A stretch of DNA of 64,000 nt from Leucoraja ocellata (taxonomy: Eukaryota), in assembly GCA_036785375.1 (NCBI GenBank), contig JAWMAR010000142.1, forward strand, positions 2,666,001-2,730,000, written 5' to 3'. A program made the position numbers and the translations under genes. Positions 1 through 64,000 of the stretch are shown piece after piece (within the stretch, counting starts at the first letter, position 1; each line of letters opens with the position of its first letter). Under the pieces are notes generated by a model. That model worked only from the letters and a program-made list of their open reading frames with translations. It ran no database searches and had not been told where the DNA came from.

Positions 1-885
1 AGTTACCAAGAAGTACTGAAAAGAGCAACCACAGTTCTGGAAAAAGGTCTTGTGGACAGATGAGACGAAGATTAACTTATATCAGAGTGATGGCAAGAGC
101 AAAGTATGTGGGAGAGAAGGAATTGCCCAAGATCCAAAGCATACATCTCATCTGTGAAACACGTTGGTGGGGGTGTTATGGCCTGGGCATGTATGGCGGC
201 TGAAGGTACTGGTTCACTTATCTTGATTGATGATACAACTGCTGATGGTAGTAGCATGATGAATTCTGAAATGTAGCGACACATCCATCTGCTCAAGTTC
301 AAACAAATGCCTCAAAACTCATTGGCCGGTGGTTCATTCTACAGCAAGACAATGATCCCAAACATACTGCTAAAGCAACAAAGGAGTTTTTCAAAGCTAA
401 GAAATGGTCAATTCTTGAGTGGTCAATCACCCAATCTGATACCAATTGAGCATGCATTTTATATGCTGAAGAGAAAACTGAAGGGGACTAGCCCCCAAAA
501 CAAGCAAGCATAAGCTAAAGATGGCTGCAATACAGGCCTGGCAGAGCATCACCAGAGAGGACACCCAGCAACTGGTGATGTCCATGAATCCAGACTTGAA
601 GCAGTCATTGCATGCAAAGGATATGCAACAAAATACTAAACATGACTGCTTTCATTTACATGACATTGTTGTGTCCCAAACATTATGGTGCCCTGAAATG
701 GGGGGACTATGTATAAACACTGCTGTAATTTCTACATGGTGAAACCAAAATGTATAAAAATACCCTTTATTAACATCTGACAATGTGCACTTTAACCACA
801 TGTGATTTTTTTCTATTACAAATCTCAAAACAGAGACAAATAATTAAATGATGGGCCTTTGTCCCAAACATTATGGAGGGCACTG
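1..885 (+). mobile_element. Tc1/mariner transposon, right portion with frameshifted transposase pseudogene and IR/DR-type right TIR
   Basis: Motifs across frames: VLWTDETKINL (~48-78), QQDNDPKH (~342-366), QSPNLIPIEH (~424-453). Ends ...ATTATGGAGGGCACTG followed by TA (886-887). Direct repeat TGTCCCAAACATTATGG at ~672 and ~860. Confidence 0.93.
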
Positions 886-1343
886 TACATATGACAATAA
901 TGTATAATTGAATCATTACCCACCCCCCTCCTCTCCATCTCTCCCTTCATCCCAAAGATATACTGGTTGGGCAAGTGGGTGCTTAGTGGCAGGAGAGTCG
1001 GGGCCTTGGGGGCAGTGCTGCGTCAGTGCCCCAGGTATCCGGGATCAGTTCTGACTTTGGATGGTGACTATATCTCTATATCTAGTTTACATGTTGGTTT
1101 TCCCTGGATTCTCCAATTACGAGGCCCAGGTCGGAGAGGAGAGATGATCAGGCTAGGGATGTGGGGCCGGGAACAAAGAGGTACTGGGTGAGGTGGGGTG
1201 GGGGGGGGGAGAGGGGGGTACGAGAACGAAGAGGGACCAACATGACTCTAATGAATACTTTTGTCAGTGCCAGAATCGGTGCTAATCTTTATGTGCTTTT
1301 TGTATTTGTATGCAAAATTAAAGAATTTCACTGTACCTAGGTA

Positions 1344-1512
1344 CAATGCCCTCCATAATGTTTGGGACAAAGGCCCATCATTTATTTATGTGCTTCTGTA
1401 CTCCACAATTTGAGATTTGTAATAGAAAAAAAAATCACATGTGGTTAAAGTGCACATTGTCAGATGTTATTACCATGTAGAAATTACAGCTGTGTTTATA
1501 CATAATTCCCCC
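1344..1512. mobile_element. Isolated Tc1 TIR fragment (same family)
   Basis: TA|CAATGCCCTCCATAATGTTTGGGACAAAGGCCCATC is the reverse complement of the TIR ending at 885, with one mismatch. Confidence 0.9.
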
Positions 1513-2138
1513 AGTTGATAAGCTCACGAGAGACAATAGTTGAGGAATGAATCGATGGGATTACTCTGAAAACTGACATGCTGTAGACTCAATTAACCCA
1601 ATCGTTCCCTTCAAATGATACAAGACAATGTGAGAACATTTCATTCAGTGATGGACAGGCTCCATAAACTAAAGAGCCCCCTTTAATTCCATCTCCTGCT
1701 CAGTTGGATGAGACCCAAACGTGTGCTGGGTTATTTAAAGAAGGCGTGCGTATGCCATGATGCAAGCATTTCACATTTATGCATAATGTGTCAAATTGTC
1801 TTCACCGCCCTCAAGCTCTCCCCAAGGCATTTTTATTCTGTTCCTAGCAACCCGCCTCCATAATTGCGAGGGTAGATCCCTTTGCATTAAACAAAATCTC
1901 CTTCAAATTCTGTGCGGATGTTATCAGTAACGCTGCAGTTACAACATTAACTTTATGGCAGCCTTTTTTAAATGAAGCACAGTATAATAAAAATTGATGA
2001 CGAGCTCAGAACGCTCTGTGTTCTGTGGAGATTGACACTGGTCCAATCAATTCACTGACACTGCATCCCGCGGACACTGGAAAGGTGAATTAAAACGGAA
2101 AATGTTGGCAATGCCCAGCAGGTCAGGAAGAACCTGTA

Positions 2139-2516
2139 GACAAGATACAAGATACAAGATACATTTAATTGTCATTTGGACCCCTTGAGGTCCAAACGAA
2201 ATGCCGTTTCTGCAGCCATACATTACAGACACATAGACCCAAGACACAACATAATTTACATAAACATCCATCACATCGCTGTGATGGAAGGCCAAATAAA
2301 CTTATCTCTCCACTGAACTCTCCCCCCCCCCCCGATGTCAGAGTCAAAGTCAAAGCCCCCGGCTGGCGATGGCGATTGTCCCGCGGCCATTAAAGCCACG
2401 CCGGGTGGTGCGAGGTCGCACACCGGGTTCTTGATGTTAGAGCCCCCGGCGTGTGCTCGCAGAGTCCCGCGGCCATTCCAAGCCGCGCGGGGCGGTGATG
2501 TAGGCCCCGCTCCAGG
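2139..2516 (-). mobile_element. Non-autonomous GC-rich retroposon fragment with short tandem-repeat tail, inserted in a degraded PLE terminal repeat
   Basis: (ACAAGAT)n tail at 2140-2161 next to TTTAATTGTCA; AGACAAG recurs at both ends; contains the shared hairpin at 2262-2292. Confidence 0.6.
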
Positions 2517-3126
2517 AGACAAGGAACAGACAAGTAACAGACAAGGAAACAGAGCAAACATTTCAGGTCGATGACCTTTCATGAGAAAGGGCAAAAAATG
2601 TTAATGGTGCAGAGAAGGTGCAGGATCGAACTGAGGGGCAGTTCGGTAAGAGAGTAGAAAATGGATTTAAATGACTAAAGGCATAAGGAGACTGTGGTTG
2701 AACAAGTGAAGAGTCAACAGATAAGGTTTCGTAATGGTAATAAAAAAATAGCAGAATTACCCTTTGAAAACGCTCATTATTGAATCCAGAAGTCTGCTGT
2801 ATATCGAATTGATATTGAATTATATTGAAATGATAAAATAAAGTGCTGTTCTTGAAGATTAGTTGGAGTTCTTTTGGAACAGTGGAATGGACCAAGGACA
2901 CAATGGTTTGAATGGGAATGGGATGGGATGGGATTGAATTTTTCCCCAAAAAGTAATTATAAAACTCTGCAGGTTTTTCTCAAAGAGAAGAAAAATATTC
3001 ATGAGACTCTGTGCAAACCCCCCCCCCCCAGATTTGGCAGAGAGCATAGTGGAACTGGGGCGGCGACTGATGTGTTAGTGAAGCACAAAAAGTGAAATTA
3101 AAGTGACACCATCGCAGACGATGGCT

Positions 3127-4102
3127 CAAATAGTGGGAGGAGCCATCTTGGGGAGCGGCTGCTAACCAGCAGCCGTCCGTTTTAGCTCACTTTTTGGGAG
3201 TTTTTTGTAAGTCCTGTCCTTTGTCTGTTGGAGGATGAACTTTTTAATGTGGGGGGAAGGAGGTAATTATACTTCTAGGTCCCTACCTGGTCAGTGAGGC
3301 AGCTTTTTCTCCGGGCTGCCCCCTCGACCCATCCTCGTGGCCTACTAGCGGGCGTGGAGCGCCGTTTCCTGGCGGGGACCGCCCAACACCTCGGCTTCGG
3401 TGGCGGCACAGCGCTGGGGCGCCATCGCGGAGCGGGCGATGCCTTGCCTGGGTCGCCGCGCTGGATCGACGTGCTGGAGCTCTGGTGAGCTGTGACCGCC
3501 GTATTCAACACCTCCGGGCTGCGGGTCTGTGGAGCGGAGCGGGCGGCGCCGACTCTAACATCGGGAGCCTGGGTGCTACAAACCGGCGCGGCCTTGTCGG
3601 CTTCGGAAGCCACGGTCCCCAGCTAGGAAGCGGCCGTTCCAGGTGGCCCAGCCGCTGAGAGAACTCTCCCGACATCGGGGCAACTCCACCCGGTGAGAAC
3701 GGCCAGGAACATCGTAGTGGAGGGGGTGGCCTCAATAGGCCTGACTTTGGTGAACTGGGGATGGGGACTGGACATTGTGCCTTCCCCCACAGTGGTAACC
3801 ATTGTGGGGGGATGATTTTTTTGTCTGTAAGTAAACATGTTAGTCTGTGTCCAAGATGGCTGTCGGAAGGGAGAGAGGACGGTGGCGCGCTTTAGCTGCC
3901 GCTGCTCTCTCTTCACATTGTGTTTTAGATTTTTTTTTTTGTCTTTGGATTGAATTCTGTTTTTAATTTGTGTTTTTGTGATGTATTTATTATTTATTTT
4001 ATTCTGATTATATGTTTTATTATTCTTGTTAATCTCTGTAAGGTGTCCTTGGGAGTTTTGAAAGGCGCCCAAAAATAAAATTTATTATTGTTATTATTAT
4101 TA
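3127..4102 (+). mobile_element. GC-rich unclassified non-autonomous retroposon with (TTA)n tail
   Basis: CpG-rich body homologous to 12306-13120 (e.g. CCATCGCGGAGCGGGCGATGCCTT, GTCCCTACCTGG); ends AATAAA then TTATTATT repeats. Confidence 0.65.
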
Positions 4103-5473
4103 TAGAAACTAAAAGCTCAATGTTCAACTTTTGGTATTGTTCAGGCAAATATGAGGGCGCACAACTGTACTGAGTCATGGAGCAACATAGGATTAGAGGA
4201 ACATCATTATGTTGCAGCTGAAATTAGTGCAACTATACAATCAGGAAACATTACATACAGAAAAACTACCTTGGGTTCTTGGATATGACAGGCACACTCA
4301 AATCTTGACCGGACTAACGTTCAATGTTCTAGGAGTGGGGCAATGGAGCAGGGAGAGGGAAGGGGATTCCTGGCCACCATTAATCAAATTCTGGTTCCTT
4401 TCAACAAAAACTAGATTACTTTCTGTGTGAGTCACACATCTGCGATATTGGCCTAGCTTGTCTGTTGGGACTTTCCCCCTTATATCTCGACTGGGAATAG
4501 AAGATATGATCAGAGAGACCTCCCACACATGATCAAACTGACCGACCACACGTGTCCAGACTAACTTATTACTCACATTCACTGACATACAACACGTGCT
4601 CAGACTGACGTACCACGCATCCTCAGACTCACCAGCCGAGCATGCCTTCCTGCTCTGGATTTTGCATTTTATTTCTGCATTCTGCATTTGGTTCTGCATT
4701 CTCTTGTCTATCTTCTCGCTCTCCAACTGCTCACATTCACTCATTGAATAGAGAAGTTTGCTTGCAGCTTATCCCTCTGGTCGCCTCAGGTTCAACCTTA
4801 TCTGCGACATGCACCAATACCTCCCCCCCACCCTCATTCTCCCCTCCCCCTCCCCCCCCCACTTGTCCCCCACCCATTCCCTACAGTGAACGGGCTTCTT
4901 GTGTGCCCTTCCCATTCTGATGAAGAGTCTTTGATCTGAAACATTATCTCCGTTTCCCTTCCCACAGACGTGGCGTGACCTGCTGAGCATTTCTGGCATT
5001 TTCTGTTTATATTTTAGCAGACTATCTTCCACTGTGTCAAAACCGGTTTTAGGCTCAACAGACCAGATCTCAAAATTCTGGAGAATCATAGACAATGGAA
5101 ACCTGATTGACGCCTTACAAAAGAAAGAAAAAGCTGATTGTATTCTGTAGACAAGTTATTTAAGCTGGGCATGTTAAAGAGAATTAGATAAACGGTGCCA
5201 GTCAACAAAGACCATTCAAAAGCCTTAAGCTAAAATATGACTGCACCTGTTCCCATTATTATTCTATGTCCTCTGGCTGTTTCTAGGTTACAAGATTCAG
5301 ATCAACTTTTTATAACTGCCAGAAGCCTGATGCGCATCTAAAGGTGTCCAATGCTTTGGCAAACATGTCAAGAAACTGGCTGCAAAGAAGTTTCTGGTTT
5401 GGTGGTTCTGAAACAATTGCCAGACATCTCTTTCTATCCCCACCCAGCATCCTGTGGGGAACTTTCCTTCCTC

Positions 5474-5895
5474 GACACTGGGCCTGTACTCGCTGGAGTT
5501 TACAAGGTTGATGGGGGACCTCATTGAAACTTACAGAATAATGAAAGACATAGATAGAGTGGATGTGGAAAGCATGTTTACACTGGCGGGGGAGTCTAGG
5601 ACCAGAGGTCAGAGCCTCAGAATTAAAGGGCACTCTTTTAGAAAGGACGTGAAGAGGAACGTCTTTAGTCAGACGGTAGGTAATTTGTGGAACTCATTGC
5701 CACAGAAGGCTGTGGAGGCCAAGTCGGTGGATATTTTTTAAGGCAGAGATAGACAAATTCGTGATTAGAGTGGGTGTCAAGGACTATGGGGAGAAGGCTG
5801 GCAAATGGGATGAGGAGGCAGAGAACAGCCATGATTGAATGGCGGAGTGGACTTGATGGGCCAAATGGCCTAATTCTACTCCTATAATGTGAACT
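5474..5895 (+). mobile_element. CR1/HER1-type LINE 3' fragment
   Basis: LGLYSLEFTRLMGDLIETYRIM...RTRGQSLRI...NLWNSLPQKAVEA, the typical CR1 ORF2 C-terminus, plus 3' UTR. Confidence 0.9.
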
Positions 5896-6559
5896 CTAGG
5901 CCACTTTCCAACCCCATCACTTTTTTTATAGTGTTCTTCCACGCAAATGTAGGTGATTTAACAGTTTTCAAGTTGTTCTCCTCCCTTTTAACATCCAGGG
6001 TCCAAAATACCTAAGTTACAAGTCGAACAACACAGCCTCAGGTTCTTTGGACCAGCATAACCATGCCAACTTTCTGCTCATCTACAATAAGCTCATCTGC
6101 CCGCATTAGGATCGTATCCTTCTAGTAGTGATTGCATCTGATCTCATCATTCTCTCTGGCAGGACGTTCTAGACATCAACCATTTGTGTAAAAATGTACT
6201 CCTCACATTCCTTTAAAAATCCTTCCTCTTGCCTTAGTGCTATGTCCTCTTGCTTTCGATACCACTACAACGTGAAAGGATTCTGACCACCGACTCTCAT
6301 TGAACTCAATTCATTTTTAACTTTTCCCAATTGTAAGCAATGAGCACGAACCTACAAACTGCTGCTTGACATACTCAATATTTACAGCATTTTCCATTTT
6401 TATTTAGATGACAAGATAATTGTGCATGTTCCTCTCCATGTGCTTTCACCTGCATTAATTCTTCAATTAATTTGACCTGTTAACTCATGTATTCCAGCAG
6501 AGTGTCTGAACCAATGCAACTGTGCCGAATGCTTTATTTCTCCTTACAATGAAAATGTC

Positions 6560-7620
6560 TTGGAACCACTTCAATTTGCCGATCGCCACAACAGGAGATG
6601 CTGTCTCACTTATTCTCCACCCTGCTCTGGACCATCTGGATAACTGGAATACATACATCAGGTTGCTGTGTCAACTACAGGTTGGCGTGTGACACAATCA
6701 ACTCCCCCAAACTCATTACCAAGCTCCAGGATCTGGGCCTCTATACCTCCCATTGCAACTTGCTTCTTGGCATCTCCACCACCAGATACCAATCAATGCA
6801 CATAGGTAACAACATCTCCTTCCTAAAGACCATCAACACAGGTGCATCACAAGACTGCATGCTGAGTCCCCTGCTCTACTTTCTTTACATCCAGCACCAT
6901 TTGGTTAAGTACAGCTCCAATGCCATTGGTAAGATCACCACGGTTGTTGGCCAAAACACGGCTGGTGATGAGTCAGTGCGTACAGGGGAGAGATAGAACA
7001 CCTGGTTGAATGATGCAGCAACAACAGCCTCTCATTCAACGTCAACAAAACCAAAGGTCCAATCGTTGATTTGAAAGGGGAAATTGCGAGCCAGTGCCAG
7101 TTTTCATTGGTGTGGCTACAGTGCAGAGCTAACAGCTTCACATTCCTGGGAGTTAACATCTTACGTTACATCATCAGGCAACATCTCTGGAGAACATGGA
7201 TAGGTGACGATTTGGGTTGTGACCCTTCTTCAGACTCGCAGTGTAGCAGTATCTTGTAGATGCTGGTTTATTAAAAAAGACATAAAGTACTGGAGTATCT
7301 CAGCCAGTCAAGCAGTGGCTCTGAAGAGCACAGTTAGGTGACGTTTTGGGTTAGGATCCTTGGTTGCATTATTGTCTGGTACAGCGATTCAAATGAAAGG
7401 AACACAAGAGGTTGCAGAGAGTGGTGGACTCAGCCTGATACATCTCGGGTACACCCCTCCTCTCTATCAAAAGCATCAACATGCGGTGCTGCCTCAAGAA
7501 GGTGCCCTCTCTCACAAGATCCCCACCATCTAGCTCATGCCCTCCTTGCTACTACTGTAGAGCAGGAGGTGCAGAAACCTGAATTCTCACTTGACCTGGT
7601 TTAGGAACAACTACTTTCCT
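6560..7620 (+). mobile_element. Degraded Rex1/Babar LINE RT fragment, interrupted by PLE-terminal fragments
   Basis: KLITKLQDLGL...INTGASQDCMLSPLLY resembles Rex1 RT; many stops and frameshifts. Confidence 0.7.
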
Positions 7621-7734
7621 CCAATCACTTTTTGCGTATGACAATAGACTCAACTTCACTTGATGCTGTAATTGTCCTTACATTTACCAATGGATGGATG
7701 TTAGAACGTTCTCCTCTCCACAACAAACAGATTA

Positions 7735-8045
7735 AAGAAATACCAAAGATAGACACAAAATGCTGAAGTAACCCAGCAGGACAGACAGCATCTCTGGAGA
7801 GAAGGAATGGGTGATGTTTCGGGTCAAGACCCTTCTTCATCTCTAGACTTTGTCCACCCTTCTGCCAATTAAAGCCCCCTCACCTGTATCCACCTATCAC
7901 TTGCTAAACTTTCTCCCGCCCCAACCTGTTTCCCCTCTACTACAATCAATCTGAAACTTCACCTATCCATTTCCACCTGATCCGCTGTGTTACTCAAGAG
8001 CTTTGTGTTTTAGGCAAGGTGCTAGCATCTGTGGTTCTTTTATCT
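7735..8045. mobile_element. Degraded inverted pair of PLE terminal-repeat fragments
   Basis: GACACAAAATGCTG...GTTTCGGGTCAAGACCCTTCTTCA left arm and CCGCTGTGTTACTC...GCATCTG right arm, matching the family at 18209-18437. Confidence 0.6.
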
Positions 8046-10834
8046 TTTAAGATATACATTACGTTGTAGCTTATCAAAATACAACTGAACTGCAGCAGCA
8101 AGTTTATTTATCCCTATAGTTCAGTCATTCGATTTCATAATGATTTTATTTTCCGATCCTCTGTTCCCCTGGCCTCTGTCCAAGGAGCTCTTGAGATCAT
8201 CTTCAATAAAGGGCAAGGCAGTATATATTCCCCACATCAATGTGCAATGCCCAATACATTCCGTTACTTTGGAGGCTATTTAAATGTTATGCCATGGCCT
8301 ACTACAAATATGGATGCAGCAACATTTATCTGCCAATGTGCTCTATTTCCCCTTATAGCAATGCAAAGGACGGACATCAGGCAGATCAGATGTCTCACAT
8401 ATCATACTGTGGGCAGTCTGGATTTGGGAGGGATTATTTTTGCCACACACAGCCAGCAGAGGAGGGACTAGTGAATCACTGAGAAATTCTTTGCAAGAAT
8501 TGCTGTAGAAGGCATTGGAAATACTCCAGAGATTTGCAGAGAGAGCAGCTTTTGTGACAAGTCATCAACTCTGAAAGCATCTATCCCAATATGTGCCTCA
8601 GCTGATAGATGCACTGACGTTGATGTGCCCAACTGTTTAAGTTCACAGAATGCCAATTATGATCTGTGCTGAGTTATGTGATCCTATTTACATTCACAGT
8701 GAACATATTTATTGTCTTCAGCTTCCTTATTCCTGATTCCCATGCAAGTGCTTGGGCATGAAATGAATGCAAGGTCATGCTCTTCCTGAACAATCTTCAT
8801 GATCTCATTGTCCCCATTGTCCAAGTTCACCCTTCAAGAGCGAGGACTTGGGCAGCGTACAGGGTACCGGAGAGACACCACCACCAATGAACTTGGAACT
8901 GGAGGAGGAGGGGAGGGATACAAGGGATAAATTTCACACTATAAATAAACTTGGTCTAGCCTTCCTTGCTACAGAGCATGCAGATATTGTTGTAATGGAA
9001 ACATCAAAATACAACATTGCTTGGTAACTGGCATGCAACCACTCTAATCAGCACAGAGTGTTTATATTTCAATAAAAATTCTTCCATCACATTGATCTGA
9101 AAGGATGCTGTAACTCAATCACCAAACCAGGCTGACGGCCATCACAGTATTGTTCTCCTCATTGCCAAATAAACATGACGTCAAACCATCAATTTGCCCC
9201 GTGGCACACTGAAAGATCATATTGCAAAGTTTTAAAAATGCCAGTGTGGCAAGCAAACTTTGTGATTTGAAATGTGTCAGAGACTATTTATGTGTAATTT
9301 ACGGAGTGACCAAAAGGTATATGGATTTTTTATTCACCTCTCTGTGAATAATTCTGAGAAAGAACATGAAAACAGCAGAGAAGGGATGAACTTACAGTAA
9401 ATAAGGAAATCCTGAAAGATCAATACAGTCTATTCAAACAAGGAAGGGAGGACTGGCTGGTCCTAAATATAGATATAGCACATAAACAGGAATTATTTTT
9501 CTCCCAATTATTTATGGAGATGCATAACAAAGGAAGTCACAGGCTAAGAGTTTGTTTTGCTTTGTTTTGATTGTGCTACCTAGTTTCCTCCAACCTAGTT
9601 TCCTCCATCAATAAAAAAGATAGTTTCATTTCTCCTCTGTGAATACCATAATACTTTGGATAAATACTAGTCATGAAGGAGTCATTGCAGCTACTGTAAA
9701 ACTTATTATTTTATATCCCTGACTTCTGGCTTGCAGAGTAAAAATGAACAATGTCCAGTTTAGTTATTTCAGGAATTATTTATTTGCAGGCTGGAGAGCT
9801 TGTTGATAATTCCAAATTAAAGATATAGCAGGCTTGAAGATGAAAAGAACTGCCAGTTAATATAAAATCCATGACAGAGAATTGAAAGGGAATTAGAACT
9901 GAAAGAAAGAGATTTAATTTCTGAAGAGAAGGCTGACTTGATCATGGAATGCACTTCTGGAGTTGGTTTAAATAAATGACATCAACATTTAGGTCGAGGT
10001 TAGAGACTTGGGAAAATAATTGGGCTCGGGGAAATGGTATGCACATGGAATTTGGATTCTTGCCCACATGGTGGATAAACAGTAAAATGAATTATTTGGA
10101 CTGAGTGACAAATGTTGCAATTTCGATGCTCCTGTGCAGATACGGAACATTGAAGAGTAACATAAAATTGTTTGCCTTGAAATAAAGAACAATTATTCCA
10201 CAGAATAGAAGTGATTAGAGATTAGGAAACCCAACTACAAAGATTGTTAATAGAATGTACCTTACAAAACAAAATGTGAATTAATGTTCAGAGGATTTAA
10301 GCATAAATTGATGAACACAAGTTGCAAGACATTTACTAGATAAAACTACATCTAGAAAAATATAAAAACAATCTGGGCACATATTTACAGGAGAACCATT
10401 AGAAACGGTTAGGGACATTTTTTCTTTATCTATTACTTGTCGTTGATCATGCAATATAGCAAATCATTAATATTGGATTCAGGAAGTAGTACTTAGAATC
10501 AATCCTGTGGAAATAAAAAATAAAGCTGTCATTTACAATGTCATCACAGTTTGTCTCTTATGGGTTGTTGGCCTTTTTTTCTCACCTCCACCCATGTATC
10601 ATTGTTCAACAGGTCAAAGAGCAGTGAGGAAATAACACTGTTCATAATTGCTGATCTGAACTGCAAAGGCAAATCCATGAAGCTCATTGATCAGTTATCT
10701 GGCCATTTCCTGCCTCCTCCTGGTACGACAACATTGAGGTGATTAGTGCACAACGACACCGGTGGAGCAGGTCAAATACTCACGGTGAAGCCAGCAAAAA
10801 ACCATCCCCAATCAGCCCAGTCTGTAAAAATAAG

Positions 10835-10949
10835 CATTTAAGACGGAACTGCGGATGCTGGAAAATCGAAGGTACACAAAAATGCTGGAGAAACTCAGCG
10901 GGTGCAGCAGCTGCACCCGCTGAGTTTCTCCAGCATTTTTGTGTACCTT
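10835..10949. mobile_element. PLE-derived insertion containing a perfect 40-bp-arm palindrome, 12-bp TSD
   Basis: 10869-10908 is the exact reverse complement of 10910-10949; TGTAAAAATAAG at 10823-10834 and 10950-10961. Confidence 0.85.
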
Positions 10950-11744
10950 TGTAAAAATAAGTCCTTGCTTTACATCTCTATATCTCCTCTGGACAGAGTG
11001 GAATTCCACAAGAAATTTGCACCAAACACATTTCTGAAGTAACATGTTGACCATTAACGTTGAACGGTATTTTATTCCAAACAAAACACTGCTGTTAACT
11101 TTTCAGTTTGCAAACCGATACGCGTTTTCCAAGACAAACATCGCTCAGTCATTGCCAGCCGCCAACTAGCAACTCTGCAATGTATTTTGTTGTTCAAAAT
11201 CCTGAATTCTTCTCATGGCATCGCTGAAATCATCAAAAGCTTAATTCCTCACAACCTAGCTTCCTTCCTATTTTAGAATCCTACCTTGCTTTATCCATCT
11301 CTGCCCAAAGACAGCATACTCACTCACAATTCACTCACTCGGGCAAATCCTGCACTATTACCCTGCATCATTCATTGCCCCACTACACAGCACAGATGAA
11401 TATGGTGGGGAATCTTTATCAGCGCAACAAATATGTCGTTGGAGTGTGTGTCTCTCATTTTCAGTATGAAATGCAAATGTCAGTAGGGAGCAACAACTTA
11501 TTTTTCCGCTCAGGATTCAGGCCAAAATCCTGGACTAATCCATCCCTGTGGGATAACACTCAACACAGGAAAAACTTAGCGTCATCTCTGCAGGGTGGAT
11601 GTGCAATAAAAGAGGCTTTGGCGCTTCATCTACATTGAGAACTAATGTGAAGTTCAAATATAACAGCTTTGGTGGGGTGCTTTGGTGTGGAAGGCAGGTC
11701 TCATTATGTTGGGGTGATCCTTTTTGGACTTGACTTCAGCTGAC

Positions 11745-12135
11745 TGTAATGCAGTGACTATTGGAGTGTTGGAAGTGTCGTCTTTTAGATGAGGTGTTAA
11801 ACTAAGGACAAAGACATTCTCTGGATGGATATGAAATGTCACTGCACTATTTTGAAGAAAACCAAGGGAGTTCTCCCCTCTGTTGAAATCAGATTTCTGG
11901 TCATTCGAACATTGGTGGTGATGGAATCTTACTGCTCACAAACTGTCCCAAAGGGAAACAGTGAAGGGTCCCAACCTAAAACGTTGCTTATCCACATTTT
12001 CCTGTGATGCTGCTTGAGCCACTGCTCCAGCACTCTGGCTTTTCTTTTCTAAACCAGCATCTGCAGTTCCATGTTTCTACATTTGGCTGTTCGGTTTCCT
12101 GTATTACAACAGCGACTCCATTTCAAAAGTAATCC
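11745..12135 (+). mobile_element. Ancient DeuSINE (SacSINE1/AmnSINE1-like), interrupted by a PLE terminal fragment (~11942-12081)
   Basis: Deu-domain-like GTGTCGTCTTTTAGATGAGGTGTTAAAC...GCACTATTTTGAAGAA...GGGAGTTCTCCCC, continuing as TTGGCTG...TTTCCTGTATTACAACAGCGACT...TCAAAAGTA. Matched from memory of the consensus. Confidence 0.75.
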
Positions 12136-12305
12136 AAATCCATGCATCGCTCAAATTGTCCAGTTCAGTTGAAAGGTCAGAAAACTAAAAATATTAACTC
12201 CATTTATTCCCCTCACAAATGCTGCCAAATCTGCTGAGTATTTCTAGTGTTTTCTCTTTACATTTTTTTGATTTCTAGTATCTCTTACACTTCAGTTCCG
12301 TTTAC

Positions 12306-13120
12306 TGGTGGCGCCATAGAGTGTGGCAGCCTCGCCTGCAGCTGTTCATTCTTCACCTTTTTTTTATTTTTAGTTTGTTAAAAAGTTTTGTTCTGGAGGC
12401 CTTTTAGTCTTTTTATGTGGAGGATGGGGTGAGGGGGGGAACTGTTTTCTCCAGTCCCTACCTGGGTGAGGATGCGTCCTTCCTCCGAGCTGCATCTTCG
12501 TCCCCTCCTCGCGATCTACCACCTGGATAGGTGTGGCCTTTCCTGCCAGAGACTGGCCAGAGCTTCGAGCTGCAGCTTCACTGAGGTACCATCGCGGAGC
12601 GGGCGATGCCTTACCCGGGTCGCCGTGTTGGAGCTCCGAAGTGCTGGGACTGCCGACTTCAACATCGTGGCGTTGCAGTCTGTGGAGCTTCCAGCGCGGC
12701 GGAGCTGACTTTAAACACCACGGAGCCTGGGATCTTTCGCCGAGATCGCCAGTGTTGGAGCTCCGACCAGCACGGCCTGTGGACTTTGGGAGCCGAGGTC
12801 TCCGGTAGCAAGCGGCCGTTTCGAAACTCTAAGCCGCTGAGAGTTCCATCATCCGGCGAGAGGGCCTGAAACATCGGGCCGCTGTAGCGGCGACTGCGGA
12901 GGCCTCAAATAGGCCCCGACCACGGGTGAACATGGAGGAAGTGGACTGAACTTTGCTGCCTTCCCTCACAGTGGGAAACGTTGATCCCGCTGTGGGGGGA
13001 TGTTTTTTATGTTTAATGTTAAATTCTATAATGTTGTGTTTATTTTATTGGTGTGCTGCAATGACAACTCAAATTTCATTACACCAATTGGTGTATGTGA
13101 CAATAAATGTCCTTTGTCCT
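12306..13120 (+). mobile_element. GC-rich unclassified non-autonomous retroposon with Rex1-like tail
   Basis: Homologous to 3127-4102 but ends GTGACAATAAATGTCCTTTGTCCT. Confidence 0.65.
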
Positions 13121-13306
13121 TTAGTTGATTGTGAGGTACAGTGAAAAGCTTTCGTGCTAACCAGTCAGCGGAAAGACAATAGATGAATACAATTGAGTCA
13201 TTTACAGTGCACAGATACATGATAAGGAAAGGTAAACCCAGTAAAGACCAATCTAACAAGGAACTGCAAATGCTGGAAAATCGAAGGTAGACAAAAGCTA
13301 GTTCTT

Positions 13307-13334
13307 CTGAAGAAGGGTCTTGACCCGAAACGTC
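13307..13334 (+). ncRNA. Minimal type I hammerhead ribozyme core in PLE terminal repeat
   Basis: CTGAAGA-A-GGGTC-TT-GACCC-GAAAC-GTC: complete CUGANGA/GAAA core, stem II and GUC cleavage triplet. Confidence 0.75.
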
Positions 13335-13964
13335 GCCTATTTCCTTCTCTCCATAGATGCTGCCTCACCCGCTGAGTTTCTCCAGCATTCTTGTCTACCA
13401 AGTAAAGTCCAAGGGTCACTAATGAGGTAGATAGTAGTTCAGGACTACTCTCTACTTATGGTAGGATGATTAATTGGAAAGGATTTGTAATGTTTTTTTG
13501 CAATGAAGAGCAAATTAACAAACTGTCTGAAAAACCCTGCAACAGCATTGATGTAAATGGAAAATTCAAATATTGATTACTTTAAGGCCCCTGTGGTAAA
13601 AACATAAACTTTCACCCACTCAGTGGAATAAAACAGATTGATCTACACAGTGCAACCTGCCTAAATAAATAATTTGCTAAGAATTTTCACACTTGGGTGC
13701 AAGTTATTATTAACAAAAAGAATATATTTATTTTAACTGGGTTGTAATTAGAAACCATTCACTTCTGCAATTCCCATAGTACGGGTGTCAGAGGTTATGG
13801 GGAGAAGGCAGGAGAATGGGGTTAGGAGGGAGCAATAGATCAGCCATGGTGGAGTACACTTGACAGGCTGAGTAGCCTAATTCTGCTTCTATCACTTTTG
13901 ATCTTATGACCTCTATACCCCACCAACCTTTATTTGTCGTTTTCTATGTAAACCCTACTACTTA

Positions 13965-14126
<162 letters not shown>

Positions 14127-14400
14127 TTACTTACATTGAACTGGTTGTAGGGTACATCACCTAGTCATGGAATAACACAAAGATTAAAACCTTCTTATCT
14201 AACCAATCTGCAAAGAACTCACCCGATAAAGCCACTTGGCCTGGGACTGTCAGCCAGTCAGTGATCAATATCAAACACAATTACGAATGATACTGTATCT
14301 GACGTTATTACTAATGCGTGGAGCAAAGACTCACTCAAACAGGTCGGCTGTCAAGTCAAGCAGAAGCTTATTTAATTCAAGTGATCTTACAGCTGCAAAG

Positions 14401-15228
14401 CTACAGACAGGAAGTGTCACAGCTGGCGTCCTGGTGCCGTAGCAACAACCTAGAGCTCAATGCTCTTAAGACAGTAGAATTGATTGTAGACTTTAGGAGA
14501 GCTACCCCTCCCCTCACCATCAACAACACCACAGTCACATCTGTGGAGTCTTTTAAGTTCCTGGGAACAATAATCTCCAAGGACCTTAAGTGGGGGGCTA
14601 CCATCGACTCCACAGTCAAAAAGGCAAAACAGAGGATGTACTTCCTGCGGTAGCTGAGGAAGCACAATCTGCCACAGGCAATGATGGTCCAATTCTACAC
14701 GGCCATTGTAGAGTCTGTTCTCACCTTCTCCATCATGGTCTGGTTTGGCTCAGCCACCAAGCATCACACCTGGAGGCTGCAGCGAATCGTCCGATCAGCA
14801 TAGAAGATTATTGGCTGCAACCTTCCCTCCATTGATGAACTGTACACTGCAAGGGCCAGGAAGCGAGTGAGCAAGATAATCTCTAACCCCTCTCACCCTG
14901 GCCACAAACTCTTTGAATCACTTCCCTCTGGAAGGCGATTCCGGACTGTCAAAGCTGCCACAGCCAGACATAAAAACAGATTTTATCCACGAGTAGTTGC
15001 TCTACTCAACAGCCAAAAATCTGTAGCCTCCCTTTGATCTGGTATTTTGTTGGTTCACAAGCTTGATCAATGGTGTTTTATCATTAATGTCTTATTATTA
15101 TTAATGTTTAGTGTTTTCTGAGTCATTCGTAACTGTCACTGTATGTCATGTTGTTACTTGTGGGAGGAGCACCAAGGCAAATTCCTTGTATGTGAATACT
15201 TGGCCAATAAACTAACTTACTTACTTAC
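14401..15228 (+). mobile_element. Rex1/Babar LINE, 5'-truncated, relatively young
   Basis: YRQEVSQLASWCRSNNLELNALKTVELIVDFRR...FKFLG...KKAKQRMYFLR; in-frame stops only; AATAAA plus (ACTT)n tail; possible CAAAG TSD. Confidence 0.9.
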
Positions 15229-15494
15229 AAAGGATGCATGGCCCATCTGTCTTCATAGGCGCACTCCAAATATACTGATTATACAAAGCATGCTGCGGAC
15301 AAGCTACAGTTTCTACACCCAATGTCAGGTGTTAGCACTGAACCTGTCACTACTGACATCTTTATCCCTGCATAATTAGCTCATGCTTCGTCTGCAACAG
15401 TACAACCTCCAATAAGCTCTGAACTAAACTATTATTGTTATTATTGCACTATTATTGTTTATTTTTTAATGTGTACATATGTTAGCGTGAGCTT

Positions 15495-15650
15495 ATACTG
15501 TATATACACACTCACATATATATATATATATATACACACACACATATACGCACACACACACACACACAGTTTTATATAATAATAGATATATTATACACGC
15601 ACACATACGTGCACATAAAAACAAACAATAATAGTGCAATAATAGCATAC

Positions 15651-15689
<39 letters not shown>

Positions 15690-15750
15690 CACACACATAT
15701 ATATATACACATATATGTATATGTGCAGGTATGTATGTATATATACATAA
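15495..15750. repeat. Compound (TA)n/(CA)n microsatellite inside a retroposon 3' UTR
   Basis: Direct reading of the sequence. Confidence 0.9.
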
Positions 15751-16700
15751 AACAAACCTTTTTTTCTCGTTCATGATATTGGTCACAGTGTACTATGTTT
15801 ACATATTCTGTTGTGTTGCTACAAGTAAGAATTTAATTGTTCTATCTGGGACACATGACAATAAAACACCCTTGACCACGTCACCTGGCCTCATTAATGC
15901 TTGCGCTGTTACAGTGGAGGCATCCATGGAGGATGTTTGGGGGGCATCATTACTACCATGGGGAATTGCCCTGTCCTGCTTCATCCAGATGGTGTTGAGC
16001 TTGTTGAATATTATTGTAGACGAGTCATTTTCAGAAATCTGGTGTCATGCAAGCAAGCAAGTGCCATATCATAGCGCCATCACCCACACCCACTATCAAT
16101 GGGCTGATGATAGGCAGCACTGGATTTGTTCAGCATTTTGTGAACAGGTTGTACTTTTAAAATGTTTCATATTGTCAGGTTGATGCCCCTGTTAAGTACT
16201 GAAGCAGCTTACCTAGACACCCAGCTAGTTCTGTGTGCAGGTTGTTAATATTACAGCAAGGATAGTGTCTGCTCCCAGTCTGTGATGCTCCCTATGGCTC
16301 AACTATTTCTACAATGTCTAAGCATGTTCCAGAGCTTTTTGTAAATTAGCATCTGCAGTTCCTTGTGTCTATGTTCCCAAGCTGTTGGTGCAGTCCACTC
16401 CTGATCCAATGTGAACTAACATCATTTTCTCCCAAAATCATTAATCCAATGATAGATACAGGAACAGTACAATCATGTTAATCAATTTGTCAGTGCAATG
16501 AGTATAAATTAAGGTTTGCATTGTTAATTTCACCACTATTTTTACTGCATTTCTCTGTCCACTACACCTCTGACTGAGTATTTATTTGTTAACATGACCA
16601 AATATAACTTCCTTCTCTATATCTTTGGCGTTTATCTCTTCCTCCCAGAGTAATGGGTGGACAGACATCTTCTGCAGAGCAGCGTAAATGTAAACATAAC

Positions 16701-16998
16701 CACGGCAGCACAGCGGTAGAGTTGCTGCCTTACAGCACCTGAGATCCGGGTTCGATCCTGACTGTGGATGCTGTCTGTATGGAGTTTGTACGTTCTCCCC
16801 GTGACCACGTGGGTTTTCTCCGGGTGCTCCAGCTTCCTCCCACACTCCAAAGACGTACAGGTTTGAATGTTAATTGGCTTTGACAATTGTAAATTGTCCC
16901 TGATCTGTAGGGCAGTACTAGTGTATGGGGTGAGCACTGGTCAGTGTGGATTGGTGGGCCCAAGAGCCTGATTCATCACTGTATCTCTAAAGTCTAAA
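16701..16998 (+). mobile_element. HE1-like V-SINE (tRNA-derived head, V-domain, CR1-derived tail)
   Basis: A-box/B-box-like head (GGTTCGATCC), V-domain GGAGTTTGTACGTTCTCCCCGTG...TTCCTCCCACACTCCAAAGAC, tail TGTATCTCTAAA. Confidence 0.9.
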
Positions 16999-17137
16999 AT
17001 AACCATATATTGTGATGTAACTATACTTCCGCCAAAGACGGTAACGCAGGTTAGGCTCTTGACAATTTGGTGCCTCACCCAAGGGTCTATTTTAGGATGT
17101 ACTTTCTAGTAACAAGTCGAAACACATAGTAAGGCAG

Positions 17138-17438
17138 CACGGTGGCGCAGCGATAGTTGCTGGCTTACAGCACCAGTAGACCCACTTTCGATCCCGACTA
17201 CAGGTGCCGTCTGTACGGGGTTTGTACATTCTCTCTGTGACCGCACGGGTTTCCTCTGGGATCTTTGGCTTCCTCTCCCACTCCAAAGACGTGCAGGTTT
17301 GTAGGTTAATTGGCTTGGTACAAGAGTAAATTGTCCTTAGTGTGTGTAGTATAGTGTTAATGCGCGTGGATCGCTGGTCGGTGCGGACTCAGTGGGCCGA
17401 AAGGCCTGTTTCCGCGCTGTATCTCTAAACTAAACTAA
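17138..17438 (+). mobile_element. HE1-like V-SINE, full length
   Basis: CACGGTGGCGCAGCG head through GGCCTGTTTCCGCGCTGTATCT(CTAAA)n tail. Confidence 0.92.
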
Positions 17439-18208
17439 TCTGTTACACTGTTGCCGGAATGTCTCTGATCTGGGTGAAGTAAGGCTGGGTGTAACAAACC
17501 GTTCATTTAAATCCATTGCATGGGGGTAAAGGTTGAATGAGATTATTCCTGTTTTACAGCATGCCATCATCTGACCAACTAATTTAATTTCCCTCTGACC
17601 CTAAGCAAATCTGCCTTCCGCTAGAATCTCAGATCCGTCAAGAACAATCGCACAAGAACACTGTGACGCTGAGAGTGGGAAGGATTGTGTTACCATCTTT
17701 AAATAGGAAGATAAATTAATTCAAGGGAAGTTAAACTGATTGTAATATAAGCACTTCGGGCAGTATAGATAGCACCTTCTCCTTATTTTGATATGTCTCT
17801 TTTCTCAGAATTAGCCCAACTGTTCCTTGGAAGAGAAATTCCCTAATTGAAAACAATGATGTTGGATACAAAGACTTCTGTTGTATTGTGTCGCTGCTTC
17901 CACCATTCATCTTTTCACTGAGAACATTACCACAGAACACACCATCGGTAATAAATAGCCACAACACAACAGAACCAAGGTGCAGAGGTGTGGACTCTCT
18001 GATGTTGCAGTTCGTGATGCAGATATACTCTTTATAGCACTTTATTTCTCTGAGCAATATATTTATTCAGTTCAAATAATCCAGTTGCATTTTACAAAAT
18101 ATTTTATCTGATTCAGCATGAAGAAGAGTGGCTCTGAAATTGATTGACTTATGAAGCTTTGCTCTGTGGAAGATTCGTACACCACCATTGAACGAAAGGG
18201 CAAAATAT

Positions 18209-18437
18209 CTGTTGAAACAAGGAACTGCAGATGTTGATTTTTACCAAAGATAGACACAAACTACTGGAGTAACTCGGCAAGTCAGGCAGCGTCTCCGGAG
18301 AGAAAAGTTGGGTGACGTTTCAGGTCGGGACCTTCTTCAGTCTGAGGAAAGGTCCTGACCCAAAATGTCACCCAGTCTTTTTCTGCGGAGATGCTGCCTG
18401 ACGCACTGAGTTACTCCAGCACATTGTGCCTATCTTT
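18209..18437. mobile_element. Inverted-dimer PLE-derived element with back-to-back hammerhead motifs, 11-bp TSD
   Basis: Arms of about 100 bp are imperfect reverse complements; GGGCAAAATAT at 18198-18208 and 18438-18448. Confidence 0.85.
18314..18340 (-). ncRNA. Minimal hammerhead ribozyme core
   Basis: Minus strand reads CTGAAGA-AGGTC-CC-GACCT-GAAAC-GTC. Confidence 0.7.
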
Positions 18438-19669
18438 GGGCAAAATATTCGCCTATGCACTGGGTGCAAAATACTGTTGAAGATCGACCGAGAAATCTCT
18501 AACCTTGCATTGAGTAATGGTGGAATAAATGTCCTGGGTCTCACCTGTGGTCTTGCCTTTCATATTCTTCTGCCACAGAGATTAATGCTGCATGAATCAT
18601 GTGGTGATTACTTTGTGGAAAGCTGGTCCTCAGTTGGTGGAGGAATAATGGGCTGGACAGGGGCACACAGTAGAGGGATCTTGGAAATACGACGAACTGC
18701 AGATGCTAGCTCACAAAGAAAGAGACAAAGTGCTGGAGTAACTCAGTGGGTCAGGCAACATTGCTGGAGGACATGGGTAGACGATGTTAAAAGTGTATGT
18801 AAAACACTGCTATGGTACCATCGCAAACAAGGGAGTCCAAGTACAGTGGATAATATTTCTCTCAATGACAAATTCTGCTTGATGCATGTGAGTTACTTGT
18901 TGTAGTCTATGCTACAGGTTTACTTGTTAAAAGACTGGTTGCATTCAAAAGGGTCAGAGGCTAAGAAATAGGGACAATAGAAAGCAATGAGTTCACCCCA
19001 ACCATTCCACACAATGCGGCTGCTCTTTGCTCCAGCACCATGTTCCTGCCCTAGCCTCATGTCTGAGGATTCTTCTAATAACCAGAAAGCAAATTAATGG
19101 TTGAACCTTAATTGTCTCCAGTTGCGGAGATTTCCAAAGATTCACCACTTCATGAGTGAAGAAGCTTCTCCTAATTTCAGTCGTAAATGGACAGCCACTT
19201 ATTTTCAGTCTGACTCCTAGTTCCCAAAGTTTCAGTCATCCTCCCTGCAGCTAACTAGTGGAACCCTCATTGGCAGGAAGGGAGATGATAAGCATCATTT
19301 GAGCGCTAGTTTATTTATTGACATTGCTCTCCATTAAACAAAGTTGTTACTCTCGCCCTCCTATTTATGTGGGCCATAGTTTCCAATTTTACTCTGAGAA
19401 CATAACTATTTCAAGTGCATAAATACACACAATAACTTGGTCTCATATTGGCTTAAATTCAAATCGTTTTAAAGCACACCAACATAGGAATGCATTTGCT
19501 CCGAAAGCTTGTACTGTGCAAATACCAAACACTGATCAACATATGTCAGGCAAGGATAATAAGGGTTAGATGGCCATAAAAGGTAAATGGAGTTAAGATA
19601 TGGATTAGCTATGATCTAATGACCAGAAACGGGCTCCAGAACTCGCAATTTTACTCGTTTTGAGTTACA

Positions 19670-19932
19670 GCATGGAAACAACATGGACTGGCCACCCACC
19701 CAGTCCACGCCAACTCATACACTAGTTCTATGTTATCCCATGTTCCCATTCTACACACTAGAGGCAATCTTACAGAAGCCAATTAATAAAACCGCACGTC
19801 TGCAATGTGGGAGGAAACCGGAGTACCAGAGAGAATATACTAACTACACGCAGACAGCCCCCGAGGTCAGGATCGAACCCGGGTCCCTGGCATTGTGAGG
19901 CGGTTGATCTAACACTGCGCCAGTGTGCCGCT
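19670..19932 (-). mobile_element. HE1-like V-SINE (partly duplicated at 22561-22742)
   Basis: Reverse-strand SINE motifs GTGGGAGGAAACCGGAG and CAGGATCGAACCCGGGTC. Confidence 0.85.
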
Positions 19933-20581
19933 CTGTCTAACATACAAACAAAATCCTAAATGACTGAAGAAAGGGAAGGGTAGTCTTTACATTCACTTCA
20001 TCTCAAATTACTCTGTCAATAAAACAAAATTAATTCTGAGCCAGTGATGGAAAATAAATTCTATTCATCAACTACTTCCTCAGTCTGATGATTCAGAGAA
20101 GGAGACGAAATGGAAGGTTTATACACCGATGATATACTCTGCCCGCTGAGTTAATCCAGCATTTTGTGTCTATTTTCGATTCGGCAAAGTAAATTACTTG
20201 GAAAACAGTTTGGTAGCCAGCGCCCTTGATGATGTTCAAGCCGTCTCTTCTGAGAGAGCTTTCACATTCCCAGCTATTGCCGCGCCCAGTTTCTTCTGGC
20301 CGCCACAACCTTCATCATTCATTTCCAACGGTCAACAGGGATTTAAATAAAACAGCAAATAATAACAAAGGTAGTGCCTAGTTTTGTAAAATTCAATGAC
20401 CAAAAAGTATCTTATTTCTGAAAGTGAAACAAAAATGATAACAATCTTAATTACCATGGCTAAGCATGTTTATGCCAGTAACAGTTTTCTAAGAAATTGT
20501 AGATGCCGAATAGATTGCTGATTCAGTCATGTCCTAACAATGCCATGAAAGGGCGTTCCACAGTTGAACAAAAACAACAAT

Positions 20582-21796
20582 TTTCTTTTTTTTAATTTGT
20601 TTATTTGTTCCGAACAAGTAAAGACATAAATAGGAATAAATAACAACAACAAAATCGAAGTAGTCAAACAATTGGACATTCCAGGCAATATTTGCAAAGC
20701 AATGAAAAGCATAAAGCAAAATTTAAATGTCCAACACTTTTTCTTTACAAGCTCGAAAAGGAGTGAGAAGAAGAATAACTTATTTAATCTCACCCCTTCT
20801 CCCTAAACCCTTCTTCCAAATTTAATAATTAATTAATTAATAATAATAATACCCTAGACAATTTTTAGAGATGCATACAGACATGTATATACATACAACT
20901 GATATACATATACAAGTAATTTGTATGAAGTAACCAAAAAACATAAATAAATAATAAATAAAATAATAAATAAACATTAACCCCTGTTTGTCAACCATCC
21001 CCTTCATCCCTGTACCTTGTGAAAAAAAGTTTTTTGTATGTCATTTTGAACTGGTTCATATTTGGACATTGCTTTAACTCCACATTCAAACTGTTCCACA
21101 ATCCTACTCCACAGACCGAAATACAAAATGTTTTTCTGATCGTGCGGACTCTTTGTACCTTAAAATTAAATATTCTTCTTAAATTATAACCCCCCACTCG
21201 CTCATTGAATAATTTTTGTATATTTCCAGGTAAGTTTTTATTTTTGGCCCTAAACATTATCTGTGCTGTTTTAAATGCAACCAAATCTTCTAATTTTAAT
21301 AATTTTGACCGTAAGAATAATGGATTAGTGTGACCCAGATACCTGACATTGTGAATAATACGTATTGCTCTTTTTTGCAGAATAGTTAATGAATGTAGCG
21401 AACTTTTATAGTTATTGCCCCAGACTTCTGCACAGTAATTTAAATAGGGTAAGATTAGTGAACAGTAGAGAATGCGGAGTGATTTGTGATCCCGAACCTG
21501 CTTAACTTTGTGTAATACAGAAATGCTTTTTGACAGTTTGGATTGTACATGTTTAATGTGTGATTTCCAGCTGATTCTATCATCCATTATAACCCCAATA
21601 CATTTATTTTCATGAACTTGTTCAATTTTAACCCCATTTATCTTTATATTTGCTTGTGTAATTGATCTGCAATTACCAAATAACATTATTTTGGTTTTGC
21701 TCAAGTTTAAAGATATTTTGTTCCTGTCAAACCATGTTTTCAGTTTGCCCATTTCTTTTGTTATTTTGTCCAGTAGTTGTTTTAAATTCTCCCCAG
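20582..21796 (-). mobile_element. 5'-truncated L2/Crack-like non-LTR retrotransposon with 6-bp TSD
   Basis: AACAAT at 20576-20581 and 21797-21802; A-rich 3' tail with AATAAA on minus strand; absent from duplicate copy 2. Confidence 0.9.
20991..21752 (-). CDS. C-terminal part of LINE ORF2 (post-RT/thumb region), uninterrupted but 5'-truncated
   Basis: WFDRNKISLNLSKTKIMLF...ISWKSHI...LYCSLILPYLNYCAEVWG...LQKRAIRII...HTNPLF...GVGLWNSL; frame stays open up to the truncation point. Confidence 0.85.
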   Translation of the reverse strand: MGKLKTWFDRNKISLNLSKTKIMLFGNCRSITQANIKINGVKIEQVHENKCIGVIMDDRISWKSHIKHVQSKLSKSISVLHKVKQVRDHKSLRILYCSLILPYLNYCAEVWGNNYKSSLHSLTILQKRAIRIIHNVRYLGHTNPLFLRSKLLKLEDLVAFKTAQIMFRAKNKNLPGNIQKLFNERVGGYNLRRIFNFKVQRVRTIRKTFCISVCGVGLWNSLNVELKQCPNMNQFKMTYKKLFFTRYRDEGDG

Positions 21797-22560
21797 AACA
21801 ATGGAACCTGCTTCAAAAAGATATGACTTTATACAAAACCATATTTTTGTACTGATTGAAATTCAATATTGAAAAGGTTCAAATTTCTAGTTTTATGGAG
21901 TATTGCCATATTACTCAGAACCTCAAACCATTTCAGACTATTTTAGCCGATCAGACAGATAAGGAGGAAGTCAGCTAAATTAGCCTCACCCAAATTACAA
22001 TTTGAAGAAGTCACACTGACGAAATACTGTGCATTATTAAAATATTACAACAAGCATAGAAAATCAATTAAATGATTTTAATTGCAAAACAAAACCTGCT
22101 GGAGGAATTCAGCAGGTCTGGCAGCGTCCGTGGAGAAAAATGGAAAGATGATGTTTTGGGTCGGGACATTTCTTTCTCTCCATTTCCTTCCACAGGTGCT
22201 GCTTGGCCTTCTGAGTTCTTTCAGTAGATTTGTATTTTGCTCAAGATTCCAGCATCATTAGCCACTTCCAGCCCTGCTGAGTGCCCCCCACCCCCCATGG
22301 GCTGTCTCCCTCGGATGGTCACTTTAGTCTGTTTGAACTGATTTGACAATTTTACTGTTCTTTTTACAAACCATGTTCTCGGGGTATCTAAATCTAAATT
22401 TTATTAGTTATTTAAGTTATGACAATGGATGGAAGCTGCATACCAACTCTCGTTGTGCTTATGTGCAATGACAATAAAATATATTATTATTATTATTATT
22501 ATTCATGCAGATTCCAGCATCTGCGTTCTGTTGCATCTTCAACTGATTGTGTTTTTTTCC

Positions 22561-23487
22561 CAGAAGCCAATTAATAAAACCGCACGTCTGCAATGTGGGA
22601 GGAAACCGGAGCACCTGGAGACTTGCACGCGGTCACAGGGAGAATATATTATCTCCACGCAGACAGCACCCGAGGTCAGGATCGAACCCGGGTCCCTGGC
22701 ATTGTGAGGCGGTTGATCTAACACTGCGCCAGTGTGCCGCTCTGTCTAACATACAAACAAAATCCCAAATGTCTGAAGAAAGAGAAGGGTAGTCTTTACA
22801 TTCACTTCATCTCAAATTACTCTAAAATTAATTCTGAGCCAGTGATGGAAAATAAATTCTATTCATCAACTAGTTCCTCAGTCTGATGATTCAGAGAAGG
22901 AGACGAAATGGAAGGTTTATACACCGATGATATACTCTGCCCGCTGAGTTAATCCAGCATTTTGTGTCTATTTTCGATTCGGCAAAGTAAATTACTTGGA
23001 AAACAGTTTGGTAGCCAGCGCCCTTGATGATGTTCAAGCCGTCTCTTCTGAGAGAGCTTTCACATTCCCAGCTATTGCCGCGCCCAGTTTCTTCTGGCTG
23101 CCACAACCTTCATCATTCATTTCCAACGGTCAACAGGGATTTAAATAAAACAGCAAATAATAACAAAGGTAGTGCCTAGTTTTGTAAAATTCAATGACCA
23201 AAGTAACTTATTTCTGAAAGTGAAACAAAAATGATAACAATCTTAATTACCATGGCTAAGCATGTTTATGCCAGTAACAGTTTTCTAAGAAATTGTAGAT
23301 GTCGAATAGATTGCCGATTCAGTCATGTCCTAACAATGCCGTGAATGGGCGTTCCACAGTTGAACAAAAACATCAATGGAACCTTCTTAAAAAAGATATG
23401 ACTTTATACAAAACCATATTTTTGTACTGATTGAAATTCATTATTGAAAAGGTTCAAATTTCTAGTTTTATGGAGTATTGCCATATT
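22561..23487 (+). repeat. Local duplication copy 2 (empty LINE site)
   Basis: Reads ...TGAACAAAAACATCAATGGAACC... continuously at ~23361-23383. Confidence 0.95.
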
Positions 23488-24377
23488 GCCATATTGAACA
23501 TGACCGTGACCCTCCTTGGTTCACGACGTGATATTCTGGAAATTTGATGAGCTTCCTCCGAGCCTGAGTTGCTCTAGCATCCGTGAGGTGATTTCCAAGT
23601 CAGGACAGCACAAGCTGATGGAGCATTACAGGAGCACCTGGACATTTACCTGGAACAACCGTCCATGTGCCCCTTCAGGACTATGTGGTCCTTCCATAAA
23701 GTGCTGAATTGACATCAATGTGTTAAGTCTCTTGCTTGCCTTTTATTCCTCTACTATTTTAATCAGTCCCCCCTCCCTCCCCCATCACCCAACCTCTATC
23801 CCAATCTGTTGATCACCTAATCCCACTACCTAACTCACCCGAGACCTAGGCCCCAAAACAAAATCTCCAATTAATCTATCCCCAACTTGTCTCATTCTTG
23901 GCCTGATCGTTCCCCTCTCCCCCCTACATTACCCACCTCAACAACAACACAGATCTCTCCCTTACATCTGCACAACCCTGACAGCAAAGACCCCTGATGG
24001 CTCTCATTCCCAGTCGGCAGAACACGTGGCTCTGATGCGGCTGGTCCTGACAACCACAAACTGAACTGAAGAAGGGTCTCCACCATTAACGTCACTCATT
24101 CTTTCTCACGAGAGATGTTGCGTGTCCCGCTCAGTTACTCCAGCATTTTGTGTCTATCTACAGGGCTCCGTTTCCCATCTTGTCTCCCCAACAGTCAATG
24201 TCCAAAGTATCAAAACACGTCATCAAGACCCACCGTTAAAGTATCATTGTTTTAGTAGAGCCTCTTTAAAAATAAGCTTGTTATTTGTATCCAGATGTAA
24301 GTATAAGTACATGAAGTGGCTAATGACAATAGAGGCGATCTGTGCCCGTCAGCCTTCCCGCTGCACCCGCTCTGCAT

Positions 24378-24473
24378 CTGAAGAAAAGCCTTTAATTACT
24401 TGTGTGATCTAAATATATTAGGGTGCTCCCTAATATATTTAGATCACAAAAGTAACTAAAGGCTTTTCTTCAG
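24378..24473. repeat. Near-perfect hairpin: 46-bp arms, 4-nt loop
   Basis: 24378-24423 versus the reverse complement of 24428-24473: 2 mismatches; loop TGCT. Confidence 0.95.
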
Positions 24474-24834
24474 TGTGGAAGTATATGCAGGGCTCTCGCT
24501 TAACTTTTTTTCCCTGTTGCCAGCCGGGCAACCTTGGCAGCTTTTTAGGTTGCCAAATCACAGTTTAGGTGGTCATTTAAGATGGCTTGCATGACGTGTG
24601 CGATAATGTGCTCGGATGAAGTCGGAATTATGGTCAATGAAGCATTCACATATTATTTCTGCTTCAAATAAAGTCACAAACTAAACATATTCACCAATCG
24701 AGACATGATATATACCACAATGACATGCAGCAAAATTACAATACGGTATCTCATCTCTTTTTACACATTGCAATGAATGCAATTTCTATTATCTCTTTCC
24801 ACTTCCAAACCAAAATATGGTTATTCAGCGTATG

Positions 24835-25280
24835 ATCAACCTCGGTGAGACCAAGCGCAGGCTTGGCGATCGCTTCGCACAACACCTCCACTCAGTTTGC
24901 AATAACCAACCTGATCTCCCGGTGGCCCAGCACTTCAACTCCCCCTCCCATTCCGAATCCGACCTTTCTGTCCTGGGCTTCCTCCATGGCCAGGGTGAGG
25001 CCCACCGCAAATTGGAGGAGCAGCACCTCATATTTTGCTTGGGTAGCTTACACCCCAGCGGTATGAACATTGGCTTCTCCAATTTCAGGTAGTCCTTGCT
25101 TTCTCCCTACTTCCCCTCCCATTCCCAGCTCTCCCACAGCCTACTGTCTCCGCCTCTTCCTTTCTTTTTCCCGCCCCCTCCACCCCTCCCGACATCAGTC
25201 TGAAGAAGGGTCTCGCCTATTTCCTTCGCTCCATAGATGCTGCCTCACCTGCTGAGTTTCTCCAACATTTTCGTCTACCC
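24835..25280 (+). mobile_element. Penelope-like element 3' fragment (GIY-YIG endonuclease C-terminus plus terminal repeat)
   Basis: GETKRRLGDRFAQHL...PVAQHFNSPSH...RKLEEQHLIFCLGSLHPSGMN, followed by CAGTCTGAAGAAGGGTCTC (hammerhead partly deleted). Confidence 0.92.
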
Positions 25281-25282
25281 AT

Positions 25283-25505
25283 TCACACAAGTTCTGTTAT
25301 CCCACTCTCCTCACCCACTCCCTGCACATTAGGGGCTATTTTACAGAAACAAGTTAACCTACAAAGCCAATGCGTCTTTGGGATGTGGGAGGAAACCCAC
25401 ACGCTTGTAGGGAGAATGTGCAAATTCAACACAGACAGTGCCCGAGAACAAGATCGAACACAGATCTCTGGCATGTGAGGCAGGAAGTCCACCAGCTGTG
25501 CCACT
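25283..25505 (-). mobile_element. HE1-like V-SINE nested in the hAT-like element
   Basis: TGTGGGAGGAAACC and GATCGAAC reverse-strand motifs. Confidence 0.8.
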
Positions 25506-26609
25506 ATATTTTATTTTCCAACACACAAAAAAATATACGTTGATAACTTTGGTTACTAAAAAAAAAAGAAACTATCCATTTTCAGTCTTAAATCTCTAAA
25601 TTACGCTATGTCCCCCTTTACTGCATGTTTTAATTTAGTTCAAGGCTATTGGGGCAGTACGGTGGCCAGAAAGTTGCTGCCTAAAATTGCCAGAGACCTG
25701 GAATTGATCCTGAATATGGGTGCTGTCTGTATGGAGTTTTGTTTTCTCGTTTATAACATTGTTTACAGAGTACTATGATTACATATTCTGTTGTGCTGCT
25801 GCAAGTAAGGATTTCATTATTCTAACTGGGACGTGAGAGAATAAAACACTTTTGACTTACGTCGCTGATGTGTGGGATAGAACTAGAATACGGGTGATCG
25901 GTGGTCGGCGTGGACTCAGTGGGTCGAAGGGCCTGTTTCCACGCTGTATCTTTAAATTAAACTAAAAACACTAAAACCAGAGGAAATGTAAAGAAGGGTT
26001 TCTACCCGAAACGTCGCCCAATTTTTTCTATCCAGAGATGCTGGCTGCTCCATGGAGTTTTTCAGAGTTTGGAGTTTGGTGGTGGTGGGTCCATTTCGAA
26101 TATTTTTGAAGGATCAGGAAACCAAGAAGCAAGAGTTACTCCAGGGAGTTACTGCAGGGAGTGATTCTGCGTTGTTTTTCAGTGGTCGCGGTGAGGCAGC
26201 GACCGGACAGCAATGGCGGCGAGAGCTCCCACAATGCAAAGGGAGGGAGAAAGTGGCCGACGCTGACCAGTTGCCGTGGCAGTGCTCATGTGCAGGGCTG
26301 CACATGCGCACAACCACGGCCGATGATGTGCTCGGCCGAGCGGATACCCGCGACCCGACCCGGGAGCTAGCGCCGAGCCGAGAGCGAGCGCCGAGCGGAG
26401 ACCCGAGAGCGAGCGCCGAGCGGAGACCCGAGAGCTAGAGCCGAGCCGAGACCCGGACACGGATGGCGGGCGGGTGTCCCGGTTGCTTCCCAAGCCGGGC
26501 AAAATGGCATGGCTTTTAGGTTGCCTGGCGGGACTGTAAGTTGCCATTGGCACCCGGGCAACCGTTAATTTCGAGCCCTGATATGTAAAAGCATGGCTCT
26601 ATATTATTA

Positions 26610-27353
26610 CTAGACTAAGTGGGACCCGTTGGGTCCCATGTTCACACGGGAGGGCTGGTCCCCCAACGCAATATTCCACCTCTCCACCAATTCCAATATT
26701 GGTGGTCAGTGGAGGGAAGCTGGGGGCTTTCTGGAGCGCTAGTATGGGTGTTGTGGGCCAAAGGGACTGGTTACCAGAGGCCTAGTATGGACATTGTGGG
26801 CCGAATGGATTCTTGGGCTGGCAGATCAGTCACTCAGGTCTGGTGGGCTGGCAGCTCAGTCACTCAGGGCTGGTGGGCTGGCAGCTCAGTCACTCAGGGC
26901 TGTGGGCTGGCAGCTCAGTCACTCAGGGCTGTGGGCTGGCAGCACAGTCACTCAGGGCTAGTGAGCTGGCAGATCAGTCAGTCAGGGCTGGTGGGCTGGT
27001 AGATCTGTCACACAGGGCTGGTGGGCTGACAGTTCACTCACGGCTATTTGGCAGAGTGCAGGCCAACAATCTCAATTTCACAGCATCTCAGGCAGAGTGC
27101 AGGCCACCAAACTCAATTTTGCAGCATTTCAGGCAGAGCACAGGCCGCCAAATTCAATTTCACAGTATTTCAAGCAGTGCAGGCCACCAAATTCAATTTC
27201 ATTGAATTGTCATTAAGGGCTAACAAATCATTTATTGCAAGTACATCGCAGATTCACAGTTCAGTTGATTCACAGCTTAGAATCTTAGATCACTCCCTCG
27301 CGATCTTCCAGAGTGACTGACTCACGTCTAGGCATCAGGGGTTTTATAGTCCT

Positions 27354-27393
<40 letters not shown>

Positions 27394-27621
27394 AAAGGGC
27401 GTTGCCTTCATCATGCAAGAGGACCAATCAGCTGATCACAAGATTTTTTAACACTCTTAACTTTTTTATTTTTCATTGATCAGAAAAATCCTCGGGGCTG
27501 CCTCAGCGGAGAAGGACTGTGAGTAAGATGGCCAAAAATCATAGATATATTTTTATTTTTTCTACAATCAATATACGCTGCAGATAGGAAGTGGTCAAGA
27601 TGAGACTTTTAGTTATATAGA
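26610..27621 (-). mobile_element. Non-autonomous Helitron, complete
   Basis: Minus strand: A|TCTATATAACTAAAA 5' end; 3' hairpin GGGACCC-AAC-GGGTCCC followed by ACTTAGT-CTAG|T; inserted in an A|T site with no TSD. Confidence 0.9.
26815..27200 (+). repeat. Two minisatellites inside the Helitron (~28-30 bp GGGCTGGCAGCTCAGTCACTCAGGGCT unit; ~40 bp GCAGAGTGCAGGCC...TCAATTTC unit)
   Basis: About 7 and about 4 degenerate tandem copies read directly. Confidence 0.9.
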
Positions 27622-29019
27622 TATAGCACTGCCTGTCGATAGTGGTAATGTCACATGTGTTGTGTGTGAGATGGAGGGTTTAGTGGGGAGGGAATGCAGG
27701 GGTTGTGTGTGTTAGAGAGAGTGAGTGCACAAGTGCACGTGCATGTGTGTTTATGAGTGAGAGGGAGAAAGAGAGAGTATGAATGCATGTGGGTGAACAA
27801 GAAGGTGAAGGAAACACATGAAGGCTGCAATATTTGCAGAATTAAATTGAGAGAAAAACAGATGAAGAAGAATATAAACACAGACATTCAGACCCATATA
27901 TCACATTCAGTGACAGATGCACTGATGCACTAAGACAACAATGTATGCACTAATACATTTATGTAAGAGGTCTAGTCAGACTGTATGACAGCTACAGATA
28001 ATGAGATATGGTAATGATTGCAGAGGTGTTTCTGCTATATCATCCTTCAACAATGCAAAGTTTATAAGATAATATTACCTGGAATAGTCAAATTCCACTG
28101 CTTTTAAAATTTAAAAACGCCCTATCCCAGAACACGCTTGGAACCTAAAGCTGCATTCTCGTTAAAAGAAAAATCAGCTCTCAAACCAGAAACAATTTTG
28201 TAACATCAGACAGCGAGATTGAGAACCTCTTATCTGAATGATAAGAACAGCTCACTGACAAATAGTCAGGTACTTAAGAGCTGGTTCTCTAAATATTTAA
28301 AATAGGTAATTAACAGATCATATATCCAAGTCGAATAATAACCAAACCCATCAAAAAAGATCCGCTTAAGCTTTGATTCAATCAGTCAGAAAGAAAAAAT
28401 CATTAAATTCATATAATTTTGAACAAGCGACCAGGAGCACATTCATCTCATTCTATTGTTTGATTGAATTTTATTGCTGCCCACAGAGTCTATTATTCAA
28501 TTCTGAGCACAATTGTAACATCGTACGAATAATAGATTACAGGATACTGCAATCTGTTGTGAGGTACCCCAGGAATGCTTCTGAATCCATCTTATTTTGT
28601 TCATCTGGTCCTTGAGGGATGAGAAGACCTTCTCTGGTGAGACTGTACAGAGTGGCTGTGCGTGCGAGTGTATGTGTGCCCACCTGTCAGTGTCAATACA
28701 TGTGTGGATGTAGACAGCCCTTTTAAACCTATCAATATTCAATTCCTAAACAAACCTATTGGTACCTGGAAGGTTTCAGATTGGCCATGCTTTAAGAGAT
28801 TCAGATTCAGATTCAATTTTAATTGTCATTGTCAGTGTACAGTACAGAGACAACGAAATGCATTTAGCATCTCCCTTGAAGAGCGACATAGCAAACGATT
28901 TGAATAAAAAAATAACAAGTGTCCGGAGGGGGGGGGGGGGTGGTGATTGGCAGTCACCGAGGTACGTTAAGCACGGTTTACATCCAGGCGACAGCTCTAC
29001 CATGATTGATTTATTCAAA

Positions 29020-29325
29020 GGCACAGCATAGAAACAGGCCCTTTAGCCCATCGAATCCATGCTGACCATCGATCACCTGTTCACTGTAGCTCTATATTAT
29101 CCCACATCGCATCACTATCTACACTAGGGGCAATTTACAGCAGTCAATTGACCTACAAACCTGCATGTCTTTGGATTGTGGGAAGAAAGCCGAGTACCTA
29201 GAGGAAACTCACACAGTCACAGGGAGAGCGTGCAAACGCCATACAGCCAACACCCAAGGTAATGATTGAACTCGGGAGTACGGATCTTTGAGGCAGCAGC
29301 TCTACCAGCTGTGCCGCTATGCCGC
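29020..29325 (-). mobile_element. HE1-like V-SINE, diverged
   Basis: GAAACAGGCCC tail, ACCTACAAACCTGCATGTCTTTGG core. Confidence 0.8.
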
Positions 29326-29589
29326 CCATAATTTTCCATATACTATGTCTTTCCTTGCTGTCTAACAAAGAACCAAGACAAGGTCAAATTATGGTAAAAA
29401 AGGAGGCTTTCCCCATCAACAGACATTTCAATGTCCAGGAACACATATTTTGGGTAGAAGACGCAAGGGAGATTCGAAGAAATACAGCTTTTCATTCAGT
29501 GTAGTTATTGTCCAAAATTAACTCCCGATTAGAGTAGGAATTTGAAATTATTGTGGTCTAAACTAGATATGTGGATGCAAGATATCATT

Positions 29590-29815
29590 TTAGTTTTTAA
29601 GTTTAGAGATACAGCATGGTAACTGGCCCTTCAGCTCAACGCATCCATGCCAACCAGAGATCCCCGCACACTTACACCATCCTGCACACAATAGGGACAA
29701 ATTTCAATTTTATCAAGCCAAGTAGCCTACACACCTGTTTGTCTTTGGAGTGTGGAAGGAAACCAGAGCTCCTGGAGAAAACCCACGCAGGTAACGGGGA
29801 GAACGTACAGACTCC
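29590..29815 (-). mobile_element. HE1-like V-SINE, 5'-truncated
   Basis: TTTAGAGATACAGC tail through GGGGAGAACGTACAGACTCC. Confidence 0.8.
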
Positions 29816-30057
29816 AAATCCAAACTCCAGAACTAGACATCTAAGATATATAAATTATCTTAGATATACAATTTCACAAAAGTGATCATTGTCTTGTGCA
29901 TTTTTCAAGGTGAGTGAAGTCGAAGACAGGTCTTCAACGTGAAAGGACGGGGTGTAAAGCCACTGCGTCTCCCAATTCTCCAAAAATAAACCTAGTTAAA
30001 AGGGAAAGCCATATTAATTTTCCTAAACTGTCTCCAATTAAAACAATCCTGTGGTGG

Positions 30058-30357
30058 CACGGTGGCGTAGCGGTAAAGCTACTGCCTTACAGCACCAGAG
30101 ATCCGGATTTGATCCTGACTACAAGTGCTGTCTGTACGGAGTTTGTATAGTCTCCCCGTGACCTGCGTGGGTTTTCTCCAAGATTGTCTGTTTCCTCCCA
30201 CACTCCAAAGACGTACAGGTTTGTAGGTTAATTGGCTTGGTATAAATGTAAAATAAATTGTCCCTAGTGTCTGTAGGGTAGTGTTAATGGGCGTCATTGC
30301 AAACTTGGTGGGCCGAAAGGCCTGTTTCGACCCTGTATCTCTCTAAACTAAACTAAA
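30058..30357 (+). mobile_element. HE1-like V-SINE, full length
   Basis: CACGGTGGCGTAGCGG head, V-domain, (CTAAA)n tail. Confidence 0.9.
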
Positions 30358-31736
30358 CGTTGCTGGTATAAGTCACTCTTCCTGTTTCTGAAACTTAGAT
30401 TGACACTAAAATCCCAACTTGTCCATGCAAACACCTCAATGGAGTTAGTAGCTTCTAGTTGTCTCCAGTAGTTGTCTCCAGCACGATTGTGCATATCAAC
30501 TAAATGCTTGCATTGCAAGATACTCCCTCAATATTGTGAATGCAGTGAAACATGACCCTCACTTCATGAGATATTCCCACAGCACAACATGCCCTTTAGC
30601 AACCACATCTATGTCAACATCAATTACACACCCACACCATCCCAGTTACCACCAATTGGTGTGTTGCTTTCTTCGCCTTGGCAATTCAAGTGATTGTCTT
30701 GCTTCTTCTTAAATGTTATGAGAGGATGCCACCTCTACCACCTACTCAGGCGGTGCTTTCCACTTTCCAACTGGCAGATAGGCAAAAAAAAAAACGTCCT
30801 CACATGCCCCGTAAACATTTCACTCCATATCCAAAATTATTGGGGTAAAATATTGAGAGGGCATTGGAGAAAGTTTTTTTTCACCTGTCGGCTGATTGGG
30901 AAATGGAAAACACTGTCTGAATGGGTGACAGAAGTGATCCTCTCATTTTTTACACCATTGTTATAGGGACAATGTTATTATTATCATTATCTGCCCTGCT
31001 TCTGCTCCCATAATGTGTAGGAAGGAACTCAGCAGGACAGGCAGCATGGGTGACGTTTTGGGTCGAGACACCATTCTCCAGGCTGATCAGGCCATGTATA
31101 AAGCCATATTTACTGTCGCTAATTAAACCCTTCTCTTCCAAATGGGAGGGAAATCCCATCCACCCGTGCTGGAGTCTGGAGCAACTAACAATCTGCTGGA
31201 GGAAATCAGTGGGTCGACCAGCATCTGTGGAGGGAAGTGAAAAGTCTTAGTTTTGGTTTGGGACCCTTCGTCTTGACTGGCCTTCTTTCCGTCCGTTGAT
31301 GAAGAATTTTGACTCGAAATGTCCACCGTCCATTTCCACCCACAATCGTCACGTTCTTCCAGCAGATTGTTGGTTCATCCCGAGATGTGTGACAGGGATG
31401 TAGAATTGTAGGATGCCAGATCTTTCCTTCGTAAAGGCATAACATGCAGCTGTGCCTGCATCTTTGCACGCACGGAGTTCCATAAATACTGATTTGTCTT
31501 TGTCCAATGTGAATTCATGGATGATCGGCTTTAACTGCCCATAACTGCAGCCTGACTTTACTAAACCATCCACAATGAAGCTGCTCGAGCCTGTGAATTC
31601 AAACCATGATGGTCTGTAAGTTTACAAACATAACCCTGACAAAATACTTCCTCCGCCAAAAAAAGCAAGAGTGGAAAAGCTAAGCCAGTTCTATTTCAAG
31701 CTGATTAGAGAATCATGATTTTTTTTTTAAAGCATA

Positions 31737-33133
31737 CAGTGCCCTCCATAATGTTTGGGACAGACCCATCATTTATTTATTTGCCTCTGTTCTCCATAAA
31801 TTGAAATTTGTAATAGAAAAAAATCACATGTGGTTAAAGTGTACATTGTCAGATTTTAATAAAGGCCATTTTTATCCATTTTGGTTTCATCATGTAGAAA
31901 TTACAGCAGTGTTTATACATAGTCCCCCCATTTCAGGGCACCATAATGTTTGGCACACAGCAATGTCATGTAAATGAAAGTAGCCATGTTTAGTATTTTG
32001 TTGCATATCATTTGCATGCAATGACTGCTTGAAATCTGCGATTCATGGACATCACCAGTTGCTGGGTGTCTTCTCTGGTGATGCTCTGCCATCTGCCATG
32101 GTATTGCAGCCATCTTTAGCTTATGGTTGTTTTGGGGTTAGTCCCCTTCAGTTTTCTCTTCAGCATATAAAGGGCATGCTCGATTGGGTTCAGATCGGTC
32201 GATTGACTTGGCCACTCAAGAATTGACCATTTTGCAGCTTTGAAAAACTCCTTTGTTGCTTTAGCAGTATGTTTGGGATCATTGTCTTACTGTAGATAGA
32301 ACCGCCGGCCAATGAGTTTGGAAGCATTTGTTTGAACTTGAGCAGAGAGGATGTGTCTATACATTTCAGAATTCATTATGCTGCTACCATCAGCAGTTGT
32401 ATCATCAATGAAGATAAGTGAGCCAGTACCTTCAGCAGCCATACATGCCCAGGCCATAACAACCCCACCAACGTGTTTCACAGGTGAGGTGGTATGCTTT
32501 GGATCTTGGGCAGTTCCTTCTCTCCTTTATAATTTGCTCTTGCCATCACTCTGATATAAGTTAATGTTCGTCTCATCTATCAGCAAGACCTTTTTCCAGA
32601 ACTGTGGTTGCTCTTTTAAGTACTTCTTGGCAAACTGTAACCTGACCATCCTATTTTTTGCGGCTAACCAGTGGTTTGCATCTTGCAGTGTAGCCTCTGT
32701 AATTCTGTTCATGAAGTCTTCTGCGGACAATGGTCATTGACAAATCCACATCTGAAGAGTGTTTCTGATCTGTCGGACAGGTGTTTGGGGATTTTTCTTT
32801 ATTATAGAGAGAATTCTTCTGTCATCAACTGTGGAGGTCTTCCTTGGCCTGCCATTCCTTTTGTGATTAGTAAGCTCACCAGTGCTCTCTTTCTTCTTAA
32901 TGATGTTCCAAATAGTTGATTTTTGGTAAAACTGAGGTTTGGCTGATGTCTCTAACAGTTTTATTCTTGTTTCTCAGTCTCATAATGGCTTCTTTGACTT
33001 TCATTGGCACAACTTTGGTCCTCATGTTGATGAACAGCAATAAAAGTTTCCAAAGGTGATGGAAAGACTGGAGAAAATACTAGGTGCTGAGAGCTCTCTT
33101 GTACCTGCATTAAGGAGGCAATTACACACACCT
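31737..33133 (-). mobile_element. Tc1/mariner transposon (same family as 1-885), transposase pseudogene, second TIR missing
   Basis: TA|CAGTGCCCTCCATAATGTTTGG; minus-strand peptides RLQFAKKYLKEQPQFWKKVLLIDETNINL and KHVGGVVMAWACMAAEGTG. Confidence 0.93.
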
Positions 33134-33289
33134 ATCTTCTTCTTGCGTATTGCGTGCACATCCGAAAGTTGTGCACGCCAGGTTGATTGCATTCGTCGAA
33201 ACAGGGCAGACCACGTGACATTTATTTGCATAATATTTAATTGGGTGACCAATCATTACTTTCCTTTCTATAGTTCTTTTCTCATAGTT

Positions 33290-33595
33290 ACAATAGCGCA
33301 GCTGGTACAGCTGCTGCCTCACAGCGCCAGATCCAGGTTCGATCCTGACCTTTGGAGCTGTCTGAGCGGTGTTTGCAAATTCTCCCTGTGACCGTGTGGA
33401 TTTCCTCTGGGTGCCCCGGTTTACTCCCACATCCCAAAGACGTGTGGGTTTGTAGCTATTAATTGCCCCTAGTGCATAGGAAGTGAATAGAAAAGTGGGA
33501 TTACATAGAACTAGTGTGACCCGTTGATCGATGGTCGGCGTGGTCCCAGTGGGTCGAAGGATCTGTTTATATACTGTATCACTAAACTAAACTAA
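33290..33595 (+). mobile_element. HE1-like V-SINE
   Basis: GCGCAGCTGGTACAGCTGCTGCCTCACAGCGCCAG head, GGTTCGATCC, (CTAAA)n tail. Confidence 0.85.
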
Positions 33596-34349
33596 GCTAG
33601 AAAAAAAATTCCAAACTCATTCAAACAAACAAAATGGAATCCGAAGAGAGGCAGGATTGTTTGCAGGGAAATTCTAGGCAGCATTTTCAAGAAGGAGTGA
33701 AAGAAAGAGAGATTACAGGGCTGGAGAAACAACAGGGGAAGGGCAAGAACGGGCAGACATTTGAAAATGTGGGAATCTTTAGAATCAAGTTGTTGCTTAA
33801 TATGAAGGCAAAGTAGTTCAACAACACATGAGCTGGAGCTGGCACGAGTTAGGATGTTGGCAGCAGACTTTTGGATGACCTCAAAGCGTAGAATTAATGA
33901 AGATGATGAGGAGGGTGCTTGAAATAATCATGTCTCAATTTAACAAGGTCATGCTTGGAACTTTCAGTGACAGATGAGCTGGTGCTCAATGAACTTGTGC
34001 AAGGAGATGAAGGTGGAAATGGATAGGGGCTCAGATACAAACATCAGTACATCAGAATTTGCAGCAGGACAAGGCCATCTTGTCCTTCAGGACTGCATGA
34101 TTCCTATCAACCTCTGCTTGGAATTAACTCTATGGCAGCTTCAAAGATTCACCACCCTTCAGGATGATGTTTCACTTGATTTCAATCCTTAAATTATCTT
34201 CTCTTTATTCTCTGAGACTCTGAGCCTTGATTCTAGGCTCCTCAGCCAAGAGAAACATCCTCACTTCATCCACCCCATAAATCTCTGTGAACAGTTTAAA
34301 AGTTTCTAATGCTTTCATAAACTCTAAAGTATAAAAGTCTTTGAGGAGT

Positions 34350-34670
34350 CACAGTAGCGCAATTGGTAGAGCTGCTGCCTCATAGCGCCAGAGACCCAGG
34401 TTTGATGTTGTTCTTAGGTGTTGTCTGTGTGGAGTTTGCAAGTTCTACCTGTGGCCGCCTGGATTTGCATAGGCTGTTCTGGTTTCCTCCCCAAACATGC
34501 AAATATATAGGTTAATTGGCCTTAGTAACTTTCCCCCGATGTGTAGGAAGTGAATGAGAAAGTGGCATGACATGTGTATGGGTGTGTGCATGGGTGATCG
34601 ACAGTCGGCGTGGACTCGGTGGGCTGAAGGGCCTGTTTCCATGCTGTATATCCAAACAAATAAACTAAAA
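34350..34670 (+). mobile_element. HE1-like V-SINE
   Basis: Head, V-domain and GAAGGGCCTGTTTCC tail. Confidence 0.85.
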
Positions 34671-36611
34671 ACAAAATCTAAAGCTCTCCGAATCCAAGAA
34701 CCAGTATAAATTGGAACATTTTAAAATGATTCATTATAAAATCAACTGGTCAGAGCAAAATAAACTGATATGTAAAAAGATGAAATGAAGACAATGATAA
34801 AGGGAAATAAATAATTTGCCAACGATAAATACATTTTTAAGGAATGACAATAGTTTCATTAATTACATTTTCAAGGCCAAATAAGTGATTGCCATACCAC
34901 ACCATTAAAAATGTGTTTATAATTGAAGGCACCAACCTTTATTCATTTTCTGCATGTTTGCTGTATACTTTGTGGACAAATACAGCAACTTCATTTCCTT
35001 CCTGCATTTTAATGCCAATTATTATGATGAGGAAAAGACTTTGGAGATGAAAAAACTCTCTTTAGTCCCAAACTGTTTCATCAAAAGCACATTGAAACAA
35101 AGTACATTAAAGCTAAACACCGACGGACTAATTGGTGAATCTCCACAAATGCCACCCAACTCAGTAAATACTTCCAGCCTTTCAGTTTTCTTTTCAGGTT
35201 TGCAGTATCTGCTGTATTGTTTGAAATTATTATTTTTTGCCAAATACTGCTTTGTAAAAATAAGTACTTAAGAATATCAAGGTAAAAACAGGAGTGGAAT
35301 ATGCAGAAATTAGCACAGGCCAACTACCATGTTCACTGTTCCAGATGGCTCACTGATAGCAAAGCTTTAGTAGATGCCTTAAGCGGTTGAAGAATGCCTT
35401 TGTAAAAAGGGAATGTGGGATACATCATAGAATTATACAGCATGGGAATAGGCCCTTCGGCCCAATACATCCATGCCGACCATGATGCCCAGTCTAAGCT
35501 AGTCCCCATATCCCTCTAATCCTTTCATATCCATCTACCTATCCAAATGTATTTTAAATGTGGTTCTTGTACCTACTTGTACTACTTCCACTGGCAGCTT
35601 GTTCCCTATACCCACCACCCTCTTTAAATTTATCAATCATCTCAAACTATGCTAACCTATGATCAGGTAATGCAGCACAAGCTAGGAGTTATACCGTGTA
35701 CCTTCAAACTCTATAGAATTTGGATACTTGTTGCCCAGCAAAACAACTGGAGATGAAAACAAATATTGACTATTTACAGACGATGGACCTTTTACTATTA
35801 ACCAGTTCTTTGGTTGCATTACTTATTCAAGTACACAACTTGCATCGAGTCCCAAAACCTTTAAATTCCAAAATCTGTGTTCTTATTCCTAAAGCAATAG
35901 CTTACTAACTTTGTCGCATTATTACTGTCAATGTGTGCCTCTGTCATGGTTGCTTTGTGAAATGTTGGTTGCTAAAATTTGCAGATGGTTAGGAAATGAA
36001 CCGGGTCAAGTGCACCAGGTGCTAGTCTTTAACCGCAAGGAGACATGCGGAGAGAAATTTACTTTTTTCCAATACCTGAAAGTCAGACTGATTATAAACG
36101 TAAACCTGCTCTTCCTGGAACTGAGAAAATCAAACATATCACTAGCTACCTTGGCGCAGAAGTTGTTCGATTATCACAGTTCAGGCGATATGTTGAGTAG
36201 ATAAGAAAGGAAGTGCGCCAGAACTTCAGTTCCTCATCACTGGCATTAGATGAATATGCAGTCATATCAACTGTGGAGAATCAGGCTCGATTGCAATGGT
36301 GACGTTCTAGAGTTGGCAGTGTTTGCCCCTGAGCAATTGACAAAAGATTCCGGGCACAATATGAACAGCAGCCCACTGCGGCCAAAAGATGGAAGACTGC
36401 CATGTCCAGAGATAGGATTGATGCACTAAACCATTACTGCATTTGCCAAGTGCCGAGATGGAAATCCTGAAAAGATTACAAACTTGGTCACAAACAGGAA
36501 TGTGTTAGGATGTGACGCATCAAAAAAGCAGCACTAAAGCGCAACAGTGGAGCTGGGCTTAATTCAAGATCATTTTGAAGAGCTTCATTGCAATACACAA
36601 TGTAATACATT

Positions 36612-36965
36612 GTAATAATAATAATAATAATCTTTATTTATATAGCACTTTTCAACAAAACCAGTATTTGAACCAAAGTGCTTTACAGAGATTGATTAAA
36701 TTAATTGAACAGATCAAAAGTCAATAAATCCATACAAAACAAAAAAGAGAAAAAAGAAAAAAGACACAGAACAGTACACTATAGAAATCAACATGAAACG
36801 TCCCCCCACAGCAGAATTCACTGTGAGGGAAGGCACTAAAAATATCCAGTTCTCCCCCTCATAGTCCACCCGAGGTCGGGGTCTATATGTGGCCTCCTCA
36901 GCCAACTCGATGTTCTCAGGCCCTCTGCCGCGAAGCTGGATCATCGGCGTCGGGTAATACACAAG
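36612..36965 (-). mobile_element. Retroposon fragment with L2-like tail and the shared hairpin
   Basis: (TAA)n tail, TATATAGCACTTTT...CAAAGTGCTTTAC (L2-type 3' end), hairpin at 36797-36835. Confidence 0.65.
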
Positions 36966-38290
36966 CACTGGCTGTCATGGAGGAAAGCGAGTGGCAGGGT
37001 ACCCAGATTCACTTCTGTTCATAAGTGAGACAACTGTCAAATGTGGGGCAGGAGTGGTCTCAAATTAGTAAAGAGAAAACCTCCATTGAATGGAGTAATG
37101 CCAGAGAAAGTACCATCATCTCCCAAGTTATCTCCAGGCCACAGTAAACACAGCTCCCTGATGCACGCACACACAAACTTGCATATAAACACATGCACCC
37201 TCTACACTGCCCTTTCCACCCACACATACACAGGGCAAGCCTCAAAATGCAGCATAATAAAGAAGCTCCTCAACTTCTTTAACTTCCTCCACTGCAGGTG
37301 AAGCAGTGAGGAACAGATGGGATCAACCAGACCAAAGGCAGCTGCTTTCTGTAAAACACATAACCAGCGTGAGGGTGACAATCCTTCTCCTCTTGACCAG
37401 AGGGATCAGTGAGATGCAAACAAACCCTTCAGCACAGATCAACATAAAATATCCCTGATAACCTCACCTACAATGTCTCAGTGTGGTTACTTTGACCTCT
37501 GTATTGTTCAACAGTGGGTGTCTGGAATGTGTTGCCAGAGGTGGTGGTGGAGGAAGATATGATAGTGGCTTTTAAGAGGCTTTCAGATAGGTACATGGAT
37601 AAGCAGGGAATGGAGGGATATGGATCATGTGCAGACGGGTGGGATTAGTTTATCATGGCATGGATATTGTGGGCCAAAGGGCCTCTTCCTGTGCTGTACT
37701 GTTCCATGTTCCAAGTGCAGGAAAGCAATTGCAGGAGCTCAACAGATGAGGTGAAGGGATGGTTTTTCTCCCTGCACTGTCCCAGAGGATTCCTGGAGTC
37801 TTTTCAGTCTATCCAGACTTGTACAAGCACGATGGTTTGCTCGTTGTCAGCCTGATTGAATGCAGGGATGATAAGGAGCACAGTGAAGGAGGCTATGCAG
37901 TTTAGTTTAGTTAAGTTTGGTTTATTGTCACGTGTACCGAGGTACAGTGATAAGCTTTTTTGTTGTGTGCCATCCAGTCACGGAAAGATTCTACATGATT
38001 ACAATCAAGCAGCCCACAGTGTAAAGAGAACAACGTTTAGGGCAAAATAAAGTCTAGTAAAGTCTGATTAAAGATAGTTTATGGGTCTCCAATGAGGTAG
38101 ATGGAAGGTCAGGGCCACTCTCTAGTTGATGATAACATGGTTAAGAGTCAGGAGACTAGAATCTAAAAAGGACACTAAGCGCTGGAGTAACTCAGCGGGT
38201 CAGGTCGCATGGATAGATTATGTTTCGGGTCGGGACGCTTCTGAAGAACAGTCTTGACCAGAAACGTCACCTATCGGAGAACATGGTTAT

Positions 38291-38904
38291 GGGCCTGTCC
38301 CACTGAGGCGACTTTTTAGGCGACTGCAGGAGACTATGCAGTCGCCACATGTTCGCGGGTGTTTGCCGGCAGTCGCCTTCATGGTCGTGAGGAGTTCCCT
38401 CCCCTCTTAAAGGACTTACCGTACACTGTGCTTTAGCCGTCTTAATTACAGCGCCAACCTTCCTGTACATCACGGTGCATGTCTGTATCCCTTGGCTTTA
38501 CACAGTGTAAATTCCACTCAGACAGTGCTCTCCCAGCTTGCCCTGTCCCCCGCCCACATAACGGGCTGGTGANNNNNNNNNNNNNNNNNNNNNNNNNNNN
38601 NNNNNNNNNNNNNNNNNNNNNNNNNNNNNNNNNNNNNNNNNNNNNNNNNNNNNNNNNNNNNNNNNNNNNNNNNNNNNNNNNNNNNNNNNNNNNNNNNNNN
38701 NNNNNNNNNNNNNNNNNNNNNNNNNNNNNNNNNNNNNNNNNNNNNNNNNNNNNNNNNNNNNNNNNNNNNNNNNNNNNNNNNNNNNNNNNNNNNNNNNNNN
38801 NNNNNNNNNNNNNNNNNNNNNNNNNNNGCAGTTTTTCAGGCGACTGCCGACAACTTGACTGTAGCCGGCAGTCGCCTGAAAATTCGCCTAAGTGGAACAG
38901 ACCC
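38291..38904. mobile_element. PIF/Harbinger-like MITE spanning an assembly gap
   Basis: Imperfect TIRs GGGCCTGTCCCACTGAGGCGA / TCGCCTAAGTGGAACAGACCC; subterminal GGCGACTG repeats; TSD not recognisable. Confidence 0.65.
38573..38827. other. Assembly gap (N run)
   Basis: Ns in the sequence. Confidence 1.
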
Positions 38905-38971
38905 AAAAGAGACGTTTCAGGTCTGGACCCTAATGAAGAACAGTCTCGACCCAGAACATCACCTATCAAGT

Positions 38972-38999
38972 CTGAAGAAGGGTCCCAACCCGAAACGTC
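38972..38999 (+). ncRNA. Minimal hammerhead ribozyme core
   Basis: CTGAAGA-A-GGGT-CCCA-ACCC-GAAAC-GTC. Confidence 0.7.
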
Positions 39000-39669
39000 A
39001 CCTATCCATGTTCTCCAGAAATGCTGCCTGATCCGCTGAGTTACTCTAATACTTTGTGTGCTTTTATGTAAACCAGCATCTGCAGTTCCTTGCTTCTAGA
39101 CCATGACCTCAATTCTGAAGAAGTTGCAACATTTTCAGCCAGGATTCGGCAACAAGCCAGTCACTGGTTCAGGTGACAGCTGCTTTGAGGTAGGGCGCAC
39201 AATGTCTTTCTGCTTCTGAGCATTATCACCTTGATCCAGCTGAAGGCTGGTTTCCATCAAGCTGTTAGTTCCATAGATAGAGTGATCTGCCATCAGGGAG
39301 CAATCAGATTCTCTCCCTGAGCAGAGAGATAGATACCTCTCGTAAGCTGTAGACAAAGGATCGAAGGGTGCCACCAGTGAAGTGTTCCCACTTCTGCAGG
39401 AGAAATATGACGTTGCACAAGCAGCCAGCTGTACCCCATGAACAGAGAGATGCTGCGTGACAGCAGACTGCTCTTCTGCAGGAGCAGGAAGATGCCACCT
39501 GTGAATGGATTGCATTCCCACAGGAGCAGAGATGTGGCGTGTACGAACTCGTTTCTCTGCTGTACAAGAAGCGGCACGTAAACCAGCTCTCACACCAGTG
39601 TTTCACAATCAGGCTTGCAGAGATGTGACACTGAGGAAAAGAAGGGACCAGACAACAGATAATGAACAA

Positions 39670-41240
39670 AGAACATAGAATAATACAGCACCGGAACAGC
39701 CTTTCAGCCACAATGTCCGTGCCAAACAAGGTGCCAAGTTAAACTGATCACATCTACATGATCCATATCCCTCTATTCTCTGCACTTCCACGTGCTTATC
39801 TAAAACTCTCATAAATGTCACTTTATAGCTGCCTCCACCACCAACCCTGGTAATACATTCCAGGCCCCTACTACACTCTGTGTAAAAGACTTGCCCTGCA
39901 CATCTTCATTAAACTGAGATCGACACTGATGTAGATTGATTTTCATTCTTAAAGAGGCTACAAATCCGTCTGACTGGAATGCAGCTTCATAAAGCTGTAG
40001 GTAGGTCACATTTGGAGTATTGCAAGCAGTTCTGATTGCTCCATTGCAGAAAGGATGTGAGGCTTTGGAGAAAGTGCAGAAGAGATTCACCAGGATATTA
40101 CCTGGATTAGAGACTTTTAGCTATAAAGGAGAGGCTGGATATACTTAGATTATCTCTGCAGTATCAGAGACAGAGGAGAGACCCGATAGACATTTATAAA
40201 ACTGTAAACTGCCTAGACAGAGTCATACAGCTCAGAAACAAGCACTTTGACCTGACTTGTCTATGCCGACCAAGATGCCCCATCTACACTAATCCCACCT
40301 GCCCACGTATGGCTGATATATCCCTCTAAATCTTTCCAATCCATGTGTCGATCCAAATGTCTTTTAAATGTTGTTTTAAGTACCTGCCTCAACTATCCCC
40401 TCTGACTGCTTATGCCATACCACCCTCTCTGTGAACAAATTACCCCTGGGTTCCTAGTAAATCTTTCCCCTCTCACCTTAAACCTCTGGTTCTTGATTCG
40501 CCTACTCTGGGTAAAAGACTTTGACCTTATCAATTCCCCTTTTACACCTCTCTATAAGACCATTCCCCAGCCTCCTGCGCTCCAAGAAATAAAGTCCTTG
40601 CCAGCCCAACCTCTCTAAGCTCAGGCCCTCGAGTCCAGGCAACATCCTCGTAAATCGTCTCTGTACTCTTTCCAACTTAATGATATCTTACCTATAGCAA
40701 CGACCAAAACTGAACAGAATACACCAGATGCAGCCTCACCACCTGTAACATAACATCCCAACTTCTATACTCAATACCCTGACTGAAGAAGGCCCCTATG
40801 TACGGAAAGGCTTCCGGACAAACCCATCTACCAGTGCCAGCACTTTCAGGAAACGATGTAACTGCAATATTAGATCCTGTGGCTCTACAACACACCCCAG
40901 GGCCCTGCCATTCAGTGGGAAGATCCTGCCCTGGTTAGACCCAAAGTGCAACATCCTGTACTTATCTGAACTAAATTCCATTAGTCATTCCTCAGCCCAA
41001 GTTTTTGATAACCATCTTCACTTTCTATGATACCAACCATTTTAGTATCAACCGCAAACTTACAAATCATGCCTTGTACATTCTCTTCCAATAGCAAAGA
41101 CAGTCTTTGTCAAATACTAGAGGGCATAGATTTAAGGTGAGAGGAGGAAAGTTTAAGAATGATGTAAGGGGCAAGTTCTAATTTTTTAAAAGTGTGAAAG
41201 ATTCCTGAAATGTGCTGCCTGGGGAGATGGTGGAGGCAGA
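39670..41240. mobile_element. Cluster of nested CR1/HER1 LINE fragments on both strands
   Basis: Minus-strand QGIEYRSWDVMLQ...VQFWS and SVVGAWNVLPGLVVEA; plus-strand fragment at ~39980-40220 resuming at ~41100. Confidence 0.8.
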
Positions 41241-41394
41241 CATTGCTTATTAGAAAGATCCCAATCAACATGGTGTCTCCAACGTGGACGTTATTTTGTC
41301 TCCTGCCCTTAGTCTGACCCTCCCCAATCTCCTAACACAGCCTATTCATGGGGACTTACAAAATGAGTAGCTCAGCAGCTAAATGTTGCAATAG

Positions 41395-41700
41395 TTTAGT
41401 ATAATTTAAAGTTACAGCATGGAAACAGGCCCTTCAACCCTCGAGTCCACACCGACCAGCGATCCCCGCACATTAATAGTATCCCATACACACACTAGGA
41501 ACATTTTTTTTACATTTAACTACATCCCTGTACGTCTTTGGAGTGTGGGATGAAACCGAAGATCTCGGAGAAAACCCAAGCGGTCGCGGGGAGAACGTAC
41601 AAACTCCGTACAGACAGCACCCATTATCAGGGTCGAATCTGGATCTCCAGTGCTGCAAGTGCTGTAAGGCAGCAACTCGATCCCTGCACCACCATGCCAC
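41395..41700 (-). mobile_element. HE1-like V-SINE
   Basis: GGAAACAGGCCCTTC tail, GGGGAGAACGTACAAACTCCGTACAGACAGCAC core. Confidence 0.88.
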
Positions 41701-43360
41701 CCTTAAGTCTTCTTCCCTAAAGTCCTGAAGTGGTCAGTAAAGTCTTCTTGGTACACACAACAATAGAGGTAAATCTCATCTTGACCACATCCAATCTGAA
41801 CCTGATCTGAGACCAAAGATGTAATTCTTTTGTCTTCCAAACAAAACCTGATCAGCAAGTGGACCTTGTGTGTAGGAAAGAACCGCAAATGTTGATTCAC
41901 ACTGAAGATATATGCAAAAAGAAAAGCGGATATGAAAAGGTCCATAGAACTATTTAATCAAAGATGGCAGGTGGGACTAGTGTAGCTGGGACATGTTGGC
42001 CGGTGTGGGCAAGTTGGGCCGAAGGGCCTGTTTCCAGATTGTATCACTCTACAACTCTATATGCAAAAAGACCGATCATAGTCAGCAATAATGATCAAGG
42101 AAAGGTGGAGCCCACAACAGCCTGTTGTTGGCTGTGGGGAAAGTGATAAAGAGTGTATACAAACAGTGATACTCTGCAGGTTAACAGTGAAACTAGTGTG
42201 ACGACTATTGTGGGGCGGGATGCAGAGAGAGTGGATGCACAAGTTACTTGAGGTTAAAACAATATATACACTGGCCGCCCAAGCGAAATATGAGTTGCAG
42301 TTCGTACAATTTGCATTTGGCCTCACTCTGGCAATGGAGGAGAACAGTGTTGGGTCACTCGGTTCTGGTGGTATAAGCATAGTCTTTGGACTAGGAAAGG
42401 TGTACGGGCAATTTCCAATCAGTTCTGAATCTGTCCCAAGTGTTTCCATTGTCAGCTGAGAGACCATTTAAATTGTGAGTAAACGGAACGGCATGTGCTG
42501 CTGGATCTCATGAATCTGTTCCAAAACAGTTGTTGTGTGGACTTCGAGCTCCAATTCATGTCAGAAAAGGAGGGTATGTCCACTGAGATCATCACGTATG
42601 TGCCTAATGCCATGAAAAACATTGGACTTGGAATGTGGGCCATGACTGGACATGCCAGGTCCATTTTCATATTTGGCTCGCTTTCAAAGAAAAAAAAGAT
42701 TGCAAACATAAACAATAAGAAAATCTATGCAAAGTAAAATCAAATATGGATCACATAACCCTGAAAAATAGCGCCATCCAATATCCAGCCCCAGCCTTTG
42801 AGGCCATGGTCAATGATTGTTGGATGCAGGAAGGTGATGAGAGGTTCTGGAGAAGATTTGATGCACCTCTGATCATTCAATGAAAGGAATGAAGATTTTA
42901 CAGCAGAATATAGACCTGTACTTGCCAGCGCACTCGATGAATGCATTTTCCTCCATTTAATTATTAGGGCAGGTAGGTTTCATTCACATCATGATAACAA
43001 GATAGTACTTGGTTTAGGGATTCATATAAACCCAAAGCAATGGACAAAGAAGATGTCCATTTGGTAATGGGTAGAGAGAGTCTCGACAGTCAGAGTTCAT
43101 TTGTTGAATAGATTTATTTGCAGACACCAACATTTTCTGATTTTCCTTCCTTTCCTGAAGATGCAGATTTGGGAGTTATCAATTTTAGGGCATAATCAGG
43201 TTTCTGTAAATCAACCAAACAGACAACGTCTTTGCACAAGCCTCAGCAACAAGTTACATATCAAATAATGGTAAATGATATCTGAATGAAACTCACCAAT
43301 TGCAACACCCCAAATGGTGGCCAATTCAAAAACAGTCACAGCAGTCCACGAGTGACATCC

Positions 43361-43560
43361 NNNNNNNNNNNNNNNNNNNNNNNNNNNNNNNNNNNNNNNN
43401 NNNNNNNNNNNNNNNNNNNNNNNNNNNNNNNNNNNNNNNNNNNNNNNNNNNNNNNNNNNNNNNNNNNNNNNNNNNNNNNNNNNNNNNNNNNNNNNNNNNN
43501 NNNNNNNNNNNNNNNNNNNNNNNNNNNNNNNNNNNNNNNNNNNNNNNNNNNNNNNNNNNN
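43361..43560. other. Assembly gap (N run)
   Basis: Ns in the sequence. Confidence 1.
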
Positions 43561-44909
43561 GCCACTCTCTACACATCAGGGGTAATTTACAGAGGCCGAT
43601 TAACCTACAAACCTGCAGGCCTTTGGGATGTGGGAGGAAACTGGAGCACCAGGAGGAGACCGACATGGGGAGAACATGCGATCTTTAGAAATATGTAACC
43701 TAGATGGCAATGGACGGTCGGACGCATGTGTATATTGGAAAATATAGCATAGAAATGTCCAGCCCTTCGGCCCACAATGTCTGTATCCATTATAATGCCA
43801 AGATAAACTAATTTCATCTGCCTATTGACAAGAAGCTGATGATTTTTTTGGTTATTAAGGGACTAAAGGGATATGAAGATTTGACCAAAGGGTCTCTTTC
43901 CATGCTGTATCATTAAACAAAACTAAACTACATTAAACATGGGTTCACACAGCAAGAAAACAGTACGTTCTGCTCATTGGGGATCATTAATTATCAAGCA
44001 CACATTTATGGTAATCCTACACTAATCCTATTTTATTCTTCCTATTTTCTCATCAACTCCCTCCAGATTGTGCCATTCACCTACCTAAAGGTGTGTGTAA
44101 ATAAAGAGTGGTCAATTAGTTTACCAACCCAAGTGGCTTTAGAAGAAAACTGGAGTACCTCGAGGGAAATCCATGCAGTCACAGAGATAATATGCAAATT
44201 TCACGTGGCTGGCACCAGAGGACCACAGGTTACAAGCTGTGCCTCGGTATTATCCTTTCACAACAGATCATAACAAAAAGGTGAGATATAAGGAAAATCT
44301 GACAAGGAGTCTTTGACCTAAGACATGAATGTTGTCTCTCCACAGACACACTGCCATGCCTGCTGAGGCCATCTGGCATTGTTCTGTTTTTATTTTAAAT
44401 TTCTGGAGTGTTTCAATTTTGATTTTGTGTGAAAAGTGATCTGGTGCGGGGTTGCTGCAGGGAAAGGGAGCAATCAATCGACACACAACAAACTCCTACA
44501 AACAGCTATGAGGTAAATAACATAAGAACAAGGACTGGAACAATTTTGTTGAAAATAGCCCTGGGTAGAGAGGGAATTAAATTTAAAAAGAATAACCTGT
44601 TCTGAACAAAGTGTGCACATTTTCTATCAGCTGGGTTATACAATCCACTGTACTGTCAATTTTTCCTTTGTTATGGAGTAGATCTCCTGTGCCAGTACAG
44701 TCAAGGCTGTCAGCTATCTTTTCAAGTTCCTGGCTGCTGCCGTCTGTTTCCGCAATTGCATGTCCAAAAATCAATGTGAAAAGTGGTAACTTTAACTCTT
44801 TGCATTATTCATTCCTTGGAGTTGCTCTTCTTGTCTATGTTTGGCATTGTTTTTGACTTCAAAACGACAGCCACAATCATTTGAAGGAAGATAAATAACT
44901 TCTGAAACA

Positions 44910-45733
44910 TCTGGGGGAGTGGGCAGATGCATGGCAGATGAAGTTTAACGTGGATAGATGTGAAGTTATCCACTTTGGTATCAAAAACAAGAAGGCAGAT
45001 TACCATCTAAATGGCGTCAAGTTGGGAAAAGGGGAAGTACAACGGGATCTGGGTGTCCTTGTTCATCAGTCTATGAAAATAAGCATGCAGGTACAGCAGG
45101 CAGTGAAGAAAGCGAATGGCATGTTGGCCTTTATAACAAGAGGAATCGATTATAGGAGCAAAGAGGTCCTTCTGCAGTTGTACAGAGCCCTAGTGAGACC
45201 ACACCTGGAGTATTATGTGCAGTTTTGGTCCCCTAATTTGAGGAAGGACATTCTTGCTATTGAAGGAGTGCAGCATATGTTTACAAGGTTAATTCCCGGG
45301 ATGGCGGGACTGTCATAAGCTGAGAGAATGGAGCGGCTGGGCTTGTATACTCTGGAGTTTAGAAGGATGAGAGGGGATCTTATTGGACACGCTATAGGCA
45401 GGAAACATGTTCCCGATGTTGGGGGAGTCCAGAACCAGGGGTCACAGTTTAAGAATAAGGGGTAAGCCATTTAGAATGGAGCTGAGGAAACATTTTTTCT
45501 CACAGAGAGTTGCGAGTGTGGAATTCTCTGCCTCAGAGGGCGGTGGAGGCTGGGTCTCTTGATAGTTTCAAGAGAGAGCTAGATAGGGCTCTTAAAGATA
45601 GCGGAGTCAGGGGATATGGGGAGAAGGCAGGAACGGGGTACTGATTGGGGATGATCAGCCATGATCACATTGAATGGCGGTGCTGGCTCGAAGGGCCGAA
45701 TGGCCTACTCCTGCACCTATTATCTATTGTCTA
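44910..45733 (+). mobile_element. CR1/HER1 LINE 3' part, 5'-truncated, disrupted ORF2
   Basis: WQMKFNVDRCEVIHFG...RDLGVLV...LYRALVRPHLEYYVQFWSP; 3' UTR GAAGGGCCGAATGGCCTACTCCTGCACCTAT. Confidence 0.95.
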
Positions 45734-45837
45734 TCTGAAAATCCCTGCAGTGGGTGAAAATCTGCACAACACAAATAAGGTAGACAATCAGAATCTTTTT
45801 CTCAGGATGGAAACACCAAATACTGGAGGGTATAATG

Positions 45838-46735
45838 GGTATATCCTGATCTGGCCTCCTTTATATCGGCGAGAGCAAGTGTAGGCTACGCGACTGTTTC
45901 GTCGAACACTTATGCTCTGTCTGCCAAAGCCTGCTGGATCCCCTGGTTGCTAACCATTTTAACTCCCTTTTTCATACCATCCATTCTGTCCATGAACACA
46001 TCCATGCCAGAGTAAGTCAACATGTAAATTGGAGGAACAGCACCTTATATTCCACTTGGGTATCCTACAATTCAACGGTATAAACACTGAAGAAGGGTCT
46101 CGACCCGTAACATCACTAATTTTCTTCTCTCCAGAGATGCTGCCTGTCCCGCTGAGTTACTCCAGCATTTTGTGCTATCTTCGCTATAAATACTGAATTC
46201 TCCAACTTCAAGTGATACCTCTTCCACACACTCTTTCCTATAACATCCACCCCAATTCGGGTGAACATACATTTCTCCCACCATCTCCTTTCAGTCATCC
46301 TCCTCCTTTCCCCTCCTTCATATACTCATCTCAGAGTTCCCTATTTCCTTCCCCCCCCCCCTCCCCTCCCCCTCTTTCACCCTCCTTTCTGTCCCTTTCC
46401 ACCCACATCACTCCCTCTGGCTTTAGATTTCACTCCCCTCATCTCCTTTCACTCGTATCCCTCCCTCCGGCTTTATATTTCACTCCTCTTCTTCTGCCCT
46501 TATCTGATGCACATTTGTCTCCTTTTCGCCTTTAGTCTTTGTTATGCGAACCCCTCCTTCACCTGTACCCATCTATCACTTGCCTGGCTTTGTTCCACCC
46601 CACCTCTCATTTCCAGCTTTCTCCCTTCCCCCACCCTACTCCAATCAGTCCTCAGCAGCTTCCTGACCCAAAAGGTTGCCTGTGCATTCCCTTACCAGAT
46701 GCTGCCTGATCCTACTCCAGCATTTTGTGCCTGTC
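45838..46735 (+). mobile_element. Degraded Penelope-like 3' fragment with nested terminal-repeat copy (46087-46185)
   Basis: YIGESKCRL...VANHFNS...KLEEQHLIF-like remnants; CTGAAGAAGGGTCTCGACCCGTAACATC at 46087. Confidence 0.75.
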
Positions 46736-47319
46736 TCAGTTCCTCCAGCACATTGCGTTTTGCTTTTCATTTTGCCATTTGATTGCCAGCACATTATGTG
46801 CTGGCAGTGTTTAGTTTTGTGAAGTGCTAGCATGTCAATGGAAAAAAAAGTGCTTGTTTCTGCTGCGGAGAGACCATTATTGAGCACACTGCTTGAACCC
46901 AAGCTGCTCTCAATCTCATTTTATTTCCACAGTGTTACTGTTAAAACCCAGCATTGACGTACGGGACTTCCCAATGTGAAGTTTAAAGTTTGCCTTGTCC
47001 AATAAAAGTCGAATGGACAATAAGTTATTTCGGGACTGAAAGCATTCACAGATTGAGAGACGAAAATAACAATGAAGAAATCCACGACACCAGACATTGT
47101 CAGTTGGCCCTTCCCCTGATATCCCTCCTACTTCTGCCTCCCCACCACAACATGCTCAAATCAGTGTGGGATCATAACAAGGCAGACTTCCACTGTAACG
47201 ATCATTACAACCATCAAGAGGGTTGGCGCGGCAGGTAACTATATGAAAATATAAGAAAACTACTCAACGATTCAGTTGCCAACTGCAGACAGCTAGAGGC
47301 CAGTGACTGGGCGACACTG

Positions 47320-47585
47320 TCAATCTTGACCACAGGTGTTGTCTGTACGTAGGTTGTGCGTTCTCCACCGTGACCTGCGTGGGTTTTTTCCAGGAGCTCT
47401 GGTTTCCTCTCACACTCCAAAAAAGTACAGGTTTGTAGGTTAATTGGCTTTGGTACAATTGTAAATTGTCCCAAGTGTTTGTAGGATACAGTTAGTGTGC
47501 GGGGATCGCTGGATGACGCCGACTTGGTGGTCCGAAAGGCCTGTATCCGCCCTGTATTTTTAAACTAAATAAACAAAACTAAACT
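47320..47585 (+). mobile_element. HE1-like V-SINE, 5'-truncated
   Basis: V-domain and CTAAA-type tail. Confidence 0.8.
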
Positions 47586-49244
47586 ACTGATGCATAAACA
47601 ACCCATCTCAGAGATGTGGCAAAACTGGTCTAAGGCATCCTGATCTATAGGAAACGAGGCTTTGAATGAGTTCCAATGCATCACTGTTTTAAGAAATTAA
47701 AAGCTGGTTTTGCAAGTCTCCACACTGAGACCAGCAGCTGTAAAAATAGTTGTCCAGGAGCATTCCAGACATCTTAAAGAATTATAACTGCCTTTGTGCT
47801 TTGTGGCTAGGTTCCATCAGAACATTTTCTGGATAATTTCAAAAGCCAGATTAATGTTGTAGCATAATACATCGATGACCCAGAGTAGAAATAGTGCAGA
47901 TTTTTAATGTGAATCATCACTATATTACAATTCCAAATGCATTCGGCAAATATTTTTATCATGACAAATAAAGTTCCGATTTGACCAACATGTTAAAGTA
48001 CGAAATTTCTCCAACATCAGTTTATTGTGAACCAGGAAGCTGCCCGAGTATGTAATTCTTCCATTGATCCTCAAGACTTGAGCACCCTCTCTCAGTGCTA
48101 ACAATCTGAAGCTGTCTGTATGGCAAGCACAATGAAATCTTAATGCTCATTGACAGAATCGATTTGGCATCATGTACAAACACTGGGCTAACGTAACAAA
48201 AAAGCGCATTTAATTATTTGTGTTAATCGTTCCCATTTGAATATCAAGGAAGAATAAAGGGGAAGAAGTGTTGATCAAGCAAGAACGGAGGTTAATACAA
48301 TCTGAGCCCCTCATCCTTTATATCGATCCTTTACATTTTTCTTTAATCCACACATCTTTTCATCCAGTCAGTCATCCCTACTTGCATCCATACCTACCTT
48401 ACGTCAAATATCTCTATTCTTGCTATTTCTTTCCTTCTCTCACTTGTACCCCGCTGTCTTTTCTCATCACTCACCTCTCACCTCCTCTGTCTGTGTCCCA
48501 GGCTTTCTCCTTACTCCCCCCAGGCCAATTTCCTCCAACTGATAATTACCTCCAACAAAATGCCGTCCTCATATTCCGCTTACAACCCAATGGAATGAAA
48601 GTCGAATTCTCCAAATTTCAATGTGCGTAAGCCTCTCCCATCGCATCTCTCCCCCATATAACCCCCCTTCTTCTTTCCTCCGCCCCCTTGCCGCACCTGG
48701 ACTCACCTATTTCTCCTCTCCCGCTCCCCTTCTGCCTACGTTCCTTCCTCACCATTTGTAACTCTTTTGTCTTCGCCTTCTGTCTTTTCATCTCTGGCCT
48801 TTTTCCAACCCCAAATGGGGGCCCTGCTTCAGACTGACGTTTTGGAGCAAGACTAACGTCTGAAGAAGGATCCAGACCTGCAATATTCCCCATCCTTTTT
48901 CTCTAGAGATGCTGCCTGACCCGCTGAGTTACTCCAGCACTTTGTGTCTACCTGCAGATCCTTGTATCTAAAATGCTATCACAATCATCACAACCTTTGG
49001 GCACTAATACACGAATGGGCTTATGCAGGAACTGATCCAAAAAAACATGATTGCCTTACAAAATTGAAGGCCGTCATTCTATTCTGTGCCAGGAACATAT
49101 CATTTGAAAACACAATCTAAATTTTTTGAAATCTATTTTGACAAATAAACTTTTTTATTAATGAATATTAATTGCTTCACTCCTCTATCACTAATCGTCT
49201 TGGATGAAGTACTGCATCACCTAAACTACCTGGAATCTACCTGT

Positions 49245-49700
49245 CCAAGGAATGATTGGGTTAACAATGATGTGCGTTTTACGACACTGGGCCTCTACTC
49301 GCTGGAGTTTAGCAGGATGAGGGGGTACCTCATTGAAACCTACCCAATAGTGAACAGCCTGGTTAGAGAGGATGTTCCCACTAGTGTGACAGTCTAGGAC
49401 CAGAGGCCATAGCCTCAGATTAAAAAGGACGTACCTTTAGGAAGGAGATGAGGAGGAATTTCTTTAATCAGAAGGTGGTGAATCTGTGGAATTCATTGCC
49501 ATAGAGGCTGTGGAGGCCGTCAGTGGATATTTTAAGACAGAGTATGAAAGATTCTTGATTAGTAAGGGTGTCAGAGCCAATGGGAAGAAGGCAGGAGACT
49601 GATCTTGAGAGGGAAAGATAGATCAACCATGATTGAATGGCAAAGTAGACTTGATGGGCCGAATGGTCTAATTCTGTTCCTCGAACTTATGAATTTATGA
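49245..49700 (+). mobile_element. CR1/HER1 LINE 3' fragment
   Basis: LGLYSLEFSRMRGYLIETY; homologous to 5474-5895. Confidence 0.88.
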
Positions 49701-49994
49701 AACATAAGATATTACTAGAGATGAGGAACTCGAATGGAGAGCCAGGTTTCAGACTGCTCCACAAACTGTGCTGTGAGGCTGGTCTATAAAAACACCAGTC
49801 ACCGTTGACGCAGGAGCCTTGCACATCTGACTCCAAATACAATCAAATTATCATTAGCAATGTGTGATTGAATGCAGTGTCACTATGAAACAGAGATTAA
49901 GTGACAAAAGAAACTGCCACCTTGCAGGACTCCATTAATTTTGAAACTGCTTCATAATGTTGTCAAAAAATGTTATATGACAGATGGTATCGAG

Positions 49995-50570
49995 TACTAC
50001 ATGGACGTGTTGCCACTTTCACGATGGGCAGCGCGGTCTGAAGGCTTCCCGACAGGCCGCGGCTGTGAACTGGGAACGCGGCCAGAGGCCTTTATTGAGG
50101 CACCGCGGTCTCGATGCCTCCCAGATCTACGTGTAGAAGCCTGAGTCGGGGCCCGGCCGGGACCTCGCAGGTTGGGCGAAGTGGCGACGGAGCCCGCGGC
50201 TGGTGACCCGGGTTGGCACCATGGAGGCGTGAAGTGGGGCGTCGATAGTGGTGAGGCCTCTGCGGCAGCAGTGGTGAACCCTCGCGACGATGGGACCTCG
50301 GCGGTGGTGAAACCTCGCTTGCGTGGGGGGACCGCAGTGAGGGAGGAGGGGGGGAGAACAATGGACAATGGGGGGAGGGGGGCAAAGGACAATGGGGACC
50401 CGGCGTGGGGGAACTGTTGGGGGGGGGGGGGGTGGGAGGAACAAAAGGGGGAGCCGGCGTGCTTTGTAACTTTGTCAGTGCTGTAGGTGGCTGCTATTTG
50501 TATATATTGTATGCAAGCAAAGAATCTCACTGTGCCTAGTCACATGTGACAATAAAGTATTCCTATTCCC
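49995..50570 (+). mobile_element. GC-rich retroposon with G-run tract and Rex1-like tail
   Basis: CpG-rich body, G-runs at 50340-50435, ends CACATGTGACAATAAAGTATTCCTATTCC. Confidence 0.6.
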
Positions 50571-50914
50571 AAGTATGGATAACTTGGAGATTCTCTTGTG
50601 GTTCCCCTATAATTTCCCAGTGTATCTGCCTGCCATTAAATAGATAGGTGCATTTTTGTAATTATTTTAGTGACACAGTTGGGTTGCCCAAGTCATGGGT
50701 AGCAACATGAATGCCAAAGGCAGATGGTACATGGAGCATTACCACTGTTCTCCTAGTAGTGTTCCATCATCATCATCATCATCATCATCATCTAGACCCT
50801 GGAACTCTCTATTAAACAACATGGTGGCAGTGGTTTTGCCAGAAGGATTGCAGCAGTTTAAGAAGGCAACTCGCTATCACCTCCACAAGGCCAGTGAGAG
50901 GTGGACGATAGCTG

Positions 50915-51435
50915 TCCGTGGTGTACAGTTCTGGTCGTTTCAATGCAGGTAGGACGTGGAAGTTTTGGAGAAGGTGCAAGAGATTTACCAGGATGGTGCC
51001 TAGATGAGAGGGTATTAGCTGTGAGGTGAGGTTGGACACTCTGGAGAATTGGAGGCTGAGGGGAGACTTGATGGAAGTATATAAAATGATGAGAGGCATA
51101 GATATAGGAGACTGTCAGAACCTGTTTCCCAGGGTGAAAATGTCAAAGACCGGAGGGCATAACTTTAAAAAGGCAAAGTTTAAAAGAGATGTGCGGGATC
51201 ATTTTTTATTTTACTCAGAATGTTGGGCGCCTGGAACGTACTCGCTAGGAGCAGTGGTGGAGGTAGATATGATGCTGCTGTTTAAGAGGCCTTTAAATTG
51301 GCACATGGTTGGGCAGGGAATTGAGCGACATGGATCACTTGCAGGCAGATGAGATTAGTTTAGTTTAGCATCATATTCGGCACACACATAGTGGGCTGAA
51401 GTCCAAGTTCCTGTGCTGTACATATTTTATGCTCT
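50915..51435 (+). mobile_element. CR1/HER1 LINE 3' fragment
   Basis: VQFWS...RLRGDLMEVYKMMRGID...LFPRV. Confidence 0.85.
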
Positions 51436-52537
51436 AAGACCTATATTAGCAATGCCATAACCAATAAATACATACAAAAGGTCTTGCAAGAGTAAGGTTT
51501 TATTGCACATAGTATTACAAAGGGTCCCTGTTATCAACACTGAAACTGCCTCAAGATGTGGGAACTCTCAGTGGGACAGGGACGAGATCTCAACATCCAG
51601 TTAAAGTTTGGACATGGCCCAGTAATCCAGCAGCATTGGGTGAGAAGTCCAGGGAATTCTGTAGAGGTTTTCCAAAAGCACAGGCAGTTCTGGGCATATT
51701 GTCGTGGACGCTTTGGGATCAGGGCAGGACGAGGAATGTAGGCCACCAAGAAAGAGTCCTGGGAGGTTGGCATGGAGAGGAGATTGGATAAGGGGTACTG
51801 AGATACTGAGCACAGACTGTCCTTCATCCCATTTGAACCAGTACTTTCAGTTCTTCTACCATGTTCTTGGCTACAAGCCACCAACATATCCACAAATGTT
51901 GTGTCATCAGGTATCCCTCCCCACTGTTCACCAAACCCTGTCCATGCTCCAAACCAAAATAACATACAACATAGAACAGTACAGCACAGGAATATGCTCT
52001 TTGCCCCACAATGTCCATGCCAGGTAAAATTCTGAATGTAAATGAGCCATATCCCTCCATTCCCTGCTTATCCAAGCCTTCCTACAAGCATTTAGGAAGC
52101 CACCCTTTAGCTTTCAATTTTATACTGTAATATTTGTTTTCAGTGTTTGTATCAATGTTTTCCAGCTTGGAAATCGACAACACTTATTTCTGGATTATTG
52201 CACTTCAGTTCAGAATTCCCACTAGGGACATCCTGGAGTGATTTGCCCTCTCACTTTCTGGTGTAACTCCTGTATCAGTGGCAAAGGGGATGAGGTCATT
52301 TGCCATGAAACGCTGCTTTTCGAGTACTGCTAAGGGGAACTTGGACCAAGCTGTCTATAAATGGGTACATTTTAGTCATTATTTCAATGATTTGCAGTAG
52401 GGTTGCCCAAGTCAGGAGTACCACAAAGAAGGCCAAAGGCGGCAGGTACATGGAGCATTGCCATCTACAGGCTCCTTTCCTGGTAGTGTTCCATCATCAT
52501 CATCTACCCTGTGGAACTCTCTATTCAACTCTTATGG

Positions 52538-52840
52538 GCGGCACAGTGGCGCAGCAGTAGAGTGGCTGCCTTACTGCGCCAGAGACACAAGTTCGATCCT
52601 GACTACGTGTGCTGTCTGAACGGAGTTTGTACATTCTCCCAGTGACCTGCATGGGTTTTCTCCGGGTGCTCGGGTTTCCTCCCACACTCCATAGACATAC
52701 AGGTTTCTAGGCTAATTGCCTTCAGTAAAATTGTACATTGTCCCGAGTGTGTGTAGGATGGTGTTAGTGTGCGGGGATTGCTGGTCGGCGCAGACTCAGT
52801 GGGCTGAAAGCCCTGTTTCCGCATCCACCGTTAAACTAAA
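52538..52840 (+). mobile_element. HE1-like V-SINE, full length
   Basis: GCGGCACAGTGGCGCAGCAGTAGAG head, GTTCGATCC, V-domain, tail. Confidence 0.9.
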
Positions 52841-53859
52841 CAGGACGGTGGGAGTAGTTTTGCCAGTAGGGCGGCAGCAGTTCAAAAAGGCAACTCTCTC
52901 TATCACCTCCCTAATCAGTCCCAACACTATGTTTTTAATCATTCATTGTTATGTTGGGAGACACTGTAAGTCAGCCCCTATCATACCTTTGAAATTGTGC
53001 ACACCCTTCATTACAAGGCCACAGTGTCCCCAATCACACTCTTAAATCCAGGGAGGTCCAGGCCCTGGCTGTCAAATCCACCAACCAGTCCATTCCAGGA
53101 CCCAGACCCCAACGTTGTGACATCTGAAGATCTCCAATGGAGGATAACATAGAATGCTGCTTCCCAAATACCAAGAGTTTGGATTTTTATCAGAATTCAA
53201 AATACTGGATAAAACTCACAAGCCCTGATATATGGTAGGGCTACCTAAATACCACAGACACGGGAAGTGCAAAAAAAAACCCAACAACAAAAAGGCCGAG
53301 GTAAACCATCCATTTTGCGGAATGTAAGAAAATCCCAGCAAGTTGTTTTGCCAATTTTCGTTGGTACAGCGGGTGAAGGTGAATTTTCCAACAGCTGAGA
53401 ACATCACGTTGCTAAGGCAACATGAATTACATGGCCATTGTGTTTCACAAAAGGTATTCTATTGAAAAAATACATGGGAATAAACACTACATCAATTTGG
53501 AAAGAATATCCCACTTCTATTTTATTTATTAATGATCAACAATTTAAACATATTTATGGTTGCTTCTAAAAGCTCAGTGTGCACCTAAGCTCCTAACTGG
53601 GAGGAAATAAACAGCAAATGCAATGAATTTGCGGCAGATCCATCATCAAAGGTTTCAAAGATCTTTTGTTGTCACGTACCAATTAAGGTACAGTGATATG
53701 CGAATTACCATACAGCCATACGAAAAAAAAAGCAACAAGACACACAACTACATAAAAGTTAACATAAACATCCACCACAGCAGATTCCCCACATTCCTCA
53801 CTGTGATGGAAGGCAAAAAACTCCACTCTTCTTCCTCTTTGTGAAGCGAACAGATATGG

Positions 53860-54190
53860 TTCGGTTCAGTTCAGTTCAGGGAAATAGCCATGGAAGCAGG
53901 CCCTTCGGCCCACTGAATCCATGCCAACCACCGGTCACCCATTCACACTCGTTCAATGTGATCCCACTTTCGCATCCACTCCCTACACATTGGGGCATCA
54001 TAGAGCTGTCAATTAGCATACAAACCCGCATGTCTTTGGGATGTGGGGAGAAACCAGGGTACCTGGCGGAATCCCAAGCGGTACAGGGAGAACGTGCAAA
54101 CGCCACACACACAGCACCCGAGATCAAGATCGAACCCAGATCTCTGGTGCTATGAGGCAGCAGCTCTAACAACTGTGCCACATTGCCGCC
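53860..54190 (-). mobile_element. HE1-like V-SINE with (GTTCA)n tail
   Basis: GGCCCTTCGGCCCAC tail, GATCGAACCC B-box complement. Confidence 0.85.
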
Positions 54191-57100
54191 CCCATTAAAT
54201 CGAACCTGGTGCTAGGCTTGTTTTTATGAAGAAGAATGTGTTCCAACTATTGACCCATCTTCACTCTTCAGTGAGACTGTGGCAAATATCCAGCATTTCC
54301 TGCAGGAACGATGGCCTATCATCTTTGGGCGATCCCCAACACTACATGTAGAAAAATGACAAATCATTCCCAATAAGCTTCAATGGTGGTTCTTTTTATT
54401 GTCACGTGTACCAAAGGTAAAGTGAAATACATTTTTTTGCATATAGCTCAGTGGGATTATTGTAATACATAGATAAACCCCGATTAAGTACCCCATGCAT
54501 GAAAACACCCCACTGAATCCATATGCAATAGTCGCCAGAATTTGGTGCCATTTTGCACAGTCCAATAAAAGCTCATTGCAGCCATCACCTCATTCGGATC
54601 ACCAGCGAACCATCCTTCACCTCTCCAGGCCTTCAGCCTTCGTGCACCCGCAGCCGACTTTAGGTTAGAATCTACGCTTCACCTACCAGCCCTTGGTCCA
54701 CAACACCGGCAATAGCCATGTGGTGTGGAGTACAGCAGATGCAAGTGAGAAAACAATCTGAGCACATGCATTCTGGATACTTGGCTGAAAACCACTGCAG
54801 GAGCAAAGTTCATGGTTTGAATAATACAAAATCGTGAGAAAGATGAGCACAAAGAACAAATTTTGTGAAACTATTATAAGCAGGAGTGGGCCATTTGACT
54901 CCCTGCCATTCAATTAGATCATGGCAGACTTTTAACTCAGAACCAGTTTCTTGCACTCACAGCATAATCCCTCAAATCCCCAAATGAAGGAAAATCTGTT
55001 GACCTTGCGTTTGGAGCATATTGCTGCACTAACTCGCTTGACATCTCCCACTGGGTAGAACATTCCAATGATTCATTTTCCCCTGGACAAAGAAATTTCT
55101 TCCCAAACGTTCCCCAATGGCCAACCCCTTACTTTGAGGAGCATAGGAACCAAAACACTTGGCTTAAAACAAGGGCAGACTCTTATTGTCTGCCAGCTTC
55201 TGGAGATTGGGTAGGGGCCAATGGAAAGAGAACAGAAACTTGCAAGAGGTGATAAAATCTCTGCTTGCAACAAATGTCAGGAATCAATCCTGTGGGTTAT
55301 TCTTCCAGACAACTCACAAGGCTCCATAGATATGCCCATCCTTTCCTATGCTGCTGTCTTTTCCCCACCTAATGAAGCCAGTGCAGGGTAACTAAGGGAA
55401 CAAGAGCACTATCCTAATTTGGTAGATGACCTACCATCTACCTCATCGGACTTCACTGGACTTTATCTTGCACCAAATGTTATTCCCTTTATTCTGTATC
55501 ACTATATTGTGGATGGTTTGATTGTAATCACGTACAGTCTTTCTGCTGACTGGATAGCATGCAACAAAAAAAAATCACTGTACTTCGGTACACGTGACAA
55601 CAATAAACAAAACTAAGCTAAACTATTAATAGTTGTGATTTGTGAAAACTTGAAATGGTTTTAAATAGGATTTTGAAAGGACTCCAATTCCAATTGCCCC
55701 AGCCAAATTAGTTTAGTTTATTGTTCAGAAAAACTTTGGTTACGTGCACCAAATTACCACGCCTTAAGAGCTTGCAATAAAAGAGCCTTCAATATCCTCA
55801 TTGGTGTCAGTATTGAAGCTCATGCATCCTGTGGTCAATTAGTTACAGCGTGGTGTCTACAAAACAGCTCAGTTTTAAAAATATCTGGTACTCGCTATCT
55901 GCTGTACATCTGTGGTACTCCTTTACTGGGCGGGTGCTGCTGGATTCTGCACATGGTAAAGGCGATACTTCAAATTGAGTCATCAGTTTAAAATTTTTTG
56001 AGGGCAGGGTTGTCCCTTCAGTAAAAGAGCAGTCGCTGGAAGCATTCGCTGCTTCTCTCCCAGCAGGCGCTGCCTGACCTGCTGAGTATTCCCAGCATTT
56101 TCTGCTTTAAATATCCCTTCAGGTGATTTGATTTTTGGAAGGTGCCACCAGGAAGCTGGCTGCAAGAAATGTTTCAGCACGTCAATCACTTCTAGCACCC
56201 AAAGGACTGGGTATAGTCGAAACGGTAATTTGAAATTTAGTCCAGTTACAACTCATTACACATTCTCCCTAAGGGGTATATAGATAGGCAATGTTTTCAG
56301 TCGGGACACTTCTTCAGACTGAAGGCGGGTCCGAAGAGAGGCTCCAACCCGAAACATCCGTCTATCCCTGTTCTCCAGAGATGCTGCCTGACTTGCTGTT
56401 CTGCTCAAGATACCAGCATCAGCACTTCCTTGTTTATTGTACAACCTAGAGTCCCAGCTTTGTTAAAATTTAAAAACAGGCCCTTAAGGCCCACTGTGGC
56501 TATGCCAACGCTAATGCCTATCTATACTGCTCCTACTTGCTTGTATTATTACATCTCCTTATTAGCCCTGTTCATTCAAGTACATGTCCAGGTGCCTCGT
56601 CTATGTCGTTATGGTTCCTGCCTCCTCTGACAGCTCATTCTAGATACCAACTATTCAATGCGTGAACATGAATATCTATCTGATCTGATCTCCGATGGGA
56701 AAGGTAATAGATTATTTGATATCCTAATTGTTTCCTATAGATGGATGTTAACTTTCAATGGCCCATATGCAAGGAATTCACACAGCTATACCTGGTACTC
56801 TCTTCAATAGCTAAATATATGATGCCACTGCATACCTAGCATTAGGGTGGTAGAGGGATCAATGTACTAGAATATAACACAGGAATGCAAGAAACAGATA
56901 CAGGAGTAGAGCATTTAGCTCTTGTCATTCATAAGGTCATAAGTGATAACAGCAGAATTAGGCCATTTGGCCCATCAGTCCACTCCGCCATTCAATCATG
57001 GCTGATGTATATCTCCCTCCTTATCCCATTCTCCTGCCTTCTCCCCATAAACTCTGACACCCACACTAATCAAGAATCTATTATCTCTGCCTTAAATATC

Positions 57101-58278
57101 CACTGACTTGGCCTCCACAGCCTTCTGTGGTAAAGAATTCCACAGATTCACTTCACTACCCTCAACAAGATCATGGTGATTTTTTCCATGACGCTACTTT
57201 CCTGCACATCTTGTGATTTTCTTAACATCCAAAACTCTATTCATCTCTTCCTTGAATATACTCAGCCTTCGTGGGTAGAGAATTATATAGAGTCATACAG
57301 CACGGAAACAGACCCTTTAGCCCAACTCGTCCGTGCGACCAAAATGCTCCATATAAACTCGTCCCACCTGCCTGCTTGGGCAAATATCCCTCTAAACTTT
57401 TGCTACTCATGTACCTCTGCCCAAATGCCTTTTAAATATTGTTTATAGTACCTGCCTCACCTACCTCCTCTGGCAGCTCATTCCATATACCCACCACCCT
57501 CTGTGTGACAATGTTGCCCCTCAGGTTCCTCTTCTCATTCTTGAGAACAGATGCAACAGAGACAGAAACTGTGAGAAAGGGAAGGTGTCCTTGAAAGAGA
57601 AAGGGTGGGAGGAGGTACAGTCGAGGTAGCTATGGAAATCAGTGGGTTTGTAGTAATATTTATCAAGCATCAAACACTTGAACAACACTGCACAACCATA
57701 ACAACAACTCTACCTCAGCGACAAACTATGATGGACTTTTTATAGGTTGTACTATGTACTTCAGCATGCATAATTAGTCTGGTTATGTAGTATAACTGAT
57801 AATTTATTGTATTATTGCTTATTGTTTACGATATGGTGGTGTGTTTATGTGCCCATAAAACTGCAGCAAGTAAGAATTTCATTGTTTCATTCCCTTTGCA
57901 GATCTCTTGGCTTTTGATGTCTGTGTACAGTGCGGCTCCTGAGAGAGAGATCAACAAAGGGGAAAGAGTTGTAGAGATGATCCAAGTGAACTTGAGGGTA
58001 GAGTGGAGGTTAGTGGTAAAGTTGATGAATTTTGCATGGGTGCAAGAGTCAGCCCCAAAACATTGGCGAGGCAGAGAAAGAGGTGGGGAGGTACGGTATA
58101 GCTGTGGTACACATAGGTGCCCAAGAAATTAAGATTTGAAGAAAGTAAAATAATTCTTAAAACATGAGAGGTTGAGAAACTAACTAACACTAGGGTGTAT
58201 TTAGTGGTGCAAAATTAACCCATTATAGACATTGGACTTTGACTGTGGAACTGATGCACCATAATGCTGAGAACTGTA

Positions 58279-58767
58279 GGTTACACAAAAAAGCTGGAGA
58301 AACTCAGTGGGTGCAGCAGCATCTATGGAGCGAAGGAAATAGGCAACGTTTCGGGCCGAAACCCTTCTTCAGACTGCTGTCTGAGGCGTCTTGAACATAG
58401 GTAGGGAGGGATTTAACCAAGCGTGATAGGATGGAGTCAAGGTATTTGGAAATGAGTTCGGTGGGGCACGAACAGGCAGAGACAAAGGGTCTTCCGGGAC
58501 AGTCAGGTTTGTGGATTTTAGGGAGAAGGTAAAATCGGGCTGTGCGGGGCTGGGGAACGATGAGGTTGGAGGCTCGGTCGGGTAGGGCATTGGAGTGGAT
58601 GAAGTTGGTGATGGTGCTGGAGATGGTGGCCTGGTGCTCGTCAGTGGGGTCATGGTCCAGGGGTAAGTAGGAGGAGGTGTCCGAGAGTTGGCGCGTGGCC
58701 TCAGCTTTGTAGAGATCGGCGCGCCAGACTACCACGGCACCTCCCTTGTCAGCGGGTTTGATAACCA
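58279..58767 (-). mobile_element. Penelope-like insertion: RT N-terminal fragment fused to hammerhead terminal repeat, 16-bp TSD
   Basis: IKPADKGGAVVVW...PRTARFYLLPKIHKPDCPGRPFVSACSCPTELISKYLD (PLE RT); AATGCTGAGAACTGTA at 58263-58278 and 58768-58783. Confidence 0.93.
58345..58372 (-). ncRNA. Minimal hammerhead ribozyme core with UUCG-capped stem II
   Basis: Minus strand reads CTGAAGA-A-GGGT-TTCG-GCCC-GAAAC-GTT. Confidence 0.75.
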
Positions 58768-61700
58768 AATGCTGAGAACTGTATTCTGCTCTCTACACTC
58801 TCTTAGCTCTAGCTATTGTACTTGTGTTTGACCAGATAGTATTTATGAATATTGTATTTGCTCTGTTTGGAGAGCATGTGAAACAAAGCTCTTCGCTGTA
58901 CCTCGGGTATAAGTGACAATATTTTACCTAAACCCTATAAATCTTGTTCTCTGGAGATTTACTCAGTCAACTACTTTCTCTCCATCCATAGTTCACTCTA
59001 GCTAATACTGAGCATGCAGAAAGCAGGTTTATTTTAACCATGCACTTAATAACTGATAATGGATTTCAAATGCGTTGCATTCAAATCCACAATACCTTCA
59101 ATGCACCAGCTCCACTTTCCTTTAATCCTTTACCACAGCTGTTAATGTTCTATTGACTTGTCAGCCGAGTTTGGCAAGTTTTCTGTAATTCTATATCAAT
59201 GTTATGTATTTGTTGTCACACTGCTGGTGAAACGACAAGAGAATTCAGCAAGGACTTTCTCACTTTACACATGCCTTTTCCTCATTTCTCATCATTTATT
59301 AACCAGACGAGGGTAATCAGCTTGGTTAAAAATTGATGATCATCTATTGATTACAATTCTAACCCTGTTCATATAGCTTTTACCTCCAGGCAACCCAGCA
59401 GTCATGCATCACATCAGCAAGATGGTGAATTTGCGAGAATTGTTCAGGAGTCCATACTCCAAACTACACCCCACATCACAATGGACAACGGCTGCATCTA
59501 CCTCTATAATTTAGGACTGAATCGAGATACTGAAATTAGAAGTGGAGCTGGTAGCTGCCAACTCTGTACCCGACTGGGCTGTGTCTGAACAAGAGAAACA
59601 TTCTCACTTTCACCTTGTTGGCGTTATTCACCTTCCTCCACAGGGGAAAGGGAGTTCAGAACATAAATATGCAGGCAATGGGGGGGATCTGAGTCGCATG
59701 CATCTGTTTATCTTGGCATCATTTTCAACACAGACATTGTGGGCCAAAGCACCTGTTCCTGTGCTGTACTGTTCCATGCTCTGGAACAGCACAGAAACAG
59801 GCCCTTCGGCCCACAATGTCTGTGTTGCACATGATGCCAAAATTAACTCATCTTATCTGCCTGCATGTGATACATATCCCAAGCATCCATTTACACACCC
59901 ATTTTATTCTCCTTTCAATCCCATCAACTCCCCCCAGATTCTTCCACTTATCTGCACAGGGGGAACAGCTTACATTAGCCAATTAACCTACCAATCTGCG
60001 CCTCTTTGAGATGTAGCACCTGGGGGAAACATATGGTCACAGGGAGAACATGCAAGCTCCATGCAATAGAAGCGCATCTCTCAATTTGCACCCAGTACGC
60101 ACCGGGTTTACCACACCACCTCCAAACTGGGGGTCAAGGAAAGAACGGTCACATCGCAGCCCTGTTTCCACCAATCTTTCCACCACCATGCACAAGAAGC
60201 GACAAGACAGGCACCATTGTGTGTAGATGCCATTGTGTGTAGATGCTTTGGCTGAACAACTTCTAATATTGTGTGTGGACTCGATAAGAAGACCTCCAAA
60301 CTCTTTTCTGCAGCACAGACATTTATGCAACTGTCAAGACTTACTCCCCCCCTCCCCAATATTTGCACGTCTCCAATACTTAATTTTCGTGTATCTTGTT
60401 GTGTTTTATGACTGTTGATAGACCAATTTCCCTCCTGTGTAAAATAAAGTTCTATTGTGTCCAAGACCTCCTTCATCTTCCAGGTAAATATTTTAAATGG
60501 TATTCTGCGTGTTAACTCTCACCAATCCCCTCTCCTCTTCCTTGTTGACATCCCCAATGCCTCTCTGACTAATCCAGTTCAGTTCGCTAATCAGCTTGCA
60601 ATTGCTCCAGAGTCCAATCTTTTATTAGACTAAATCTCCCTCAGCCGAGGTCCAGGCTAATCCTGTGATCTTCTCTCAGCCACTTCTCACCATCTCCTCA
60701 ATGCTCAGCGGAAAATTACTTCCCTCACTGGCTTGTGGTGTAAATGCCTTTGCGTGCAATTAACATCCTAGACCTAGCCAACATATAAAGTGGCTTCAGC
60801 GAAAATCTGGTGTGGGCCTCTCACACAACTTCCCTTTCATATGTATTTTTAACTCACAGATTGTCACATTTTGTCTAAGAACCCTACATGTAATAGAGTG
60901 AAACAAGAAAGAGGACTGGACAAAGTTCTGCTGATGCACTGCTATAATTCAAAAACTCAACTGGAGCCAAATTTGGAAACTTGTTGTGCAGAAAATATTG
61001 AAAGTCTCCATTCCACCATGTTAGGTCAATGTACTTCATAAGTCTGGTCAGACACAATTAGGGAGCTATCTGCTTCACAGATTAGGAGTTGGCAGAAAAA
61101 AATCCAGAAAACAAAGTAACTGGAGATTTGTTTTGATCACATCAAAACAATGAACTTTAAATTTCAAATCAAAGGATAAAAAAAATATATATATATATAG
61201 CCCATTTAGATAAGTCAATGGATATTTTAAATGCAGAGATAGACAGGTTCTTGATTAGTAAAGGTGTCAAGGATTATGGGGAGAAGGCAGGAGAATGGGA
61301 TTGAGAGGGAAAGATAGATCAGCAGTGATTGAATGGCGGAATAGACTTGATGGGCCAATTGGCCTAATTCTGCTCCTATATCTTATGTACTTAAGAAAAA
61401 TTGTTCAGATCAACACATGACCATAGGGCCAGGAGGGAGCACAGCAGGAATGACTGGCATGATGTCAACCACTGCTGGTTGAAATGGACCAGCCACACTT
61501 ACGAGAAGAAGCTGGACCTTTCACAAAGCTTTCAGATGGGGCAATTTAGAGATTCAAGCCATCTCAGACACAGTGAGATCAGACCATGCTCCTCAATCAT
61601 CACAGAGCGACGTTAACCGCAGGCAGGACGTGACGCTGCCAAGGACCACCACACTTTTGGCTGCAGGCGCCAGGAATCCAGCTGGATCTTAAAATATATG

Positions 61701-61869
61701 TCAACATGTACATACTCATGTCACCACCTGTTTGAGCTGATGTGCTAAAGTTCCAAGCCACATTAAAACAACAAAAAGTATGAAAAAAACACTGCAAGAT
61801 CAGTAACATAAAACTAATATGTGTAGGAAGGAACTGCAGATGCAGATGTTGAAAAAATAAGTTGAATTA

Positions 61870-62258
61870 AAAAGGACATAAAGTGATGGAACAACTCAGT
61901 GGATTGGGCAGCATCTCTGAAGAACATGGAGAGGTAACGTTTCGGGTCGAGACCCATCTTCAGTCATGATCTTGAGTTTGACTTGTTTGTATCGATTTAT
62001 AGTATAATCTGATCTGATTGGATTGCATGCAAAACACTGTATGCTTTTCACTCTACCTTGGTACACGTGACAATAAGAAAATTAAGTCAAAACCTGAAAC
62101 TAAAACCAAAATAAATCAAAGACTGAGGAACGGTCTCCACCCAAGACGTCACCTATTCATGCTCTCCAGAGATGCCGCCTGACCTGTTGAGCTACTCCAC
62201 CTCTTTGTGTCCTTTTGTGTAAAAAACACCAAGCATCTGCAGTTCCTTGTTTCTTTAC
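61870..62258. mobile_element. Inverted-dimer PLE-derived element, 12-bp TSD, with a Rex-like tail inserted centrally
   Basis: TAAGTTGAATTA at 61858-61869 and 62259-62270; arms 61870-61965 and ~62120-62220 are imperfect reverse complements. Confidence 0.8.
61936..61963 (-). ncRNA. Minimal hammerhead ribozyme core
   Basis: Minus strand reads CTGAAGA-T-GGGTC-TC-GACCC-GAAAC-GTT. Confidence 0.72.
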
Positions 62259-62473
62259 TAAGTTGAATTATGTGGGCCTGTAAACTGTACTGTAAATGCA
62301 AATGAACAGGGGGGTTTATTCGAGACACTTCTTCAGTCTGATTCTCAAATTATATTTCTCCAGAGATGCTGCCTGTCCCTCTGAGCTATTCCAGCATTTT
62401 GTGTCTATCTTTGGTGTAAACCAGCATCTGCAGTTCCTTCCCACACAGGGGGGGTTTATTCATTAGTCTATAT

Positions 62474-62835
62474 CAGTGATTCCCAACCTGGGGCCATATG
62501 GCCCCAAAGGAGCCAAGGCAAATTTCAGGGTGGCCACAGAAACATTTGGGGATTTAGGGGGCCACAGGTTCAATGAAGGGGGCCACAGAGCTACCACCCT
62601 GTTGCCTCCTAAATTTCAGTTCTAATAAATTTAAATCTATGTAGTTGAAATATTTTTGATGTTTGTGGTAACAGAATAAAAGAGAATATATGTGCAATTA
62701 ATAGACACTGATATTTTTATGGAAGGTATTATAATATTGAAGTACTTTTTTTCTGCTAATAATGTTGGGGGGGGGCACAGAAAAATTAAAAGATCCCAAG
62801 AGGGCCATGAGCTAAAAAAAGGTTGGGAACCACTG
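62474..62835. mobile_element. hAT (Charlie-like) MITE with 8-bp TSD
   Basis: TIRs CAGTGATTCCCAACCT / AGGTTGGGAACCACTG; TSD GTCTATAT / GTCTACAT (7/8); internal GGCCACAG repeats. Confidence 0.9.
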
Positions 62836-63510
62836 GTCTACATAACCATGAGGTTGAAGATGGTATGGTGTCAATGGCACAAATTACGACGTGATTATCA
62901 TGGCCGCACCATAAAGCGTTTTACCGTGATATCACGATGAACAAGTCTGAACCAGCTCACGAATGTGTTTAGTGTTGTCTATCTAAACAAGCAGCTTGGG
63001 AGAGACTTGCTGGCCAATTGAGTTCTTCATGCAAGTGTGAGCTCTTTAACAGAAATGTTTTGCTGCCTGCTCTCTTGTAACTGCACATTAATCATGTGAA
63101 AAGCAAAATAGCCCAACAACCCCCATTTGTTTCCAGAGGGGCTCTATTTGTATGGATACTGGAGTTCCGCCTTGTGTGATGTGCTGAACTGAAGGAGTGC
63201 AGCACGCAATGGGGTAACAGCAAACAAAAATGTTGAAACCGGGGCAAAACCTGGTTCTTAAATAAAGACCAGCCAGGTGGCTTACACCACAGGTCACACT
63301 GTTCCGAACTGTCGACAGAGCCCACGTGTCATTGACTCGTTGTTCACTAAAAAGAGAGTCAGCTGTTAAAGAAACAATTCTCCATAGTAGCCACAGTGCA
63401 ACAACACAAAGGCAGTGCTGGAAAAGAGTGAATGGCAGCCATGGAGAGGGACTCATGGCAGAATGCTGTGGTGTGACCCAGCCCTGCGCCACACACGGCC
63501 ACGAGCCAGT

Positions 63511-63752
63511 GTTTAGTTTAGTTTAGAGAGATAGCGTGGAAACAGGCCCTTCAGCCCACTGTGTCCATGCTGACCAATAATCACCCATACACTAGGTCTT
63601 TCCTACGCACTAGGAACAATTTACAGAAGCCAATTAACCTGCAAACCAGCACAATGTTGGAGTGTGGGAGGAAGCCGGAGCACTCGGAGAAAGTCCACGC
63701 AGGTCACAGGTGCTGTAAGGCAGCAACTCTACCGCTGCACCACTGTGCCGCC
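63511..63752 (-). mobile_element. HE1-like V-SINE with internal deletion
   Basis: (GTTTA)n tail, GGAAACAGGCCCTTC, GCAGCAACTCTACCGCTGCACCACTGTGCCG head complement. Confidence 0.88.
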
Positions 63753-64000
63753 CCCCCTGCAGTCATGGGGTTATTGTCAATGGTGCTTGCAGGTAAAATG
63801 TGGAGCTCTGAAAAATGAGTCTGACAAATTCCCAGGCCTAGCCTTCTGTTCTTATCTCTGACCTTTGTTCCAATCATCTGCTTATCAAAAAAACTCTCAC
63901 CTATGTTGACCTATTGCCTGCCACGCTTTGTCCGGTCTCTCGCCTTTTCTAGCTTTCTTCTCCCCTATCCCCAATTAATCTGACGAAGGGTCTCAACCCA

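Follow-up and report, generated by a model that had tools for sequence, protein, structure and literature searches.

A hammerhead-bearing palindrome in Leucoraja ocellata is probably a very short head-to-head insertion of Penelope-like element ends

The palindrome at 18.2 kb in the window (the whole 64,000-nucleotide stretch of Leucoraja ocellata DNA analysed here) carries hammerhead motifs on both strands, and it raises the question of whether it propagates as a hairpin RNA or is a by-product of the integration of Penelope-like elements (PLEs). The inverted repeat spans positions 18209-18437 and is centred on T18341. Its arms are Watson-Crick complementary at 76/95 aligned positions and differ by 15 transitions, 4 transversions and one 1-nt indel. 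Folding gave an MFE of -149.4 kcal/mol (z -16.7), and an equally good fold was obtained in 0/200 shuffles. The insert is flanked by an exact 11-bp target-site duplication (left copy 18198-18208, right copy 18438-18448), the score of which (11) was reached by 0/391 random pairs from the window. The first-pass annotation had reported this inverted repeat and duplication, with hammerheads back to back on both strands, and these observations were confirmed. The insert is asymmetric, since a 37-nt PLE 'tail' (18209-18245, minus strand) is confined to the left arm according to the arm alignment. The tail-bearing arm (18209-18340, minus strand) is a PLE terminal unit in antisense (nhmmer E 9e-31, the arm having been in the seed), and it meets the tail-less arm (18342-18437, plus strand; profile search and alignment) at the central junction TCAG-T-CTGA (18337-18345); the GG that follows the tail-less arm is common to arm and duplication. 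Both ends of the insert are present in the related organisms B and D, and its flanks are about 4% diverged in organism D (8/191 and 10/241), so the 18.2-kb copy is old. No empty-site joint was seen among the 15 listed of 336 joints in related-organism reads.

The hammerhead core on the minus strand (18340-18314) retains the CUGANGA, GAAA and GUC boxes of a minimal type I motif. It had been described as intact, which holds for these boxes but not for the helices: helix II is closed by A-U, with G10.1-C11.1 absent, and helix I begins with an A.A mismatch, the centre base being available to one strand only. The plus-strand copy (18342-18369) is degenerate, with GAAA changed to AAAA (G12 to A at a CpG) and C15.2 to U; the closing change of the minus helix II and the plus-strand loss of G12 strike one and the same CpG. 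As judged by eye, helix I of native copies has at most 2 contiguous pairs and differs from that of a canonical type I hammerhead, with its 6-bp helix I and loop contacts. For either strand of the complete 229-nt RNA, the predicted pairing probability of helix II is 0.0. Neither motif is predicted to fold within the hairpin, where both, already damaged, would be buried in duplex. Minimal PLE hammerheads have been reported to remain uncleaved as monomers and to require same-strand tandem copies (Cervera and de la Peña, 2014; PMC4209133), and the proposed hairpin RNA of retrozyme type, carrying functional ribozymes of either polarity, is not supported. The metazoan PLE hammerheads of that study and the motifs at 18.2 kb share CUGANGA, helix II, GAAA, a palindromic 15.2-16.2 and a short helix I, and are mostly dispersed there as they are here. 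However, the dual motifs reported on opposite strands lie 100-700 bp apart and probably derive from truncated PLEs (PMC4209133), while the 18.2-kb cores are one base apart and each is base-paired to the arm of the other. The text of that study available to us names no cartilaginous fish. Further core motifs occur in the window at 13307, 38972, 58372 and 61963. A search of the window against Rfam returned no matching hammerhead family at E up to 1, and it gave sub-threshold miRNA-type matches at 10.9 and 22.1 kb; inserts of this kind will probably be mistaken for MITEs or miRNA hairpins in annotations.

The identity of the arms was addressed with a profile of the terminal unit, built with 16 seeds drawn from the window itself. 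The window contained 42 matches, against no match when it was reversed, and the 37 with E below 0.01 form 23 clusters, amounting to 4.7% of the 64-kb window. At 24724-25281 (plus strand) the unit comes after the C-terminal end of a PLE endonuclease (tblastn E 2e-17 to the C-terminus of P0011), its stop and a UTR rich in pyrimidines, an arrangement that links it to a coding PLE. A broken PLE reverse-transcriptase (RT) remnant, recognized by protein matches and tblastn at 57539-58792 (minus strand), is interrupted by a unit at 58276-58375. Its part at 58.4-58.8 kb shows 78%, 74% and 74% identity to Mobula, Heterodontus and Chiloscyllium proteins, and the longer of the matching proteins bear RT and GIY-YIG Pfam domains; these matches make a cartilaginous fish the most likely host. 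The terminal unit thus belongs to an element coding for RT together with a GIY-YIG endonuclease at the C-terminus, and each 18.2-kb arm is a terminal repeat unit of such a PLE, comprising hammerhead and tail end. No full-length PLE is present within the 64-kb window, and a Pfam search of 5 ORF fragments returned nothing at the cut-off; about five PLE ORF remnants were counted in the window versus the 23 unit clusters. The 58.3-kb unit was considered as the pLTR of the adjacent RT remnant and rejected, as the ORF resumes beyond it. The possibility that the unit codes for an ORF N-terminus was also found unconvincing, with three matches of 12-19 residues when 120 PLE proteins were compared with 7 arms by tblastn.

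The family is abundant, with 48,000-53,000 contigs per DNA run recruited on the arms at 80% likeness. In metagenome, viral and prokaryote genome scans the junction pattern gave 0 matches, and a 20-nt arm-stretch pattern gave none in viral or prokaryote genomes and one in metagenomes (L001), which was taken as a chance match since the 20 nt alone agree and the flanks are unrelated. Some units lie inside older PLE remnants (46079-46197 in an endonuclease, 58276-58375 in the RT), and a unit at 61815-61870 lies 7 nt from an older tail remnant, which suggests that PLE units prefer their own AT-rich sequence as target.

Several sister inserts share parts of the 18.2-kb architecture. A young insert at 10823-10961 has a 40/40 palindrome centred on 10909, a 34-nt left tail and an exact 12-bp duplication (alignment and null scoring). 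It had been listed as a related insert with a 12-bp duplication, and the duplication proved exact, but the centre is a different one (GC-T-GC, a micro-palindrome of the template) and the insert lacks a hammerhead. The inverted pair at 61859-62270 pairs at 70/94 positions and carries a right tail, and a tail remnant lies directly outside its left duplication. It had been said to repeat the 18.2-kb architecture with a 12-bp duplication; the inverted pair and a real duplication were borne out, but the latter is an exact 11 bp and the arms are separated by a 154-nt foreign spacer, which matches another repeat (3 other matches in the window). The insert at 62309-62461 combines a 15-nt left arm, a TCAG-T-CTGA centre, a deleted hammerhead and a right tail. 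Its duplication, previously given as about 16 bp, is real and exact over 13 bp, and reaches 16-17 bp when one G indel is allowed and an ACA that also belongs to the end of the element is included. At 13240-13412, an inverted pair with a left tail and a 12-bp duplication with 1 mismatch has barely overlapping arms and forms no long hairpin. A tail-less monomer at 46079-46197 (plus strand) starts from the hammerhead core and has a 13-bp duplication with 1 mismatch; it is the unit inside the older PLE endonuclease remnant mentioned above.

The remaining pairs appear older or more complex. Old inverted pairs are found at 22082-22262 (asymmetric, right tail), 31167-31374 (left tail, gap of about 25 nt) and 56260-56440 (centre TCAG-A-CTGA, right tail). 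The degraded pairs annotated near these places are thus indeed inverted pairs, but no duplication was found at any of the three, and the gap between the arms near 7.7 kb turned out to be a PLE 3' UTR. The latter locus (7741-8050) consists of an antisense arm without tail that adjoins a longer sense copy having both UTR and tail, and may represent two events. A complex cluster of inverted and tandem units at 38163-39100 is split by an element with terminal inverted repeats (TIRs) and an assembly gap. The duplication scores at 10.8, 61.9 and 62.3 kb (12, 12 and 13) exceed all 391 null pairs. The 13.3-kb duplication scores 10, a value matched by 3/391 null pairs, and a 9-bp duplication with a mismatch at 7735/8049 scores 7 and is equalled or beaten by 56/391. 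In this first search, which covered 16 loci, no repeat was found at 8 and the scores lay within the null at 3. Among 20 further loci searched, one duplication was above the null (46.1 kb, score 11; 4/982 null pairs reach 11 or more). Other arrangements were also noted: the element at 38287-38908, with an assembly gap and TIRs of 41-44 bp (84-85%), is a true MITE-like insert inside the PLE unit cluster; a tail-bearing antisense unit at 31013-31082 has been shortened by two internal deletions, apparently at short repeats; and two units at 7174-7361 form a head-to-tail partial tandem on the minus strand.

The junctions and tails are informative regarding the way in which the pairs arose. A single tail per pair was scored by eye in 8/8 pairs (p 0.004 if tails are independent and 50:50), with 56.3 and 62.3 kb omitted for their too short left arms and 61.9 kb counted only if its duplication is accepted. 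The first-pass annotation had proposed to separate a propagating family from independent products by whether the centre is shared. The 18341 centre turns up again at 62.3 and 56.3 kb, may do so at 61.9 kb, and is also found in paralogous contigs (2 clear, X1 record 5 and X4 record 21, and 1 borderline, X4 record 22, among the 24 listed of about 156,000 pieces), so that the junctions are not all different. Differing junctions are present at 10.8, 13.3, 22.1, 31.2 and 38.2 kb and more were seen among recruited contigs, the spectrum in the window being that of about 10 loci in 64 kb. Among arms with E below 1e-4, 21/34 stop at model positions 2-8 without upstream UTR, the presence of which was judged by a proxy, the pyrimidine fraction. 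In the UTR-linked copy, TCAG-T-CTGA natively forms a 4-1-4 palindrome immediately 5' of the core (25195-25203), the longest odd palindrome of that copy; both clean centres (18.2 and 10.8 kb) coincide with odd micro-palindromes of the template. Two arms that stop at this hotspot would therefore yield the identical junction regardless of ancestry. Read on the tail-first strand, two loci have T as their centre base (18.2 and 56.3 kb) and two have A (10.8 kb, and 62.3 kb with the same junction as 18.2 kb); these are 4 loci in all, and the T at 18.2 kb could have arisen by a single transversion. The proposed check is consequently confounded: a common centre is no proof of a propagating family, because single arms also stop there, the micro-palindrome is natural and the middle base varies.

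The relationships among arms point in the same direction as the varied junctions. In a tree of the 24 arms, out of 31, that are at least 75 nt long, the two arms of a locus agree in subfamily, left arms and right arms do not form clades of their own, and L62a/R62a and L31/R31 are sisters. The tree is weak, with 1/21 inner branches well supported, and L18 and R18 fall in no firm position and are not sisters. Within older pairs, the rank of the mate is no better than 1-2, 4-8 and worse in a set of about 30 arms. Both 18.2-kb arms have the rare variant C18296/G18387, where about 80-90% of family reads have T/A. Assembly of the pairs insertion by insertion is favoured because the arms match by subfamily of the locus without a left or right clade and because junctions differ; it is also supported by the 10.8-kb insert lacking a hammerhead, the 13.3-kb insert lacking a hairpin and the 46.1-kb monomer.

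We thus believe that the 18.2-kb insert is a very short endonuclease-positive (EN+) PLE insertion, assembled anew at each insertion event (probability roughly 0.8). The earlier reading of these inserts as inverted PLE terminal-repeat dimers made by target-primed retrotransposition is accordingly upheld, in its version of stereotyped short integration products. The anatomy observed consists of arms joined at their 5' ends, one tail, a long duplication containing A/T, varied junctions and a stop hotspot at the upstream edge of the hammerhead. It would arise if the PLE protein nicked both target strands 11-13 bp apart and reverse transcription were primed from both target ends, at an outer start site that includes the tail and an inner one that does not. 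Both cDNAs would stop after about 100-135 nt, mostly at the hammerhead edge, which is probably the RNA 5' end. The two cDNA 3' ends would then be joined via a short odd palindrome, with mismatch repair at the centre leaving A or T, and the hairpin and the hammerheads in two polarities would be by-products that decay neutrally. The term 'twin priming' comes from work on L1. For the two-ended step with joining of cDNA ends, we would put the chances slightly below even.

Parts of this scheme have a biochemical precedent. The purified PLE protein of an anole cuts and extends both strands, is predicted to form a dimer, cuts AT-rich DNA and uses two internal RT start sites that bound the tail, with reverse transcription beginning inside the ORF, 111-118 nt from its start (Frangieh et al., 2024; PMC11167929). 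This element, Poseidon of Anolis carolinensis, resembles the window inserts in its hammerhead, located about 110-120 nt upstream of the two tail-bounding start sites, in its AT-rich targets and in the extension of both strands in vitro. In the available text, however, its account mentions neither the joining of two cDNAs nor short palindromic products, and we infer the joining here. Moreover, Schostak et al. (2008; PMC2377424) located the transcript start within the upstream repeat, and in Drosophila virilis the Penelope intron ends at the 5' end of helix I (PMC4209133). In the window the UTR ends in a pyrimidine tract and CAG directly before the hammerhead (25170-25199, also 46620-46650 and 63950-63980), resembling a splice acceptor, and this could account for the 5' stop hotspot.

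Head-to-head PLE ends are already known as a class, of which the 18.2-kb insert is a very compact member. Adjacent inverted pLTRs with a 31-bp tail on one of them, duplications of 8-10 bp and palindromes at head-to-head junctions have been described (Arkhipova et al., 2013; PMC3846280), and these are regarded as general PLE features (Craig et al., 2021; PMC8557442). The window inserts share with these EN+ insertions the head-to-head units, the junction palindromes, the 30-40 bp tail at one end, the long duplications, the partial tandems and the captured spacers, and the 18.2-kb copy likewise has a minimal type I hammerhead in the pLTR, a head-to-head inverted 5'-truncated copy and a one-sided tail. 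They differ in consisting of terminal units alone (115-230 bp), with no ORF in between, in their very high density of about 10 pairs in 64 kb and in duplications of 11-13 bp versus 8-10 bp (PMC3846280). The origin of the head-to-head inverted ends of PLEs has been called undefined (PMC8557442), and they have been held to be explicable only with an antisense template (PMC3846280). Two-ended priming would yield such ends from sense RNA, and the inserts, each recording a start site, a stop site, a junction and a centre base, provide a natural experiment on the mechanism. We found no published account of the two-ended reading with joined cDNAs, or of short PLE palindromes in cartilaginous fish, in a search of mainly the open literature.

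Regarding the step that joins the arms, fold-back self-priming of one strand, either a single cDNA or, as proposed by Arkhipova et al. (2013), an antisense RNA, with the endonuclease resolving the ends, competes with two-ended priming alone and appears about as likely, though also short of even odds. Palindromes at head-to-head junctions have been interpreted in this way in print (PMC3846280), and self-priming would give arms identical at birth, in agreement with the 40/40 palindrome at 10.8 kb and the rare variant shared by the 18.2-kb arms. The centre base is less easily accommodated: a single cDNA fold-back, like a single master copy, would fix it, and predicts A on the tail-first strand, where T is found in 2/4 loci, although the antisense-template version is compatible with these data. 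In addition, the 2-1-2 palindrome at 10.8 kb would seem too short for an intramolecular hairpin, and neither the non-overlapping arms at 13.3 kb nor the asymmetric arms at 22.1 kb are simple fold-backs. The two mechanisms could be told apart by counting such inserts throughout the genome of a shark or ray. A different matter is the RNA that is copied, for which a SINE-like, non-autonomous PLE monomer starting at the hammerhead edge rivals run-off from the 5' end of a full PLE transcript, the dimers still being made at insertion. Such a monomer would fit the 23 clusters and 4.7% of the window as opposed to about five ORF remnants, the 21/34 arms that start at one edge, the duplication-flanked monomer at 46.1 kb and the 48,000-53,000 contigs per DNA run. 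The same clustering is nevertheless expected should the full transcript begin within the terminal repeat (PMC2377424) and reverse transcription begin internally, and no discrete RNA end was seen among the places listed for the oligo-dT run of organism B; we consider the SINE-like monomer possible but rather unlikely.

A stronger departure from assembly at insertion is a non-autonomous family in which a palindromic master gives rise to a long hairpin transcript that the PLE machinery re-inserts in full. In its most specific form, the subset centred on TCAG-W-CTGA would be a self-propagating hairpin RNA of about 230 nt in cartilaginous fish, with PLE start sites on both arms and copied whole by the PLE protein; if true, these palindromes would be a retro-MITE. 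The recurrence of one centre at several window loci and in paralogous contigs, the strong predicted hairpin and the ability of PLE terminal repeats to mobilise other sequence in trans (PMC3846280) speak for it. On the other hand, at least four subfamilies each form arm-matched pairs without a left or right clade, the centre base varies among loci, neither hammerhead folds in the predicted hairpin, and sister inserts with the same ends lack either the hammerhead or the hairpin. The mismatches between the 18.2-kb arms are non-compensatory and look neutral: those tolerated as G-U number 8 on the plus and 7 on the minus strand, with no strand bias, and at 61.9 kb the numbers are 9 and 10 on the two strands. 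Furthermore, the oligo-dT run of organism B (5% read) contained 31,407 family reads in about equal numbers of both orientations, but depth was about 0 in the unique flanks of the 18.2-kb locus, and no site of many starts or ends was seen among the places listed, in a library blind to small and circular RNA. We therefore regard the hairpin family as improbable, both in general and for the TCAG-W-CTGA subset. Animal non-LTR retrozymes (Cervera and de la Peña, 2020, PMC7229834; Li et al., 2026, preprint 10.64898/2026.07.22.740005; see also PMC6155905) are similarly short, non-coding and PLE-related, with a type I hammerhead and long duplications. They are, however, described as head-to-tail arrays in which two or more successive units hold a complete hammerhead and from which circular RNAs are made, whereas the 18.2-kb units are head-to-head with minimal, damaged motifs, one core lacking G12. 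As for a cut-and-paste MITE derived from PLE ends, which the short, non-coding, palindromic and abundant inserts might evoke, the duplications measure 11, 11, 12, 12 and 13 bp and are unrelated in sequence, instead of short and fixed, the two ends do not form inverted repeats with one another, given that the tail occurs at one only and TIRs do not reach both ends, and monomers and tandems have identical ends. This origin is hardly credible.

A separate signal was observed among the RNA reads. In run X24, a joint from 18422 to 18389 corresponds to a 66-nt head-to-tail repeat (438+667 RNA reads, 187 starts, two main variants) that comprises the middle of the unit, from GAAAC to the end of the CCAGCAC stretch. 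The joint also occurs in DNA, in one contig each of X1 and X4, and the repeat is probably a tandem inside one abundant polyA transcript. Its interpretation as a circle junction was set aside, given the oligo-dT library, the presence of the joint in DNA contigs and the absence of CUGANGA from the 66-nt unit.

Additional repeats were noted in the window. A local duplication of about 810 bp (19773-20581 and 22561-23377; 94%, with a 300-bp core at 99%) contains the 3' half of the unit, to which a divergent CUGAUGA...GAAA motif is fused. A 273-aa frame between its two copies (20991-21812, minus strand), which we take to be LINE-like, gave no Pfam match at the cut-off. Two inverted copies of a longer repeat at 3-828 and 31801-32633 are 92-94% alike and probably represent LINE fragments. 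Finally, further abundant SINE-like families (D3, D8-D10, D13-D18) are present at 16718-17438, 29014-30354, 47368-47573, 52538-52845 and elsewhere, together with an (AT)/(AC) microsatellite with spurious Rfam miRNA matches at 15470-15750 and a 30-bp tandem repeat with 7 overlapping matches at 26784-27080.
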